Translations under genes and position numbers: made by a program
Shown: piece after piece, positions 1-64,000 of the stretch
Layout of the letters: every line of letters starts with the position of its first letter
How positions within the stretch are numbered: position 1 is the stretch's first letter
Notes under the pieces: model-generated
Database searches by the model: none
Seen by the model: the letters and a program-made list of their open reading frames with translations, nothing else
What the model was told of the DNA's origin: nothing
Origin: Candidatus Ryanbacteria bacterium RIFCSPHIGHO2_02_FULL_45_17b
GTDB lineage: Bacteria > Patescibacteriota > Minisyncoccia > Ryanbacterales > 2-02-FULL-48-12
NCBI GenBank assembly: GCA_001819815.1
Contig: MHNO01000009.1
Span: 71,734 to 135,733 of the forward strand
DNA length: 64,000 nucleotides
Direction of reading: 5' to 3'

Positions 1-287
1 ATTTCATGCTGAAACGGCACCGCGTCTATGCCATAGTGCTCCATCAACGGATGTTTGGTGTTTGCGGCGCGGTGTATATCAAATTCTTTTTTTAATAGTT
101 TATCAACCGCCGAATTCAAATTAAACGGAAACCCGGGTGGCCGCCCCACGCCACGCTTTCTATCAAGATAAAAACACCGCGGACACTCCGTGTATAACTC
201 AATTTTAGAACGCGACAACTTAAAGGGAGTTTTTGATCCGGTAATGTATATGTTTTTTGTGCGCGTTGAGTTGTAGTATTGAGACAT
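1..287 (-). CDS. PD-(D/E)XK (Cas4-like) nuclease family protein, N-terminal part; the gene runs off the left edge of the window
   Basis: Minus-strand frame starting at the ATG at 287 gives MSQYYNSTRTKNIYITGSKTPFKLSRSKIELYTECPRCFYLDRKAW..., with no stop before position 1. The ELYxxCPRxFY motif is the hallmark N-terminus of PD-(D/E)XK/Cas4-like nucleases. It abuts the stop of the 294..1088 gene and replaces the track ORF 116..568. Confidence 0.5.
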   Translation of the reverse strand, partial: MSQYYNSTRTKNIYITGSKTPFKLSRSKIELYTECPRCFYLDRKRGVGRPPGFPFNLNSAVDKLLKKEFDIHRAANTKHPLMEHYGIDAVPFQHE

Positions 288-293
288 AAAAAA

Positions 294-1088
294 TCAAGGT
301 GATGACAATTCCTGTAAGCATCGCCCCACGGCTGCCGTAAGCGTCCATCCACAGTGGCCATCATCCTGACGTTCGCACACAGCTTGTTCATAGCACGCAA
401 ACTCGGACTTGTACTCGCATGTGGTAATAACATCACCATCCGCGCACACCTGCCCATTGCAACCGGTAACCATACAGCCACCGCGTTCTCGGCCTGTTTC
501 AATATCTTCCTCTGCCGATTCTTTTGGCGTATCACGAAAGAGTACAGGGATTTCAATCGCATCATCATGTTCCGGCAACCCTGAAGGATTATCTTTTCGT
601 AATATCAACGTGCCGTAGTTTTTATAGGCAGGCGCTTTGAATGTAAGTGTTGCTTTAAATGGCACAAATTCTTCCGTCATCCACTTACCCTGCGCCTCGG
701 CATACCCTTCGGCAATAATTAACCCGTCCCAATCTACAAGCACAACCGGAAACGATGCTTCAAAATACCAACCGCCGCGGGCTTCTCCGGTAATCGTAAT
801 CGGACTTACAATCTCTTGGTTTGGCTGGGGATCTGAAACCCGAATAAGATTACTTTTATCCTTCTTATTATCAATCTCTTCAGTAAATGTTTGGCCATTA
901 GGAGTCCGACATTGCCGTGGGTATCTTTCCGTTATGGGGTGGCCAGCTTCCATACATTCTTTGAAACTTGTAATGTGGATCGTCTCGCCATTGTTTTCAG
1001 GAAGCCCTATCTTATAGACAACCGCGCCCATGAGTAGCAATACTATAAGACCTAGGAAGAGAAAAAGTCGTTTTAGAGACATGTGCAT
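294..1088 (-). CDS. secreted/membrane-anchored protein with a Gmad2-like Ig domain and a C-terminal Cys-rich domain
   Basis: N-terminal hydrophobic signal (LFLFLGLIVLLLMGAVV). The C-terminus has about 8 Cys in a short span (CMVTGCNGQVCADGD...CEYKSEFACYEQAVCERQDDGHCGW). ATG start. Confidence 0.55.
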   Translation of the reverse strand: MHMSLKRLFLFLGLIVLLLMGAVVYKIGLPENNGETIHITSFKECMEAGHPITERYPRQCRTPNGQTFTEEIDNKKDKSNLIRVSDPQPNQEIVSPITITGEARGGWYFEASFPVVLVDWDGLIIAEGYAEAQGKWMTEEFVPFKATLTFKAPAYKNYGTLILRKDNPSGLPEHDDAIEIPVLFRDTPKESAEEDIETGRERGGCMVTGCNGQVCADGDVITTCEYKSEFACYEQAVCERQDDGHCGWTLTAAVGRCLQELSSP

Positions 1089-1133
1089 GCATACAATTAT
1101 ATCACGGCGCCATAAAAAGAAAAAAGAAGAGGT

Positions 1134-1463
1134 TCAATGCACTCTTCTTGTGTTATTCACCACGAGACGTGGCGGATTTTTGTTTGGGGGTCGAATTTTT
1201 TCAAGCGGACGATTCCGTCGTTCTTTTTTTTGATTCACAGTCGGCTTTGTTTGCTGTCCGCGGTTAAGACCTGCCAAGTAGGTATTTTTAATAAGCAACA
1301 TACATCCTACGGCACAGCCAACCAATAAAACAAAGGTCAAAAAACCGCTGAATACGTAAACAAAACTGCTCAACGAAGCACCCAAGACAACAAAGAAACC
1401 GAAAAGATAAAAAGATACAAGCTCTTCTCGCGCGTAGTCAGATAAACTTTCATTCATAGACAA
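1134..1463 (-). CDS. hypothetical small membrane protein (2 TM, basic C-tail)
   Basis: Two hydrophobic helices followed by a Lys/Arg-rich tail. No recognisable family. Confidence 0.4.
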   Translation of the reverse strand: MSMNESLSDYAREELVSFYLFGFFVVLGASLSSFVYVFSGFLTFVLLVGCAVGCMLLIKNTYLAGLNRGQQTKPTVNQKKERRNRPLEKIRPPNKNPPRLVVNNTRRVH

Positions 1464-1565
1464 CTCCCTCCTGTAAGATCTGATTTAAACGTATACTAAC
1501 AAATAGAAAATTGCAATCAATAGTATCATGCGTTTGGCGACCTGACCGCCATTATAGACAACCGT

Positions 1566-1771
1566 GAATTACGAAACACACCCTCATCCGATGACCGCCA
1601 CACGAATTGATAATGAGTTGAACAAGATGTGTAACGTCTTGCGATGACCAAAATATGAAAAATAATAATAAAGAATTCAATATTGGGTCATCGCAAGACG
1701 TTATATTGTACTTGTGTATGCAAATTGATGGGAGGTCATCAGATGAGAGGAATACATGTGTTTCGTAATTC
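1566..1771. mobile_element. MITE-like inverted-repeat element, copy 1 (full length, with an internal 17-bp-stem hairpin)
   Basis: Terminal inverted repeats GAATTACGAAACACACCCTCATCCGATGACC ... GGTCATCAGATGAGAGGAATACATGTGTTTCGTAATTC. Internal perfect hairpin AACGTCTTGCGATGACC / GGTCATCGCAAGACGTT. Related copies lie at ~48700 and ~27116. The track ORF 1552..1773 lies inside it. Confidence 0.55.
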
Positions 1772-1944
1772 AAAGAGACAAGTAATTCTTAGACATGAAG
1801 AATCGTTTAGCGGAGAAGGTCGTATTGTTTTGTAACACTCAATACGCTACAATAGCCCTATGTACAAAAAGAAAAAAGTTGCGCGCCGAAAGCACGCAAA
1901 ACACAAAGGAAAACAAGTGCGGGTGGCGCACCGGTAAAGTTTCT

Positions 1945-2304
1945 TTACGAGCGTGAAGCCGAGTAATAATTCCGTTCGGAGTTTTTTCGCATCATATGCA
2001 CAACGGAAAGAATAACTCCGAACAGGAACGCCCACCAAAACCCATCCACATAAAACCCGGGAACAATCCACGCGGCAAATTGTATAACGAGCGCGTTTAT
2101 TACCAATAGGAAAAACCCAAACGTGATAACAGTAATGGGAAGCGTAAGAATAATAAGTAATGGCTTTACGGTTGCGTTGGCAAGCCCGATAATAATAGCG
2201 GCGCCAAACGCGGCAAGATACCCCGCAACGGATACTCCGGGCAACACATAGGCAAGCACAAAAATAACAGCCGCGCTTATAATCCAATCAAAAAGAAATT
2301 TCAT
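1945..2304 (-). CDS. DUF360 / phage-holin-4-like (YvlD-type) 4-TM membrane protein
   Basis: MKFLFDWIISAAVIFVLAYVLPGV...VINALVIQFAAWIVPGFYVDGFWWAFLFGVILSV is typical of the family. Start set at the internal Met (ATG at 2304). Confidence 0.6.
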   Translation of the reverse strand: MKFLFDWIISAAVIFVLAYVLPGVSVAGYLAAFGAAIIIGLANATVKPLLIILTLPITVITFGFFLLVINALVIQFAAWIVPGFYVDGFWWAFLFGVILSVVHMMRKNSERNYYSASRS

Positions 2305-2476
2305 ATTTCTATTATAATCTATTTTTTGGGCTTGTCGAGAATAAACGCGCAATCGTAATACTCATTAAAAAAGGGCGGAGAATATATCCTCCACTGAAAC
2401 CGCGTATGGTATAAAGACAGTATAACAAAAACTCCGCACATTGTGCAGAGTCATTGTTTGCAGTAACTATCAATAC

Positions 2477-2650
2477 CTACTGGCTATTTTCATCAAGGGT
2501 ATCGCTATCATCATTCTTTTTGTGCGCCGACATATCACCGCAACCACACTCTTCAAATGCTTCACCCTTATGCGTACAGCCTTCCGCAGAACAGGTATCT
2601 GACTGCTCTGAAACAGCTCCACATGTCCCTTTACATACATGATGCTCCAT
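2477..2650 (-). CDS. small Cys-rich protein (57 aa), below the size cutoff of the ORF track
   Basis: MEHHVCKGTCGAVSEQSDTCSAEGCTHKGEAFEECGCGDMSAHKKNDDSDTLDENSQ, with 8 Cys in CxxxC/CxC spacing. Lies directly downstream of the DUF378 gene on the same strand. Confidence 0.3.
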   Translation of the reverse strand: MEHHVCKGTCGAVSEQSDTCSAEGCTHKGEAFEECGCGDMSAHKKNDDSDTLDENSQ

Positions 2651-2676
2651 AAAAAATACATCTTAAGAATAATCTA

Positions 2677-2913
2677 TCAACGTGGCATGGTTGTAGGACT
2701 CCCTCCAGAACAGTTACGACAATCATTCTTATGCGTTACAACCAGCATAATTGCGGAAAGTCCTACAAGAATGTAAATAACCCTTGAGACAAGCGCATCC
2801 ATGCCACCAAAAAGTTTTCCAATATCCCAACCCGCAACACCTACCAACAACCAATTAAGACCACCCACCACCAAGAGAATAAATGCTACTGTGTGTAATG
2901 CTTTCATATACAT
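2677..2913 (-). CDS. DUF378 family membrane protein
   Basis: GGLNWLLVGVAGWDIGKLFGG...ILVGLSAIMLV matches the characteristic DUF378 two-helix signature. Confidence 0.6.
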   Translation of the reverse strand: MYMKALHTVAFILLVVGGLNWLLVGVAGWDIGKLFGGMDALVSRVIYILVGLSAIMLVVTHKNDCRNCSGGSPTTMPR

Positions 2914-3056
2914 ATAAAATTAAAAAATAAAGAGCAATTTTGACAAATCGACCTTTTGCAAATTACATAGACTTTGCTATTATACAACAGGCTAGACGGC
3001 GATTTCTAAAAGGTTATCCACACGTAGTAATATAAGCTTCTAACTTCTAAACATAT

Positions 3057-3290
3057 ATGAAAAAAGTAGCAATCTATACAACACCTACCTGCGTATATTG
3101 CAAAATGGCAAAGGAGCTTTTCGGAGAACACGGCATTGAATACACAGAATACAACGTTGCTCAAGATGCCGAAAAGCGAAATGAATTGATAGAGCGCACC
3201 GGGCAAATGGGTGTGCCGGTAATCACCATAGACAATGAAGTTGTTATCGGCTTTGATGAAGAGAAGCTTCGAGTACTCCTCGGTATCTAA
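3057..3290 (+). CDS. glutaredoxin-like protein (NrdH/Grx family)
   Basis: 77 aa with a CVYC active-site CxxC motif near the N-terminus and a thioredoxin-fold pattern (VAIYTTPTCVYCKMAKELF...GVPVITID). Confidence 0.8.
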   Translation: MKKVAIYTTPTCVYCKMAKELFGEHGIEYTEYNVAQDAEKRNELIERTGQMGVPVITIDNEVVIGFDEEKLRVLLGI

Positions 3291-3353
3291 AAATATAAGT
3301 ATACCCGCGTTGCTAACAGCATATCCACATACCTCTCTTGTTCTTTAACGTTT

Positions 3354-3382
3354 TAAGAGCCAATGTGTGTTGGCTTTTTTTA
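3354..3382. terminator. intrinsic terminator between the convergent glutaredoxin and rarA genes
   Basis: GCCAA-TGTGTG-TTGGC hairpin followed by TTTTTTT. Confidence 0.5.
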
Positions 3383-4507
3383 TAATAAATACTTTTTGTC
3401 TTTCAGTTTTTCCGGCAAATAGCTTTCCTTGTCATATGTTTCGTATCCTTTGCCATAATCCAAATCCTTCATCAATTTGGTAGGCGCGTTTCGAATTTTG
3501 AGCGGCACTGGCAAATTACCATGCATCTTTACATCCGCCATCGCGGCCATGAGGCCGTCATACGCGCGGCGATCTTTTTTTTGCGCGCATAAATACGCGA
3601 CACCATGCGCGAGGTTAATGGCGCACTCGGGGTAGCCAATGGTTTCTACTGCCCGAAATACATCATTTGCAACCACAAGCGCGGTGGAGTTCGCAAGTCC
3701 TATGTCCTCACTTGCGAATATAACCATGCGCCGCGCAATGAATTTGGGATCTTCCCCCGCATCCACCATGCGCGCCAAGTAATACAATGCCGCGTCTGCC
3801 TGCCCCGCGCGCATGCTTTTTATAAACGCGGAGATAACAGTATAATGTTCTTCGCCTTTTTTGTCATAGCGCAAATGTTTTGATTGGAGTGTTTCCTTGA
3901 GAGTTGATACGGTTACAGCGCCATATAATTTTTCTGTGTTCTCAAGCATGGTAATTGCTTGGCGCGCGTCTCCATTTGCCATTTGTATAAGCCACTCGCG
4001 AGCGGCTGCGGAAATATTCATGTTTGTTCTATCAATTACGCGCGCCATTTCATCACAAGACAATTCATTGAGCACAAATACACGACATCGTGAAAGCAAC
4101 GGAGCTATTACCTCAAAACTGGGATTTTCCGTAGTAGCGCCAATGAGCGTAAGAGCGCCTGACTCCACATGCGGCAATAAATAATCCTGTTGCGCCTTAT
4201 TGAAACGGTGAATTTCATCCAAAAATAATATTTTTGGTTTACCGAGGCTTCCGATAGCAACTATTTTTCTCACATCATCTTTTCCGGCGGAGACCGCTGA
4301 TAATTCATACAACTCGGCAGAGAGCGCTTTTGCATAAATTTTCGCAAGTGTGGTTTTTCCCACACCGGGCGGACCCCACAAAATAAACGAAAAGAGATGC
4401 TGTTGTTCCATGGCAACGCGGAGAGGTTTTCCCTCGCCAACCAAATGATCCTGCCCCACAAACTCATCGAGCGTTTGCGGACGTATTTTTGACGCAAGCG
4501 GTTCCAT
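3380..4507 (-). CDS. rarA: replication-associated recombination protein A (AAA+ ATPase)
   Basis: Walker A GPPGVGKTT, AAA+ lid, MgsA C-terminal domain. Full length, 375 aa. Confidence 0.9.
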   Translation of the reverse strand: MEPLASKIRPQTLDEFVGQDHLVGEGKPLRVAMEQQHLFSFILWGPPGVGKTTLAKIYAKALSAELYELSAVSAGKDDVRKIVAIGSLGKPKILFLDEIHRFNKAQQDYLLPHVESGALTLIGATTENPSFEVIAPLLSRCRVFVLNELSCDEMARVIDRTNMNISAAAREWLIQMANGDARQAITMLENTEKLYGAVTVSTLKETLQSKHLRYDKKGEEHYTVISAFIKSMRAGQADAALYYLARMVDAGEDPKFIARRMVIFASEDIGLANSTALVVANDVFRAVETIGYPECAINLAHGVAYLCAQKKDRRAYDGLMAAMADVKMHGNLPVPLKIRNAPTKLMKDLDYGKGYETYDKESYLPEKLKDKKYLL

Positions 4508-4518
4508 AAAAACTTACC

Positions 4519-6168
4519 TCAAGATTTCGTCTCTATATACCCCAACATGTTTTCAAGGGAAACATCAAGCTTTTTCCCCGGATTAAAAATACCATTGGGG
4601 TCAAAAATGCGCTTTGTTTGTTGAAACAATCCATACATGTCTTTGCCAAACATATCTTCTACATAAGCTCCGCGTATCAAACCATCATTATGCTCCCCGC
4701 TAATAGAACCATGATATGCAAACACAAGATCATACACGCGCCGCGCCACCTCGCGTATGGTTTGCTTCATGCGCTTATTTTTCGGATCCATGAGCGGTAT
4801 CACATGAAAGTTTCCATCACCCATGTGCCCCGCAATCGTATAAATTAAATCATCATATTCATCTATAATCTGTTTCAACTTGGGGAGAAATTCCGATACC
4901 TGTTCCGGCGGAACAACCACATCATCTATAAAAGGAGCCGCGCGTAATCCTCGAACACGTCTCCGTAATAAATTGAAACTCTCCCGGCGCATAACCCAAT
5001 ATTTTTCCGCTTCCGCGTTGGTACGCGCAATTTTACTGCGTAACCCTGAAACCATATGGATATCCTTTTCTGCTTTCTCTGCCATGAGGCGCGCTTCCTT
5101 CTCGGTCTTTGCTGTAAATTCCACAAGAAGCACCAATTTGGGAACACCTCCTGTAAGCACCATCCACATCTCGGGCAAAAATGAGACGGCAAGTTTAAAA
5201 AAGGTACTCTTCAAGCGCGCAGCAAACTCCGGAAAAAACTGTATGGCAACCCGAAACGTATGGTCATCATATGATTCAAAACTCTCCGGCTTATGACGCA
5301 TTATACGTTTAATCACCCTTCCCAAATTGTTCATGTCATCAAGAAAGAGCACTAAAAGCGCTGAATGCGGATTCGGACGCACCAGCTGAAACGTGACATC
5401 CGTAATAATACCAAGCGTTCCCTGGGAACCCACAATAACTTTAGTCAGATCAAAAACACCGCGGTTTTCATCAAACACGTCCCATAAATTGTACCCTGAT
5501 GAATTTTTTGAAACAGCGGGGCGCGCTTTTTCAATAATCGCGCGATGAGAAATAATCAATTCACGCATCCGCCGATATATATCTCCTTCAATCCCATCCT
5601 CTTGCATTTTCCGCTTCCATTCCTCTTTATGCAACGGTTTAAACACATGAGGTTTTCCATCGCCCAGCACCATGGTTATTTTTTTGACATACCGTTCCGT
5701 TTTTCCATACTTGAGATTTTTCTCCCCGCCTGCGTTGTTTGCCACCATCCCTCCGATGGCGCAAATTTCACGAGATGCCGGATAACTCGGCAATATCAAT
5801 CCATGTTTTTTTGTCTCGGCATCAAAATCACGATAATACATACCCGGCTCAACAACTGCGTACTCCCCCGCAAACCCTTTCAGGCGATTCATGTACCGCG
5901 CGAATACTAACACGATAGACTGGGAAAGCGGACCACCTGTCATATCCGTACCGCCAGAACGAGCCGTAAGTGATATCGATGCTCCTCCTTGTTTTTTCTT
6001 CGCGACAAAGGAGACCAGATTACATACATCCGCCACGCCTTTCGGAAACACAACAATTTCTGGTTTTATGCGGAATAAACTAGCATCTCTGCTATATTCA
6101 TCACGCACTTTCGGAGATGTTTCCACATCACCTTCAAAAAAAGAACGTATTTCTCCTGCAAGATTCAT
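4519..6168 (-). CDS. FAD-linked oxidase (PCMH-type FAD-binding domain; GlcD/D-lactate dehydrogenase-like)
   Basis: GGTDMTGG FAD-binding motif and a long C-terminal oxidase domain. Start taken at MNLAGEIRSFF (internal ATG at 6168). Confidence 0.75.
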   Translation of the reverse strand: MNLAGEIRSFFEGDVETSPKVRDEYSRDASLFRIKPEIVVFPKGVADVCNLVSFVAKKKQGGASISLTARSGGTDMTGGPLSQSIVLVFARYMNRLKGFAGEYAVVEPGMYYRDFDAETKKHGLILPSYPASREICAIGGMVANNAGGEKNLKYGKTERYVKKITMVLGDGKPHVFKPLHKEEWKRKMQEDGIEGDIYRRMRELIISHRAIIEKARPAVSKNSSGYNLWDVFDENRGVFDLTKVIVGSQGTLGIITDVTFQLVRPNPHSALLVLFLDDMNNLGRVIKRIMRHKPESFESYDDHTFRVAIQFFPEFAARLKSTFFKLAVSFLPEMWMVLTGGVPKLVLLVEFTAKTEKEARLMAEKAEKDIHMVSGLRSKIARTNAEAEKYWVMRRESFNLLRRRVRGLRAAPFIDDVVVPPEQVSEFLPKLKQIIDEYDDLIYTIAGHMGDGNFHVIPLMDPKNKRMKQTIREVARRVYDLVFAYHGSISGEHNDGLIRGAYVEDMFGKDMYGLFQQTKRIFDPNGIFNPGKKLDVSLENMLGYIETKS

Positions 6169-6266
6169 AAAGAAATTATAACACGACGAATATAATTGAC
6201 ATAAGAACGACAGAGATATGTTTTCGACGGTTTTCCTGCTCAAGGTTTACGAGGAGACGGGCAGAA

Positions 6267-6950
6267 TCACTCAATGGTTTGCTGTTCTATGGAAATGATT
6301 TTTCCATCGTCAAACTTTACAACTCTATCCGCGCGTTTTGCGTATTGAATTTCGTGCGTAACCATAATAATAGTCTGACCTTCTTTGTGCAGTCTCTTAA
6401 AAATATCCATGATAAGCGCGGATGACTCGTTGTCCAGGTTCGCGGTCGGCTCATCCGCAAACAATACCTTGGGATTATGCGCAATCGCACGCGCAATAGA
6501 TACCCGTTGTTGCTCCCCGCCCGATAGCTGGCTCGGTAAGTTGTATAAGCGATGGCCAAGACCCATTTTGGTAAGCGCATCATCCGCTTTTTTGTATGCT
6601 TCTATGGAAATAAGGTTTTGCATCAAAAGAGGTAACGCTACATTTTCAATAGCTGTAAGATCCGGTAACAAGGCATAATCTTGGAATACGTATCCAAACT
6701 TTTGTAGACGAAATATAACCTCTTCTGCATCAGTCATCTCGCGCGTGCTATGGCCATCCACCAACACATCACCGGAAGTTGGTTCATCAAGCAAACTCAT
6801 TTGATATAAAAAAGTGCTTTTCCCTGCACCTGAGCGCCCCATGATGGCAATAAACTCTCCATCGCTCACGGCAAAATCAATGCCTTTCAATACACGGGTT
6901 TCCACACTCCCGTTCTTAAATGTTTTTACTAATTTTTTTACTTCAATCAT
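6267..6950 (-). CDS. ABC transporter ATP-binding protein (MacB/LolD/FtsE-like)
   Basis: Walker [10 protein letters not shown], signature [14 protein letters not shown], Walker B LFADEPT. Start at MIEVKKL. Confidence 0.85.
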
Positions 6951-7061
6951 GGAATTATGTGCAAGTAAAATTCTGAAACATGCAGGGGAAAAGTCCTCGG
7001 TTCTCCTTCGCTTCGCTCGGCCAGACTTTTCTCGTGCATGTTTCAAAATTTTCACATAGGC

Positions 7062-8315
7062 TTAATTTCTTCCCAATATAGAATCAAGTGTGTTCTTTCG
7101 AATAATCATCCACGCGGGAATATAACCGGCAATAATAGTAGAAAACACCAACAACCCGACACGAAAAAGTGTTTCGTCCACGGGCGCTACCAAAATGCCG
7201 TCGCTAAAAGGAAAATCTATGGGGTGCTCATCAATAAACGGAACAAGAAAACCATATACCAAAAGAAGTCCAATAGCCGAACCAAGCAAAGCGTAAAACG
7301 CCGATTGAAACACATATGACATCCGAATAGCGCTGCCATCAATGCCGATACCTTTCATAATGCCAATATATTTTCGCCGCGTAATGGCATTAATAAACAC
7401 CACAATAAAAATCGTAATGGATGCGACCACGAGACCCATGGAACTAAACACGGTTCCCAACATGTTAAACGTATTAATAATATCTTTCAAAAATTGCGGT
7501 TGGGCGTCCACATACGTTTGCACTTTTGCGTATCCATCAACTCCGCTTTGCTTTAATTTGTCACGCACGAGCGCGGGATCCGTTCCCGGACGTAAAAGTA
7601 CCGAAATTTGCGCCACATTGCCATCGTTCCGTCCGATCATGCTTCGAAATTGCGAGTCAACCATAAACATATTTCGGGTAAGCGCGTCTACTTTACTCTT
7701 TATAATGCCTTTCACCGTAACCTCGCGCGTAACGTCCCCTACGGTAATACGAATTTTACTCCCTACACCCACATTATCCAGCGCGGCAAAATTAGGATCA
7801 TCTACCGGTACGTACTGACTTAATAAAAACTGCCCGATAATGACCTGATCATAATCGGTTGGCAATAGATAATCACCCTCCGTTACCGATTCAGATAAAT
7901 GCGTAACCGCATCTTCCTGCGCTGGGTCAATGCCAAAAATTTGCGCGTTTGCGGTATTGCGTTTTTCTGTTTCTTTTCGTGTTTTATAATTCGCTTCAAG
8001 CACCGCTCCACTACCGTATCGTCCGGAAACTGCTTGTACTTCTGGAAAACTCCTCATAAGCGCTAGCAGGTTGGGGCTATTTTCAATATATTGTTTATCA
8101 TCGGGCGCCGATATAATAACATCACTTGTAAACTCAAAACGAGCCTGATCAACCGCGCCCTGAATTAACCCGACCAAAATACCGCTTACTACCACCAAGT
8201 TAAGAAATGTAAGCACCATGACAAAAATAATGAGACTGGTTGTCCAAATACTTGCCCTATGTACCTGCCGTATCGCGAGAAAAAATCCAATACGGATAGT
8301 AAGAAAAGATGCCAT
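7062..8315 (-). CDS. ABC transporter permease, FtsX/MacB-type
   Basis: N-terminal TM helix, a large extracytoplasmic domain, and C-terminal FtsX-type TM helices. Confidence 0.8.
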   Translation of the reverse strand: MASFLTIRIGFFLAIRQVHRASIWTTSLIIFVMVLTFLNLVVVSGILVGLIQGAVDQARFEFTSDVIISAPDDKQYIENSPNLLALMRSFPEVQAVSGRYGSGAVLEANYKTRKETEKRNTANAQIFGIDPAQEDAVTHLSESVTEGDYLLPTDYDQVIIGQFLLSQYVPVDDPNFAALDNVGVGSKIRITVGDVTREVTVKGIIKSKVDALTRNMFMVDSQFRSMIGRNDGNVAQISVLLRPGTDPALVRDKLKQSGVDGYAKVQTYVDAQPQFLKDIINTFNMLGTVFSSMGLVVASITIFIVVFINAITRRKYIGIMKGIGIDGSAIRMSYVFQSAFYALLGSAIGLLLVYGFLVPFIDEHPIDFPFSDGILVAPVDETLFRVGLLVFSTIIAGYIPAWMIIRKNTLDSILGRN

Positions 8316-8316
8316 G

Positions 8317-9789
8317 TTATTCTTCTGCCATTTTCAATACCACCCTATCTCCTGAAGATAAACCGGAAATAATTTCCACAAATCCAAGCGATGAAACCAT
8401 GCCGGTAGTAACTTTTCGTTCTTCTAATACGTCACCTTTCTTCACAGACACATATGTTGCGCCGCCGCGATTGGTTACCACGCCCTGCGGAACACTGATA
8501 ACCCCTGATTTTTGTCTCGTGGTAACAGTAATATTTGAGGTCATTCCTGTTTTTATACGCGGATCCTGTTGAGTAAATTGAAGCACGGCGCGATATGTTG
8601 AAATACCGTCACGAATGGTTTCCCCCGGGTCAATAGAAACAACCGTAGCAAAAAATACTATGTCCGCGCCATAAGCGTCGAGCACCGCTTCCGCTGGATT
8701 CCCCGCGGCAAGAAGCGCTACATGAATTTCTGGCACATAACTTTCTATCTGAAGCGTCTCACGACTTATTAAAGAAACAAGCGCCGAACCCGATAACACG
8801 CTCTCTCCCGCTCGTACATCCGCTTTTGTTATTACTCCTGAAAATGGAGCGCGTATGATGGTTTTTGCAAGCTGTGCTTGCGCTTGGGTCACTTCAGCTT
8901 GGGCAGATCGCACCCGCGCCGCTTGAGCATTTGTATCCGCCCCTGAAGCACCCGCTTTCTCAAGCGCAAGACTGCGTATATCTTTTTTTAATGTGGCGGC
9001 GGCGCTCTGTTGAGTTGTGACCGCGCTAGTCAGCGTAGAAACAGAGGTATTTATGGTGGTGCGAGCCGTCACGATAGCACTTTTCCAATCATTAATATTC
9101 GCTCTGCTCACAGATGAACTTGTCACCGCTTTGCTCAAAGCACTATCAGCATCCGCAAGCAAAACACTTACTTGCTTCAAATCATTTTGGGCAAATGCCA
9201 CCATCTGAGATACATTATTCTCAGTGATAAGAGCTATGTTGCGTTCCTTCCACTCCACAAGCACTCCTTCTATAGCCACACGCTCAGACGTAAGCGTTGT
9301 TTCCAATTGCGCGTCCGGCAGTAAAAACACAAGACTCGTGCCTGATGTTTGGGAATATGACATAAACTGATCAATTTTGTTCCGTATTGCGTCATCCGCT
9401 TTTGTATACGCGTCGCGTAAGGCGTTTTCCACGGCTTGGCGCGCTTGATCGAGCGCAATCCCATCGCTTTCTATGGATGCTTCAAGCACCGCGATTTCTT
9501 CCGGCCGCGATCCTTCTTGCAAAGAATCCAACTCCGCGCGCGCAGTCTCAACCGCCGCTTTTTTTTGAAGTACCTGCGCGTACAAATCATCATTTTCAAG
9601 CTCAGCAAGCACCGCTCCAGCCACCACATCATCACCAACTTTTGCATACATATGCCCGAGGCGTCCTGTCTGGGCAAACCCCAAATCCACACTATCTGCC
9701 GCGACAACCGTGCCAGCCAGGGCTACCTGCTGAATAAAGTCACCGGGCTCCACCACAAGCGTCTCATAGCCATTACTTTTTTCTTTCAA
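8317..9789 (-). CDS. HlyD-family periplasmic adaptor subunit (MacA-like)
   Basis: Long coiled-coil (LDSLQEG...AQAEVTQAQAQL) and a C-terminal beta-barrel. Forms an operon with the permease and ATPase. The true start is probably upstream (see finding). Confidence 0.75.
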   Translation of the reverse strand: MKEKSNGYETLVVEPGDFIQQVALAGTVVAADSVDLGFAQTGRLGHMYAKVGDDVVAGAVLAELENDDLYAQVLQKKAAVETARAELDSLQEGSRPEEIAVLEASIESDGIALDQARQAVENALRDAYTKADDAIRNKIDQFMSYSQTSGTSLVFLLPDAQLETTLTSERVAIEGVLVEWKERNIALITENNVSQMVAFAQNDLKQVSVLLADADSALSKAVTSSSVSRANINDWKSAIVTARTTINTSVSTLTSAVTTQQSAAATLKKDIRSLALEKAGASGADTNAQAARVRSAQAEVTQAQAQLAKTIIRAPFSGVITKADVRAGESVLSGSALVSLISRETLQIESYVPEIHVALLAAGNPAEAVLDAYGADIVFFATVVSIDPGETIRDGISTYRAVLQFTQQDPRIKTGMTSNITVTTRQKSGVISVPQGVVTNRGGATYVSVKKGDVLEERKVTTGMVSSLGFVEIISGLSSGDRVVLKMAEE

Positions 9790-9880
9790 GACAAAAAACC
9801 ACGTGCCTGCCCCTGCAACAAGCGCCGCGCAAACAACAAGGATTGTTTTTACGGATGATCTTATATATTTGAAAAAACTC

Positions 9881-10555
9881 TTAGTACGTCTTCCAATAGG
9901 AGATGTTTGCTTCTGCTTTTGTAGCGCTCAACCATGCTGAGAACGCGGAAGAAAATTTTTGCTGGCGCAGTGTATCTCGTACTATTTTCTTCTGTTCTTC
10001 AGCTGAATTTGTAGGAGATAGGAAACTTTTATTTTGTTCCGTGTATGCCTTTATTTCCTCTTCAGAAACAACAAGCTGATCTTCCAAAAGCCGCTCCGCG
10101 AGTTTTTGCATGCGAATGGTTTTTCGCACTTGTTCAATGGTGACATTCTCTGCCTTCAGCGCATCCTCTAAGGTCATATTCTGCGAGCTCAAACTCGCAC
10201 GTATATCCGATAAAGCTCCCTCAATATCTTCGTCGCTCACTACAATTCCTAACTCCGTGGCTCTCTTTTCTACAAGCGTCTGATTCACAAGCGCATCAAG
10301 CACTTGCGCCCCTGACTGGTTTTCCAACTCGCGCACAACCGCGAAACGGCTAATAGGAGTTCCATCTATGAGCGCTACAACAAATGTGCTCCTGAATACA
10401 TATAAAAGCGCGAGAACAATAATAATCACAACAAGCGCCACTGCCCAACGCACCAAATGTCTTTTGGGCGCAGGTAGTAATGGAACACCCGGCACTACTT
10501 CTTCTTTTGCGTACGGAGGAACTTGTGTTTCCTCTAGAATGTGAATTGGATCCAT
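9881..10555 (-). CDS. membrane-anchored SurA-N-like chaperone domain protein
   Basis: N-terminal TM helix, then a helical SurA_N-like region (ALIDGTPISRFAVVRELENQSG...). Confidence 0.5.
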   Translation of the reverse strand: MDPIHILEETQVPPYAKEEVVPGVPLLPAPKRHLVRWAVALVVIIIVLALLYVFRSTFVVALIDGTPISRFAVVRELENQSGAQVLDALVNQTLVEKRATELGIVVSDEDIEGALSDIRASLSSQNMTLEDALKAENVTIEQVRKTIRMQKLAERLLEDQLVVSEEEIKAYTEQNKSFLSPTNSAEEQKKIVRDTLRQQKFSSAFSAWLSATKAEANISYWKTY

Positions 10556-10667
10556 ATAGTATTACTATGCTTATATTTTTTTGTTCCGCGAATAAACCGC
10601 CATTAGCAAAATCAAAATATGTCTCCATGGTGTCACAATAAAAAAACAAAGTCAAATCCTGTACATA

Positions 10668-11609
10668 TCAGCCTGTAAACCCTGTCCTTATCAACGCATC
10701 TTCAAACATAATACGTTTTACTCCATAGGGCTTCAAAAACTGTTCTTCGTGTTCCATAAGCATTTTACATTGGTCAGCCGCAATAACAGCTTCAGAGTTA
10801 TTTTGTGAGAGAGCTGTATGTACTCTATTTGCGAGTATAGCAATGCTTTCCGTAAACCATTTTTGCATTCCTTCCGGATTTTCACGTAACTTTTCCGCGT
10901 ACTTCATACGTTCCGCGATAGAAGCGCCACATAACGCATGGACATGCGTGTGTTCCTTCTCTAACAGTTTTTGCTCATCCACGGACGTTATAAGTCGAAT
11001 AGCAACACCCGGAAAACCGCCCGCGAGCCGTGCTACGCGAGCCGCTTGTTCCGAAGAAAGCCGATGTTCTTTTTCAAGACCCGCAGCAAGCGCGCTCTCA
11101 GATAATGGCCAAAACCGTACATGCCACACACGTGAACGAATGGTCTGGAGCACATCATCTGCTGTACACGCGAGAAGCAAAAACAGCACCCGCCCGCGTG
11201 GCTCCTCCAACACTTTCAAAAACGCGTTTGCCGCTTCGCGCGTTATGCGAGAAATATCCCGAATTATAAAAACACGTGTTCCGCCATACGCCGACAAAGC
11301 GGCTTGTTCCCGCACCTGTTGAATATCCTCCAAATGAAGAGTGGTTTCTCCTGTCTGTTCGGCATCAACCACTACCATATCTGGATGCGTTCCCGCCTTC
11401 GTCATTACGCACGCGCGGCACATTCCGCATGAAAATAGTGTTTCCGTTCCGGTTTCTTTTTTTTCACACAGCAACGCGGCGGCAACTTTTTTAGCAAACG
11501 CCATTTTCCCCACATGCCGCGCACCCGAAAAAAGATACGCGTGGGACATAGTGCCCGAACGCATATGAATATCAAGTAATTGTAATTGACGGTAGTGACC
11601 AATAATCAT
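10668..11609 (-). CDS. holB: DNA polymerase III subunit delta prime
   Basis: HAYLFSGARHVGK P-loop-like motif, CGMCRAC zinc module, SRVW sensor. Start at MIIGHYRQL. Confidence 0.75.
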   Translation of the reverse strand: MIIGHYRQLQLLDIHMRSGTMSHAYLFSGARHVGKMAFAKKVAAALLCEKKETGTETLFSCGMCRACVMTKAGTHPDMVVVDAEQTGETTLHLEDIQQVREQAALSAYGGTRVFIIRDISRITREAANAFLKVLEEPRGRVLFLLLACTADDVLQTIRSRVWHVRFWPLSESALAAGLEKEHRLSSEQAARVARLAGGFPGVAIRLITSVDEQKLLEKEHTHVHALCGASIAERMKYAEKLRENPEGMQKWFTESIAILANRVHTALSQNNSEAVIAADQCKMLMEHEEQFLKPYGVKRIMFEDALIRTGFTG

Positions 11610-12658
11610 GAGCGTATCATACCAAACAAAAACAGCCCCTGCGAACAAGAGCTGTTTTAAAATTCCACGTCTCAATCTATTACTTGTCTAACAGACTAGG
11701 ATGTGGAGGGCAGATGGTTTCAATACCTGCCCTATACTCACTAGTTATATGAAACAAAAACAGCGAGCCAGTCATATGTCTGAACTTTCCCATCTTGGAC
11801 CCACGCCTTTCGACATGGGACCAATTCGACTGCCGTCACGTTGGACGGCAGCCAGTAAGGAAGGGCTGCAAACAAAACATCTGTAAAGTGCTTGAACATC
11901 TTTCTCTCCTCCTTCAGGTGAGATTGTAATTTCCGACCGCGATTCAAGTATAACTTTATAAATTACCCCAATCGCAACCGGGAACGTGTATGGTTCAAAG
12001 AACTTTCCTCTCAGAATCTTTATCTTGGGTTTGGTCCTTTGACTTTGCTCAGGATAAAAATTCAGTCAAGGAGGGAAAGATGTTTACAAAGATGTCTCTG
12101 CAAACTTCCTTGGTAACGGCATTCCGATATAATCGGAACTTTCCCTCAGCCGAAACTTTTTACGGTGGTGTTTTCCCACCTTGGTTTCTTCACCTCATTC
12201 GTGGCTCCTTTCGGAAAGGACAGGAAACTCTACTTTAGTCTCCTGCCAGTCTATCTTGTCCCATCTGCAGAATCGCTATCCTCTCCACGAGGATAGTTAA
12301 AACGAGCGTCCCTCTCACACCCTCCCCCAAGAATATGGAGAGGATTGCGGTTACAACCCCGACCCCCACGATGTTTGCAAACGAGTTGACCCCCGTCTTT
12401 CCGTGGAAAGTGTCAACTGTACTTTTTATCACCATACAAAGAAAGTACAGCGCCACTGCGAACAAACAAACATCTACAAACGTAACACTAAACGTAATAC
12501 CAGGCATCTTCTCCTCCTCGTCCGAACGTCGGGACCACGGTTTTTGGCATGAAATTAAGGGACTTTCTATCTGCCTAAATTATAACAATATATGCTACAA
12601 AAGTCAATAGAACCATGCCCACAACAATAAATACCCTTATTTTACAAGGGTATTTATA

Positions 12659-13672
12659 CTATCTTTTTGCCACCATACTTCTCTTGTACACGTCCAAATG
12701 ATCCAGCGCTTCTCCGGCGCCACGCGCAACGCAAAGCGCGGCATCTTTTGCCACGCGCGCGGGAACTCCCGTGGAGCGAAACACAAGCTCGTCGATATTC
12801 CGCAATAACGAGCCGCCGCCTGTCATAATAATGCCATGATCCATAACGTCTGCCGCAAGCTCCGGCGGGGTTTGTTGTAAAACGGTTTTGATGGTGCGAA
12901 CCATTTCTTGCAAGCGCTCAGAAATGGCATCCACCACGTCATTCGTAGAAAGTTCTGCTGTGCGCGGAAGACCAGTAAGAAAATCCCGCCCGCGCACTTC
13001 ATGTGTTTCTTCCTCTTCCACAGGTATAGCAGAACCAATGGCAACTTTTATTTCTTCAGCCGCACGCTCACCAATGGCAAGATTCATATGTTTTTTAATG
13101 TAATCAGCAATTGCCTGGTCAATTTTATTTCCCGCCACTTTTGCGGACGCCGCCGCCACAATACCTCCCAGCGAAATAACAGCCACATCCGTGGTACCGC
13201 CTCCGATATCTACAATCATGTAACCCGTAGGCTCATGAATGGGAATACCCGCGCCGATTGCCGCAAGTATCGGTTCTTTTATAACATAAGCAGATTTTGC
13301 CCCCGCGCGCATGGCTGCCTCCACCACCGATCTCCGTTCGGTAGACGTAACGCCTGCGGGTACCGATATCACCACTTCGGGTTTGAATATCTGAAATCGT
13401 CCGCGGGCTTTTGCAATAAAATAACGCAACATTGCTTCTGTTACGCGATAATCCGCGATAGCGCCGTCGCGCATAGGCTGATACGCGATAATATGTTCGG
13501 GTGTGCGTCCTACCATCACTTTTGCCTCGTTCCCAACCGCAAGAACTTTATTTTCAATCGTGGAAACAGCAACTACCGACGGTTCGTTGATAACAACGCC
13601 GCGCCCGGGTACAAACACAAGCGTGTTTGCCGTACCCAAATCTATGCCAAGTTTTGTAATAAAATTAAACAT
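12659..13672 (-). CDS. mreB: rod shape-determining protein MreB
   Basis: Actin-fold motifs (IDLGTANTLVF, DIGGGTTDVAV). Start at MFNFITK. Confidence 0.9.
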   Translation of the reverse strand: MFNFITKLGIDLGTANTLVFVPGRGVVINEPSVVAVSTIENKVLAVGNEAKVMVGRTPEHIIAYQPMRDGAIADYRVTEAMLRYFIAKARGRFQIFKPEVVISVPAGVTSTERRSVVEAAMRAGAKSAYVIKEPILAAIGAGIPIHEPTGYMIVDIGGGTTDVAVISLGGIVAAASAKVAGNKIDQAIADYIKKHMNLAIGERAAEEIKVAIGSAIPVEEEETHEVRGRDFLTGLPRTAELSTNDVVDAISERLQEMVRTIKTVLQQTPPELAADVMDHGIIMTGGGSLLRNIDELVFRSTGVPARVAKDAALCVARGAGEALDHLDVYKRSMVAKR

Positions 13673-13691
13673 AGCAGCACCTGATGCCTGA

Positions 13692-14954
13692 CTATTCTCT
13701 CTTAATATCCGCTCCCACCGCTTGCAAGCGTTCATCTAATTTCTCATACCCTCTGTCAATTTGATACACATTACTGACGCGTGAAGTACCGCGAGCCACA
13801 AGTGCAGCAATTACAAACGCCATACCCGCTCGCAAATCCGGACTTTCAAAATTACGGGGACGTAATTTCGCGGGTCCAAATACGATAGCACGATGCAAAT
13901 CACACGGGACAATATGCGCGCCCATACGATTCAAATCTTCTACATATGCAAGACGCCCTTCAAAGAGAGTTTCAAATACCATTGATTCACCGTGTGCTTG
14001 CGTAAGAAGGACCATAAAAGGAGCTTGATAATCAGTCGCAAACCCGGGATATTCATGCGTCCGCACATTCACCGGCTGCAGTTTTGCCGCGCGCGTTATG
14101 GAAAGCCAATCTTTCCCCTGTTCGATACCCGCGCCCGCGGAACGCAAATAAGCGAGAAGTACCTCCATGTGCGCCGGATCACATTGTGTAATCTTTAGGT
14201 CTTTTCCTAAAAGAGCCGCAAGAATAGCAAAGCTCCCCGCCTCCAATCTGTCTGGTATTATCTGGCAAGTCCCGCCTTTGAGCAGTTTACCTCCCGTACC
14301 CTCGATGGAAATGATAGGCGTTCCTGCACCCTGTATACGAGCACCGCACGCATTCAAAAATTTTGCGAGCGCCGCGATTTCCGGTTCCAAAGCGGCATTT
14401 CGGAGTATTGTGCGTCCTTTTGCCAAAACAGCAGTCATCATGAGCCCCTCCGTTCCGGTATGACTCACCAAACGAAATGTGTAATCAGTACCACGCAACT
14501 CCCGAGCGCGTATATCAAATCCGGCAGAATTTTCTCGGATCACCGCGCCCATTGCGCGCCATCCTTCCAGAAAAACATCTATAGGCCGGCGCCCGATAAC
14601 ACAACCCCCCGGATGCGGAAATTGCGCCCGGCCCTCACGCGCAAGAAGCGGACCTGCAAAAAGAATGGATGGACGTATGCGTTCCGCGATAGAACGAGGA
14701 AGTTCCGTAGCAAGAGAGCGTGTGGTCGGAATAATACGAATTGAACGAGATGCCGTGTCAACCGTTTGGTACCCAACAGAAGAGAGAAGATCGCGCATAC
14801 GCGCAACGTCTTCTATAACAGGCATGTGAGTCAACACTACAGGCTCTTTACATAACAAAGCGGCTGGAAACATCTTTGTTGCATGATTTTTTGCCCCCCG
14901 AACGGGAATTTCACCGGAAAGCGTCTTGCCGCCGCGAATAATAAAATGAGACAT
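13692..14954 (-). CDS. murA: UDP-N-acetylglucosamine 1-carboxyvinyltransferase
   Basis: Full-length EPSP-synthase fold, 420 aa, classic MurA N-terminus (IIRGGKTLSGEIPVRGAKN). Confidence 0.9.
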   Translation of the reverse strand: MSHFIIRGGKTLSGEIPVRGAKNHATKMFPAALLCKEPVVLTHMPVIEDVARMRDLLSSVGYQTVDTASRSIRIIPTTRSLATELPRSIAERIRPSILFAGPLLAREGRAQFPHPGGCVIGRRPIDVFLEGWRAMGAVIRENSAGFDIRARELRGTDYTFRLVSHTGTEGLMMTAVLAKGRTILRNAALEPEIAALAKFLNACGARIQGAGTPIISIEGTGGKLLKGGTCQIIPDRLEAGSFAILAALLGKDLKITQCDPAHMEVLLAYLRSAGAGIEQGKDWLSITRAAKLQPVNVRTHEYPGFATDYQAPFMVLLTQAHGESMVFETLFEGRLAYVEDLNRMGAHIVPCDLHRAIVFGPAKLRPRNFESPDLRAGMAFVIAALVARGTSRVSNVYQIDRGYEKLDERLQAVGADIKRE

Positions 14955-14995
14955 AGCGCATTCACTCTATCACTCATATTTGCTAGCATCAAGGT

Positions 14996-16387
14996 ATGAC
15001 CTACCGTGCGCGGAAGCTCCTTTTTTTGTTCAGTATACTCGCATTCCTGACATTAAGCGGACCTCTTCTCCTCTACACATTCGGCTATCGGCTTTCACTT
15101 TCAAACTTCGACATACATAAAACGGGGGGTGTTTTTATACACACAAACCCGCCGGGGACAGACCTTGCCATTGGAGAAGTCAAGCAAACAACATCGTATC
15201 TTACCGGCAACGCGTTTATCCAAAACCTGCGCCCTGCTCCCTATACCATACGCGTATCACGTAAAAGCTATCAGTCTTGGGAAAAAACGGTTGATGTAGA
15301 AGCGCAAACGGTAACAGAATTATTTCCGGTACTCATGCCCGCCACGCCCATAATAACCGTATTGAAGACTGCGTCATCCACCGGCATGCGCGCGTCTCCC
15401 AACGCATCGCTCCTCATTCTCTATGATACAAAGAAGGCCAAACATATATATGAACTATTTGATCCCAACCTGCACAAAACACTTCCGTTCGCCGACGCAC
15501 TGTCTCAATCCCTCATAGCTTCCGTGCCACCGGATGCCGTATGGAATTGGAACGCATCAGAAACCGGTGCCCTGATAGAAACATCCGATAACTGGATCAG
15601 ACTCACGCGCCAAGACAATGTCATACGCGTCCGTTCACTCTACCGCCAAACACCGCTCGCACATATCGTGAGCAAAAAACCGCGTCTTCTGGCAGAAGAC
15701 CCGCGCAATGTAGATTCCTATTTTTTTCTTGATGGAACAAATTTTGCACGCTGGAACACAAAAACCAACGTCGCACAGCAGCTTCTCCAAAGTATCGGCG
15801 GGTTTCTTGTGGGAGACACGTATCTTATCTTGTGGGACATGCAAAGCGGCGCGCCACAAATCACAACATTTGATGCAACCCAGCCGCGGCCGTATGCCAC
15901 TTCTTCCTTTCCTATCATTACAGAAAGCAAGATGCGGGAAATAGGTAGCTATCTTTTACTTGCAAGCAAGGATAAAACGTGGCTTCTTTCAAATTCAGGC
16001 AAAAACCCATCCCAACTCTCCACAAACTCATCAAACCTTCAAAACATACTTCATACTGATGCTTACGTGCTTTGGTGGGATAATCACACTATCTCGATCC
16101 ACTGGATTGTGCCCGAGCAACAACTCCCCTCTTTCCAAAAAAGTCAGCAGGAAACACTATATGAATCGAATGAAACCATTCAAAATGTGATGCCCTATCC
16201 GGAAGAACACTATCTGATTATCCAGGAAGAGAACACGATCTATACTCTAGAACTCGACGGACGCGGCGGAACACGCAATAAACATATTCTCTATAAAGGC
16301 AACAAACCTTCTTTCTTTGCGCCACCGCATAAAAAAATACTGTACGTGTATGATAATGGGTCCCTGCTTGCGATTGAACTTCCATAG
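14996..16387 (+). CDS. hypothetical membrane-anchored protein (possible PEGA-like beta-sandwich near the N-terminus)
   Basis: N-terminal TM helix. The YTIRVSRKSYQSWEKTVDVEAQTVTEL segment resembles a PEGA domain. No other assignment. Confidence 0.45.
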   Translation: MTYRARKLLFLFSILAFLTLSGPLLLYTFGYRLSLSNFDIHKTGGVFIHTNPPGTDLAIGEVKQTTSYLTGNAFIQNLRPAPYTIRVSRKSYQSWEKTVDVEAQTVTELFPVLMPATPIITVLKTASSTGMRASPNASLLILYDTKKAKHIYELFDPNLHKTLPFADALSQSLIASVPPDAVWNWNASETGALIETSDNWIRLTRQDNVIRVRSLYRQTPLAHIVSKKPRLLAEDPRNVDSYFFLDGTNFARWNTKTNVAQQLLQSIGGFLVGDTYLILWDMQSGAPQITTFDATQPRPYATSSFPIITESKMREIGSYLLLASKDKTWLLSNSGKNPSQLSTNSSNLQNILHTDAYVLWWDNHTISIHWIVPEQQLPSFQKSQQETLYESNETIQNVMPYPEEHYLIIQEENTIYTLELDGRGGTRNKHILYKGNKPSFFAPPHKKILYVYDNGSLLAIELP

Positions 16388-16561
16388 AAAAAAGCGAGTT
16401 TTCAGGCTCGCTTTGGTTTGGTCGTGGTGGTTGGCAATCTTGCAAGAATGTGAGGTCTAACCCTCAAGTTCCAGAGAATGTCTCTTTATAAAGCCGACGC
16501 CACCACTCGCCTGCTTGCGCTCAAACACTATACCCGTTCCTAGGGTAGCACTCCTATAATT

Positions 16562-17845
16562 TTACGCAACCGCCTTTGCAATCTTCCACCCATTCCCCGC
16601 GCCAAGCGTAATGATAACATGTTGTTTCGGGGTAAAAGATAATCTCTTGCCATACATAATCGCCTCCGGAAAAGATAAGATATGTACAAGCGATTTTTTC
16701 TCTCTCCGCATAATGCCGTCTCGCAAGCGCGGTAACAAATCGGTTGGAAAATCTTCTTTGCGTTCCCGCGCGGAACTATAAATCGGCAGCAACACCACCT
16801 CGTCAACATCTTTGAAAGCGCGCGCAAAATCATTCAGTAATGCGTGTGTACGCGAATAGGTGTGCGGTTGAAACAGCGCGGTTATGCGATGTTTTGGATA
16901 TTGGCGGCGCACCGCGGCAAGTGTAGTACGAATTTCCGTCGGGTGATGCGCGTAGTCATCTATCACAATAGTTGAAGCAGTCGGGGACGTATAAAATTCC
17001 ATGCGTCGTGAAGTTCCTTCATACGCATTAAGCGACTGCCTCGCTTTTAACGCGGAAATACCAAGATATTTCGCCACACAAAGCGCAGCCGCTTTGTTGA
17101 GCTCCATGTGTCTCCCTTCTCCTTTTCTTGCGATACCGTACCACACAACGTTGCATGGAATTTTTTTGAGAATCCCTTTGAGATGTTTTTCCCCAATCAG
17201 AAGACCGTTTTGGGGAAGATACGATACGAGTTTTCGAAACGCATCTTCGTACTCTTTTTTTGTCTTAAAAAAATCAGGATGATCATGCTCAATACTTGTG
17301 AGCACAAGTATCTCCGGCCGTAATTTCAAGAACTTGTTTTGGTATTCGTCTCCCTCTGCAACCATCCACGATCCTTGACCCACGCGCGCGTTCTTTTGCC
17401 ATCGCCGCACCGTGGCTCCCACAAGCACGGTTGGGTCTAATCCGGCATCTTCCAACATAAGACCAATAAGCGCGGTAGTGGTAGTTTTGCCGTGAGTTCC
17501 GACAATCAGAATACCTCTTTTGATAGTAAATAACTCTGCAACCGCGTCACTATAATTCATAACAGGAATGCCCTTTTTGCGCGCAGTGGCTATCTCTACA
17601 TGACTATCTCCATAAGCGCTTGAACGCACTACCACATCAATTGATTTTGTGATATTCTTTTTTTGAAATCTCCGCACCCGAATGCCAAGTTTTCGTAAAA
17701 CACTGTCGGTAGAAAAGGGCTCAGTTGTGTCCGAACCCGTTACATGCTTTCCCTGGGCAACCAAAAGTTCACACAAAGCCGCCATGCCCTGGCCCTTAAT
17801 ACCCACCATATGAATCGTCTTATAATCAAGAATATGTTGCTTCAT
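16562..17845 (-). CDS. murC: UDP-N-acetylmuramate--L-alanine ligase
   Basis: Mur ligase N-terminal, central (GTHGKTTTT) and C-terminal domains. Start at MKQHILDYK. Confidence 0.85.
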   Translation of the reverse strand: MKQHILDYKTIHMVGIKGQGMAALCELLVAQGKHVTGSDTTEPFSTDSVLRKLGIRVRRFQKKNITKSIDVVVRSSAYGDSHVEIATARKKGIPVMNYSDAVAELFTIKRGILIVGTHGKTTTTALIGLMLEDAGLDPTVLVGATVRRWQKNARVGQGSWMVAEGDEYQNKFLKLRPEILVLTSIEHDHPDFFKTKKEYEDAFRKLVSYLPQNGLLIGEKHLKGILKKIPCNVVWYGIARKGEGRHMELNKAAALCVAKYLGISALKARQSLNAYEGTSRRMEFYTSPTASTIVIDDYAHHPTEIRTTLAAVRRQYPKHRITALFQPHTYSRTHALLNDFARAFKDVDEVVLLPIYSSARERKEDFPTDLLPRLRDGIMRREKKSLVHILSFPEAIMYGKRLSFTPKQHVIITLGAGNGWKIAKAVA

Positions 17846-17964
17846 GGTATAGTAGTAGTATGCTGAAAAAAGAAACAAAATCAAATAGGACGAAGGCTGC
17901 CCCACGTGCTACGAACCCAGATATATTCCGCTTTATTGATTTTTTTGTCCGCACAGGTGAAAAA

Positions 17965-18300
17965 ATGATAGGCAAAAAACCAACCATTATACGCGGAAAG
18001 GATGGCAAGCTTGTCTCTTATGCATTGCGCCGTCTCCCCGTGGGTAAATTGGAAACACTCACCGTGTGGTTCCTGGCACGCAAGAAAAACTTACAGCCCC
18101 TTATCGGCACCATGCTCTCAACACGCGTGCTTGATGAGCTTACGCGGGAAATGGATAAATCGTCGTTTTGGAAAGAAATAGATACGCTCATGGACCAATA
18201 CTACCCGCGCAAGGAAACAGTATCCATGTGGAAACCCTTTACTCATGCAGACATAACAAGCATGAAAGAAGAAGTCGCGCGTATCATGCGGAAATTCTAA
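17965..18300 (+). CDS. hypothetical protein
   Basis: ORF upstream of def on the same strand. Start taken at MIGKKPTI. Confidence 0.35.
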   Translation: MIGKKPTIIRGKDGKLVSYALRRLPVGKLETLTVWFLARKKNLQPLIGTMLSTRVLDELTREMDKSSFWKEIDTLMDQYYPRKETVSMWKPFTHADITSMKEEVARIMRKF

Positions 18301-18306
18301 CTGTAT

Positions 18307-18861
18307 ATGTCTCCTCAAAACTCAAAAAAAATTGTTACCAACCCAAACCCCGTTCTTCATAAACGGGCACTTGAGGTACCTATTGTTGAAATTACTTCCA
18401 AAAAAATCCAGCATATACTTGCGGATATGACGACGGCACTCCGCGGCACATCAGAAGGCATTGGCATTGCCGCGCCCCAAATCGGACATAGTTTGCAAAT
18501 CTTTCTTGCATCCGAAGAAGCCCTCCGGTGGGATGAGCTTGAAGACATGCCACGTGAAGATCGAAAGAAAAAACAATGGACGTATTATACATTTATAAAC
18601 CCTATCATAAGAAAAGCTTCAAAAAAGAAAACATCTGAAACAGAAGGATGTTTGAGCGTGCCTAAAACATATGGCACCGTGGAACGGTCAGAAAAAATTA
18701 CCGTAGAAGCGTATGATGAAACAGGTAAAAAGTTCCAGCGGGGCACCTCAAAATTATATGCCCGCGTCATGCAGCACGAAATAGATCACCTCAATGGCAT
18801 TTTGTTTATTGAAAAAGCAAAGAATATTAAGAACATACACGCTATAAAACCTGAAATATGA
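18307..18861 (+). CDS. def: peptide deformylase
   Basis: The three PDF motifs: GIGIAAPQIG, EGCLSVP, HEIDHLNG. Confidence 0.9.
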   Translation: MSPQNSKKIVTNPNPVLHKRALEVPIVEITSKKIQHILADMTTALRGTSEGIGIAAPQIGHSLQIFLASEEALRWDELEDMPREDRKKKQWTYYTFINPIIRKASKKKTSETEGCLSVPKTYGTVERSEKITVEAYDETGKKFQRGTSKLYARVMQHEIDHLNGILFIEKAKNIKNIHAIKPEI

Positions 18862-19847
18862 AGATAATCTTTTTCGGCACCCCTGATTTTGCTGTTACCA
18901 TTTTGAAAGCGTTGATAGACGCGCATATGTCGCCTATCGCGGTAGTAACAACTCCCGATAAACCCGCCGGACGCGGACATATCATTACAAGTCCGCCCGT
19001 AAAAACATTTGTAGAAAAATATACCATTCCTGTATTTCAACCAGAAAAACTCAAAGACGAAACTTTCTTGCATACATTGCAAAATCTCAACGCGGATGTC
19101 TTTGTTATCGCGTCTTATGGAAAAATTCTTCCCCAAAATCTTCTTGATATCCCACTCAAAGGAACTATAAATGTCCATCCATCACTGCTTCCGCGCCACC
19201 GCGGCCCATCACCCATCCAGAGCGCAATTCTCGCCGGAGATAGCACAACAGGCATAACGCTCATGCTCACAGACAAAGAGATGGATCATGGACCCATCAT
19301 TGCAACCTGTAGTTGGCACATTGCAGATAGCAATAGTACCTACGCCCAACTTCACGACAAGCTTGCTGAACTTGGTGGAGATTTGCTTGTAAAGACTTTA
19401 CCGAGATGGATTGCAGGAGAAATCACACCTCAAGAGCAACATCATCCGGAAGCAACCTATACAAAACTTCTTACAAAAGAAGACGGACACATTGATTGGA
19501 CTAAATCAGCAAAAGAAATAGACCGCATGGTGCGTGCTCTAAATCCATGGCCCGGCACTTGGTCTACACTTTCGGAGGCGAAACCTCCGATTTTTTCAAA
19601 AATCGGAGGTTTCGCCTCCGAAAGTGTTAAGCGGGTAAAAATTCTTGCCGGACATCCACTGGATGAAAAATCAACCGTGCCAGCCGGTACTATTCTCAAA
19701 ACAAAAAGCGGCCACCTTGCCGCTTGTACTAAAAATGGTCTCTATATGATCGAGATGTTGCAAGTGGAAGGAAAGAAAGCAACTCTTGGCACAAACCTCC
19801 TTAATGAACTGTCTCATTCTCAACAGGCACATCCACGCCTCTTGTAA
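18858..19847 (+). CDS. fmt: methionyl-tRNA formyltransferase (carries a 17-codon in-frame palindromic insertion)
   Basis: Formyl-transferase N-terminal domain (SLLPRHRGPSPIQ) and C-terminal domain. Overlaps def by 4 nt. Confidence 0.9.
   Translation: MKIIFFGTPDFAVTILKALIDAHMSPIAVVTTPDKPAGRGHIITSPPVKTFVEKYTIPVFQPEKLKDETFLHTLQNLNADVFVIASYGKILPQNLLDIPLKGTINVHPSLLPRHRGPSPIQSAILAGDSTTGITLMLTDKEMDHGPIIATCSWHIADSNSTYAQLHDKLAELGGDLLVKTLPRWIAGEITPQEQHHPEATYTKLLTKEDGHIDWTKSAKEIDRMVRALNPWPGTWSTLSEAKPPIFSKIGGFASESVKRVKILAGHPLDEKSTVPAGTILKTKSGHLAACTKNGLYMIEMLQVEGKKATLGTNLLNELSHSQQAHPRLL
19572..19622. repeat. 51-bp perfect palindromic element inserted in frame in fmt (copy 1)
   Basis: TCGGAGGCGAAACCTCCGATTTTTT C AAAAATCGGAGGTTTCGCCTCCGAA. 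The arms are reverse complements of each other. The element encodes SEAKPPIFSKIGGFASE. Confidence 0.7.
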
Positions 19848-20289
19848 TAAACTTCTCAAACGGAGGATGCTGAGCAACCTTGCCAACCATTTCATAGAGA
19901 CGAAGGCGTTCAGATGATCGATGCCAATCCGCCGGAGTCATTTTTGTATTGAAGTAGATATCCCGCAGTTTCCAAAACATGTCCCATGCTTCCTGTCCGA
20001 TCACTTGTATGACATCAGCTTCATGTTCCTCATCCTCCATGAATGCAAGCGCGTTCCCAAACCGGCCTGTATGCAAAGCAACCATCTGCGCTTGTGTTCC
20101 CTCCATGTAGCCGGGTCGTTGTTGATTCCATTTGTGTAATTCTTCCTCTTGTCTATCAGCTTCCGTCCAAATATCTTCCACCCCGGGCGGCATTTCATCC
20201 TCCTTCCCGTTTGAATGTGATTCAATACCATCCTGATTCATATACAACAATACTACCACTCCATAAAAGATACAAGCAACTGTGGACAA
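19801..20289 (-). CDS. hypothetical protein (N-terminal TM helix, acidic)
   Basis: ORF only. No recognisable family. Confidence 0.35.
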   Translation of the reverse strand: MSTVACIFYGVVVLLYMNQDGIESHSNGKEDEMPPGVEDIWTEADRQEEELHKWNQQRPGYMEGTQAQMVALHTGRFGNALAFMEDEEHEADVIQVIGQEAWDMFWKLRDIYFNTKMTPADWHRSSERLRLYEMVGKVAQHPPFEKFITRGVDVPVENETVH

Positions 20290-20494
20290 AATTATAGGGA
20301 GTCCGCGAGGACTCCCTCAAAAAGCTTTATGGGGGACTTTCACAACTTTGTTTGGGTTTGGTAGGCAAGATATCATGCCCTCTTTGAATAACTGCAATTT
20401 CTCCTGAAGAGACATCCTGTAGACCAGCAAGACAAAAATCAACACAAGTCCGGAAATTTTCATAGACACACCGTTCCATTATCACAGGTTGTTT

Positions 20495-21496
20495 CTATAA
20501 ATTTTTAGCAACTCTCCGCACATGTTCGACCAAGGTCGCCGTATACCCCGCTTCATTGTCGTACCATGAAAATACTTTTAGCAGATTCCCATCCACTACT
20601 TTAGTAAGCGCGAGATCCACAATGGCGCCGTAGGGTTGCCCTAGAACATCAGTAGAGACAAGCGGATCCTCGCTCACAGAAAGAATTTTTGACCATCGAG
20701 GATCCTGAGCCATTTTTTTGAATGCATCATTTACTTCCTCCTTGGAAACCGGACGTCCAAGTAGTGCGGTTATTGCCGACAGGGACCCTGCGACCACCGG
20801 CACCCGCATCGCGATCGCGTCAAATTTTCCTTTGAGTTCCGGAATAGATTGAATTACTGCTTCCGCCGCCCCCGTGGTGGAAGGCACAATGTTTACCGCA
20901 GCCGCCCGTCCTCGGCGCATATCTTTTTCATCGGGTCCATCCACTAACTTTTGTGTGGCGGTATACCCGTGCACCGTAACCATACCTGCTTTTTCAATTC
21001 CAAACGCATCCATCAAAATGCGCATCACGGGCGCTACGGAATTGGTAGTACAAGACGCGTTGCACGTTATTTTACCCGCAGTCTCAAAGTCATCATCATT
21101 CACTCCCACCAAAAGCGTAGGAACTCCGCCTTTTGCAGGCGCAGTAATGACCACGTGTTTGGCCCCGGCATCCAAATGCACACGCGCTTTCTCGCCCGAA
21201 GTGAAAAATCCCGTTGACTCTACTACTATATCGACATCCAAATCCTTCCATGGGAGACGGGCAGGATCTTTTTCGGCAAGAACTCTCACCTTATTGCCAT
21301 CTACGATAATATGCTGTTCGTCTGCGCTGACCTCTTTGTCATACCGTCCGTAAACCGAGTCGAACTTCAACAAATATGAGAGCGTTTTAGTGTCCGTTAA
21401 ATCATTAACAGCGACAATATCAAACTCATCAAGACCATGTGTTGCTCGAAAAAATGAACGGCCAATACGCCCAAATCCATTTATTGCAATTTTCAT
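20495..21496 (-). CDS. gap: type I glyceraldehyde-3-phosphate dehydrogenase
   Basis: NGFGRIGR NAD-binding motif and the catalytic region (SCTTN). Confidence 0.9.
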   Translation of the reverse strand: MKIAINGFGRIGRSFFRATHGLDEFDIVAVNDLTDTKTLSYLLKFDSVYGRYDKEVSADEQHIIVDGNKVRVLAEKDPARLPWKDLDVDIVVESTGFFTSGEKARVHLDAGAKHVVITAPAKGGVPTLLVGVNDDDFETAGKITCNASCTTNSVAPVMRILMDAFGIEKAGMVTVHGYTATQKLVDGPDEKDMRRGRAAAVNIVPSTTGAAEAVIQSIPELKGKFDAIAMRVPVVAGSLSAITALLGRPVSKEEVNDAFKKMAQDPRWSKILSVSEDPLVSTDVLGQPYGAIVDLALTKVVDGNLLKVFSWYDNEAGYTATLVEHVRRVAKNL

Positions 21497-21536
21497 AGAA
21501 TAGTAGTTAGTTGTTAGTAATTAATAAGATGATATA

Positions 21537-21746
21537 TTAATTACCTTTGGCACTAGAATTTCCGACCAGACTTGGGAAAAACCTACGTAGAATTAGGTAT
21601 GTAATAATAACTCCTGGCAAAAACCCATACAATATAAGTCCAAACCCAATATCCACTACGGTAAACAAGTATGTTATTTTAACGAATAAATAACCTCCTA
21701 TATACCCCCCTGCGATACACAAGAAAATGCCGATAGTTGATTTCAT
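21537..21746 (-). CDS. hypothetical small membrane protein
   Basis: 69 aa with two hydrophobic helices. Confidence 0.3.
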   Translation of the reverse strand: MKSTIGIFLCIAGGYIGGYLFVKITYLFTVVDIGFGLILYGFLPGVIITYLILRRFFPSLVGNSSAKGN

Positions 21747-21758
21747 TTAGACGATAAA

Positions 21759-22697
21759 TTATTTATTAAGCAGATACTGATAACAAGAAAGTGCGGCCTT
21801 TACCCCGTCCCCCACCGAAATATTATTCTGTTTATACATTTCATCGGTAACATCTCCTGCCGCCCAAATGCCTGGAACTGATGTTGCAGATGTTTTGTGG
21901 TCAATTACGATTTCGCCTGCCTTATTCAATTCTACTAAATCTTTTATAAACTCGGAATTTGGCACCGAGCCGATTTCCACAAATACGCCGCCAACCGAAA
22001 GCGTTTTTTCTTCGCCCGATACACGGTCTTTATATACAAGCCCCGTTACAAATTTTTCCCCCTCTACTCGCACCGTCTCGGCATGATAAATCACCTCGGC
22101 CTTCCCCGAGCTTTTTATTTTCTCCTGCGTTACCGGATCACCTTTTAAGGTGTCAGTATATTCCAATAAATAAATTTTATTCGCGTACGGCAACAAATCC
22201 ACCGCCGCTTCGAGCCCCGCGTTTCCTCCGCCTACCACTGCGACATCCTTTCCACTGAACAATGGCGCGTCGCATGTGGAGCAATAAGCCACCCCCTTGC
22301 CGTCAAATTCTTTTTCACCCGGAATGCCCAACTTGCGCCGGCGCGCCCCCGACGTAACGATAACCGTACGTGTTTCGTATACCCCACCTCTGTCGGTTTC
22401 CACCAAAAAACCGCCATCTTTCTTGGAAATTTTTGTAACAAGTTCCGGCGCTTTTATTTCCACCTCTTCCTGATAATTGCGTATGTGCGTTTCCAGATTT
22501 TTAGCAAGCTCAAGCCCCGACAACGATTTGGTGCCGATCCAGTTTTGCACATCGGCAGAAACAATGGATTGCCCGCCAAACTCGCCTGTAATAAGCAATA
22601 CTTTTAATTTTTTCCGCGCGGCATACACCGCCGCTCCCGCGGCCGCCGGTCCTCCCCCGATAATGATGACGTCGTACATAATGATATTATTTTCCAC
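21759..22697 (-). CDS. trxB: thioredoxin-disulfide reductase
   Basis: GGGPAAAGAA FAD-binding motif, redox CSTCD motif, NADPH-binding GGGNAG motif. The start may be the internal MYDVIIIGGG. Confidence 0.85.
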   Translation of the reverse strand: MENNIIMYDVIIIGGGPAAAGAAVYAARKKLKVLLITGEFGGQSIVSADVQNWIGTKSLSGLELAKNLETHIRNYQEEVEIKAPELVTKISKKDGGFLVETDRGGVYETRTVIVTSGARRRKLGIPGEKEFDGKGVAYCSTCDAPLFSGKDVAVVGGGNAGLEAAVDLLPYANKIYLLEYTDTLKGDPVTQEKIKSSGKAEVIYHAETVRVEGEKFVTGLVYKDRVSGEEKTLSVGGVFVEIGSVPNSEFIKDLVELNKAGEIVIDHKTSATSVPGIWAAGDVTDEMYKQNNISVGDGVKAALSCYQYLLNK

Positions 22698-23037
22698 TAT
22701 CTATTCCCGCTTTTATCTCAAGATATTTAACTCGAGCCATTAAATCCTCAAATTCATCTTTATACACCAAATTACCACGTATTTCCGCAACGTCGGCTTC
22801 TATTCTGCCTAAGCGGGCATCCATGTGATCCATGCGCCCATCAAAACGATCCATGCGCTCTTCAAAACGATCCATGCGCTCTTCAAAGTGATCCATACGA
22901 CCGTCTAATGTATCCATACGGTCGTCTAGCGTATCCATACGACCATCCAATCGTTTTATATCATCTTTCGTTGCTGTATTCTCAAAACCCTTCGCAATCA
23001 TACGCGCAAGTTCTTCATTTGTGACTTTTTTTACCAT
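22687..23037 (-). CDS. heptad-repeat protein (7 tandem copies of D/E-x-R-M-D-x-F/L)
   Basis: MVKKVTNEELARMIAKGFENTATKDDIKRL, then DGRMDTL DDRMDTL DGRMDHF EERMDRF EERMDRF DGRMDHM DARLGRI. Start at the internal ATG at 23037. Confidence 0.5.
   Translation of the reverse strand: MVKKVTNEELARMIAKGFENTATKDDIKRLDGRMDTLDDRMDTLDGRMDHFEERMDRFEERMDRFDGRMDHMDARLGRIEADVAEIRGNLVYKDEFEDLMARVKYLEIKAGIDSGK
22801..22947. repeat. 21-bp tandem direct repeat, 7 copies, inside the heptad-repeat gene
   Basis: ATCCATGCGCTCTTCAAAACG-type units repeated head to tail (plus strand). Confidence 0.7.
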
Positions 23038-23113
23038 GCCTCTAGTATACAAAACAGTTGATAAAACGCAAAATTCGGTTTCTGAACGTAGCGGTTGAAC
23101 CGCTACATAACTA

Positions 23114-24298
23114 TCAATAGGCTTCTTTCGTGTACACATTCTTTGGATCCCACACCATCCACGAGTCAAGCCTTGCATCATACGTTGCTTGTTTTTCTTT
23201 CCGAATCATATCTGCCGTGTAATCCGCGCCTAAATCAAAATCCTGAATCCATGGTCGTAGCTCGGCAATGTGCGCGCCATATAAAGGCGAAGTTGTGCTT
23301 GCAGTTAATACACGCATTGCCTCTAGACGCCGTTCTCCTTCTGACATGGCAAAATGAATAACCTCATAAGGATGTGCCGCAGGGTTTGAGAGACCATTCC
23401 ATCCATTGGGATAATGGGAAGGATATACCATGGGCGCAATATAGTCCGCATGAGGCGCTGCTTTTTCAAGCACTTGTCCAATGTTCAAGTCATCGGTATT
23501 TGTCATGGTCATACCAAATAAATCAAGGGAAATAGGAATGGGCAGTTTGCTAAGTTCAGTATCAAGATAGGCAAAAAAATTCTCAAGAACATCGCTCCGC
23601 GGCACAATGCCATCCCACACGGGAAACGCAATATTTTTCATATTACCATCAGATGGAAACCGCACATAATCAAAGTTGAGTTCATCAAACCCCACCGCTT
23701 CCGCGGCATGCGCAACCCGAATAATATACTTCCACATTTCCGTGGAGGCAGGATCAACCCATGTGATTCCTTTCCTATCTTTCCACACCGTTCCTTCTTT
23801 TGTGCGCACGGCAATCTCAGGCATTTTCGCAACAACATGCGGATCTTGAAAGACGCTAATACGCGCGATTGTGTAAATATCATTACGATGCAACTCCTCG
23901 ATAAAAGAACGCATATTCGGCACGCGTTCTTCTTCCGAGCCCATCTTCTCTATTATCGGATCGCCCGTGCGAAAAGAAACCTTGCCAGAATAATCTTTAA
24001 CATCAATAACAATTGCGTTGACTTCTGATGTTCGAACAAATTCTACAAGCGGTTCACGTATGGATGGAGTCCCCGCAACCCAACTTGACATATAAATGGC
24101 GCGAACGGCATCCGGCGTGGATATATGTTGGGGCGGCGGAGGTAAAACCGCTGTTGCTATAGTTGCGCTACCGTACTCGTCCGCAATGTATATCAGTGCT
24201 GTTCCTCTGTTCATTACCCAAACAAAAACAACCGCAATAACTACGACCGCGCTTCCCATTCCTGTAAAAATATATTTTTTTGAAAAAAAGCTTCTCAT
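23114..24298 (-). CDS. putative TIM-barrel glycoside-hydrolase-like protein (DUF4015-like), N-terminal TM helix
   Basis: Signal anchor, then a sequence consistent with a polysaccharide-hydrolase-like beta/alpha barrel. Family assignment tentative. Confidence 0.4.
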   Translation of the reverse strand: MRSFFSKKYIFTGMGSAVVVIAVVFVWVMNRGTALIYIADEYGSATIATAVLPPPPQHISTPDAVRAIYMSSWVAGTPSIREPLVEFVRTSEVNAIVIDVKDYSGKVSFRTGDPIIEKMGSEEERVPNMRSFIEELHRNDIYTIARISVFQDPHVVAKMPEIAVRTKEGTVWKDRKGITWVDPASTEMWKYIIRVAHAAEAVGFDELNFDYVRFPSDGNMKNIAFPVWDGIVPRSDVLENFFAYLDTELSKLPIPISLDLFGMTMTNTDDLNIGQVLEKAAPHADYIAPMVYPSHYPNGWNGLSNPAAHPYEVIHFAMSEGERRLEAMRVLTASTTSPLYGAHIAELRPWIQDFDLGADYTADMIRKEKQATYDARLDSWMVWDPKNVYTKEAY

Positions 24299-25575
24299 GT
24301 AATGTAATCTGCGAGTGTAACGGATGGATCGGACAAATAAGGGATATAAGACACACAGTCTCGCTGTTCTTTTATAAGAAGCTCGATAACCCGCTTATCT
24401 TTGAATTTATTTATAAACACAGCGCTCACAAGTTTGCCATCTTCCATGCCAAAACGCTCATACCACGCGCCTTCTTGGAAACGTGAAATATATGTACGGT
24501 TGGTATGTTGTATCGCTCCGGATACATCCCCAAGAAACGCAATATGCATCCCCAATACATCAATAGCGTACAAGGGAACATAGGTAAACGCGTGCCGATG
24601 CCCGGTTTTCATATGTGAAGCAGCCATGTTTAAGCCCACAATTCTTCCTTGTAAAAACGCGTTGTTCCAATTTCCCGTTAAAAGATGCTGCTCAAATACC
24701 GGATGGTAGTTTTCGGCAACATCCCCGGCTGCCCATATGTGTTCTGTTGTTGTTTCTAAAAATTCGTTCGTGATAATGCCGCGGTTTACTTCCATACCGA
24801 TGTCTCTAAAGGTCTCGACTTCACGATCCAGCCCGACGCCAACCGCGAGCACATCAGCCGCGTAAGACGTATTCCTGCCCGTAAATACGGTTATAGTTCC
24901 TTTTTCGTCTTGCCGTACTCTTGTTGCTAATTCGTTATGATGGAAAATAACTCCCTTCCGTTCGAGATGCGTTTCCAGTAATACACTCCCCTCTGTATCC
25001 ATATAGTCTTGCCAATATCGTTTTTCTGAAATAAGACAATGGATCATCGAGACTCCGCGCGGCACAAGCGCGTTTATAAGTTCAAGGGCAATAAATCCGC
25101 CGCCGACAAGAACTACTTCCTGTTTATGTTTCTCCGATAGTTTACTATATAATGCATCTGCGTCATTGATGGTTTGAAACCGTGTTATTGGCACCGTTTC
25201 CGACCCTTCCACGCGCCATGGTTTGGCATGCCCGCCCGCGGCGATCAGAAGCTGTTTATAGAAAAAAAGAGTGCCGCGCCTCGTACGCACCTCGTTTCGC
25301 TTAAGGTCTAACACCGTTGCCTCCTCTTCCAAATATAAACTAATGTTTCGTTTGTTGTAATCCTCCACTGTACGCAAAAAAACTTGTGCGCGTGATAAAG
25401 CGCCCTCTACATATTTAGGCAGAAGAACTCGCGAATAGAGGACATGAGGCTCCTTGCTTACAATAGCTATCGTGCCACTATCATCTTTGTTGCGAATGGT
25501 CTCGGCAGCAGTGGTGCCTGCAATTCCTCCGCCGATAATAAGATAATCCACGTTGTGCTTTGCTCCATCAGACAT
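24295..25575 (-). CDS. FAD-dependent pyridine nucleotide-disulfide oxidoreductase family protein
   Basis: DYLIIGGGIAGTTAA FAD motif, a second Rossmann motif (VLVGGGFIALE), and GD in WAAGDVA. No redox-active Cys at the usual position. Confidence 0.75.
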   Translation of the reverse strand: MSDGAKHNVDYLIIGGGIAGTTAAETIRNKDDSGTIAIVSKEPHVLYSRVLLPKYVEGALSRAQVFLRTVEDYNKRNISLYLEEEATVLDLKRNEVRTRRGTLFFYKQLLIAAGGHAKPWRVEGSETVPITRFQTINDADALYSKLSEKHKQEVVLVGGGFIALELINALVPRGVSMIHCLISEKRYWQDYMDTEGSVLLETHLERKGVIFHHNELATRVRQDEKGTITVFTGRNTSYAADVLAVGVGLDREVETFRDIGMEVNRGIITNEFLETTTEHIWAAGDVAENYHPVFEQHLLTGNWNNAFLQGRIVGLNMAASHMKTGHRHAFTYVPLYAIDVLGMHIAFLGDVSGAIQHTNRTYISRFQEGAWYERFGMEDGKLVSAVFINKFKDKRVIELLIKEQRDCVSYIPYLSDPSVTLADYIT

Positions 25576-25659
25576 GGAGAAATGGTAGCATAATTTTCTT
25601 TTCTCCAAAAGAAAAAACAGACGATAGAACATATCGTCTGCCGCCATAAGAAAACAATG

Positions 25660-26913
25660 TTATATTTTGTCGAGAGCCTGCATGATATCAAAAACAATAC
25701 ACGCAATATCCTCTCCGCCCACTGAAAACCGAACACCATTGGGAACAATGCCACTGCTCGCTTTTTCGTTTGGCTCTAATACGCCATGCGTAGTAGACCA
25801 GCAATGCGTAGCGAATGTATTTAAGTCACCCAAATGCACACAGTTGCGACAAAACCGGAGAGCATCCATAAAACGCCGCGTCTCTTCTTCTCCCCCGTCA
25901 ATTTCCATATACACCAAGGGCGGGTATCCATCTAACAGCTGAGACGCAACCGCATAGGAAGAATGGTCAGAGCAAAGCGGATGCCATACTTTGCGTACGC
26001 GCGGATGATGTTGCAAAGTAAGCGTTAAACTGAGTGTATTTTCCGCGTGCCTCTTCATGCGTTCATAGAGCGTCATAATCCCGAGCCGGATAAGCCACGC
26101 CGCATCAGGCGCAAGGACAGATCCCTCATCACGAGATTCACTGATCTTTAGATGGTGGATTATATCTTTTCGCCCAACCAACACGCCTCCCATACCTTGA
26201 GAGAAACCCGCCATTCCTTTGGTAAGCGAATGAATGACAATGTCTGCGCCAAATTCCAGCGGCCGCAACAAAATGGGCGTAGCAATGGTACTATCCACCA
26301 CAAGCGGTTTTCCAAAACTATGCGCGAGATCAGCAAGGGAGCGAATATCATACACGTAACCATGCGGATTGGTAGGCATTTCCACAAAAAGATATTGAGT
26401 TTTATCGTCTATCAACCGCCGCCACGACTCAATATCAGTTGGATCTTCCACAAACCGAGCTTCTATATTTGCGAATGAAACACGGTGTTGGACCAAATGC
26501 CGCGTGCCTCCGTACAGATACGGCGACAATACGATGTTGTCTCCGCTACTGCAAAAGTGAGTGATTAGAAGCCGATGCGCCGCATTCCCCGAAGCGCACG
26601 CAAGAGCATCCACACCACTCAAAAAAAGAGCTGGCGCGTTCGAACCTTCCAGTTGAGCAACAGACTGTTCGAGCATTTCTACAGTGGGATTACCAAATCG
26701 ACCATAGACAAAACCACTTTCTTTCCCGGAAACCATGCGCTCCGCAGTTTCTGTATCGGGCATCGCATAGGTAACCCCGCGATACAACGGAGGTAAAATA
26801 GCTCCGTGCGGATCAACAAACGGATCGTAACCGCCGCGGATACAGATAGTCCGCAAATCCTCCCTAGTTTCGATAAATGATACCCCGAGACTAAAACGAT
26901 CTTGTGCATTCAT
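25660..26913 (-). CDS. Cys/Met-metabolism PLP-dependent enzyme (O-acetylhomoserine sulfhydrylase / cystathionine gamma-synthase family)
   Basis: PLP-lysine motif HSLTKGMAG with the fold-type I pattern. Confidence 0.8.
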   Translation of the reverse strand: MNAQDRFSLGVSFIETREDLRTICIRGGYDPFVDPHGAILPPLYRGVTYAMPDTETAERMVSGKESGFVYGRFGNPTVEMLEQSVAQLEGSNAPALFLSGVDALACASGNAAHRLLITHFCSSGDNIVLSPYLYGGTRHLVQHRVSFANIEARFVEDPTDIESWRRLIDDKTQYLFVEMPTNPHGYVYDIRSLADLAHSFGKPLVVDSTIATPILLRPLEFGADIVIHSLTKGMAGFSQGMGGVLVGRKDIIHHLKISESRDEGSVLAPDAAWLIRLGIMTLYERMKRHAENTLSLTLTLQHHPRVRKVWHPLCSDHSSYAVASQLLDGYPPLVYMEIDGGEEETRRFMDALRFCRNCVHLGDLNTFATHCWSTTHGVLEPNEKASSGIVPNGVRFSVGGEDIACIVFDIMQALDKI

Positions 26914-27115
26914 GTGTGCGTTCCTTTCTTTCAAAGCTTACCAATAGAGTAACACGCGAGACTTAATTTTACAACACAAAATTCTTCTACTCTCCTACCA
27001 ATATTCTCATTTTGTTTGTATCACGTATCTCAAGAAACTCCACCGAAGAAACTTCAAATTACATAACGCCTTTTGGTAAAACGGAAATCAACGGCCAATG
27101 ATGAGATAATCAGAG

Positions 27116-27150
27116 CCTCATCTGATGAGGATGTGTTTCGTGATTCAAAG
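27116..27150. repeat. remnant (joined inverted repeats) of the MITE-like family, copy 3
   Basis: CCTCATCTGATGAGG ATGTGTTTCGTGATTCAAAG matches the inverted-repeat core plus the right outer arm of copy 1. Confidence 0.4.
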
Positions 27151-27177
27151 TATGGATTTTACGGCGGCAGAGTCTGT

Positions 27178-27211
27178 TTGAAACAAAAAGAAATCCCGAT
27201 TAATATCGGGA
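27178..27211 (-). terminator. intrinsic terminator downstream of the 27235..27822 gene
   Basis: 9-bp stem AATCCCGAT-TAAT-ATCGGGATT followed by a T-run on the minus strand. Confidence 0.4.
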
Positions 27212-27234
27212 TTGTGATAGGAAAGAAAGAGTGG

Positions 27235-27822
27235 CTACTTGTAATATGGCAGTAATTCAGGATAAGCCGCATTCCAGTATTCTCGGTCAAGATAATAACT
27301 TTTTTTGTCATCATCTCCGCCGAGATCAAACTGGCACAGCGCGGCAACCGGAATTTCAAGAAGTGTTTCTTTGGAGCATTTCTTTGCCGCAAACAAAACA
27401 TTCATAGTCTGGAACAGAGCATCTTTGCCTATCGCCGCCTCCACCGCCAAGCACGGATAATGCGCATGCAATAAAAACGATGCAAATCCGCCAAGATGCA
27501 TCATTCTTTTGATAGTAAAAAACGCTTCCTCCATAAAGTTGCCACTTACAATAATACCCGTAAGAGGCGATACGGGCGTTAATGCCAAGGGCCCTCCGGG
27601 CCAGGCAAAAAGAAACGACTTTGGCTCCTCGCGCACTCCATCTTGAAGGTCAACATGAAACCTGCACATATCGCGCATCCGCCCATTGCGATCATCTCCG
27701 CATCCAAAACCAAGGACACCATCTCTTGGTTCTAGCGCTTCCTTACTAACAGGTTTCAAAACCTGTCTCCTTTTCAACTCCTGGAAAAGATCCAAATCCC
27801 TTCCCGTAAGCACTTCCGCCAT
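27235..27822 (-). CDS. hypothetical protein with a CxDDR...HxxC motif arrangement (beta-carbonic-anhydrase-like?)
   Basis: GFGCGDDRNG ... LLHAHYPC. A paralogous arrangement in the neighbouring gene. Confidence 0.4.
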   Translation of the reverse strand: MAEVLTGRDLDLFQELKRRQVLKPVSKEALEPRDGVLGFGCGDDRNGRMRDMCRFHVDLQDGVREEPKSFLFAWPGGPLALTPVSPLTGIIVSGNFMEEAFFTIKRMMHLGGFASFLLHAHYPCLAVEAAIGKDALFQTMNVLFAAKKCSKETLLEIPVAALCQFDLGGDDDKKSYYLDREYWNAAYPELLPYYK

Positions 27823-27889
27823 TGTACCCTCCTATTACAAAGATTTACCAAACTTCAGAGTACCACCATTACAAAATTTTATCAACATC

Positions 27890-28381
27890 TTAGATTTTCC
27901 ACACCCCCGTAAAGTCCACAAACACCGGCTCGATTTTTATTGATGCTTCAAGATTGGCAGTCAAAAAATCCACCGCTCTTTTTGCTTCCAGCTGATAGTG
28001 CCTAAGCTCCGCGTTTTCATCATTGCCAAACGTTTGTAGCCCTCCATACTTACCGCAGTCACTGTGCACCATCAGATACACGGTTGGTGTATGATGCAAT
28101 GCAATCGAAGCAAGGATTTGCCCCAACACAAACGTACGATCATTTTCATTGTCGGGAGAAGCAAGTGTTTTTAGCCCCCCCGCGATACAAACTAAATCTT
28201 TGCGCTTTATCTGTTTTGTTTCAAGAAACACCGAAAGCGCCGAGCTAAATCGATCATCAAAACACCACACAACCGCCGCGTCAGCATGGTAATGATCTTT
28301 GGCAGTTTCAAGAGCAATAATTTGTTTGCCTGAGAGAAACTCTGCCTTGTTAAATTTGATCAATGATGCATCGGGATTCAT
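27890..28381 (-). CDS. hypothetical protein with a CxDDR...HSDCG motif arrangement (beta-carbonic-anhydrase-like?)
   Basis: VVWCFDDRF ... (66 aa) ... MVHSDCGKYGG. Spacing and motifs resemble the beta-CA zinc site (CxDxR ... HxxCGG). Confidence 0.45.
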   Translation of the reverse strand: MNPDASLIKFNKAEFLSGKQIIALETAKDHYHADAAVVWCFDDRFSSALSVFLETKQIKRKDLVCIAGGLKTLASPDNENDRTFVLGQILASIALHHTPTVYLMVHSDCGKYGGLQTFGNDENAELRHYQLEAKRAVDFLTANLEASIKIEPVFVDFTGVWKI

Positions 28382-28595
28382 TGGTTTGCATTACTTCCAA
28401 AAACCCGCTCGCTACCGGAACGTAGTGCTCACGCCTATCGGTGTCGGTAATTTTTATCACGCCCGGCGCAAGCACACTCAAAAGCGGTCGATGATGATCA
28501 AGAACCGTAATCTCGCCCGCCGATGTCCGGCAGGTAATGGATTTTACTTCCCCTTGATAACAGGTATTTTTGAGTGAATAGACACCGAGTTTCAT
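28350..28595 (-). CDS. atpC: F0F1 ATP synthase subunit epsilon (N-terminal beta-sandwich only)
   Basis: GEVKSIT..TSAGEITVLDHHRPLLSVLAPGVIKI...GFLEV matches the epsilon N-domain. No C-terminal helices (81 aa). Confidence 0.7.
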   Translation of the reverse strand: MKLGVYSLKNTCYQGEVKSITCRTSAGEITVLDHHRPLLSVLAPGVIKITDTDRREHYVPVASGFLEVMQTNESRCIIDQI

Positions 28596-28603
28596 ATAGG
28601 AAC

Positions 28604-31555
28604 CTAGAAAGTAACAGTCTTTTCCAACATGTTGTTATTTTCATTGGACTCACTAATAACACCATTCGGATCAATGGTTGCCTTAATGTTGTGCGATCCG
28701 GAAAGAATTTGGGGCTGAACAATAGTAACACCGCCTGCCAGACGATAATCTTTAGTCGACCAAGTGCTGACACTGTAGGTCCATTTTAACTGATCGTCTA
28801 TCCAAATATAGAGGTGTCCCGTATCAATAGGCGCATCGGCAACACCTATATTCTGAACTTTAATAGATAATTTGCCACCATCATTATAAATGTCAGAAAC
28901 AGTAAGATCGGGAAGCAGGGTAACAACCGCGTTCGACCGATAGACAACACCCGTCTGTCGATCGTTGATTGTTATGTAGACGGACTGTGGCGGATTGGAC
29001 CCTTGCAAAATGCCGAACCAAATGGTGGTAAGGTCTCGTGCTGATCCTAACGCACAAAAACCATACACATAGGCATTATTTGTAGCATTGTAGATGTTGA
29101 TCCATGTTCGGGAGGAATTGGCATTCAAACCACAAGGAGGTAGATTTGATGCTGACGTAAACATGCTGTCCGAATACGAAGACCAGTTAGTTACCGACAG
29201 GTTATACTTTACATAGGGATTGCCGTCAGAACCGGTATAATTTTGGGTGCCTGTAAAACTAAGTTGCGGGTTAGGAAGGGCTGATATTGTAAACGGCGCG
29301 TCGCTATCGTCATATGCAACATTGAGACCGGTTACTTCAACTATGCGAATTTTGTATGATCCAGTAATAATAGAAGCCTGCCCGTCAGAATATGTGTTTA
29401 CTGTCCAATTATATGATCCTGTATTTGGGACATCTACAACATTGAAAAAAGCACTTGGGATAGCGCCTGGGTTTTGATTTTGGAGCGCTATTGTCACTTT
29501 AGGAATTGAAGGAGAGGCATTCCATCTCACCTGATATGTTTGCCCTTTTTGCAACGTCTCCCCGCCATTGGGAGAAAGAACAGTGATAGAGGGTTGAGCC
29601 GTAGTTGCCGAAACAATACGAAACGGCGCGTCGCTATCGTCATGGACATATTGTTTTTCCGGAGAAATTGGGCAATTTGTATTTGGATTTGGAGCAATAG
29701 TAAAGTCCATACAAAGCATATTTATTTCATTCGGGTTATTTGAGATTCTGATTTTTTTATTTCCCATATGAACTAAATCAGGATAAACAGTAAATTCATT
29801 GCTGGTGCTTGGAAGAAACGACCCTATACCATTCGTAAGTTTATTAGCCTGAGTCCAATTACCATAAGAATCTTGTTCAAGAAAATACAGATAAAGCCGT
29901 GCATTTGGCGTAAAACCTGACAAATTCCATAAAATTTTCTGCGATGTTTTGTTTTGTGTATCAGTACCAACTTGCCATACCTCGCCGCCATTTGGAGAAA
30001 GGACTTGGATTGAAGGGCTAGTTGACGGAGAGCTAGCTACAAATACTTCTTCTGACCAACCACAGCTATTTCCTCCTGATTGCATTTTTCCATCACACAC
30101 AGCCACTTTCCAACTACTACCACTCCTTGCAGGCAAATCGGAATTCGTGACCGTATAATCAAAGTAGTAATTGGTACCGATTGAGGGACCCCCGATATAT
30201 TTGGAATACCCTTCAGTATTGCCTCCACCGCTTAGATAGACAAATGTGTCCGCAGTCGGAGAAAACGGCAACCAACTGATACGATACGTTTTCCCGACAA
30301 CCCACTGATCACCCTGTTTTGGAGAAAGAACTTGGATTGAAGAACTAGTTGTTGGACTACTTACAACAACACTGAACGGCGCGTCACTTACGTCCGAGGG
30401 TCCATCCGCATCAACAATGCGTATTTTATAATTACTTCCTGCTACCACCTTCGTATCCGTTCCTCCACTAAATTGACAGTCACTGCTCACAGAACTCCCA
30501 TCCCAATAAAGTGCTTTTTGAGTGCCAAGATCGAACTTTTTAGAGTAAATACAGCCGACAGTTCTGCCTGTTGATGCGTCTTCCAGATATATATCCATAA
30601 GAGAATCGCCTCCAGACCACCTAATCACATTATCATCTCCCATATAAAATATTTCTCCCCCGTTTGGAGAAAGAACTTGAAGTGTTGGGTTTGTGACTTC
30701 TCCACCCACATTTACAGTCAAACTTGTTTGCGCAGTTTCTACGTTAGTAGGACATGGAGTTGTAATACAACGTATTGTATTTTCGCTCGTGACATAAAAC
30801 GTAATTCTGTATATTCCAGCTTGCGCATAACTATGAGTAAATGTTGAAGTCTGTTGACCCTGAGCATATCCCGGCATACCATTCGCACCACCAGTTCCAA
30901 ATGGAGGCATTTCATCTCCCCAAGTAACCCAATACGAAAGATTCCCTCCATTTTTATCATAGGCTTTTACAACCCAAGTTCCTTGTTGATTAATATCTAA
31001 TGATTGCGGACCACTGACTCCGCTGATGATTGGAGGTCGCATAGATGATACTGGAATAGGTAGTGGTGTTGGCGTACCACACAATCCACGCATTTTTGCC
31101 CGCGTTGCTGGCCCCACTACACCGTAGCCCGTAGTATCAGGAGAACCCGAGGAGACAATACTGTGTTTCTTTTGATACCGCCGTACTGCTTGCTCGGTAA
31201 GCGGACCATAATATCCGGTGATAAGAGCCTCCGGATAGATTTCAGAATCTGCCCCAAGAATTTTTTGCAATTCCGTAACTTGCCCGCCTGTTTCGGCATC
31301 ATCCATGCCAAGATAAAAGTTATAGGTGAAACGCGGGCACAAATTAGATGCCGGGGGCACTACCGGAGAGGAAACCGGCTCTCTGTTTAACTGTTCTTGC
31401 AATGCCGTAATGTGGGCAAGCAAAGTGGTAATTTGCTGTTGAAGTTGTTCAATGGTGTGCGTGTTGGTGTGATCGGCAGATACAAAGGCAAAAGGCGTTA
31501 GTATTACACACGCCAATAAAAATAAAAACGAAATCTTCTTATATATATGTTGCAT
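28604..31555 (-). CDS. large secreted surface protein: signal peptide, PG-binding-like domain, multiple Ig-like repeats, C-terminal CARDB-like domain
   Basis: Signal peptide. GQVTELQKILG...ITGYYGPLTEQAVRRYQKKH (PG_binding_1-like). Repeated GSYKIRIV..DSDAPF modules. C-terminal DLTVSDIY...KVQNIGVADAP (CARDB-like). Inserted between atpD and atpC. Confidence 0.7.
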   Translation of the reverse strand: MQHIYKKISFLFLLACVILTPFAFVSADHTNTHTIEQLQQQITTLLAHITALQEQLNREPVSSPVVPPASNLCPRFTYNFYLGMDDAETGGQVTELQKILGADSEIYPEALITGYYGPLTEQAVRRYQKKHSIVSSGSPDTTGYGVVGPATRAKMRGLCGTPTPLPIPVSSMRPPIISGVSGPQSLDINQQGTWVVKAYDKNGGNLSYWVTWGDEMPPFGTGGANGMPGYAQGQQTSTFTHSYAQAGIYRITFYVTSENTIRCITTPCPTNVETAQTSLTVNVGGEVTNPTLQVLSPNGGEIFYMGDDNVIRWSGGDSLMDIYLEDASTGRTVGCIYSKKFDLGTQKALYWDGSSVSSDCQFSGGTDTKVVAGSNYKIRIVDADGPSDVSDAPFSVVVSSPTTSSSIQVLSPKQGDQWVVGKTYRISWLPFSPTADTFVYLSGGGNTEGYSKYIGGPSIGTNYYFDYTVTNSDLPARSGSSWKVAVCDGKMQSGGNSCGWSEEVFVASSPSTSPSIQVLSPNGGEVWQVGTDTQNKTSQKILWNLSGFTPNARLYLYFLEQDSYGNWTQANKLTNGIGSFLPSTSNEFTVYPDLVHMGNKKIRISNNPNEINMLCMDFTIAPNPNTNCPISPEKQYVHDDSDAPFRIVSATTAQPSITVLSPNGGETLQKGQTYQVRWNASPSIPKVTIALQNQNPGAIPSAFFNVVDVPNTGSYNWTVNTYSDGQASIITGSYKIRIVEVTGLNVAYDDSDAPFTISALPNPQLSFTGTQNYTGSDGNPYVKYNLSVTNWSSYSDSMFTSASNLPPCGLNANSSRTWINIYNATNNAYVYGFCALGSARDLTTIWFGILQGSNPPQSVYITINDRQTGVVYRSNAVVTLLPDLTVSDIYNDGGKLSIKVQNIGVADAPIDTGHLYIWIDDQLKWTYSVSTWSTKDYRLAGGVTIVQPQILSGSHNIKATIDPNGVISESNENNNMLEKTVTF

Positions 31556-31625
31556 ACGACTTCTTTAAGAATAAGTTGTACCTTAACTCTATCATCGATC
31601 AAAATAACATGAAAGATACCTGTTA

Positions 31626-33943
<2,318 letters not shown>

Positions 33944-33966
33944 AACTCTAAACTCTGAAAACTAAT

Positions 33967-34635
33967 TTATGAACCGATAATCTCTGATTTTAATTTTTTT
34001 GCCTCTTCCATAAAAAAAGTTCTCCATTCCCGCGGATCGATTTTTATAATCATGCGGGGAAAATCCTGCACACTCTCCGCTTTTATAAACTGTGTGCCAA
34101 GTTGCAAGGGATCAATATGCCAATCGAATTTTATCTTTGCTTTCTTCATTAATTCATCAATCACATAGTTTTTTTCACGGCAAATGAGATAAAGATCTAT
34201 ATAATCACGCGCAGTTGTTCTTTGATAGATAGTAAAAAGCTTATTGACAGCGATATCAAGAATACTGTCTACTGATACACTATACTCGATTCTTCCTGTT
34301 TCGATGCGTGGAAAAGGATAATACGTAAACTCTGTTTTCAATACCTCATTGCCGAAATGGATAAAAAAGATATTCCTGTTGAAGCTCTGCTGAAAATCGA
34401 TGCTATTGGCGGACACTTTTTTTTGAATCGTCCGCACTGCCACTTCAAGCGCTCCGACATCGTTTATTTCTTGTTCAGAAAAAAAATCAAGGTCTTCCGA
34501 ATAGCGATGCTTCAGGTAAAATGCCGCCAAGGGCGTGCCGCCTGTAAGATAAAAACGTTCTGTAAACAAGGGAGACTCGCCAATCGCGGTTAAAAAAGTA
34601 ATCTGATTCTTAGTGAGAATATCCATCGATATCAA
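33967..34635 (-). CDS. nucleotidyltransferase AbiEii/AbiGii toxin family protein (DUF1814)
   Basis: YLTGGTPLAAFYLKHRYSEDLDFF matches the family GGTAL..R.S.DLDF motif. Confidence 0.7.
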   Translation of the reverse strand: MISMDILTKNQITFLTAIGESPLFTERFYLTGGTPLAAFYLKHRYSEDLDFFSEQEINDVGALEVAVRTIQKKVSANSIDFQQSFNRNIFFIHFGNEVLKTEFTYYPFPRIETGRIEYSVSVDSILDIAVNKLFTIYQRTTARDYIDLYLICREKNYVIDELMKKAKIKFDWHIDPLQLGTQFIKAESVQDFPRMIIKIDPREWRTFFMEEAKKLKSEIIGS

Positions 34636-34822
34636 GAGCCAATTCTAAATATCTTTTTCGTGGAGGATCGAGATGAAGCGTATCCCAGTATTTTCGCAAT
34701 TGAGCCTCGTTGATTTTCTCGCCGTTCAACCCAAAATTAATCAATTGCTCAAGCCGCCACTTTTCGTGCCCTTCCGGGTCCGATATTTCAAACGATTGTT
34801 CGTCTACAGACCAATTGTACAT
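34610..34822 (-). CDS. small protein overlapping the AbiEii start (possible cognate partner, not a recognisable AbiEi)
   Basis: 70-aa ORF overlapping the next gene by 26 nt. Role inferred from arrangement only. Confidence 0.3.
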   Translation of the reverse strand: MYNWSVDEQSFEISDPEGHEKWRLEQLINFGLNGEKINEAQLRKYWDTLHLDPPRKRYLELALDIDGYSH

Positions 34823-35024
34823 GCTCCCATACTAGCATGTTTCGCTTAATTTTTCCAGCTTTTCGCCTTCGTAATCTGCTCGCCTCGCCAAAGCTTCAGC
34901 AAGGACGGGTCCGATGTTCCTTACGCTCTTGATGCGTCACCACCAAGGAATCAGTAAAAAAAACAAAGCTAGTATCAGATAAAATCCGATCATAATATTT
35001 TCCAATATGTTGTTTTTTTTTGCA

Positions 35025-35696
35025 TTAATCCTTAATTATGGCAATATTTTTTAAGTTTACTATGGAAATTCCGTTCTTCGTTACTGAACCATATCCATGC
35101 AACTTAAACTCCAAGACGCCCACCTTTGCTCTAATATGTGCTATAGGTACTTCTACAGGCAGATACTCGTTCCTGCTAGATACATCTCCACGGAATGTAA
35201 ACAAGAGAGTGTCCTCGAAAGATATGGTTAACCAATCCCCATCTCCCGGTTCTAGAAAATTCATGTCGAACATCAAAAGATCTGCATTTGGATGTATTTG
35301 TATATCAGTTCTTATTCCACTCTCATCTCCCGTTTGAAGAGTCGACAATAGTAAATCCCCTTCAACAGAAGCAACTGGTTTTAATGCTTCAGAAGAAGAA
35401 AAGCTTCTCCATACTATCTTATTTGAGCTCTGATCCTGTGGTTCAGTAGGTTGCTTTGAATTACTAGTCTCTAGAGGTTTTGTATTTGTTTCATCATCGG
35501 CATCTGCCATCATTCCATTATTTTTCTCCTCCATCACATCTTTCATTTGCTCTGCCATGTCAATCGCGGATGTTTCTTCGGTTGTGGGAATAAATTTATC
35601 TTTTATCGGCAACTGTATCTTGAAAACGCCGATGCCTAAAATGGCAATAATGCCGACTACAATGAGAATACCTATAAGACCGAATCCTTTTTGCAT
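35025..35696 (-). CDS. prepilin-type N-terminal domain protein (pilin-like), variant 1
   Basis: MQKGFGLIGILIVVGIIAILGIGVF is a class III (type IV pilin-like) signal, divergent at +5 (Gly instead of Glu). The first ~55 aa are near-identical to the 36600..37649 protein. Confidence 0.6.
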   Translation of the reverse strand: MQKGFGLIGILIVVGIIAILGIGVFKIQLPIKDKFIPTTEETSAIDMAEQMKDVMEEKNNGMMADADDETNTKPLETSNSKQPTEPQDQSSNKIVWRSFSSSEALKPVASVEGDLLLSTLQTGDESGIRTDIQIHPNADLLMFDMNFLEPGDGDWLTISFEDTLLFTFRGDVSSRNEYLPVEVPIAHIRAKVGVLEFKLHGYGSVTKNGISIVNLKNIAIIKD

Positions 35697-35705
35697 GGTA
35701 TGTAA

Positions 35706-36095
35706 TTAGTTTTTAATCTTATCCAATACGAACTCTTTGATGTGTGTTGCAACTTCAAACGCTTTTTGGGCATCTTCCCGGCTAAATTCTATATAATCAT
35801 CCGCGTAACGCGTTTCTGTATAAAACTGATCCAAAAATACTGCGTCTTCATTTAATTGTTCAAATGAATTATCAATAGCAACGCATGCCTTTAGTAAGTT
35901 TTCAATAGCGTGAATCTTACGAACATTCTTTTTGTTATATGCAAGAAACCCTTTGAAATACTTTTCTGCCACTTGTTGCGCGTGAAAACAGATGGTATTT
36001 GGCACGCCATGTTCTTTAAGAAGAATTTCAATGGTTCCCATGTCGTCCTCACCACGCAAAAACCAATCATTTACATATTTAGATATCTCGCTCAT
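35706..36095 (-). CDS. HEPN domain protein (PF05168-type), partner of the adjacent MNT
   Basis: FHAQQVAEKYFKGFL ... HAIENLL ... FYTETRYADDY matches the HEPN consensus. 4-nt overlap with the MNT gene. Confidence 0.75.
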   Translation of the reverse strand: MSEISKYVNDWFLRGEDDMGTIEILLKEHGVPNTICFHAQQVAEKYFKGFLAYNKKNVRKIHAIENLLKACVAIDNSFEQLNEDAVFLDQFYTETRYADDYIEFSREDAQKAFEVATHIKEFVLDKIKN

Positions 36096-36469
36096 GCCGC
36101 CACAAGCTCAGCCGGTTCATGTAACAAAGAAATATGAAAGCCGGGATTCGTATAAAGCGCCTTTCCATTATGCACAATATCTTCGAGAAAAAGATTCCTG
36201 CTTTTATTGATACTCTCTTCTAATTCACGAGGTGTATAGACAAGAACATCTATCGGAACATCGGAAGGATACATCATACTCAAAACATCTCGCTGCCGTT
36301 CGATACGTGGCTTGTTACTTTCCATAACAACGAGTAAATCTATATCGCTATCTTCGTGTGGCTTTCCCCAAGCCCAAGAACCAAAGAGAATTATTTTTTC
36401 CGGCTGATACTCACGAACGATTTTATCCTTTATTCCATTGATTTTTTCCTCAATAACCGTTTTTTCCAT
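36092..36469 (-). CDS. minimal nucleotidyltransferase (MNT) domain protein
   Basis: ILFGSWAWGKPHEDSDIDLLVV is the Pol-beta-type GS...DxD motif. Confidence 0.8.
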   Translation of the reverse strand: MEKTVIEEKINGIKDKIVREYQPEKIILFGSWAWGKPHEDSDIDLLVVMESNKPRIERQRDVLSMMYPSDVPIDVLVYTPRELEESINKSRNLFLEDIVHNGKALYTNPGFHISLLHEPAELVAA

Positions 36470-36489
36470 ATGAGAATACTATGCTATTT

Positions 36490-36582
36490 TTATCCCAAAA
36501 GAGCAAGTTCCACAACCTTTGTTATCTGCCCGATATTTTTGACACTTCGGAGCCGTTGTTTGATTGTTTGGAGAGATTGCAT
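36490..36582 (-). repeat. direct-repeat copy of the atpG 5' end (copy B), fused into a 30-codon ORF
   Basis: ~83 bp, near-identical to atpG codons 1-27 (MQSLQTIKQRLRSVKNIGQITK) starting exactly at the ATG. The sequence upstream of the ATG is unrelated. Confidence 0.8.
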
Positions 36583-36599
36583 AAATTTACACGTAACTC

Positions 36600-37649
36600 C
36601 TATAAGGAGATCCTCATAAGAGTGCCGTCTGTATATAAAAGAGCGAAACTTGGAAAATAAATAAATTGATGCCAGCCACTTGCAACCCCATCCCACTTTA
36701 GAGCTTCATTTAATCTTGCTCTGAAATCGGAAAAAAGATAATTTCCAAAATTTTCTTTAACTAGACGGCTTGCTGTCTGCCGAACATACCAGCTATAAGT
36801 GTCTGTGCCTGCCTTGAATCCAAAATCAGAGTCTTTGGGTCGATTTGTTTCTATAAATGAGTCACTTTTTTTATCCCATACATACCACTTACCACTTGCA
36901 AAAGCTTCAGGCACAATATGGAATCCCAACCCCCGGGTACCTGGAAATTCTATGTATTCAGTCGTTGTATACACATGCGTGCCGTCGGTCAAAAATTGCC
37001 CCAAACCCTCACTACTATTGTGTTTTATAGAATAGAGTTTCATATTTTTTATATCAAACCGATACACGCCTAAAATACTTGGCTCAGAATACATTTCTCC
37101 TGATTCAGCAGCACCTATAAAGAAGTTTCCTTGGAAATAAACGGCATCAAATTGTTGAAATGCTTCTCTTTTGGGCAACTCGGGTATCTGTATGAGCTGG
37201 AAAGAAAATGTATTTGTATCAAGAAGGTACAAATCTCTACCTACCGCAAGTAATGCCGTATGATCATTATCCCCTGCAAGAACAAGAACTTGCTGTTCTG
37301 AAGACCACGCATTGGGAACCGCGAGAAAACCGGGTGCTTCAGTTCGTGCCCTCCCACCCAACCATTTTTCAGAAGGATCAGATAACATGAACTTAACAAG
37401 ATTATTTCCTGCAACAGAAGGTACATCGGTAACGTCATCAGTACCAACCGCCTGACTATTTTTCTCCTCCATTACGTCTTTCATCTGCTCTGCCATGTCA
37501 ATCGCAGATTTTTCTTCGTTCGTCGGAGTAAATTTATCTTTTATCGGCAACTGTATCTTGAAAACACCGATGCCTAAAATAGCGATAATACCGACTACAA
37601 TGAGTATTCCGATAAGACCGAATCCTTTTTGCATGGTATATTTTTGCAT
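36600..37649 (-). CDS. prepilin-type N-terminal domain protein (pilin-like), variant 2 with a different C-terminal domain
   Basis: Same N-terminal ~55 aa as variant 1 (the start may be the internal MQKGFGL). C-terminal 290 aa unrelated to variant 1. Confidence 0.6.
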   Translation of the reverse strand: MQKYTMQKGFGLIGILIVVGIIAILGIGVFKIQLPIKDKFTPTNEEKSAIDMAEQMKDVMEEKNSQAVGTDDVTDVPSVAGNNLVKFMLSDPSEKWLGGRARTEAPGFLAVPNAWSSEQQVLVLAGDNDHTALLAVGRDLYLLDTNTFSFQLIQIPELPKREAFQQFDAVYFQGNFFIGAAESGEMYSEPSILGVYRFDIKNMKLYSIKHNSSEGLGQFLTDGTHVYTTTEYIEFPGTRGLGFHIVPEAFASGKWYVWDKKSDSFIETNRPKDSDFGFKAGTDTYSWYVRQTASRLVKENFGNYLFSDFRARLNEALKWDGVASGWHQFIYFPSFALLYTDGTLMRISL

Positions 37650-37678
37650 GTGTTTATATTACCTTTGATAGAATAATT

Positions 37679-38149
37679 TTATTCATCTGAGGATACGGTA
37701 AAAATTGTCTTTTGCACATCGCGGGCATGCGGCGTATTACTACCAAGAAGCGCGCTTTGACGCATCGCTTCTTCAAAAATAACTGTATGGGTATCAAAAA
37801 TGCCTTCTCGCCCAAGTACACGCGGAGCATTCTCACTGTTGAGAAATGCAACAGGTAATCGGAAAGCGTATGATCCCATTTTTACTGGAATTTCGTGACG
37901 CCAAGCGCGAATGCTCTTCCCATCTATGCCAAATATACGCAAGAGCTTTCCTTTTGTAAGATCAATACCAAGAAGAGGCGCAATATTCTTCGGCAGTGCA
38001 GAAATGGTCGCCCCGGAATCAATCAACATCATTACAGGCAATTCTTCCTTTTGCGCGGTATGTAAGACAACCCTCGCCGCGGGGAAAATTGCGATCTGTC
38101 CCGATACTTCCATTGTTATCCCATATGGAAATCGAATGGAGTTAGACAT
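37679..38149 (-). CDS. retropepsin-like (clan AA) aspartic protease
   Basis: MMLIDSGATISALP contains the D-S-G-A catalytic motif in a hydrophobic context. Size ~150 aa, typical of single-lobe retropepsins. Confidence 0.6.
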   Translation of the reverse strand: MSNSIRFPYGITMEVSGQIAIFPAARVVLHTAQKEELPVMMLIDSGATISALPKNIAPLLGIDLTKGKLLRIFGIDGKSIRAWRHEIPVKMGSYAFRLPVAFLNSENAPRVLGREGIFDTHTVIFEEAMRQSALLGSNTPHARDVQKTIFTVSSDE

Positions 38150-38348
38150 GGTAAATGACCATTAAACTCTCCGGGACACGCAGAAATGTTACCTCCCGAA
38201 GCGGTTGCGCCGGCATTTTTTTCTTTAGAATTTTTATGACATCAGGAAGTGATTTGCCCGCAAAAATAACTTTACCATTCAAAATGGCGACCTCTTTACC
38301 GCCATACTTTTTTATGTCTATAGTGGGAATCTTTAATTTCATATTCAT
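38142..38348 (-). CDS. small protein (DUF5678-like) co-encoded with the retropepsin-like protease
   Basis: 68 aa, KKYGGKEVAILNGKVIFAGKSL. Overlaps the protease gene start by 8 nt. Family call tentative. Confidence 0.4.
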   Translation of the reverse strand: MNMKLKIPTIDIKKYGGKEVAILNGKVIFAGKSLPDVIKILKKKMPAQPLREVTFLRVPESLMVIYHV

Positions 38349-38589
38349 ATCATCATCTCTTACTCCTAAAGAGATTATTCTTCGCTTTTCCTATGTCTGT
38401 TTCACTAATCTGCACCCTTTTCCCAATGCCCTTAAGCGAAACAGGAGCTGTCGAAAATTGTTTTGATCCTTTTTTCAATTTCAAAAGTTCCTTTTCTAAC
38501 CCCCCCCAATTTTTCCACATATGTAGTTGTAGAATTTGCCATTGTAGTCATAAGCCCATAGTATGCTTTTCTCACATAGTTTTCAAGTA

Positions 38590-38674
38590 TCACTACCAAT
38601 TCCATGGCTTTTGTTATCTGCCCAATATTTTTGACACTTCGGAGCCGATGTTTAATTGTTTGAAGGGATTGCAT
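38590..38674 (-). repeat. direct-repeat copy of the atpG 5' end (copy C), fused to 53 unrelated codons
   Basis: ~85 bp matching atpG from the ATG through MELV (codon 27). ORF 38432..38674 then diverges. Confidence 0.8.
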
Positions 38675-38714
38675 AATATTTGATTGTTAGGTACTGAAAT
38701 CTAGAAACTAGAAA

Positions 38715-39344
38715 TTAGTTGATGAACTTGAAAGTAGAGAGGATAGTTTGTATCAGCCTTTCCTGCTCTGGATATTCTAAAAAACCCTGATGAGCTCTTA
38801 TTGCTTCGTGACGCGCAGATGAACTATGGGCAAAGTAAATAAAACCGTTATTGTTCGGCTCTTCTAGATAGTAATTTGTAAGAATATCATATTCGTCATA
38901 ATTAATTTTAGAAGTCTTAAATATATTTGATCCAATAGCTAAATCACTTAATGGAGCTGATGTTCCACTCATCGGCCTCTTTGTATGTGGCATTATTACC
39001 ATACGTAAATTATAAATCTTAGCCGCATCTTTATTTATTCTATAAACAGGACTTGCTGTGTCATAAACTATATAATTTGACACGGCGATAAAAGACGAGC
39101 CGTCTTCCAAAACAAACCCCGCGGGATACCTCACCTCAAACCCATACTTCTCATTCCGATATGTTTTCCAGTTTTGTATTTTATCCTGATTATTTGTAGC
39201 AAATTCTAATCTTACATCATTCCATGGGGTATGATTATACCGATAGATTAAATAACCAAGAAAGCTTACAGCTACGACAACAATGACGCAAGATACAATA
39301 AAAATAACACGCAAATATTTATTCATAACACATTTTAGTCCCAC
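38715..39344 (-). CDS. hypothetical membrane-anchored protein
   Basis: N-terminal TM helix (VIFIVSCVIVVVAVSFLGYLIY), then a ~170-aa soluble domain. Confidence 0.4.
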   Translation of the reverse strand: MGLKCVMNKYLRVIFIVSCVIVVVAVSFLGYLIYRYNHTPWNDVRLEFATNNQDKIQNWKTYRNEKYGFEVRYPAGFVLEDGSSFIAVSNYIVYDTASPVYRINKDAAKIYNLRMVIMPHTKRPMSGTSAPLSDLAIGSNIFKTSKINYDEYDILTNYYLEEPNNNGFIYFAHSSSARHEAIRAHQGFLEYPEQERLIQTILSTFKFIN

Positions 39345-39361
39345 AATTCCACATTCTAGAT

Positions 39362-40912
39362 CTATGGAAATCTATAAGAATCAATAAATTTCTGAATCAC
39401 TTCTTTGAGTGTTTTCTCAATCTCTTCATCAATTGCTTTCTTTTCCCGCAGAGGAGCAAGTAAATCCGCTTCGTGGAATTTTTCGAGATATTCCGTAAAC
39501 TCCGCTTCAAATTTTTGAATATCTTCAGGTTTTATGTCTTTAAGGTATCCATTGATAGCCGCATAAAACAACACTACCTGGCGCTCAAACGGAACCGGTG
39601 ATAAATCGGATTGTTTCAAAAGCTCGGTCATAACACGGCCTTCTTGAATGCGTTTTTTTGTCTCATCATCCACATCCGACGCAAACTGCACAAACGACTG
39701 CAATTCACGAAACTGCGCGAGGGTAAGACGGAGCTTACCCGCAACTTTTTTCATGGCTTTAGTCTGTGCGGTAGACCCCACGCGCGAAACCGAAAGCCCC
39801 GCGTTGATTGCCGGGCGCATGCCTTTGTTGAATAAATCCGCCTCCAAATAAATTTGCCCGTCGGTTATAGAAATTACATTTGTGGGCACATATGCCGTAA
39901 CATCACCCAGTTGCGTTTCAATAATAGGAAGCGCAGTTAGAGAACCACCGCCCTTTTCTTTGGAAAGCTTTGCCGAACGCTCCAACAACCGCGAATGCAA
40001 ATAAAATACGTCCCCGGGATACGCCTCGCGCCCCGGCGGCCGGCGCAAGAGCAATGAAATTTGGCGATAGGCTGATGCGTGTTTTGAAAGATCGTCATAA
40101 ATAACCACCGCGTCTTTTCCGTTATTGCGAAAATATTCTCCGATTGCGCACCCCGCAAACGGCGCTAAGTACCAAAACGCCGCGCTCGAAGACGCGGGAG
40201 CCGAAACCACAACCGTATACCCCATGGCGCCCTGTTCTTTCAACGTTTCCACCATGCGGGCAACTTTGGATTCTTTCTGCCCAATAGCCACGTAAATACA
40301 AACGGGCGGTTCCCCCTCTTCTTTTTGCTGGTTTACAATAACATCAAGCGCGATGGCGGTTTTGCCGGTTTGACGATCGCCAATGATAAGTTCGCGCTGA
40401 CCGCGGCCAATAGGGATCATAGCATCAATGGCTTTGATGCCCGTGTGCAGAGGCGTATTTACCGACTCGCGATCCACCACGGACGGCGCTTGCTCCTCCA
40501 AAAACATTCGCTGTCTCAAAGATGTGTCTGATTTCCCTGAAAAAAGCGGCCCCTTTCCATCCATGGGGTTTCCCAATGGATCAACCACGCGCCCCAAAAT
40601 TTCGGGTCCCACTTCAACCGAAAGGATTGTGCCCGTAGTTCGCACCGCATCTCCGCTTTGAATGCCTTTGTACTCACCGAGCACCAACGCGCCGATGGTT
40701 TCTTCGCCCAAGTTTAACGCAAGCGCCATGCGTTCGCTGCCTTCACGCGCTTCTACGCGCAACAGCTCCTGACTTACAGCGTTTCGTAATCCGGATACTT
40801 TTAAAATACCGTCTCCCACTTCGATAACTTCACCTGCATCTTCCCATTTCGACTCATCATGAAAGTCTGCTATTTCGCGTTTTAATTTTTCTATAAGTTC
40901 GTAAGACATCAC
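39362..40912 (-). CDS. atpA: F0F1 ATP synthase subunit alpha
   Basis: [13 protein letters not shown]-loop. 516 aa. Confidence 0.95.
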
Positions 40913-41280
40913 AATAAATTATGCAACTTCCTCTTCAGCGACCCATCAAATTCGCGCTCCCCATCGACAATTATTCTCATTCCCGCGATGAGATCAGGGC
41001 GTATCTGTTCTTCTATATAATCTTTTTTGGAAAATACTTCCCCAATTTTTTTACGTTGGGTGTCCGTAAGGGGACGGGCTGTTTCTACTGTAACCCATGT
41101 TCCCTTGCGGTGATGCACTAATTCCTTCGAAACCTGCATGGCAATACGCGGCCATTGAGCCCCCTGCCCGTGACGCAACACTGCACGAGACAGATTGCGG
41201 ACCAACTCTTCTTCGGACGCGCCTTCGCTTAGCGCTTTCCGAAATGCTTCGGCGTAAAGAAAAGGAGAAACAGATATCAT
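40909..41280 (-). CDS. atpH: F0F1 ATP synthase subunit delta (short, OSCP C-terminal-like)
   Basis: Position between atpF and atpA. The tail [20 protein letters not shown] is delta-like. Confidence 0.65.
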
Positions 41281-41780
41281 GCGTGTTTCATTACACCCGT
41301 AAGAGCTTTTTCGATAAGAGAATCATCAACACGTTCCGGATCCATTTCCACAACGCGCGCCACCGCCGTTCGAACCAACGTCCGCGCTTCCCGCTCAAAT
41401 TCAGCCCGTAGTTTCTCCTGTTCGGTATCAATGGTTCTGCGTGCTTCCTGCATTAACACTTCTCCTTTCCTCCGAGAGCTTTCAAGCAACACCCCCTCGC
41501 GTTCTTTTGCCTTTACTTCCGCATCGCCCAACAATGACATTGCTTCAGCTTCGGCTTCACGCAAACGATCACGCACCATTTCTTTAACATTTTGCAACCG
41601 CAAATCCGCCTCTTTTGCTTTTGCAATGCCCTGTTCCACGCGTTCTTTCCGTTCGCGCAACAGTACCGAAATTGGCTTATACACGAACACGCGCAACACC
41701 ACGAGCACCAAAAGAAAATTAACCACTTGGCTTGCCAAGAGCCGCCAATCAATGCCAAATTGTTTGATGAATGCTTCCAC
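41277..41780 (-). CDS. atpF: F0F1 ATP synthase subunit b
   Basis: N-terminal TM helix plus a long charged coiled-coil. Confidence 0.8.
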   Translation of the reverse strand: MEAFIKQFGIDWRLLASQVVNFLLVLVVLRVFVYKPISVLLRERKERVEQGIAKAKEADLRLQNVKEMVRDRLREAEAEAMSLLGDAEVKAKEREGVLLESSRRKGEVLMQEARRTIDTEQEKLRAEFEREARTLVRTAVARVVEMDPERVDDSLIEKALTGVMKHA

Positions 41781-41783
41781 CTA

Positions 41784-42026
<243 letters not shown>

Positions 42027-42054
42027 TTATGTTTTATAAATACGTCGACCGAAA

Positions 42055-42807
42055 TTATTCATGCTCCGATGCATGTTGCGTTGTTGCTATGGCAATAAAC
42101 ACAAGAGCGAGCATACTAAACACAAACGCTTGGATAAACCCGACAAATAGCTCAAGAATAAAAAAGGGGACAGGCGCTCCGAACGGCACCAAAAACGCGA
42201 TGACCACCAACAGTACCTCCCCCGCAAAGACATTCCCGAACAAACGAAAGGCGAACGAAATCATCTTAGCAATTTCTGAAATAAATTCAAGGATACCCAC
42301 AAAAAAATGAATAGGGCCTGAAAAGTCCAAAAACTTGGACGCATATTTCCATGCGCCAATCGACATAATACCAAATACATTTATTGCTACAACCGTAAGA
42401 ATGGCGAGCGCAAGGGTAAAGTTAAGATCACTCGCGGGAGACCGCAACAACGGCGTAAAAGAGTGGCCATGACCTGTTTCTTCCACAAGACCCAGCGATC
42501 CGACACCGGGAAGAATGCCAAGCCAGTTGGAAACAAGAATAAACACGAAAATAGTAACCACAAAGGGAAGATAGTGCTCCGATTTTTTCCGGCTATCAAG
42601 GACGGAATCCATCAAACCAACAAATTCTTCATACGCAAACTCGACAATTCCCTGTGCCGCACCCGGCACTTCAGCGTACATTCGTCTAAGCACATAACTG
42701 CCGAGAGCAATAATGCCTACAGCAAGGACTGAAGCAAAAAGCGTATTGGTAAACGGATAAGTACCTATAAAAAAAAGAGGCTCCGCGTTAAGAAATATCT
42801 CGTGCAT
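42055..42807 (-). CDS. atpB: F0F1 ATP synthase subunit a
   Basis: Five TM helices. Conserved Arg in ...FAFRLFGNVFAGEV... Confidence 0.9.
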   Translation of the reverse strand: MHEIFLNAEPLFFIGTYPFTNTLFASVLAVGIIALGSYVLRRMYAEVPGAAQGIVEFAYEEFVGLMDSVLDSRKKSEHYLPFVVTIFVFILVSNWLGILPGVGSLGLVEETGHGHSFTPLLRSPASDLNFTLALAILTVVAINVFGIMSIGAWKYASKFLDFSGPIHFFVGILEFISEIAKMISFAFRLFGNVFAGEVLLVVIAFLVPFGAPVPFFILELFVGFIQAFVFSMLALVFIAIATTQHASEHE

Positions 42808-42822
42808 TACCGTTCTTTTATA

Positions 42823-43074
42823 TCATGATTTTTCTTCCTCTGCAAGCAGTTTTTTCTTTAACATGCTTCCCCTATTATACCCTCCCATTGTTCCGTCCGA
42901 ACGTACCACACGATGGCATGGAATCGCAGGATCATAGTTTGTGTTGAGAACATTTCCTACTGCCCGCCACGCAAACGGTTTTCCCACGCGCAGAGCAACC
43001 TCTTTATACGTAAGAGTGGTACCGGAAGGAATGCGCCGCACAACCTGAAACACGTGTTGTTTGAATGTGTCCAA
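42823..43074 (-). CDS. MGMT-family DNA-binding domain protein (Ogt C-terminal-domain-like)
   Basis: IPCHRVV (PCHR active-site motif) and an HTH. 83 aa. Confidence 0.7.
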   Translation of the reverse strand: MDTFKQHVFQVVRRIPSGTTLTYKEVALRVGKPFAWRAVGNVLNTNYDPAIPCHRVVRSDGTMGGYNRGSMLKKKLLAEEEKS

Positions 43075-43079
43075 ATATG

Positions 43080-43343
43080 TTAATCGTTTAAATCTTCTTT
43101 CAATTCTTCTTCAACCTTGTCAATTTGGTTTTTTGAAAGATGGTGATGGCTTGGGTGTTCACGTAAGTATTTTACCAAGTTCTCCGTTTCATGTTTCGTC
43201 ATGGATTTTCCGCCAAAAGCCCCGTCTGTATCAAAATGACCGCTTGTGGCATTGCGTAAATCTTTAATATCCGTATCACTTAAACCATTTCGCCGAAGCG
43301 TGGAAAGAGCTTTACCAAATTCATCTCGAGATATGTTTGCCAT
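43080..43343 (-). CDS. hypothetical protein
   Basis: 87-aa charged ORF. No family recognised. Confidence 0.3.
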   Translation of the reverse strand: MANISRDEFGKALSTLRRNGLSDTDIKDLRNATSGHFDTDGAFGGKSMTKHETENLVKYLREHPSHHHLSKNQIDKVEEELKEDLND

Positions 43344-43355
43344 ATGAACATTATA

Positions 43356-43829
43356 TTACTTCTTAATTAAAACTTGCAAATCCTGCAATACTTCTTCCGC
43401 GTGTTGTTCTGGTTTTACTTTTTCGTAGATTTTTGCAATTTTTCCTTTCGGGTCTATGAGAAACGAAGTCCGCAAAATACCCATATACTCCCGCCCCATA
43501 AACTTTTTCTTTGCCCACACGCCATATTTTTTTATAATATCCTTATTTTCATCTGACAGCAATACAAACGGAAGGGTGTATTTTTCAGCAAATTTTTTGT
43601 GTTTCGCCACGGAATCCGCGCTCACGCCAAACACCACCGCGCTCATTTTTTTGAATTGAGGAAACGCGTCCCGCACCCCGCACGCTTCTTTGGTGCACCC
43701 GGGCGTATCATCCTTTGGATAAAAATATAAAAGCACCCACATGCCTTTGTAATCCGAAAGAGTATGAATTTTCTCATTTTGATCCGGAAGAGTAAACGCG
43801 GGCGCCATATCTCCTAGTTTCAGTTTCAT
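43356..43829 (-). CDS. bcp: thioredoxin-dependent thiol peroxidase (peroxiredoxin, Bcp-type)
   Basis: FYPKDDTPGCTKEAC peroxidatic Cys motif. Confidence 0.85.
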   Translation of the reverse strand: MKLKLGDMAPAFTLPDQNEKIHTLSDYKGMWVLLYFYPKDDTPGCTKEACGVRDAFPQFKKMSAVVFGVSADSVAKHKKFAEKYTLPFVLLSDENKDIIKKYGVWAKKKFMGREYMGILRTSFLIDPKGKIAKIYEKVKPEQHAEEVLQDLQVLIKK

Positions 43830-43872
43830 ACTGTATAGTATAACTCCGCCGCAGAAAAAATAAAAGGCGAGA

Positions 43873-44337
43873 TTACACTCGCCTGTTTCTGGGAATAGTA
43901 GCCTTGATGCGGATACCCCGCATTGGTTGTTTTAGTTTTGCAAACAAACAGATATATAAATAATTCCGTTGGTCGCCCGTAAACGAACTCCATAGCCATT
44001 TTTCTCGTTTTGTTATCGTGCGTTCACCTGCTTTTGTATCGAGCTTATGAAGCAATTCATGAAGGAAAATTTTACCAACATCATGCAATCTGCCATCATA
44101 TCTTCCCATTGGGTTGAGAAACAGAACTTTCTCATCCCACATGTACATACCCAACAATAACTCTCTACCTCGTGTACTATGACGCGGAACAAGAGGATCA
44201 CGCAGACGTTCTTTGAATTCTACACGCTCAATAGGTGTGCGCCAATACATTCTCTGAACCTTTCTAAAATACGCATCTACTCTCTTTTTTTCGCTCCACT
44301 CACCATGAAATGGAATACTACAAACCACAACTGACAT
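43873..44337 (-). CDS. hypothetical protein with an HExxH motif (possible zinc-metallopeptidase-like)
   Basis: IFLHELLHKLD. No further family evidence. Confidence 0.35.
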   Translation of the reverse strand: MSVVVCSIPFHGEWSEKKRVDAYFRKVQRMYWRTPIERVEFKERLRDPLVPRHSTRGRELLLGMYMWDEKVLFLNPMGRYDGRLHDVGKIFLHELLHKLDTKAGERTITKREKWLWSSFTGDQRNYLYICLFAKLKQPMRGIRIKATIPRNRRV

Positions 44338-44404
44338 AAAAATCCTCCTTTCCAATTATGTTCTTTTTCATCATAAATCCTCAACAATAAAAAATCCATA
44401 TAAA

Positions 44405-44440
44405 AAACACGCGTGATTACTTCGCGCGTGTTTTTTATAT
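44405..44440. terminator. bidirectional intrinsic terminator-like hairpin
   Basis: ACACGCG...CGCGTGT 7-bp stem flanked by A-run and T-run (AAAAAACACGCGTGATTACTTCGCGCGTGTTTTTTAT). Confidence 0.4.
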
Positions 44441-44441
44441 T

Positions 44442-45221
44442 TTACAGGCTTGGCAATGGTTCTATAAGAACCTTCGCGGTTCCTGCCTTCTGATAACCAA
44501 GAACTTTTGCCGCCTGCTTTGAGAGATCAATTCCTCGTTCGTATTTTTCAAAATTACCACGATCTGTGATACGGAGTTCGATAGACACACCATTTTCGAC
44601 ATTTGTTACGCGAACCTTCATGCCTAACGGCAAATACATATGCGCGGCAACGAGATCGTTTTGGTCGAAAATCTGCGTGTTCGCCATTGCTTTTCCATGA
44701 AATCCCGGACCATACCAGGATGCTTCCACCAACTGCGACTCCCACTCAAGATTATAAAGCGTAAGTTCCGCGCCGGGTTTTAAGTGATAGTCAGGAGACG
44801 TAAGATTATTCCACTCAATAATTTGCTGCGGCTTTATCCACACACCATCACGCTTCATGTCACGGGCAATGGTATGCACCGTATCACCTTCGCGGACTGT
44901 GTATGGAATTTCCCCTGTTACCCGATAATGTTCGCCGAGACCTTTCGGGGAATAATCACGTTGCTCCTCTACGGCTGAAATTACACTTGTAATCTCTTTG
45001 ACAAAGTTATTCACATCCGCCCCACCTTCTCCATTCAGACCACCGCCAAACATAGAGAACAGTGATGAAGCGGTAAAAAACCCTGCCGCAAGGCCTTTTG
45101 AAAGCTTTTCTACGGTTCCTTCCGCATAAGCCATAAAAGCCCTTATAAATAAGTGTTTTTTAGACATAATCGCCAATTTGGGATCAATCCGCAAACTGCC
45201 GGACGAACCTACTCTTGACAA
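44442..45221 (-). CDS. LysM domain + RlpA-like double-psi beta-barrel protein (septal ring lytic transglycosylase RlpA family)
   Basis: LysM segment (YTVREGDTVHTIARDM), then DPBB (SWYGPGFHGKAMANTQIFDQNDLVAAHMYLPLGMKVRVTN...ITDRG). Confidence 0.7.
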   Translation of the reverse strand: MSRVGSSGSLRIDPKLAIMSKKHLFIRAFMAYAEGTVEKLSKGLAAGFFTASSLFSMFGGGLNGEGGADVNNFVKEITSVISAVEEQRDYSPKGLGEHYRVTGEIPYTVREGDTVHTIARDMKRDGVWIKPQQIIEWNNLTSPDYHLKPGAELTLYNLEWESQLVEASWYGPGFHGKAMANTQIFDQNDLVAAHMYLPLGMKVRVTNVENGVSIELRITDRGNFEKYERGIDLSKQAAKVLGYQKAGTAKVLIEPLPSL

Positions 45222-45291
45222 GAAAGCATTATATATGAGTTATATATAAAAGTCAATAGCTGGTATTTTCATGTCATGATACACTCAAAGT

Positions 45292-46023
45292 ATGTCAGAA
45301 TCACCTCGTGTAACAGTGGTTGTCCCCACTTACAATGAAAAAGACTCCCTTCCGGAGCTTATAAAGCGGATTTTTGCGCTTCCGGTTAAAAACCTCGACG
45401 TGCTTGTAGTTGACGATAATTCGCCCGACGGCACCGGCGCGCTCGCAGACTCTCTTTCAAAAAAATATCCCCTCCGCGTAATCCACCGAAAAGAAAAACA
45501 AGGGCTTGGCAAAGCATACATGCACGCGTTTGGTGAAATCCTCGGGCTTCCCTCAGACGAGCGTCCCGAGCTCATTATGCAAATGGATGCGGATCTTTCG
45601 CATAACCCTTCCGACATTCCGCGCTTTCTTGAACGCGTACAAACATGCGACGTGGTGCTTGGCTCCCGCTATGTTCCGGGCGGCAGCATTAAAAACTGGG
45701 ATATAGTTCGACGTCTGGTCAGCCGTCTTGGCAATATATACGCATCACTTATTCTCGGCTTGCCACATCGCGATCTTACAGGCGGATATAAATGCTTCCG
45801 CGTAGAAGTTCTGCAGGCGATGGACATAACCGCGGTAAGTTCAATCGGCTACAATTTTCAAATCGAAATGACCTATCTTGCGCAGAAAAAGGGCTTTCGT
45901 ATATGCGAAATCCCTATTTTTTTTACGGAACGCAAAGCGGGAACATCTAAGTTTAACGCGGGAATTATTCTAGAAAGTTTTTGGAAAGTACTTATGTTGA
46001 GGTTTAAGAAACAACCGAAATAA
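45292..46023 (+). CDS. GT2 polyprenol-phosphate glycosyltransferase (dolichol-phosphate mannose synthase-like)
   Basis: VVVPTYNE ... VLVVDDNSPDGT ... DAD motif. 243 aa. Confidence 0.85.
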   Translation: MSESPRVTVVVPTYNEKDSLPELIKRIFALPVKNLDVLVVDDNSPDGTGALADSLSKKYPLRVIHRKEKQGLGKAYMHAFGEILGLPSDERPELIMQMDADLSHNPSDIPRFLERVQTCDVVLGSRYVPGGSIKNWDIVRRLVSRLGNIYASLILGLPHRDLTGGYKCFRVEVLQAMDITAVSSIGYNFQIEMTYLAQKKGFRICEIPIFFTERKAGTSKFNAGIILESFWKVLMLRFKKQPK

Positions 46024-46033
46024 GGTAGGAATA

Positions 46034-47749
46034 ATGAAAAAAAATTCTTGGCTTCTCCCAGTAATACTATTGACCGCTAGTGTACTTCGTTTATGGTCAC
46101 TCGGTAGCGGTGATACGCTTTCCGATGAAGTACTATACTCATTCCGCGCCATCGGCATGCTCGATTTTGATGAAGCGGCAGAACAAACAACGCCCCTTGA
46201 ATGGTTCGACCCACACATACCCTCATGGACAAAATTTTCTTTTCACGACCACCCGCCATTTGTATTTGCCGTACAACATATATCCATGCGCATGTTCGGA
46301 GAAACGCCGTTCGCATTTCGTCTGCCATCGGCACTTTTAGGAATTGCCTCCCTATACTTGCTGTATCGAATAGGATCTTTATTGTATGGAGAACGCGCGG
46401 GACTTCTTGCGGCGGCTCTCATGGGCGTAACAACAAACCATGTCGCAATCTCACGCCTCGGTTTACAGGAATCATACGTAATCTTTTTTATTCTTCTTGC
46501 CACCTATTTTTTTCTAAAAGCCGAAAAACAAAAAAAGTATTATATTCTCGTAGGCATCGTACTGGGATTCGCAATGCTTACTAAATACACGAGCGGAATT
46601 CTTATCCCTGTGTTTCTGACATATATGCTCCTCTTTCGGAGAAATGATTTTTTTTCACGTTTTGTGTACATAGGCGTACTGTGCGCTTTTCTTCTTTTTT
46701 CACCCGTTTTCTATTACAATTTTAGACTCTATCAAGCAGTCGGGCATTTTGATTTCCAACTTTCTTATATACTAGGACAAAACCCGGAAGTGTGGAGTGT
46801 GCAACCCGGCAAAGAAGAGTTTCCCACACTCGTGAGCCGTGCAAGAGCATTCTTTCCAAACATAATGCATTTTAATTCATGGCTCTTCTTGTCTCTTGTC
46901 ACAATCAGTATTGGCGCATGTGTTATTTCTCTCAAAAAGAATATGAAAGAAGTAGCACGAATGCATGCTTTTCTTTTCATAACACTCATCTGGCTTCTTT
47001 TTCTTATCATTGGCATCATTGGTCCCTCTCTGCGATTCTTGGCAATGCTTACACCATTTATGATACTTGTGACAGTCAGTGTATTACAGATACTAGCGGA
47101 GGCGAAACCTCCGAATTATACTTATATTCGGAGGTTTCGCCTCCGATATATTATTGGAATATTACTTCTGTTTGAAATCCTCTACTCTGCCAACTCTCAA
47201 TTGCTTCCGTACCCCAAAGGTCCGGAGTTTTGGGCATGGTCCCCCGTGCGCTATGAAAATTATCATCGGGGGTATGAAGAACTTGATTTGTGGATGCGTA
47301 AACAAACAGATGACCGCATGCCCGCGCTCGCGTTCGAACCTACATATAATTTCATAGGAGAAATCCATAAACAATCACTCGCCACCGACGAACGCGCTGG
47401 TAAAAAACCCCTCTCAACACTTTTTGTATATGATAAAAACATAAACAGCATTGCCCAGCTCTGGATACTGGACCGCCTGCAAGTGTACCATGCCTGGCCC
47501 ATCATACCCGCTGACACCTACATAAAATTTCTAAATGAAAAAGGGGCAGATTATTTTAAAAAAGCTGGATTCGCTGAAATATATTATATCTTTCCGACAG
47601 AAAACGTTCCGTGGAAAAAGGAACAATACCTCACCAACATTGGCATGAAGTTAGAACAAACCTTGACGAAAAGTGGTCTTGTACTATACACTGTACTTGA
47701 AAACAAACGCTCCGAACCCGTGTTTCGAATTTATAAGATGGAGATATAA
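46034..47749 (+). CDS. GT39/ArnT-like polyprenol-phosphate-sugar dependent glycosyltransferase (carries an in-frame palindromic insertion)
   Basis: About 11 TM helices, the conserved DE/DT loop after TM1 (LSDEV), and a C-terminal soluble domain. Adjacent to the GT2 synthase. Confidence 0.8.
   Translation: MKKNSWLLPVILLTASVLRLWSLGSGDTLSDEVLYSFRAIGMLDFDEAAEQTTPLEWFDPHIPSWTKFSFHDHPPFVFAVQHISMRMFGETPFAFRLPSALLGIASLYLLYRIGSLLYGERAGLLAAALMGVTTNHVAISRLGLQESYVIFFILLATYFFLKAEKQKKYYILVGIVLGFAMLTKYTSGILIPVFLTYMLLFRRNDFFSRFVYIGVLCAFLLFSPVFYYNFRLYQAVGHFDFQLSYILGQNPEVWSVQPGKEEFPTLVSRARAFFPNIMHFNSWLFLSLVTISIGACVISLKKNMKEVARMHAFLFITLIWLLFLIIGIIGPSLRFLAMLTPFMILVTVSVLQILAEAKPPNYTYIRRFRLRYIIGILLLFEILYSANSQLLPYPKGPEFWAWSPVRYENYHRGYEELDLWMRKQTDDRMPALAFEPTYNFIGEIHKQSLATDERAGKKPLSTLFVYDKNINSIAQLWILDRLQVYHAWPIIPADTYIKFLNEKGADYFKKAGFAEIYYIFPTENVPWKKEQYLTNIGMKLEQTLTKSGLVLYTVLENKRSEPVFRIYKMEI
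47096..47146. repeat. 51-bp palindromic element inserted in frame in the GT39 gene (copy 2)
   Basis: CGGAGGCGAAACCTCCGAAT TATACTTAT ATTCGGAGGTTTCGCCTCCG has the same arms as the fmt copy with a different centre. It encodes AEAKPPNYTYIRRFRLR. Confidence 0.7.
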
Positions 47750-48139
47750 ATGCTTATTCCCGTAAGGATCGTTATCAAGGTTTTTTTGAAAGAATATCAA
47801 AAAACAACGCAATACACCTTTTACAAGGACACAGAATTACCATCAGCCATCCTGCATCTAGACAAACACCATACCGTGCGGCTGAACATAGGAGATATGT
47901 TCCATGATTTTGCGTTGCATAGAGAAAAACTCCCCCTTTGTTTGGAAAATAGAGCGCGCGTCGTTGTATATTTAGATACAATTTGCGATACAGATGGAAT
48001 TCTGTTCGAGAGATTCAGCCAGCATTGGAGCCTTACTGAAGATTCCTCCAACGCGGAAGATTTTACAAAAACACCCGAACTGCCGAAGGTAAAACGAGCG
48101 TACAGGAAAAAAGCTAACGTGGAACCGCAACCAGCCTAA
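47750..48139 (+). CDS. hypothetical protein
   Basis: 129-aa ORF. The ATG overlaps the upstream stop (TAAATG). Confidence 0.4.
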   Translation: MLIPVRIVIKVFLKEYQKTTQYTFYKDTELPSAILHLDKHHTVRLNIGDMFHDFALHREKLPLCLENRARVVVYLDTICDTDGILFERFSQHWSLTEDSSNAEDFTKTPELPKVKRAYRKKANVEPQPA

Positions 48140-48226
48140 GTAAATCTCCATAGCGCGCGGAGTAATATTTGTAGCATATGAATAGTTAAAAACCGAAACA
48201 GAAACGGGACCGCAGGCGCTAAGAAA

Positions 48227-48682
48227 TTAGCGCTCTTTTTTTTCGTACGTCCCCATAATCTTTGCGTCTGCCACTATATGCCCTTCCATTGCTTCTATTA
48301 CGTCCTTCGCGCCCGATGCTAAAGGAATGCTCAACATCGTATCGAGCGCGTAGAGTTTGAAAAAGTAGCGGTGCACGCCACTTGGTGGGCATGGACCGTG
48401 ATAAGAATGAGCGCGATTTGTTTTTCCTTGGGCGGCGCCTTCGGGCACCGACCCCTCCGTAATTTCGCGCGTGTCAGGACGGATATTCCAAACCACCCAG
48501 TGCACCCACGTGCCGCCAGGCGCGTCAGGGTCATCCACAATTAACACCAAACTTTTCGCGTTCTGGTCTACATCACTTATGGAAAGGGGTGGGTTTATTC
48601 CACGCGTTAGCGGATTCGCATCACAGGTATATTTTTTTGGGATGGGATCAGTATTTTTAAATGCGGAACTTAGTATATGCAT
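48227..48682 (-). CDS. YbhB/YbcL-family (PEBP/RKIP-like) protein
   Basis: DPDAPGGTWVHWVVWNI ... YHGPCPPSGVHRYFFKLYAL. Start at MHILSSAF, since the longer ORF extension runs into the MITE copy. Confidence 0.8.
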   Translation of the reverse strand: MHILSSAFKNTDPIPKKYTCDANPLTRGINPPLSISDVDQNAKSLVLIVDDPDAPGGTWVHWVVWNIRPDTREITEGSVPEGAAQGKTNRAHSYHGPCPPSGVHRYFFKLYALDTMLSIPLASGAKDVIEAMEGHIVADAKIMGTYEKKER

Positions 48683-48699
48683 GGTTTTTATAATACTTT

Positions 48700-48820
48700 G
48701 AATTACGAAACACATTCTCATCTGATGACCGCCCCGCGAATTGATAGCGAGTCGAACGAGATATGTTAAAAAATGAAGGTACTTGCGTGTGCAAATTGAG
48801 GGGAGGTCATCAGATGAGGG
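48700..48820. mobile_element. MITE-like element, copy 2 (lacks the internal hairpin and the outer right arm)
   Basis: GAATTACGAAACACATTCTCATCTGATGACCGCC ... GGGAGGTCATCAGATGAGGG. Lies between the pepA stop and the PEBP start. Confidence 0.5.
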
Positions 48821-48837
48821 TATGTATGTATAGACAA

Positions 48838-50256
48838 TCAAAAATCCTCAACTATTTTTAAAAGCAAGCGCACAGGCACGCCAACGGCTCCTTTTGCTAA
48901 ATACTCCCCTTCAATACTTGTCATACGCGGCGCCATATCAATATGTACCCACGGACATGCTAAATCTTTTGCAAAAGCGTGCAAAAACTTCGCGGCAGTA
49001 ATGGCTCCTCCGTAACGAGTTTTGCCTACGTTCGCAATATCGCCAAACGTTCCTTTTATCTCTTCATCATATTCTTCCCATAAAGGCAACGGCCATACAT
49101 AATCCCCTGATTCTTCACCCCATACACGGAGCTTATGCTCCAAGGTTTCATCCTCGGTAAAAATTGCAGAACACCGCTGTCCCAACGCCGCCATAGCAGC
49201 ACCCGTAAGAGTCGCTACATCCACCACGAGTCTTGGTTTATAGCGTTTTGCGTATGTAATGGCATCAGCAAGAATAATGCGCCCTTCCGCATCCGTATTC
49301 AAAACTTCAATAGTACGGCCGGAAAGCGATTGTAACACATCTCCCGGATGATAACTTGAACCCGATGGCATGTTTTCGACTGCCGGCACGAGCCCGATAA
49401 TATTTCGTTTAATACCGAGCCGCGCCGCAAGCGCAACGGCATGAATTACCGCCGCACCCCCCGACATATCCATATGCATTTCATAAATAGCATCAGATGG
49501 TTTTAAATTGAGACCACCCGTATCAAACGTAACACCTTTTCCTACCATTACTACCGGCTTTTCATTTGACGTCCCTCCACGGTATTCAAGAATAATAAAC
49601 TGCGGTTTTTCGTCCGATCCGCAAGATACCCCGAGAATACCGCCCATGCCAACTTTTTTTATTTCGCGCTCACCCAGAACCGTGATTTTCACAGGCAACC
49701 CGCGCACTGCATTACGCGCGGCACCAGCAAGGAGAGCGGGCGTCATATCGCCACCCGGCGTATTTGCGAGCGAACGGCATGCGTTTATTTCTTTTGCAAT
49801 TACCTGCCCGCGCAAAAATGCTTTTTGGACAGTTTTTGTTTTGCATCCTGTCACAAATACATCCCGAAGAAACTTCCAGCCTTCTTTCGGTTCCGACTTG
49901 TATACAACGAACTCAAAATTCGCGAGCTCCATATGCGTGGAAATCAACTCCGCTAACTCTTCTTCTTTCAAATGAAGATGGGAATCCCCCAACTGGCGGA
50001 ATAAATCTGCAACGTCTATATGCACGCGTTCTATATGGTGCGCTTTTACAACACTTACAATTTTGCGCGCCAATAACACCAGCTTGCGCCGCGTAATATC
50101 TTTCATTTCGCCGCCCGCGCCAACCTCAAGCACACCCAAACCGTCTTCGCGAATAAGCAAAGATTCTTTTGCGTGCGCTAACCGAATGCGTGCGACATCC
50201 GGATCAAGCGCTTTTTTTGCGCCGGTTTCGAAATGAAATGTTATGGGTTTCAACAT
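48838..50256 (-). CDS. pepA: leucyl aminopeptidase (M17 family)
   Basis: NTDAEGRIILADAITYA and the metal-ligand region GKGVTFDTGG. Start at MLKPITF. Confidence 0.9.
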   Translation of the reverse strand: MLKPITFHFETGAKKALDPDVARIRLAHAKESLLIREDGLGVLEVGAGGEMKDITRRKLVLLARKIVSVVKAHHIERVHIDVADLFRQLGDSHLHLKEEELAELISTHMELANFEFVVYKSEPKEGWKFLRDVFVTGCKTKTVQKAFLRGQVIAKEINACRSLANTPGGDMTPALLAGAARNAVRGLPVKITVLGEREIKKVGMGGILGVSCGSDEKPQFIILEYRGGTSNEKPVVMVGKGVTFDTGGLNLKPSDAIYEMHMDMSGGAAVIHAVALAARLGIKRNIIGLVPAVENMPSGSSYHPGDVLQSLSGRTIEVLNTDAEGRIILADAITYAKRYKPRLVVDVATLTGAAMAALGQRCSAIFTEDETLEHKLRVWGEESGDYVWPLPLWEEYDEEIKGTFGDIANVGKTRYGGAITAAKFLHAFAKDLACPWVHIDMAPRMTSIEGEYLAKGAVGVPVRLLLKIVEDF

Positions 50257-50363
50257 AATTATAATTATTCCTTTCTTGCGTTTTCCGATACCGAAATGAT
50301 GAAGGCGTCCGATAGGCGGTACGCCCCTGCCGATTACCAAGTTTTGCGTAATTTTTCATCCCG

Positions 50364-51350
50364 TTAATACCGCGCAGGAACAGGTACCGGCTTCTCTAAT
50401 CCTTTCTGTGGCGGATAGAGTTCCGGATCAATCGTACGCTCAAAACAAGTACGCCCCGTGCCATGGGTCCAACGCCCATCAAACTTAATACTTGGATTAA
50501 CTGGTATATAGGGTACTGCATATTCATTAACGTCACCATCATTACTTGGAAGAGAAAAATCCGCACACAGTTCAAAAGTCAGACCCCCTTTTACGACATA
50601 TGAATATACTGCGCCTGATTCCGGATCCGGATCCATTGGCACCTGAAAACCGCCTATCGGATCATTCAAATCGGAAAGCGTAGCAGGTAATTTTTCTTTT
50701 TGCTGCCAATAATTTACTATCTGCCATTGAATAGATTGCAAATCGTTCACGCGTTGCTGGTCAAATTGCCGCAAGCGTTCTGTCTTTGGTGAACCCACAA
50801 AGAAAAATGAAATACCAACAATACCGGCCACAATGGCTATAACCGCCCACCCGAACAACTCCATGCCCGCGGGCTTGGTATCTTTCATGTCCCAGTAGTA
50901 GTACCAAAACACAGCACTCGCCACCAAAAACACAGAAAGAATTTTCAAAAGAAACCGCGTGGTAAGTTCTCCGTTAAGAAAACTGTTCACGAGTGCCACA
51001 AGATCTCCCATGATAATGAGTCCGGCGACAAACAAAGTAAAATACGTGAGCCATTTCCGGATGCGTATTTCTTTACGTTCCGGTTCTTTCGCGTAAGTCC
51101 GCGCCAAAAAACTCATCACCCACAAGTATACAGGAAAGACAATAACAAGCGATGAGACCCCAAAACGGATTGCAGACCGCGCGCCCTCTGCGCTTCCATA
51201 AGAAAGCGGATCTGGAATCTGAAGGTTCACAAACTGAAACAAGAGTGTCAACACACCTGCCACGCTTCCATAGAGTGTCACAATGGCCAACAATTGCAAA
51301 AAAATGTCCTTAGGAGATGGTTTATGTGATGCTTCTACCATGCTCATCAT
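50364..51350 (-). CDS. hypothetical polytopic membrane protein (DUF5671-like N-terminal region)
   Basis: 4-5 TM helices, then a C-terminal soluble domain. Confidence 0.4.
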   Translation of the reverse strand: MMSMVEASHKPSPKDIFLQLLAIVTLYGSVAGVLTLLFQFVNLQIPDPLSYGSAEGARSAIRFGVSSLVIVFPVYLWVMSFLARTYAKEPERKEIRIRKWLTYFTLFVAGLIIMGDLVALVNSFLNGELTTRFLLKILSVFLVASAVFWYYYWDMKDTKPAGMELFGWAVIAIVAGIVGISFFFVGSPKTERLRQFDQQRVNDLQSIQWQIVNYWQQKEKLPATLSDLNDPIGGFQVPMDPDPESGAVYSYVVKGGLTFELCADFSLPSNDGDVNEYAVPYIPVNPSIKFDGRWTHGTGRTCFERTIDPELYPPQKGLEKPVPVPARY

Positions 51351-51363
51351 TCTACCACAAAAC

Positions 51364-52224
51364 CTATTTTTTGCTAGTTTTCTTAAACTTCAAAAAATCT
51401 TTCACTTTAAACGTAAACCCAGCGGCGGCTGCGTGTCCGCCGCCGCCATAGCGCTCGGCAAGTTTTGCCACGTTCACCGCCTTGCCATCTGAACGTAAGG
51501 AAACAACAACCTTACCTTCCCGCCACGACCAAATCAAAGCAACCGGTGTACCATGCTTTACAATGGAATGGCCAATTTCTGAAACATAAAATGGTGAATT
51601 CACCATCAATGCTTTATGCCCTTCAAAGGTAACATCTTCTCCAAACCCAATAAGCCGCCCTATGCGTCTATCCCGCGAACGAAGCAATGTTGTTCCTTCT
51701 TCGATATATTTCTTTTCCTTTCCTTGTTCAAAGTCACGAACAAGTTTGTCCCACGTTTTAAAATTCATGTCATACAATGAAAGAGCCTCGGCAATTTCAC
51801 GCGTGTGCCGCAATCGGAATTTCCAAATATCATAATCTTCCACATGCCGCAACAAGCGCGGCACGGGTTTTCCCGGATGGAAAAATTTCCAACTCAGCAC
51901 CGCGCCCGAATGCGCCATGTCAAACAACTTGCTGTCTGCCAGAGACGCGGCTTCTTTGTTTGTTTCGTGATGATCAATGACCGTAAGCGAGTTTACCCGC
52001 TCGCGAATCCGCGGCACCACATCTAGCGAAAAAGAATAATCAAGGGTAAATAAATCAGTATGTACGGCTTTTAAGGGAAGTTCGCAATTATTAGGAGGAA
52101 CCGCGAAATAAAAAGCCTCGTCCTTGAATTTTCTCCATGCCGCCCACGCGGCGCCAAACCCATCGGTACAATCAGCATGATACAACACCGCGATTCGTTT
52201 TGTAGAATTTTTTCCGCGTGACAT
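51364..52224 (-). CDS. DHH/DHHA1-family phosphoesterase (NrnA-like)
   Basis: AVLYHADCTDGFGAA, TVIDHHE (DHH), C-terminal GGGGH (DHHA1). Confidence 0.75.
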   Translation of the reverse strand: MSRGKNSTKRIAVLYHADCTDGFGAAWAAWRKFKDEAFYFAVPPNNCELPLKAVHTDLFTLDYSFSLDVVPRIRERVNSLTVIDHHETNKEAASLADSKLFDMAHSGAVLSWKFFHPGKPVPRLLRHVEDYDIWKFRLRHTREIAEALSLYDMNFKTWDKLVRDFEQGKEKKYIEEGTTLLRSRDRRIGRLIGFGEDVTFEGHKALMVNSPFYVSEIGHSIVKHGTPVALIWSWREGKVVVSLRSDGKAVNVAKLAERYGGGGHAAAAGFTFKVKDFLKFKKTSKK

Positions 52225-52238
52225 AGATAATAATGGAA

Positions 52239-52802
52239 TTACTCGCCATCGGCGCTTGCAATTGTGTTAAAAGAAACAGAAATCATATTCCCCGCCGCAT
52301 CTTTCACAGGCTCGTCTGTTTTGTGATCAAACTGTTTGTCTCCATTTGAATCGGAAAAAAGTTCGGCTTTATACCGCTCTCCGCCAACCATATCCCGTAA
52401 TAACGGCACAAGCATATTCTCATGCACACCGCCCGGAAACCACCCCGCGCCTAAAATATTGCCCGCCGCGCCATCATCATTTGTTTCCCGCACCACAACC
52501 CACCGCGCCTCGGAAAAATCAGCCTTCTGTACCAAAACCGAAGCGCCTGCACGCTGATTTTCCACTACAACCATATCTGTTCCGGATGATGGCATCATTC
52601 CTGCCGCCACATTGGTCTCAGTTCCTTTGCCCGCAGATTCCTTGTTAAATGGAAGCGGTGCGAGCGTCGGATTCATCGCTGAATCTTTACTTGAATCCTT
52701 ATTTGTGTCTCCCGTAAAAAGAGAAGCCACGCCAAATCCAATAAAAAACGAAGCGATAGCAACAATAATTAAATCCTTGTTTTCGTTAAGTCGTTGTAAC
52801 AT
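52239..52802 (-). CDS. hypothetical membrane-anchored/secreted protein
   Basis: N-terminal TM helix. No family. Confidence 0.35.
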   Translation of the reverse strand: MLQRLNENKDLIIVAIASFFIGFGVASLFTGDTNKDSSKDSAMNPTLAPLPFNKESAGKGTETNVAAGMMPSSGTDMVVVENQRAGASVLVQKADFSEARWVVVRETNDDGAAGNILGAGWFPGGVHENMLVPLLRDMVGGERYKAELFSDSNGDKQFDHKTDEPVKDAAGNMISVSFNTIASADGE

Positions 52803-52880
52803 ACTTTTATTTGTTAGATCTTATAAGAGGCTTCCCCCTCTGAAAATCAACCTTTCTATGCCATCATATACTCATTATCC

Positions 52881-53714
52881 ATGAATGAGCAAAAACGTCA
52901 AAATTTTCAAAAAATCGTCTGGCAATGGTATCGCCTACATACCCCTGCTTTACCTTGGCGCAACACAAAAAACCCCTATCATATCTTCGTGTCGGAAGTC
53001 ATGCTCCAGCAAACACAAATCCCGCGGGTGCTTGTAAAATATCCAGAATTTCTAAAAATCTTTCCAACCATCAAAGCACTTGCAAAAGCTCCCCTGCGGC
53101 GCGTCCTTTCTGTCTGGCATGGTATGGGTTACAATCGGCGCGGACTCTATCTTTTACAATCAGCTCAATACATTATGGAAAAATATGCCGGAACAATTCC
53201 AAAAGACATAGATACGCTTAAGGCACTCCCGGGCATCGGGCACTATTCCGCGCGCGCCATTGCGTGCTTTGCATACGGCGTCTGCGAACCGTTTATTGAA
53301 ACAAATATCCGCCGTGTCATCATTCATGAATTTTTCCCGAAGAAAAAACAAGTTGACGACAAAGATGTTTTAAAAGTCTTGACCGCAGTAGAACCCGCAC
53401 AGAAAACCCAAGAATGGTATTGGGCGCTTATGGATTACGGGCGAGAAGCATTGAGACATACACCGAACGCGAATCGAAAGAGTAAACACTACGCGAAACA
53501 ATCCCGGTTTGAAAGCTCACCGCGCTACGTTCGCGCAAAGATAATTTCTTACTTATTGGAAAACAAAAAAGCGACGGTGGAAGAACTCCGCGCATCGCTT
53601 AGAACAGACGGGCACCTGAAACATCTTTCCCTGCAAGCTGTGAAAAACATCCTTGCGGGATTAGAGAAAGAAAAACTTGTCACAAAGACAGAATTATTTT
53701 TTGGGATCGCTTGA
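52881..53714 (+). CDS. HhH-GPD base-excision glycosylase, MutY/A-G-specific adenine glycosylase-like
   Basis: PWR...PYHIFVSEVMLQQTQIPRV ... LPGIGHYSARAIACFAYG (HhH-GPD). No clear 4Fe-4S Cys cluster. Confidence 0.65.
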   Translation: MNEQKRQNFQKIVWQWYRLHTPALPWRNTKNPYHIFVSEVMLQQTQIPRVLVKYPEFLKIFPTIKALAKAPLRRVLSVWHGMGYNRRGLYLLQSAQYIMEKYAGTIPKDIDTLKALPGIGHYSARAIACFAYGVCEPFIETNIRRVIIHEFFPKKKQVDDKDVLKVLTAVEPAQKTQEWYWALMDYGREALRHTPNANRKSKHYAKQSRFESSPRYVRAKIISYLLENKKATVEELRASLRTDGHLKHLSLQAVKNILAGLEKEKLVTKTELFFGIA

Positions 53715-53927
53715 TTTGCTCCCACACTCTATATCCATGTTTGGTTTTTTGCGGACGTGCCACGTCGTTAAATCAATACAACCACGAAGACCGGGACGAC
53801 GCGACATGAGATTTGCCACATCCTTCTGCCTATTCGCCTCCTCCTCCGTATACAGACTATCCAACCACACGAGCCCACTATTTGAGGCCGTGTAACCAAT
53901 CTGCCATCCCTTTTCCTCGTCAGGCAT
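53694..53927 (-). CDS. hypothetical protein
   Basis: 77-aa ORF overlapping the 3' end of the MutY-like gene. Weak. Confidence 0.2.
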   Translation of the reverse strand: MPDEEKGWQIGYTASNSGLVWLDSLYTEEEANRQKDVANLMSRRPGLRGCIDLTTWHVRKKPNMDIECGSKSSDPKK

Positions 53928-53997
53928 TTTTCTACTCCTTTTTGGGCAAAATTCTATCCGAAGACATTGTACTATAGAAATAAAACTATATCAATAG

Positions 53998-54933
53998 CTA
54001 TCCAACTTTTTTCTCTTGCCATTTCTGCCATGTTACCAAAAGCGGGCTTGCGATAAAAATAGAGCTGTAAGTACCGGCAATTGTGCCAACTAAAAGCGCC
54101 AATGAAAAATATTTGGTAGATTCGCCTCCCAAGAAAAATAAAGTCAGGAGCACTAAGATAAGCGTAAGAGAAGTATTTATAGATCGCACTATCGTCTCGT
54201 GAATGCTCACATGTACGGTTTCTGCAAAATTTGTGGCGCTATGCTTTCGCAAATTTTCGCGAACGCGGTCAAACACTACAATGGTATCATGCACGGAAAA
54301 TCCAAGAATGGTAAGAAGCGCGCTGATAAAGAGCGCGTTTATTTCCACCCCATGAAACCTGCCCAAATACACAAACAGACCCGTCGGAATTGCCACGTCA
54401 TGAATAAGCGCGATAATCGCGACCACCCCATATTTCCACGATGAAATGGGGTGCGAGACATGCCGAAACGCAACCGCAATATAGGCAATAATCATTACTA
54501 AAACTAAGACAAGCGCCCAGACAGCTTTTCGTTTAAGCTCGCTCCCAATAACAGGACCAACAGATACAAAACGTTTCTCTAGCACCATTGAATCCAAGCC
54601 GCGCAAAGCTCCCAAAACCTGCTGATGCGTTTCTTCATCCAAGTCACGCATGCGAAGAATTATACCCTTTTGGCCTGTTTGCTGAATTTGCACGTCTCCT
54701 AATTCAAACATGGCGAGATGACTGTCTATCGCCTCCTGAGAAGGCGCGGAACCAGAAAACTCAAGTTCCATCAATGATCCGCCCGTAAAATCAATACCCA
54801 ACGGTAGACCCCAGACAGCCAACATAACACCGCTTGTAAGAACAAGCGCGCCTGATATCATATAAAAAACCTTTCGTAATGCAACAAAATCCATAATGTT
54901 ATGCTCCAAAAAGAAAACGGGTAATTTTACCAT
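53998..54933 (-). CDS. secF: protein translocase subunit SecF
   Basis: 6-TM SecF topology with the conserved GFSVHDTIVVFDR-like region. Confidence 0.9.
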   Translation of the reverse strand: MVKLPVFFLEHNIMDFVALRKVFYMISGALVLTSGVMLAVWGLPLGIDFTGGSLMELEFSGSAPSQEAIDSHLAMFELGDVQIQQTGQKGIILRMRDLDEETHQQVLGALRGLDSMVLEKRFVSVGPVIGSELKRKAVWALVLVLVMIIAYIAVAFRHVSHPISSWKYGVVAIIALIHDVAIPTGLFVYLGRFHGVEINALFISALLTILGFSVHDTIVVFDRVRENLRKHSATNFAETVHVSIHETIVRSINTSLTLILVLLTLFFLGGESTKYFSLALLVGTIAGTYSSIFIASPLLVTWQKWQEKKVG

Positions 54934-56215
54934 CTGGCAATTTCAACGCGCGAAAAAACGTTCGCGTAATCGTGATCGCCGAAAACATGCTTACTACCAC
55001 CCCCAACCCTAACGTCAACGCGAAACCTTTAATCAAACTTGTGCCAAACCAATATAAAATGAAAGCAGTAATAATGCTAGACATGTTGGAATCTCGAATG
55101 GAAGCCCACGCGCGATTGAAACCCTCTTCAATAGAACCCGCCAATGTACGACCTGCTTTCATCTCCTCGCGGAAACGTTCAAAGATGAGAATATTTGCGT
55201 CAACAGCCATACCTATGGAAAGAATAAACCCCGCGACACCCGCCGCGGTAAGCGTTACCGGAACTAATTTAAAAATAACAAGAAGCAGAGCCGTATATAG
55301 AAGAAGAGCAAACACTGCCATAAGACCGGGTAGGCGGTACCAAAGAATCATAAACAGCGCGACCGCCAAAAGACCGTACGCACCCGCGTTCAGGCTTCGG
55401 ACAAGTTCCGCCTGCCCTAAAGACGCCTCCACACTTTGCTGGCTTACCAGCGTTATGGGCACGGGTAGAGCGCCAGAATTTAACCTGCGCACAAGTTCAC
55501 GCGCTTCGTCTACCGTGAAGTTTCCGCTGATCTGCGCTTGTCCGCCCGTTATTTTTTGCTGGACAACAGGCGCTGAAATAGGAAACCCGTCCAAATAAAT
55601 AGCAAGTTGTTTTCCAATATTCTGTTCCGTGAGATTTTCAAACAACAGCGAACCTTCATCATCAAATGAAAGCGTTACCAATACTTGAATACCTGTTTGC
55701 CCATATTGAACATCTGCGCGCTTAAGATATTTCCCTGTAAGTTCTGTAGGTATAAAATAAGCATCCTCTCCCAACCGCTCACCCTTTGCTTGAGCATCCA
55801 AAATCGCTTGCCGTTCTTCAGCAGACCGTTCGGTACGAAACTCTAAAAAAGGCGTCTCACCGATAAGTCGTATTGCTTCGCTAATTTCACGCACACCCGC
55901 AAGTTCCACAATAAGCCTCTGTTCCCCGCTCGCCTCTTCAATCTGGACAACCGGTTCTGAAACACCGAACGCGTTTACCCGGCGCTCAATCACGTCACGC
56001 AAGCCTTCCATAGATTCCGCAACATCGACAGATGGTATACTAGAAACATCCGCCTGGTACAACAAATGAGTGCCGCCTTGCAAATCAAGCCCCAACCGAT
56101 ACGGAACTTGGGGAAGAAACGGAATAATTGTATACGGCGAGGCAAAAACGCCCGCAAAACCGCCGGCGACTAACAAGAGTACTGCGATAATTCTAATCTT
56201 AGCGGATTGCGGCAT
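54899..56215 (-). CDS. secD: protein translocase subunit SecD
   Basis: N-terminal TM helix, periplasmic domain, C-terminal 5 TM helices. Directly upstream of secF. Confidence 0.9.
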   Translation of the reverse strand: MPQSAKIRIIAVLLLVAGGFAGVFASPYTIIPFLPQVPYRLGLDLQGGTHLLYQADVSSIPSVDVAESMEGLRDVIERRVNAFGVSEPVVQIEEASGEQRLIVELAGVREISEAIRLIGETPFLEFRTERSAEERQAILDAQAKGERLGEDAYFIPTELTGKYLKRADVQYGQTGIQVLVTLSFDDEGSLLFENLTEQNIGKQLAIYLDGFPISAPVVQQKITGGQAQISGNFTVDEARELVRRLNSGALPVPITLVSQQSVEASLGQAELVRSLNAGAYGLLAVALFMILWYRLPGLMAVFALLLYTALLLVIFKLVPVTLTAAGVAGFILSIGMAVDANILIFERFREEMKAGRTLAGSIEEGFNRAWASIRDSNMSSIITAFILYWFGTSLIKGFALTLGLGVVVSMFSAITITRTFFRALKLPDGKITRFLFGA

Positions 56216-56224
56216 ATATGTGCT

Positions 56225-56653
56225 CTAGCTCCCTACCTCAATTCCCATACTCCGAGCTGTTCCTTCAATAATTTTAGAAGCGGCATCCACATCGTATGCG
56301 TTCAAGTCTTCCATTTTAACTGTCGCAATTTCGCGTACTTTGGCGCGGGAAACCTTACCCACTTTATTGCGAAGCGGACTGCCGGAACCCTTTTCCACAT
56401 CAGCCGCTTTACGAAGCAAATCGGATGCCGGCGGTGTTTTTAACTTAAAATCAAACGTGCGATCCTGATAAATAGTTATTTCCGCAGGGATAATTGAATC
56501 ACCTTTATCAGCCGTTGCCTGGTTAAACTTATTGACAAAATCACCTATGTTTATGCCATGGGGCCCTAAAGCGGTACCAACAGGAGGAGCAGGTGTTGCT
56601 TTTCCAGCGGGTAACTGAAGCTTTAATATTATTTTTATTGGTTTTCCTGCCAT
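56225..56653 (-). CDS. rplK: 50S ribosomal protein L11
   Basis: [25 protein letters not shown] signature. Confidence 0.95.
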
Positions 56654-56658
56654 AATAA

Positions 56659-57204
56659 TTATAGTTTACTTACCTGCAAAAAGTCTAACTCCACGGGCGT
56701 TTCCCTGCCAAAAATAGATACCAGAACCTTTGCTTTACCCCGTTCTTCATCCACCTCCGAGACCCTGCCCTCATAGTCTTTGAACGGTCCGTCAGTGATT
56801 TTTACCGCATCTCCCGCCACTAAGTCAATTTTGTGCCGTGGTTCGTCCTGATTCATATGCTTCAATAACACATCCATCTCTTCTTGGGAAAGAGGCGTAG
56901 GGGTAGTACCAGAACCCACAAATCCCGTCACTCGAGGCGTATTCCGAATAACATACCATGAATCGTCAGTCACAACCATTTCCACAAGCACGTATCCGGG
57001 ATAAATTTTTTCTTCCACCACGCGCCGTTTCCCGCCTTTGATTTTTATTTTTTTCTCTATAGGCACCAGTACGTTAAAAATTTTATCCTCCATACCCATA
57101 GATTCAATGCGCTGGCGCAAATTGCGGGATACCGCATCTTCGTAACCTGAATAGGTATGCACCGCATACCAATTTCTTCCAAATTCTGATGTTTGTTTAG
57201 CCAT
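56659..57204 (-). CDS. nusG: transcription termination/antitermination factor NusG
   Basis: NGN domain ([11 protein letters not shown]) and C-terminal KOW. Start at MAKQTSE. Confidence 0.9.
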
Positions 57205-57224
57205 GTACTCGCTTAAAACCTTAT

Positions 57225-57410
57225 TTATAATATAAAAATTTCCAATAAAAATTGGAACAAAATATCTAACGTTCCTAAAAATATTGCCACCACGACTGAA
57301 ATACCAATAACCGCGAGTGTGTGCTTTGTGGTATCCTGCCGCGAAGGCCACACGACTCGCTTAAGTTCGGTTTTTGTTTCAGAAAAATAGGTTGCAAGTT
57401 TTGTGAACAT
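57225..57410 (-). CDS. secE: preprotein translocase subunit SecE
   Basis: 61 aa with a single C-terminal TM helix, immediately upstream of nusG (conserved secE-nusG-rplK order). Confidence 0.8.
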   Translation of the reverse strand: MFTKLATYFSETKTELKRVVWPSRQDTTKHTLAVIGISVVVAIFLGTLDILFQFLLEIFIL

Positions 57411-57419
57411 AGTTTTGAG

Positions 57420-57450
57420 CTTTTTTAAAAGGCCCGCAGGCCCTTATACG
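57420..57450 (-). terminator. intrinsic terminator upstream of secE (end of the preceding transcription unit)
   Basis: GGGCC-TGC-GGGCC hairpin followed by TTTTAAAAAAG on the minus strand. Confidence 0.4.
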
Positions 57451-57503
57451 GTCATACTACTATACGCCTGGAGGAAAGTCAAATTCTTAGAAAAATAGTT
57501 CTT

Positions 57504-58523
57504 TTAGGGAAACAGCTTGTTAAAATGTTCTTTTATAACCTTCGAGGCAAACTGATCAGGAATATCTTCCGTATTGATAGAGTGATAAGCCCGCTCTTGT
57601 GCTTCTACAATTGATTCTCTCGTAGGATACCCTTTCTGGGAAAGAATTTTTTCATTTGTAGTATACCATGTATCTAATTTCCCTCCAGCATCAAGTGCAA
57701 GCGCAAGCCGCCCGGGATTCCAATTTCCAAAAGGCAACGCCTCCATTTCAATCTTCCTTTGCTCTCTATACTTATCCCCATCAGGTTCTATAAGATAATG
57801 CCGCGCATGGCCTAATTCATGGAGAAAAATAAAAGCTGCTAATATTTCAGGTGTCACCTTATCTGGATCAATTCCTGCTTTCTCAGCACTAATCTGCGCA
57901 GACACACGGCGCTCTTTCATAAGATTACGGTAATGTTCTATCCCTAAACGAGCATTCACTGTCACTGAAGGTCTCTGCCTGAAAGTTTGCGATTGATGAC
58001 GAGCAAAACCTCCTGTTTTCTTTAACACTGGCTCGCGTTCTGGATCTCCCAAAATAATATCCACGTCTCGCAGTTCAGGAAAATTTCCGGCTGCCGCTTC
58101 ATATGCGCGTGCAAATATTTTTCCCACTTCACCTGCGCTCTCTAGAACTTGAACTACCCGACCGCCTGCAATAGCCTCGCCATCATAAAATAGTATTGTT
58201 CCCCCCTCTTTACCCCACAATGTTCCTTCTTCAAAAATTTTTATTGTCTTACCTTCATCATCTTTTATAACCGCTTGATAGGAGTCTTTTTCTCTGTCTC
58301 GCAGAATAGTAAAATGCTCTCCTGGCTGTAATCGAAGATGGCCGCCTTCAGGTGTTTTTACGGCAAGCTCTTGGCTCGTTCCTTGTGTAACTCGCGTCTC
58401 CCATAATAAATAACGTGGTACTGTTCCTCCTGGTGTAAGTGGTTTTAACTTCTCTATGCCTTCCATCTCTTTTGACGGTTCAGATGTAGATTCAACAAAT
58501 TGTTTTGGCCCTTCAAATCCCAT
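57504..58523 (-). CDS. hypothetical protein starting MGFEG, with an HExxH motif (HELGHARHY)
   Basis: 339 aa. Starts 27 nt after a gyrB-tail repeat copy, like the paralogous-start gene at 60313..60996. Confidence 0.5.
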   Translation of the reverse strand: MGFEGPKQFVESTSEPSKEMEGIEKLKPLTPGGTVPRYLLWETRVTQGTSQELAVKTPEGGHLRLQPGEHFTILRDREKDSYQAVIKDDEGKTIKIFEEGTLWGKEGGTILFYDGEAIAGGRVVQVLESAGEVGKIFARAYEAAAGNFPELRDVDIILGDPEREPVLKKTGGFARHQSQTFRQRPSVTVNARLGIEHYRNLMKERRVSAQISAEKAGIDPDKVTPEILAAFIFLHELGHARHYLIEPDGDKYREQRKIEMEALPFGNWNPGRLALALDAGGKLDTWYTTNEKILSQKGYPTRESIVEAQERAYHSINTEDIPDQFASKVIKEHFNKLFP

Positions 58524-58550
58524 AGGTTTTTGTCCTTACATTTGTGTTCA

Positions 58551-58592
58551 TTACATATCCAAATTCTTCACCAATTTAGCGTGTGTTTGAAT
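58551..58592. repeat. direct-repeat copy (copy 3) of the gyrB 3' end
   Basis: Minus-strand reading gives IQTHAKLVKNLDM*, against the gyrB C-terminus IQTHAKAVKNLDI*. Confidence 0.7.
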
Positions 58593-58599
58593 GAGTACA

Positions 58600-59001
58600 C
58601 TACAATAACGTTGCCCAACCATACTGTTTGATGTGTTGGTATAACTTTCTATCTGCTGTCACAAATGGGCAATGAAGTTGCCTCGCAAGATACACATAAA
58701 GAGCGTCATATACTGTTATATTATGACTGTGAGCAAGAGAATAGACCTCTTTTAATTCCTTCAGGGAAAAGTTAAATGCTTGCAGTTCCATACCAGTCAA
58801 AATGTCCATTACAGCAAGTCCGCCTTCTTCCGTAATACCCGACTTGTGCCGTAACACATTAGCCACTTCGTAATATAAAAGATCAGGTACTCCTACTACA
58901 TCTTCTCCAGAAACATGTTGACGCTCAAAAACACGGGCTTCCTCTGAACCAGCTTCTTCCTGCAACCACTTAATGACAACTGACGCATCAAGAACAATCA
59001 T
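58600..59001 (-). CDS. vapC: PIN-domain ribonuclease toxin (VapC-like)
   Basis: MIVLDASVVIKWL ... YDALYVYLA ... FVTADRK contains the PIN acidic quartet. Confidence 0.8.
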   Translation of the reverse strand: MIVLDASVVIKWLQEEAGSEEARVFERQHVSGEDVVGVPDLLYYEVANVLRHKSGITEEGGLAVMDILTGMELQAFNFSLKELKEVYSLAHSHNITVYDALYVYLARQLHCPFVTADRKLYQHIKQYGWATLL

Positions 59002-59166
59002 GTAGACTGTTTTCCGTCACGCAAATTACGTATCGCTTTTACCGCATTCCATCCTTTAAGTTTTCTTGCATATTTCTTGCGCCATGCCTCAAGCGAACGA
59101 TGAGCATCCATGCGCTGTAAAGATGTAGTGCCTTTATTTTTTTTTCTCGTGGTTACCGTTGCCATG
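58998..59166 (-). CDS. putative VapB-like antitoxin (56 aa; below the ORF-track cutoff)
   Basis: MATVTTRKKNKGTTSLQRMDAHRSLEAWRKKYARKLKGWNAVKAIRNLRDGKQST. The stop TGA overlaps the vapC ATG (ATGA). Coordinates are +/- a few nt. Confidence 0.45.
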
Positions 59167-59196
59167 ACAACATTCTACCATGAGACGTGATATTCA

Positions 59197-59841
59197 TCAA
59201 TCACCCTCCATTCGTAACATCTCCTCAAAAATATGCCTCCGTTGCACAGTTTCCCTCTCCACCAATTGTACCAAACCTGGTACGGTACCGCTATATTCCG
59301 AGACAAGTTTTTCCGCCCAACCTACCATGAAGTCATGATGTTGCTTCAACATACCGTCTGTTTGCGCATGGCGATATTCTTCGTGTGTTGCCTCTTTATG
59401 AGAATTGACCGCAAGTTGTGGATGGTTATCGGCACCATGCTTATTCTTCCATGCTTCCCGCTCATCAACCCATGGACCAGTTTCTAAAACTTCCAGACAC
59501 TCATGGGTCAAAATATATGGCTGGTGCTCCGGCGGACACGCTTCCTTATTTATAATTGGCCGTGACATTACCCCGCCAAAACCAAAAAACTCAGACATAG
59601 GAACGGGATCATCCCTTCCTTCATCCTTTGCACGCTTTGCAAATTGCTCACGAGAAAGAAACACGGCGCGCGCTCGTATGCGATCCAAGAGATCTTTCTT
59701 CAATTCAAGATTGGATCGATCCCGCTGATACACCTTTATTCCTTCCTCAAGACTAACTGTTTCTCGTGTTTCCGCATCAAATGACTTTTCAATGGACATA
59801 TAACTTTCTCTTAAAACAATCTTGGAAACATTTAATTTCAT
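59197..59841 (-). CDS. hypothetical protein
   Basis: 214-aa ORF, charged/His-rich. No family. Confidence 0.4.
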   Translation of the reverse strand: MKLNVSKIVLRESYMSIEKSFDAETRETVSLEEGIKVYQRDRSNLELKKDLLDRIRARAVFLSREQFAKRAKDEGRDDPVPMSEFFGFGGVMSRPIINKEACPPEHQPYILTHECLEVLETGPWVDEREAWKNKHGADNHPQLAVNSHKEATHEEYRHAQTDGMLKQHHDFMVGWAEKLVSEYSGTVPGLVQLVERETVQRRHIFEEMLRMEGD

Positions 59842-59888
59842 TTCTTATGTTATATACCCTGCGCTTTATGTTAGCTGATAAACCTAAA

Positions 59889-59935
59889 TTATATATCCAA
59901 ATTCTTCACTGCTTTTGCCGCTACTGCCATAGAAA
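59889..59935. repeat. direct-repeat copy (copy 2) of the gyrB 3' end, fused to the end of a 60-aa ORF
   Basis: ORF 59889..60071 ends AAKAVKNLDI*, identical to the last 9 residues of GyrB. Confidence 0.7.
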
Positions 59936-60045
59936 GCTTTTTCTCAATAGATTTTGGAAATTTACGCACTTCTCTATCGGCATGAATATAGCGATTATAA
60001 GCCACGCGCTCATTTTTTGTAAGCTTCTTATTAATGAAGGCATCG

Positions 60046-60309
60046 TCAGCAATAATATATTCTGGAAACACAATAGAAACCGATCTCCGGCTTCAATCCA
60101 GCGATCGCATGCAAAAGATCAGGGTCTTCTTCAGTTGCTTTCCGAAAAACAGAACTTTTTTCTTGCGCTTCCAAAAACCTTTTAACACCCATTTTAGCCT
60201 GTTCTGTAGTGGTGGGAAAATATTCCTGCACCATTGGGCCTTGTTCAAAATTTGAAGCTTTATTTTCAACTTCAATTGTGGGCTTTTCGATGGCCATACG
60301 TCTATCCAA
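60046..60309 (-). CDS. hypothetical protein
   Basis: 87-aa ORF in the cassette. Weak. Confidence 0.3.
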   Translation of the reverse strand: MDRRMAIEKPTIEVENKASNFEQGPMVQEYFPTTTEQAKMGVKRFLEAQEKSSVFRKATEEDPDLLHAIAGLKPEIGFYCVSRIYYC

Positions 60310-60312
60310 AAG

Positions 60313-60996
60313 CTAGAAACCTAACAGAGCTATTCGCCATTTCCGCAAACGCTGCTGACGAACATGCTCCGATCCTAATCGGTTTGGCGCTTGCGATACC
60401 CTAGGATCCCTTATCTCAATAAACTTTTCTTTCAAAAATGTGCGTGCTTCTTCGGGTGTTAACATGGTCTTAGAAAAGTCCAGCGGTTCCCCTGTATACT
60501 TCCAACTGCCTTCTGTATCGCCCTTAAACCTACTCCTTAGTTGAATCCACTCATTTACAGAAAAACGCTTCGTTTCCCCCTCGGACCTGTTCAGCGCATA
60601 CAATTCGATCTGCGACAATCGTTCCTCCACTTGTCTCCCACCACCCATGTCCACTTTCACTATCGCTTCACCAGTTTGCTGATCAAACCCCGAAAGCACT
60701 CGTGCCTCCTTCTCGCCCTCTTCACTTAAAATCTCTACATTGTCCCCCGCCTTGAGTTGCTTAGCCTGCTCCTCTCGAAATTCGCCTGTTTCAAGGTTAA
60801 ATCCTGCTTTCTCCGCTGCCTTACGCGCATCAGGAGTCGCTCGTAACAATTCAAGATCCTCTGCTATCTCTTCCTGAGACAAAGGATCGTTTCTTATTTC
60901 TAATTTTGCAGGAGCAGGGTCTATAAACGGTTTTTTCTTCGGCACACCCTCTTCGGGTGGTTGTGGATAATTATGAATTTGTCCTTCAAATCCCAT
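60313..60996 (-). CDS. hypothetical protein starting MGFEG (second cassette-leading gene)
   Basis: 227 aa. The start ATGGGATTTGAAGG lies 27 nt after the real gyrB stop. Confidence 0.45.
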   Translation of the reverse strand: MGFEGQIHNYPQPPEEGVPKKKPFIDPAPAKLEIRNDPLSQEEIAEDLELLRATPDARKAAEKAGFNLETGEFREEQAKQLKAGDNVEILSEEGEKEARVLSGFDQQTGEAIVKVDMGGGRQVEERLSQIELYALNRSEGETKRFSVNEWIQLRSRFKGDTEGSWKYTGEPLDFSKTMLTPEEARTFLKEKFIEIRDPRVSQAPNRLGSEHVRQQRLRKWRIALLGF

Positions 60997-61023
60997 ATAT
61001 TTTATAAGTTAGTTAATAATCTT

Positions 61024-63078
61024 CTATATGTCCAAATTCTTTACTGCTTTTGCGTGTGTTTGAATAAATGATTTTCGGGGCGCAACTTCGTCGCCCATGA
61101 GAATATCAAAAATATGGTCGGCTTCCGCCGCATCCCGAATGCTTACGCGCAATAACAACCTCTGCGCGGGATCCATAGTAGTTTCCCAAAGCTGATCCGG
61201 ATTCATCTCACCCAACCCTTTATACCGTTGGATATTAAATCCTTTATATGTCTCTCCAATACCCGATTCTCCGGATTGCTCTCCCTTAGATTCTGTGTCC
61301 ATATCTTCTTCTTGTGTTTTATGTTTTACGTTTTGCGCTTCGCGTTTTTCCTGCATCTCTTTTAATATGATTTCTTTTTGAGCATCCGAATACGCATAGC
61401 GAAACTCCCGCCCACGGCTTATTTTATAAAGCGGCGGCTGGGCTATATATAAGTATCCCGCTTCCACAACCGGCCGGTAATACCGATAAAACAATGTTAG
61501 CAACAATGTGCGAATATGGGCGCCATCCACGTCTGCATCGGTCATAATTACGATTTTGTGATAGCGAATTTTTTCCAAGCTAAACTCCTCCGCAATAGCG
61601 GCCCCAAGCGCGATAACAAGCGATTTAATTTCTTTGGACGCAAGCATTTTATCCAGCCGCGCCCGTTCCACGTTTAATATCTTTCCTCGTAGAGGCAAAA
61701 TTGCCTGCGTGCGCCGATCGCGAGCACCCTTGGCACTACCACCGGCGCTATCTCCCTCCACAATGAAGATTTCCGATTCTTCCGCGCTCTTTGACTGACA
61801 ATCGGCAAGTTTTCCGGGGAGCGTCATTCCTTCTAAAATACCTTTGCGTAAAATAGTATCTTTGGCGGCTTTGGCGGCTTTGCGCGCTTTGGAAGCAAGA
61901 ATAACTTTACCCGCGATAGCACGCGCATCCGCGGGGTTTTCTTCCAAATACGAGGAAAACAATTCCGCAAAACAAGATTCCACCGCGGTACGCGCCTCGG
62001 GATTTCCTAACTTTGATTTCGTTTGTCCTTCAAACTGTGTTTCTCTTAATTTTACCGAGACAACAACCGTAAGTCCTTCACGCACATCTTCCCCAATCAA
62101 ATTTTCTTCATCTTGTTTTAAGTAACTATTTTTTCGGGAATAATCATTTAACACACGCGTGAGCGCGGTGCGAAAGCCCGTAATATGCATGCCTCCCTCG
62201 GGGGTGTGTATATTATTCGCAAATCCCATTTCGCGCGCCTGCAAGTCATCAGCATACTGCAACGCGATTTCAATTTGAATATCGTTTACTGTTTTCTCCG
62301 CGTAAAAAACCGTGTCGTGAATGACGGTGATATCACGATTCAAATGCTTTACAAACGACTTGATGCCGCCTTCAAAATAGAACGCGTATTTGTGCTCGTT
62401 TGCGGCATCGCTTTTTCGTTGATCATGAAATGAAATACGAACACCGCGCGTAAGATATGCCTGTTGGCGAAGTTTATCAAGTACGCGCTTTTCGTTAAAT
62501 TCAATCTCGCTGAATATCTGCGGATCAGGCTCAAACAGAATAGTGGTGCCATTCGCGCCGCACTTACCGACTTTTTTTACATCTGCTTTTGGTTTTCCGC
62601 GCTCGTATTCCTGGGCATATAAACTCCCCTCTTTGCATACTTCTGCGCGCATATACACGGAAAGCGCGTTTACCACCGACGCTCCCACGCCATGCAAACC
62701 GCCCGATACTTTATATGCTTCTCCGCCAAATTTTCCGCCCGCGTGAAGCGTGGTCATAATAGTTTCGAGAGCAGATTTTTTTGTCTGTTTATGAATATCT
62801 ACCGGAATACCGCGGCCATCATCAGACACGCGAACTTGGTTTTTTGGAAGAAGAACAATTTCAATATTCTTTGCGTGTCCCGCCATGGCTTCATCTATTG
62901 AATTGTCCACTATCTCCCAAATGAGATGATGCAATCCATCCGGTCCGGTAGAGCCAATATACATGCCCGGGCGCTTGCGTACCGGCTCTAGCCCTTCCAA
63001 CACAAAAATATCCTTCGCGCCGTAGTCGGAAGATGAACTTGCTTCAGATTTTTTCTCTTTGGATTCTTTTTTAGCCAT
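61024..63078 (-). CDS. gyrB: DNA gyrase subunit B
   Basis: GHKL ATPase, transducer and TOPRIM domains (EGDSAGG) and a C-terminal tail. 684 aa. Confidence 0.95.
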   Translation of the reverse strand: MAKKESKEKKSEASSSSDYGAKDIFVLEGLEPVRKRPGMYIGSTGPDGLHHLIWEIVDNSIDEAMAGHAKNIEIVLLPKNQVRVSDDGRGIPVDIHKQTKKSALETIMTTLHAGGKFGGEAYKVSGGLHGVGASVVNALSVYMRAEVCKEGSLYAQEYERGKPKADVKKVGKCGANGTTILFEPDPQIFSEIEFNEKRVLDKLRQQAYLTRGVRISFHDQRKSDAANEHKYAFYFEGGIKSFVKHLNRDITVIHDTVFYAEKTVNDIQIEIALQYADDLQAREMGFANNIHTPEGGMHITGFRTALTRVLNDYSRKNSYLKQDEENLIGEDVREGLTVVVSVKLRETQFEGQTKSKLGNPEARTAVESCFAELFSSYLEENPADARAIAGKVILASKARKAAKAAKDTILRKGILEGMTLPGKLADCQSKSAEESEIFIVEGDSAGGSAKGARDRRTQAILPLRGKILNVERARLDKMLASKEIKSLVIALGAAIAEEFSLEKIRYHKIVIMTDADVDGAHIRTLLLTLFYRYYRPVVEAGYLYIAQPPLYKISRGREFRYAYSDAQKEIILKEMQEKREAQNVKHKTQEEDMDTESKGEQSGESGIGETYKGFNIQRYKGLGEMNPDQLWETTMDPAQRLLLRVSIRDAAEADHIFDILMGDEVAPRKSFIQTHAKAVKNLDI

Positions 63079-63295
63079 GAGTAGTTGTATTGTTTGTATT
63101 TGCTTGCTTCGTCAGTACAAAAATATAAAAAATTTCAAGCAAGCCCATTGTGTTTATAAGTAAAAGCGCAACAAACCATCCGCGCTCATTTCGGCGGGCC
63201 GCCTTCCAAAGTGCTACTGCTTTCCATGGCAACGTCCATAAAGCAATAAGCAAAAATACCCACCAAAACTGTTTAACAAAAATTTCCACATACAT
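63071..63295 (-). CDS. small 2-TM membrane protein
   Basis: MYVEIFVKQFWWVFLLIALWTLPWKAVALWKAARRNERGWFVALLLINTMGLLEIFYIFVL. The start is probably the internal Met. Confidence 0.4.
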   Translation of the reverse strand: MYVEIFVKQFWWVFLLIALWTLPWKAVALWKAARRNERGWFVALLLINTMGLLEIFYIFVLTKQANTNNTTTHG

Positions 63296-63415
63296 AGATA
63301 TAAATATTTTATCACCTTTTCTAAACACCAGCACTATTGACAAATAGCACACGTTGTGCATAATAGAGACAAATCTACAAGGAGGATGAGGTATTCACCC
63401 TAAAGGAGGTTCGTT

Positions 63416-63691
63416 GTGAGCTATGAGAAATACATTCTCCGTCTCATTCTAGAAATTCCGCTTTCAGAATTTGACGGCGATATGCGTATGCCAACTCGCT
63501 TGGAAACGTCCATGCGCGTGGCAAATGTGCATACACTTCGGGAAATATTCACGCAATACCAAAATCAGGCAGCTCTTTTGTCAGCCACGCAAGTCGGTAA
63601 AAAAACGGTGCGAGATTTTGTCGCGATTCTTATGGAGCTTGAGAAACGTCATGGCGTTCGCTTTGATTGGTTAGAACATCCAAAGACCTAA
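63416..63691 (+). CDS. hypothetical protein with an RNA-polymerase-alpha-CTD-like helix-hairpin-helix
   Basis: GTG start with an AAAGGAGG RBS. LETSMRVANVHTLREIF...ATQVGKKTVRDFVAIL resembles an alphaCTD HhH. Confidence 0.4.
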   Translation: MSYEKYILRLILEIPLSEFDGDMRMPTRLETSMRVANVHTLREIFTQYQNQAALLSATQVGKKTVRDFVAILMELEKRHGVRFDWLEHPKT

Positions 63692-63716
63692 CCAAAATCA
63701 GGAAAGGAGTACTCTG

Positions 63717-64000
63717 ATGAGTAACACATTATTTCTGGAAGAAAAGTTGTTTGGCGCACAGGAAGAAACAAAGCGCAACTTGGATGCACTGGTTGCATCC
63801 TGTGGAAAACACCCGACCGAAGAAGATGAGGAGAAAATTATAACCCTCAAAATCAAGTTGGATACTCTACAAAAGATTGCACTCATTAACTCTCTTGTGG
63901 AGTATGGCGAAAGCTCCACAGAACTTGAGAAGATGTGTGTACCAGAGACACCCGGTGTAGTGCATATGTACGGGTGTAACGCGCTCGAGTACATCGAGCT
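63717..64000 (+). CDS. hypothetical protein, N-terminal part (runs off the right edge)
   Basis: ATG at 63717 preceded by a GGAAAGGAG RBS. Open frame MSNTLFLEEKLFGAQEETKRNLDALVASCGKHPTEEDEEK... to the window end. Confidence 0.4.
   Translation, partial: MSNTLFLEEKLFGAQEETKRNLDALVASCGKHPTEEDEEKIITLKIKLDTLQKIALINSLVEYGESSTELEKMCVPETPGVVHMYGCNALEYIE

What the first reader, a model, noticed from the sequence alone, without database searches (positions are those of the whole stretch)
57478..61075. Second tandem cassette array downstream of gyrB, punctuated by copies of the gyrB 3' end; two cassette genes start MGFEG exactly 27 nt after the repeat
The last ~30-45 bp of gyrB (encoding ...IQTHAKAVKNLDI*) recur at 59889-59935 (AAKAVKNLDI*), at 58551-58592 (IQTHAKLVKNLDM*), and in a decayed form at ~57479-57491. 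Between the copies lie separate gene blocks: MGFEG protein 2 plus small ORFs, then a hypothetical protein with VapB-VapC, then the MGFEG HExxH protein. The two MGFEG genes are otherwise dissimilar. Both begin with ATGGGATTTGAAGG exactly 27 nt past the stop of a gyrB-tail copy, although the 27-nt spacers themselves differ. This suggests the recombination or attachment unit spans the gyrB tail, a fixed-length spacer and the first five codons. It is the 3'-end counterpart of the atpG-5' array. Two independent gene-end-targeted arrays in 64 kb suggest a dedicated, undescribed integration mechanism rather than chance.
Basis: seen in the sequence. Interest (0 to 1): 0.8.

Follow-up and report, generated by a model that had tools for sequence, protein, structure and literature searches.

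The report
Gene islets stacked behind gyrB
Three small accessory-gene islets (two hypothetical genes, a VapBC toxin-antitoxin pair, a zincin-like protein) lie between gyrB and secE in a Candidatus Ryanbacteria genome, each ending in a leftover copy of the last 30-47 bases of gyrB; the same scar recurs behind gyrB in many related ultra-small bacteria and fits a known, recombinase-free way of gaining genes.

Summary
Window 57.4-61.1 kb (all genes on the minus strand) carries the gyrB 3' end plus two clear pseudo-copies (59889-59921; 58551-58597). A third, decayed copy sits at the secE promoter; it is supported only by position. Two unrelated genes start with ATGGGATTTGAAGG exactly 27 nt after a tail. 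The array is 100% identical in at least 8 independent assemblies.

The dedicated-mechanism reading is only partly supported. In relatives, pheST-gyrB-[variable]-secE-nusG is conserved and the gap content differs every time. At least 12 other Parcubacteria contigs have same-strand gyrB-tail duplicates flanking small inserts, mostly toxin-antitoxin pairs. The duplicated length runs from about 20 to 116 nt, and the right edge is usually the stop codon. No integrase, transposase or inverted repeat lies in any insert or in the parts of the 64-kb window that were scanned.

Tail copy 3 matches other lineages' gyrB tails (92-95%) better than its own (83%). The 27-nt-plus-MGFEG unit is best read as the conserved start of the ancestral gyrB neighbour; versions occur in three relatives.

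Best fit: 'insertion with long target duplication' (Nobusato 2000; Furuta 2010), here as repeated, homology-anchored stacking at a hotspot. This is a new variant of a known kind, of moderate interest.

The parts
61024..63078 (-). gyrB (684 aa), the anchor gene. Its last ~47 nt (61024-61070) are the reference 'tail'.
   Evidence: ORF. Pfam HATPase_c/DNA_gyraseB/Toprim/DNA_gyraseB_C. The C-terminus FIQTHAKxVKNLDI is conserved across Parcubacteria.
60997..61023 (-). 27-nt spacer 1 between the gyrB stop and MGFEG gene 1
   Evidence: Counted. Homologous to the spacer before the MGIES gene of relative L110 (87.5% over 40 nt including the start codon region).
60313..60996 (-). MGFEG protein 1 (227 aa), a hypothetical protein. 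Its C-terminal ~130 aa belong to a small Parcubacteria family (P0010-P0019).
   Evidence: No Pfam, NCBIfam or PADLOC family.
59922..60309 (-). Two overlapping ORFs (87 aa at 60046-60309; 60 aa at 59889-60071). Together they look like one frameshifted gene whose reading frame runs into tail copy 2.
   Evidence: Relative L236 has a homologous region (79% nt over 155 nt) and an ORF that also ends ...AKAVKNFDI*.
59889..59921 (-). gyrB-tail copy 2 (AKAVKNLDI*, about 31-33 nt; about 90% identical to the resident tail)
59197..59799 (-). Hypothetical protein (200 aa from MSIEK; 214 aa from the upstream ATG at 59841). No known family.
   Evidence: Gene callers start it at MSIEK.
58600..59200 (-). VapBC-type toxin-antitoxin cassette: promoter-like TTGATG-17-TAGAAT (59200-59172), 55-aa antitoxin-like gene (58998-59165) and PIN-domain toxin (58600-59001).
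   Evidence: PIN at 1.5e-12. Promoter scan. The same cassette, 82-83% nt identical, lies directly after the gyrB stop in L110 and L234. More distant versions are in L235 and L236.
58551..58597 (-). gyrB-tail copy 3 (IQTHAKLVKNLDM*, 42-47 nt). It starts 2-7 nt after the VapC stop, depending on whether the 3-nt-gapped extension is counted.
   Evidence: It is 83% identical to its own gyrB tail but 92.5% to the L110 tail and 94.7% to the L234 tail. L234/P0022 carry the same Leu variant.
58524..58550 (-). 27-nt spacer 2 (not alignable with spacer 1)
57504..58523 (-). MGFEG protein 2 (339 aa) with an HELGH motif. The C-terminal 220 aa form a zincin-like metallohydrolase fold.
57454..57491 (-). Candidate decayed tail copy 4 (AAGAATTTGAC) fused to the secE promoter-like site TTGACT-17-TAGTAT
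   Evidence: Not significant alone. Promoter scan. L235 and L236 have a clear tail copy fused to the same -35 box at the same position.
57225..57410 (-). secE, the first gene of the conserved secE-nusG-rplK-secDF block that bounds the hotspot
   Evidence: Synteny in relatives.

Best explanation
The gyrB-secE gap is a lineage-wide insertion hotspot. The array is a stack of small accessory-gene islets gained one after another by host recombination, not by a cassette-encoded recombinase.

Proposed course of each gain: incoming DNA from a related cell is anchored by homology to the highly conserved 3' end of gyrB. The DNA could be either a linear piece carrying that cell's gyrB end plus whatever lay behind it, or a circle formed by recombination between two tail copies. 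After integration the functional gyrB tail sits in front of the new islet, and the previous tail is left behind it as a 20-116-nt pseudo-copy. This is 'insertion with long target duplication'.

Repeating the process pushes older islets toward secE. That gives: gyrB | MGFEG1 + frameshifted gene | tail 2 | 200-aa gene + VapBC | tail 3 | MGFEG2 | tail-4 remnant | secE.

The two MGFEG starts, each 27 nt after a tail, are two allelic copies of the ancestral junction 'gyrB end - short spacer - first codons of the neighbouring gene'. Each was imported or retained together with its own tail.

Shown: the repeats, the hotspot, the recurrence in other lineages, the absence of mobility genes, and the foreign affinity of tail copy 3.
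Inferred: the direction of growth, DNA uptake by transformation, and the exact joint chemistry.
For: (1) Three same-strand tail copies bound three blocks of unrelated genes.

(2) Relatives keep pheST-gyrB-[gap]-secE-nusG-rplK-secDF, but the gap holds different genes in each of L110, L111, L113, L120, L189, L234 and L235.

(3) Tail duplicates flank small inserts in many other contigs. They are L120, L128, L172, L189, L197, L203, L205, L210, L218 and L230 from the tail-pattern scan, plus L234, L235 and L236 found through gyrB and VapC homologs. In the control count, 8 same-strand nearby copies occurred in 7 of 102 non-redundant gyrB ends, against 0 opposite-strand copies in 678 kb.

(4) The duplicated length varies from about 20 to 116 nt, and the right edge is at or within a few nt of the stop codon in most cases. 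That is what is expected if homology simply stops where gene conservation stops. In L235 and L236 the duplication seems to run about 10 nt further, into the secE -35 box.

(5) No integrase or transposase lies in any inter-tail segment or in the scanned parts of the window, and there are no inverted repeats in the array. The tail is absent from viral contigs.

(6) Copy 3 is closer to the gyrB tails of other lineages (92.5-94.7%) than to the resident one (83%), and it keeps the frame and a residue variant (Leu) seen in real GyrB proteins. Codon differences between tails and copies elsewhere are mostly synonymous: 27 to 13 overall, and about 11 to 6 (hand count) outside the search pattern. In L203 the copy uses different codons from the resident tail.

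(7) The resident gyrB looks mosaic. Its 5' part is closest to L110 and its last ~600 nt are closest to L234.

(8) The same VapBC cassette lies directly behind gyrB in L110 and L234, and L234, L235 and L236 have it flanked by tail copies.

(9) Identity to the resident tail falls with distance: about 90% for copy 2, 83% for copy 3, then only a remnant. This fits 'newest next to gyrB'.

(10) Other targets are duplicated in the same way: 82 nt of the atpG 5' end (three copies in this window) and about 60 nt of the gyrB promoter in L120.

(11) The phenomenon is described in the literature for restriction-modification genes, without mobility genes and mostly in naturally competent species (PMC2853133). 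Patescibacteria are reported to have recombination genes and competence machinery (PMC12455944).
Against: - No 'empty site' or intermediate state of this particular genome exists in the data. All assemblies are clonal, so no event was caught in the act.
- The VapBC cassette ends 3-7 nt after the VapC stop in four lineages, yet is followed by tail copies of different lengths. Random fragment ends would not give such a constant cassette end. This fits re-integration of excised circles, or a targeted mechanism, better than one-sided illegitimate joining.
- Homologies of 20-30 nt are at the lower limit of what RecA-type recombination is known to use (my own knowledge).
- The excess of synonymous differences is partly forced by the search pattern. 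It could also arise if the functional tail was later replaced by allelic recombination.
- The model does not explain why three unrelated gene bodies (MGFEG1, MGFEG2, the L113 relic) keep the same first ~14 nt.
Confidence: 0.55

Rival explanations
1. Site-specific accretion by a recombinase acting in trans. On this view the gyrB 3' end is an attB site. The cassettes are integrase-less, cis-mobilizable elements that carry an attP-like tail. They are inserted in tandem by a tyrosine or serine recombinase encoded elsewhere in the genome or on a helper element, as with CIME/ICE accretion at the 3' end of fda in streptococci or IMEX elements at dif.
For: - All copies share a core, GTGAAGAATTTGGATAT, that is conserved at the nucleotide level across lineages.
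- Inserts begin right after the stop codon in most independent cases.
- The VapBC cassette has nearly constant ends in four lineages.
- Insertions seem to occur at pseudo-tails as well: MGFEG2 lies between tail 3 and the tail-4 remnant.
Against: - No recombinase was found in the inter-tail segments examined, in the flanks shown, or in the scanned parts of the 64-kb window. The only rve transposase seen (L210) lies outside the repeat-bounded segment.
- Repeat length ranges from about 20 to 116 nt, even for the same cassette type.
- Unrelated sequences are duplicated in the same manner: the atpG 5' end and the gyrB promoter.
- No phage or plasmid contig carries the tail.
- There is no sign of excision polymorphism.
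Confidence: 0.15
2. A machine recognises the gyrB tail and inserts at a fixed distance. The functional attachment unit is then tail + 27-nt spacer + the first five codons (ATGGGATTTGAAGG).
For: - The spacing is exactly 27 nt twice in the window, with a 14/14-nt identical start on unrelated proteins.
- L113 has ATGGGGATTGAGAGG 26 nt after gyrB, followed after ~20 nt by unrelated sequence; the ORF is only 25 aa.
- The variable region therefore starts at about the same point in at least three cases.
Against: - No transposase or TnsD-like genes were found, and there are no terminal inverted repeats or short target duplications.
- Most tail-flanked inserts in other lineages begin directly at the stop codon and have no MG start.
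- In L120 the spacing is 36 nt, and in L110 the start is no longer next to a tail.
- Tail copy 2 is not followed by an MGFEG gene.
- No shared RNA or DNA structure links tail and start.
- The HExxH family's own N-termini (MSVESQKNF, MPVESQQNP) already resemble MGFEGPKQF.
Confidence: 0.06
3. Chance similarity of AT-rich codons, or a metagenome mis-assembly that strings strain variants together.
For: The fourth copy is short enough to be chance. The sequence comes from metagenomes.
Against: - Copies of 33-47 nt on the same strand: 3 found against 0.32 expected.
- The reading frame is preserved.
- The array is identical in at least 8 assemblies made by different pipelines.
- The repeats are far shorter than the assembly k-mer.
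- The same scar appears in many unrelated contigs.
Confidence: 0.02

Closest known systems
[quoted passage not shown] 2000, Gene 259:99; Furuta, Abe & Kobayashi 2010, NAR, PMC2853133)
   Same: - Small gene units inserted with direct duplication of more than 30 bp of the target.
- No integrase or transposase.
- Variable repeat length.
- Repeats that can overlap the 3' end of a gene.
- Mostly in naturally competent bacteria.
- A proposed life cycle that uses the repeats for amplification and release.
   Different: - The known cases are restriction-modification systems in Proteobacteria, Thermus, cyanobacteria and similar groups, and are single events.
- Here the cargo is toxin-antitoxin pairs and hypothetical genes in Parcubacteria.
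- The same essential-gene end is hit repeatedly in many lineages.
- The events are stacked into arrays.
- The copies look allelic, that is, from different lineages.
Minimal mobile elements / core-gene-flanked integration hotspots exchanged by homologous recombination (Neisseria MMEs; 'TA islets' in Photorhabdus, PMC13617665)
   Same: A pair of conserved flanking genes with a different small cassette in each strain. There are no mobility genes, and spread is by recombination in the flanks (for TA islets; MMEs from my own knowledge).
   Different: Those models give clean replacement or insertion without duplication of the flank. Here each gain leaves a pseudo-copy of the gene end, and cassettes add up instead of replacing one another.
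Tandem accretion of integrative elements and CIMEs at the 3' end of a protein gene or tRNA gene
   Same: Arrays of elements separated by partial copies of the target gene's 3' end. The functional gene end is restored at each insertion.
   Different: Those need a site-specific integrase and have att sites with a fixed crossover. None was found here, the repeat length varies, and the units are only 1.1-1.3 kb.
Integron cassette arrays
   Same: A tandem array of small, mostly one- to three-gene cassettes, including toxin-antitoxin pairs, next to a fixed site.
   Different: There is no IntI and no attI, and there are no attC-like imperfect palindromes. The punctuation is a direct repeat of a housekeeping gene end.

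Membership tests
Insertion with long target duplication (criteria of Furuta et al. 2010, PMC2853133) | The insert is flanked by direct repeats longer than 30 bp that correspond to a sequence present once at the target. | tested here: met
   Copy 3 is 42-47 nt and copy 2 is 31-33 nt. Relatives L111 and L113 have a single tail at gyrB. Other lineages show repeats of about 20-116 nt.
Insertion with long target duplication (criteria of Furuta et al. 2010, PMC2853133) | No other mobile-element genes (integrase, transposase, phage genes) in or beside the insert; insert shorter than 20 kb. | tested here: met
   Pfam, NCBIfam and PADLOC scans of the cassette proteins and of window ORFs, plus precomputed Pfam for the rest, show none. 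The blocks are 1.1-1.3 kb.
Insertion with long target duplication (criteria of Furuta et al. 2010, PMC2853133) | An 'empty-site' genome of the same species aligns on both sides of the insert. | tested here: inconclusive
   All contigs of this strain carry the full array. Only more distant relatives show simpler states: L235 has gyrB-VapBC-tail-secE and L113 has gyrB-short gap-secE.
Site-specific integrative element / CIME accretion | A tyrosine or serine recombinase in at least some elements of the array or its relatives. | tested here: not met
   None was found in the window or in the inter-tail segments examined in other contigs. Whole genomes could not be checked.
Site-specific integrative element / CIME accretion | att sites of constant extent with a common crossover core. 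| tested here: not met
   The left edge of the repeat varies from about 20 to 116 nt before the stop. It also differs after the same VapBC cassette: about 47 nt here and about 20 nt in L234 and L235.
Integron | intI gene, attI site, and cassettes ending in attC imperfect inverted repeats. | tested here: not met
   No integrase domain was found. The only inverted repeat in 57400-61100 is a weak one inside vapC.
Tn7-like attachment-site transposition | TnsABC/D-type genes, terminal inverted repeats, a 5-bp target duplication, and insertion at a fixed distance from the recognised gene end. | tested here: not met
   There are no such genes and no terminal repeats. The fixed 26-27-nt distance is seen only in this clade, and it sits beside cases where the insert starts at the stop codon.
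VapBC type II toxin-antitoxin module (the cargo of block 2) | A PIN-domain toxin preceded by a small, overlapping antitoxin gene. | tested here: met
   PIN at 1.5e-12. The 55-aa gene overlaps it by 4 nt. The gene pair is conserved in L110, L234, L235 and L236. The antitoxin fold and the module's activity were not tested.

The most novel reading that the evidence does not exclude
Parcubacteria may host a so far unrecognised class of minimal 'gene-end hitchhiker' cassettes, mostly toxin-antitoxin pairs with their own promoter. These would use the last (or first) 20-100 nt of highly conserved essential genes (gyrB, atpG) as a portable attachment sequence. The proposed cycle is: excise as circles through the flanking repeats, spread by natural transformation, and re-insert precisely at the stop or start codon of the same gene in other lineages. 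This would run either purely on host recombination or with an unidentified trans-acting enzyme. The conserved 14-nt gene start at a fixed 26-27 nt from the tail would then be a second, functional recombination boundary.
Probability: 0.15. Interest if true: 0.8.

Novelty: new variant of a known kind. Interest (0 to 1): 0.5.

Why it matters
Candidate Phyla Radiation bacteria have tiny genomes, few recognisable mobile elements and no genetics. How they gain accessory and defence-type genes is therefore poorly understood.

This locus, and at least 12 similar ones found here, show that small cassettes pile up at the ends of very conserved essential genes. They leave diagnostic pseudo-copies of the gene end, and no recombinase is in sight.

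That gives a simple sequence signature (gene-end duplicates) for finding recently acquired DNA in such genomes. It also gives a relative time order of acquisitions within an array. And it extends 'insertion with long target duplication' from restriction-modification genes to toxin-antitoxin modules in a new phylum.

If the cassettes really cycle through circles and transformation, this would be a minimal form of gene mobility that needs no dedicated enzyme.

Tried and rejected
It returned only relatives at 66% identity or less, none with tail copies, so it was uninformative.
- Exact-protein look-ups for GyrB, MGFEG2 and AtpG found only the same clonal strain.
- HExxH homologs P0003, P0004 and P0007 are not next to gyrB.
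- I looked for homology between the two MGFEG proteins and found none (BLASTP; hhalign).
- I looked for an RNA structure linking tail, spacer and start, and found nothing shared. Rfam found nothing in the window.
- The viral-contig scan for the tail gave 0 hits.
- I first read ATGGTGCTTAAAGG, 26 nt after the L234 tail copy, as another MG start. I withdrew this because it lies inside a ~170-nt insert bounded by the inverted repeat CCCCGTTAG / CTAACGGGG.
- Tandem duplication followed by divergence is rejected because the blocks are unrelated.
- A polymorphic-toxin style set of 'orphan C-terminal modules' is rejected. The copies are only 10-15 codons, they end in stop codons, and the blocks have their own starts and, for VapBC, a promoter-like site.
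- The DUF5678/Asp-protease cassette of the atpG array is not nucleotide-homologous to those upstream of gyrB in L113 and L120.
- Literature searches for toxin-antitoxin cassettes with gene-end duplication found no direct description.
- Pandey & Gerdes 2005 could not be read under the PMC id I tried.

Full report
**What is there.** All genes in 54-64 kb of the window are on the minus strand. Reading in that direction gives the following layout:
- gyrB (63078->61024)
- a 27-nt spacer
- a 227-aa protein starting MGFEG (60996->60313)
- two overlapping small ORFs (60309->59889)
- a 200/214-aa hypothetical protein (59841/59799->59197)
- a 55-aa gene overlapping a PIN-domain gene (59165->58600)
- a 27-nt spacer
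- a 339-aa protein starting MGFEG with an HELGH motif (58523->57504)
- secE-nusG-rplK-secD-secF

The organism is a Candidatus Ryanbacteria bacterium (Parcubacteria) from the Rifle aquifer. A source names the identical PIN protein that way, and the nearest named GyrB at 75% identity is also from Ryanbacteria.

**Check of the observation.**
- The repeat finder reports the three tail copies as family D6.
- The core 17-mer GTGAAGAATTTGGATAT occurs three times at 3 or fewer mismatches, against 0.32 expected, always on the minus strand.
- Copy 3 (58597->58551) reads IQTHAKLVKNLDM*. It starts 2-7 nt after the VapC stop, depending on whether the gapped extension is counted.
- Copy 2 (59921->59889) reads AKAVKNLDI*. 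It is in frame with the 60-aa ORF before it.
- ATGGGATTTGAAGG occurs exactly twice in the window. Each copy is 27 nt after a tail stop codon, and the two spacers are no more alike than random AT-rich sequence.
- The two MGFEG proteins are unrelated.
- The fourth, 'decayed' copy (AAGAATTTGAC, 57491->57479) cannot be told from chance on its own, because the 9-mer occurs nine times in the window. It also overlaps the -35 box of a secE promoter-like site. In relatives L235 and L236, however, a clear tail copy is fused to the same -35 box at the same place (GGATATTTGACTTC). I therefore accept it as a probable remnant.
- The 4.1-kb region is 100% identical in contigs from JGI, ENA/MEGAHIT, the ANAN16 assembly and Logan, so it is not a mis-assembly.

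**The site is a hotspot in the whole lineage.** Close relatives were found through GyrB homologs and their contigs. All keep pheS-pheT-gyrB-[gap]-secE-nusG-rplK-secDF. The gap differs every time:
- L110 (gyrB 89% identical): a VapB homolog and a truncated VapC directly after the gyrB stop, then a 185-aa protein starting MGIES (a homolog of MGFEG1's C-terminal part), then a 264-aa protein.
- L111: two genes on the other strand.
- L113: a 0.35-kb gap.
- L234: VapB-VapC, then a ~20-nt tail copy.
- L235: VapBC flanked by the gyrB tail and a ~21-nt copy.

**The tail scar is recurrent.** One scan of metagenome contigs with the tail pattern returned 120 gyrB ends, about 75 of them from CPR bacteria. 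Same-strand duplicates of the tail lie 54-1123 nt downstream in L120, L128, L172, L189/L195, L197, L203, L205, L210, L218 and L230.

In a controlled count, each locus's own 18-mer was searched at 2 or fewer mismatches. There were 8 nearby same-strand copies in 7 of 102 non-redundant loci, and none on the opposite strand in 678 kb.

The inserts between the tails include:
- a nucleotidyltransferase + HepT/HEPN-type pair in L120 (Pfam); the pairs in L128 and L197 look like the same type by sequence inspection only
- a 162-aa protein in L172 that looks NYN-like by eye
- an 83-aa ORF (L210/L230)
- a 305-aa hypothetical protein (L189)
- almost nothing (54-80 nt in L205 and L218)

The duplicated segment is about 22 to 116 nt long. 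Its right edge is the stop codon, give or take 0-3 nt, in nearly all cases, while its left edge varies. In L235 and L236 the duplication appears to extend about 10 nt further, into the secE -35 box.

**No mobility machinery.**
- Pfam, NCBIfam and PADLOC scans of the cassette proteins found no integrase, transposase or resolvase.
- Pfam scans of ORFs in window 1-23 kb found none, and neither did the precomputed Pfam labels for 23-44 and 47.5-64 kb. Window 44-47.5 kb was not scanned.
- Six proteins from relatives' inserts that I scanned have none either. The other inter-tail ORFs were checked by eye only.
- The one rve transposase (L210) lies after the distal tail copy, outside the repeat-bounded segment.
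- The array has no inverted repeats of the attC or transposon-end type.
- No viral contig carries the tail.

**The copies look like gene ends of other lineages.**
- Copy 3 is 83% identical to the resident tail but 92.5% to the tail of L110 and 94.7% to that of L234. Its Leu at the variable position (HAK-L-VKNLD) is the residue found in the GyrB of L234/P0022.
- Own tail against copy 3 differs at six codons (8 nt in all). Four are silent (three synonymous changes plus the stop codon) and two change a residue, one of them at the naturally variable position.
- In other contigs the codon differences between tail and copy are 27 synonymous to 13 non-synonymous. This is inflated by my search pattern. 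Counting only positions outside the pattern, it is about 11 to 6 (hand count).
- In L128 a block of ~50 identical nt is flanked by mostly synonymous differences on both sides. In L203 the resident tail uses different codons from the copy.
- The resident gyrB itself looks mosaic: closest to L110 over the first 1.4 kb, and closest to L234 over the last 0.6 kb.
- Together these findings say that DNA from related lineages has recombined at this gene end. The copies are not just drifting in-situ duplicates.

**The MGFEG puzzle.** The unit 'tail - short spacer - ATGGGRWTTGARRG' is found in the close relatives without any array:
- L113 has ATGGGGATTGAGAGG 26 nt after gyrB. It now opens only a 25-codon relic, and the real 85-aa gene is in another frame.
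- L110 has a spacer homologous to spacer 1, followed by ATGGGAATTGAAAG.
- L120 has ATGGGGCCAGAAAG 36 nt after a tail copy that follows an inserted nucleotidyltransferase/HEPN pair.

Some members of the MGFEG1 family start MGIES, MGFNS or MGNHF. HExxH homologs start MSVESQKNF or MPVESQQNP, which already resembles MGFEGPKQF.

My reading is that gyrB in this clade was ancestrally followed, ~27 nt later, by a fast-evolving gene with this start. Each 'tail + 27 nt + MGFEG' in the window is then one allelic copy of that junction. This explains the equal spacing without making the spacer or the five codons part of a recombination site.

It does not explain why unrelated gene bodies keep the same 14 nt. 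A second case is the start ATG-[TG]CC-AT[CT]-GAA-AA, shared by the 87-aa ORF, the 200-aa gene and L110's 264-aa gene, whose bodies show no similarity. That remains open.

[quoted passage not shown] Kobayashi's group described it for restriction-modification genes. Its features are direct repeats of 30 to several hundred bp of the target, no mobility genes, some repeats overlapping gene 3' ends, occurrence mostly in naturally competent species, and a proposed cycle of insertion, amplification through the repeats, and release (PMC2853133). Patescibacteria are reported to keep homologous-recombination and DNA-uptake genes (PMC12455944). Toxin-antitoxin islets are thought to spread by recombination in flanking core genes (PMC13617665).

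I propose that each gain was anchored by homology in the conserved gyrB end and left the previous tail behind the new block. There are two sub-variants:
(a) A linear donor piece, 'gyrB end + its downstream genes', joined at its far end by an illegitimate or short-homology joint inside the recipient's tail.
(b) A circle, formed by recombination between two tail copies in a donor, that re-integrates by a single crossover in a tail.

Variant (b) better explains two things. The VapBC cassette ends 3-7 nt after the VapC stop in four lineages, although the following tail copies differ in length. And blocks seem to have entered at pseudo-tails too.

The order of identity to the resident tail is copy 2 at ~90%, copy 3 at 83%, then only a remnant. 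This fits growth from the gyrB side, with the oldest block next to secE.

Relative L236 supports nesting. It has an ORF homologous to the window's 60-aa ORF that also ends in a tail, then 43 nt, a 65-nt tail copy, VapBC, a third tail copy and secE. It has no 200-aa gene and no MGFEG2.

**Generality beyond gyrB.** The same window has three copies of the first 82 nt of atpG, bounding blocks with DUF5678 + aspartyl-protease, nucleotidyltransferase + HEPN, AbiEii and pilin-like genes. L120 has a ~60-nt duplication of the gyrB promoter around a DUF5678-like + aspartyl-protease pair. Different target sequences, one pattern: this argues for a general host-recombination process rather than one site-specific enzyme.

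**Rivals.**
- A trans-acting site-specific recombinase cannot be excluded without complete genomes. The precise start of inserts at the stop codon and the constant cassette ends are the best arguments for it. The variable repeat length, the unrelated targets and the lack of any recombinase argue against it.
- A Tn7-like fixed-distance model has no support beyond the 26-27-nt spacing.
- Chance and mis-assembly are excluded for copies 2 and 3.

**Cargo.**
- Block 2 carries a VapBC-type module: PIN domain with a promoter-like site at its left end that is conserved in relatives.
- MGFEG1, the 200-aa protein and the frameshifted gene have no assignable function.

**Verdict.** The proposed special attachment unit is probably shared ancestry of a gene start. 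The process belongs to a known, though little-studied, kind of recombinase-free insertion, seen here in a new phylum, with new cargo and in stacked form. Interest is moderate (0.5). The open points are the constant cassette ends, the exact placement at stop and start codons, and the conserved gene starts on unrelated bodies.

Noticed in passing
window 33864-38676 (minus strand): There are three copies of the first ~82 nt of atpG: at 33864-33945 (the real gene start), 36503-36584 and 38595-38676, at 89-94% identity. They bound blocks inserted between atpA and atpG. The blocks hold DUF5678 + aspartyl-protease-like genes, a 349-aa pilin-like gene, a nucleotidyltransferase + HEPN pair, a 223-aa pilin-like gene, and a 70-aa gene + AbiEii. 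Differences between the copies are largely synonymous.
   Followed up: partly
window 35519-35701 and 37457-37639: A 183-nt repeat at 91% identity corresponds to the shared N-terminal ~60 residues (MQKGFGLIGILIVVGIIAILG..., prepilin-like by eye) of two otherwise different proteins in the atpG array.
   Followed up: no
window 28604-31555: A 983-aa protein lies between atpD and atpC, inside the ATP synthase operon. It has internal ~330-nt periodic repeats (families D4, D7, D8) and weak PG_binding/CARDB hits.
   Followed up: no
window 1552-1747 and 48686-48818: Two stretches 47 kb apart share ~80-93% identity over about 200 nt (families D5 and D13). There is no Rfam match and no tRNA check was done. 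Their nature is unknown.
   Followed up: no
window 22806-22952: Six tandem 21-nt units (GATCCATGCGC.C.TCAAAAC) lie inside a 164-aa coiled-coil protein with a weak DUF7310 hit.
   Followed up: no
window 60295, 59799; L110 13085: Three genes with no detectable similarity in their bodies share their first 8-9 codons at the DNA level (M[SA]IEK[PS]..., up to 24/28 nt). This is a second case, besides MGFEG, of a conserved gene start on different bodies in this hotspot.
   Followed up: partly
L120 (reverse-complement orientation) 295-353 and 1448-1510: About 60 nt of the gyrB promoter region (TTGTCAATAGTGCTGG...GGTAAAATATAT) is duplicated around a DUF5678-like + aspartyl-protease-like pair inserted upstream of gyrB. 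L113 has a related pair at the same place.
   Followed up: partly
L113 10001-13381; P0024, P0025: GyrB of two close relatives carries an intein (Pfam Intein_splicing; proteins of 1119-1126 aa). The window's GyrB has none.
   Followed up: no
L234 3640-3760: A ~170-nt insert bounded by the inverted repeat CCCCGTTAG...CTAACGGGG (MITE-like) separates the tail copy from the secE promoter. It appears to split the sequence TTTGAC|TTC.
   Followed up: no
L210 4398-4600; L230, L171: Directly after the gyrB stop there is a perfect 17-nt inverted repeat (AGCATGTCTGAAAACCC ... GGGTTTTCAGACATGCT) about 150 nt apart. Its first arm is conserved in three contigs of that lineage.
   Followed up: no
window 63071-63361: A 96-aa DUF5652 membrane protein gene sits between the gyrB promoter-like region and gyrB and overlaps the gyrB start by 8 nt. 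It is absent at that position in L113 and L120.
   Followed up: no
window 61024-63078 compared with L110, L234: The resident gyrB looks mosaic. Windows 1-1400 are closest to L110 (83-92%), and windows 1426-2025 are closest to L234 (85-89%, against 61-82% for L110). This suggests recombination inside gyrB.
   Followed up: partly
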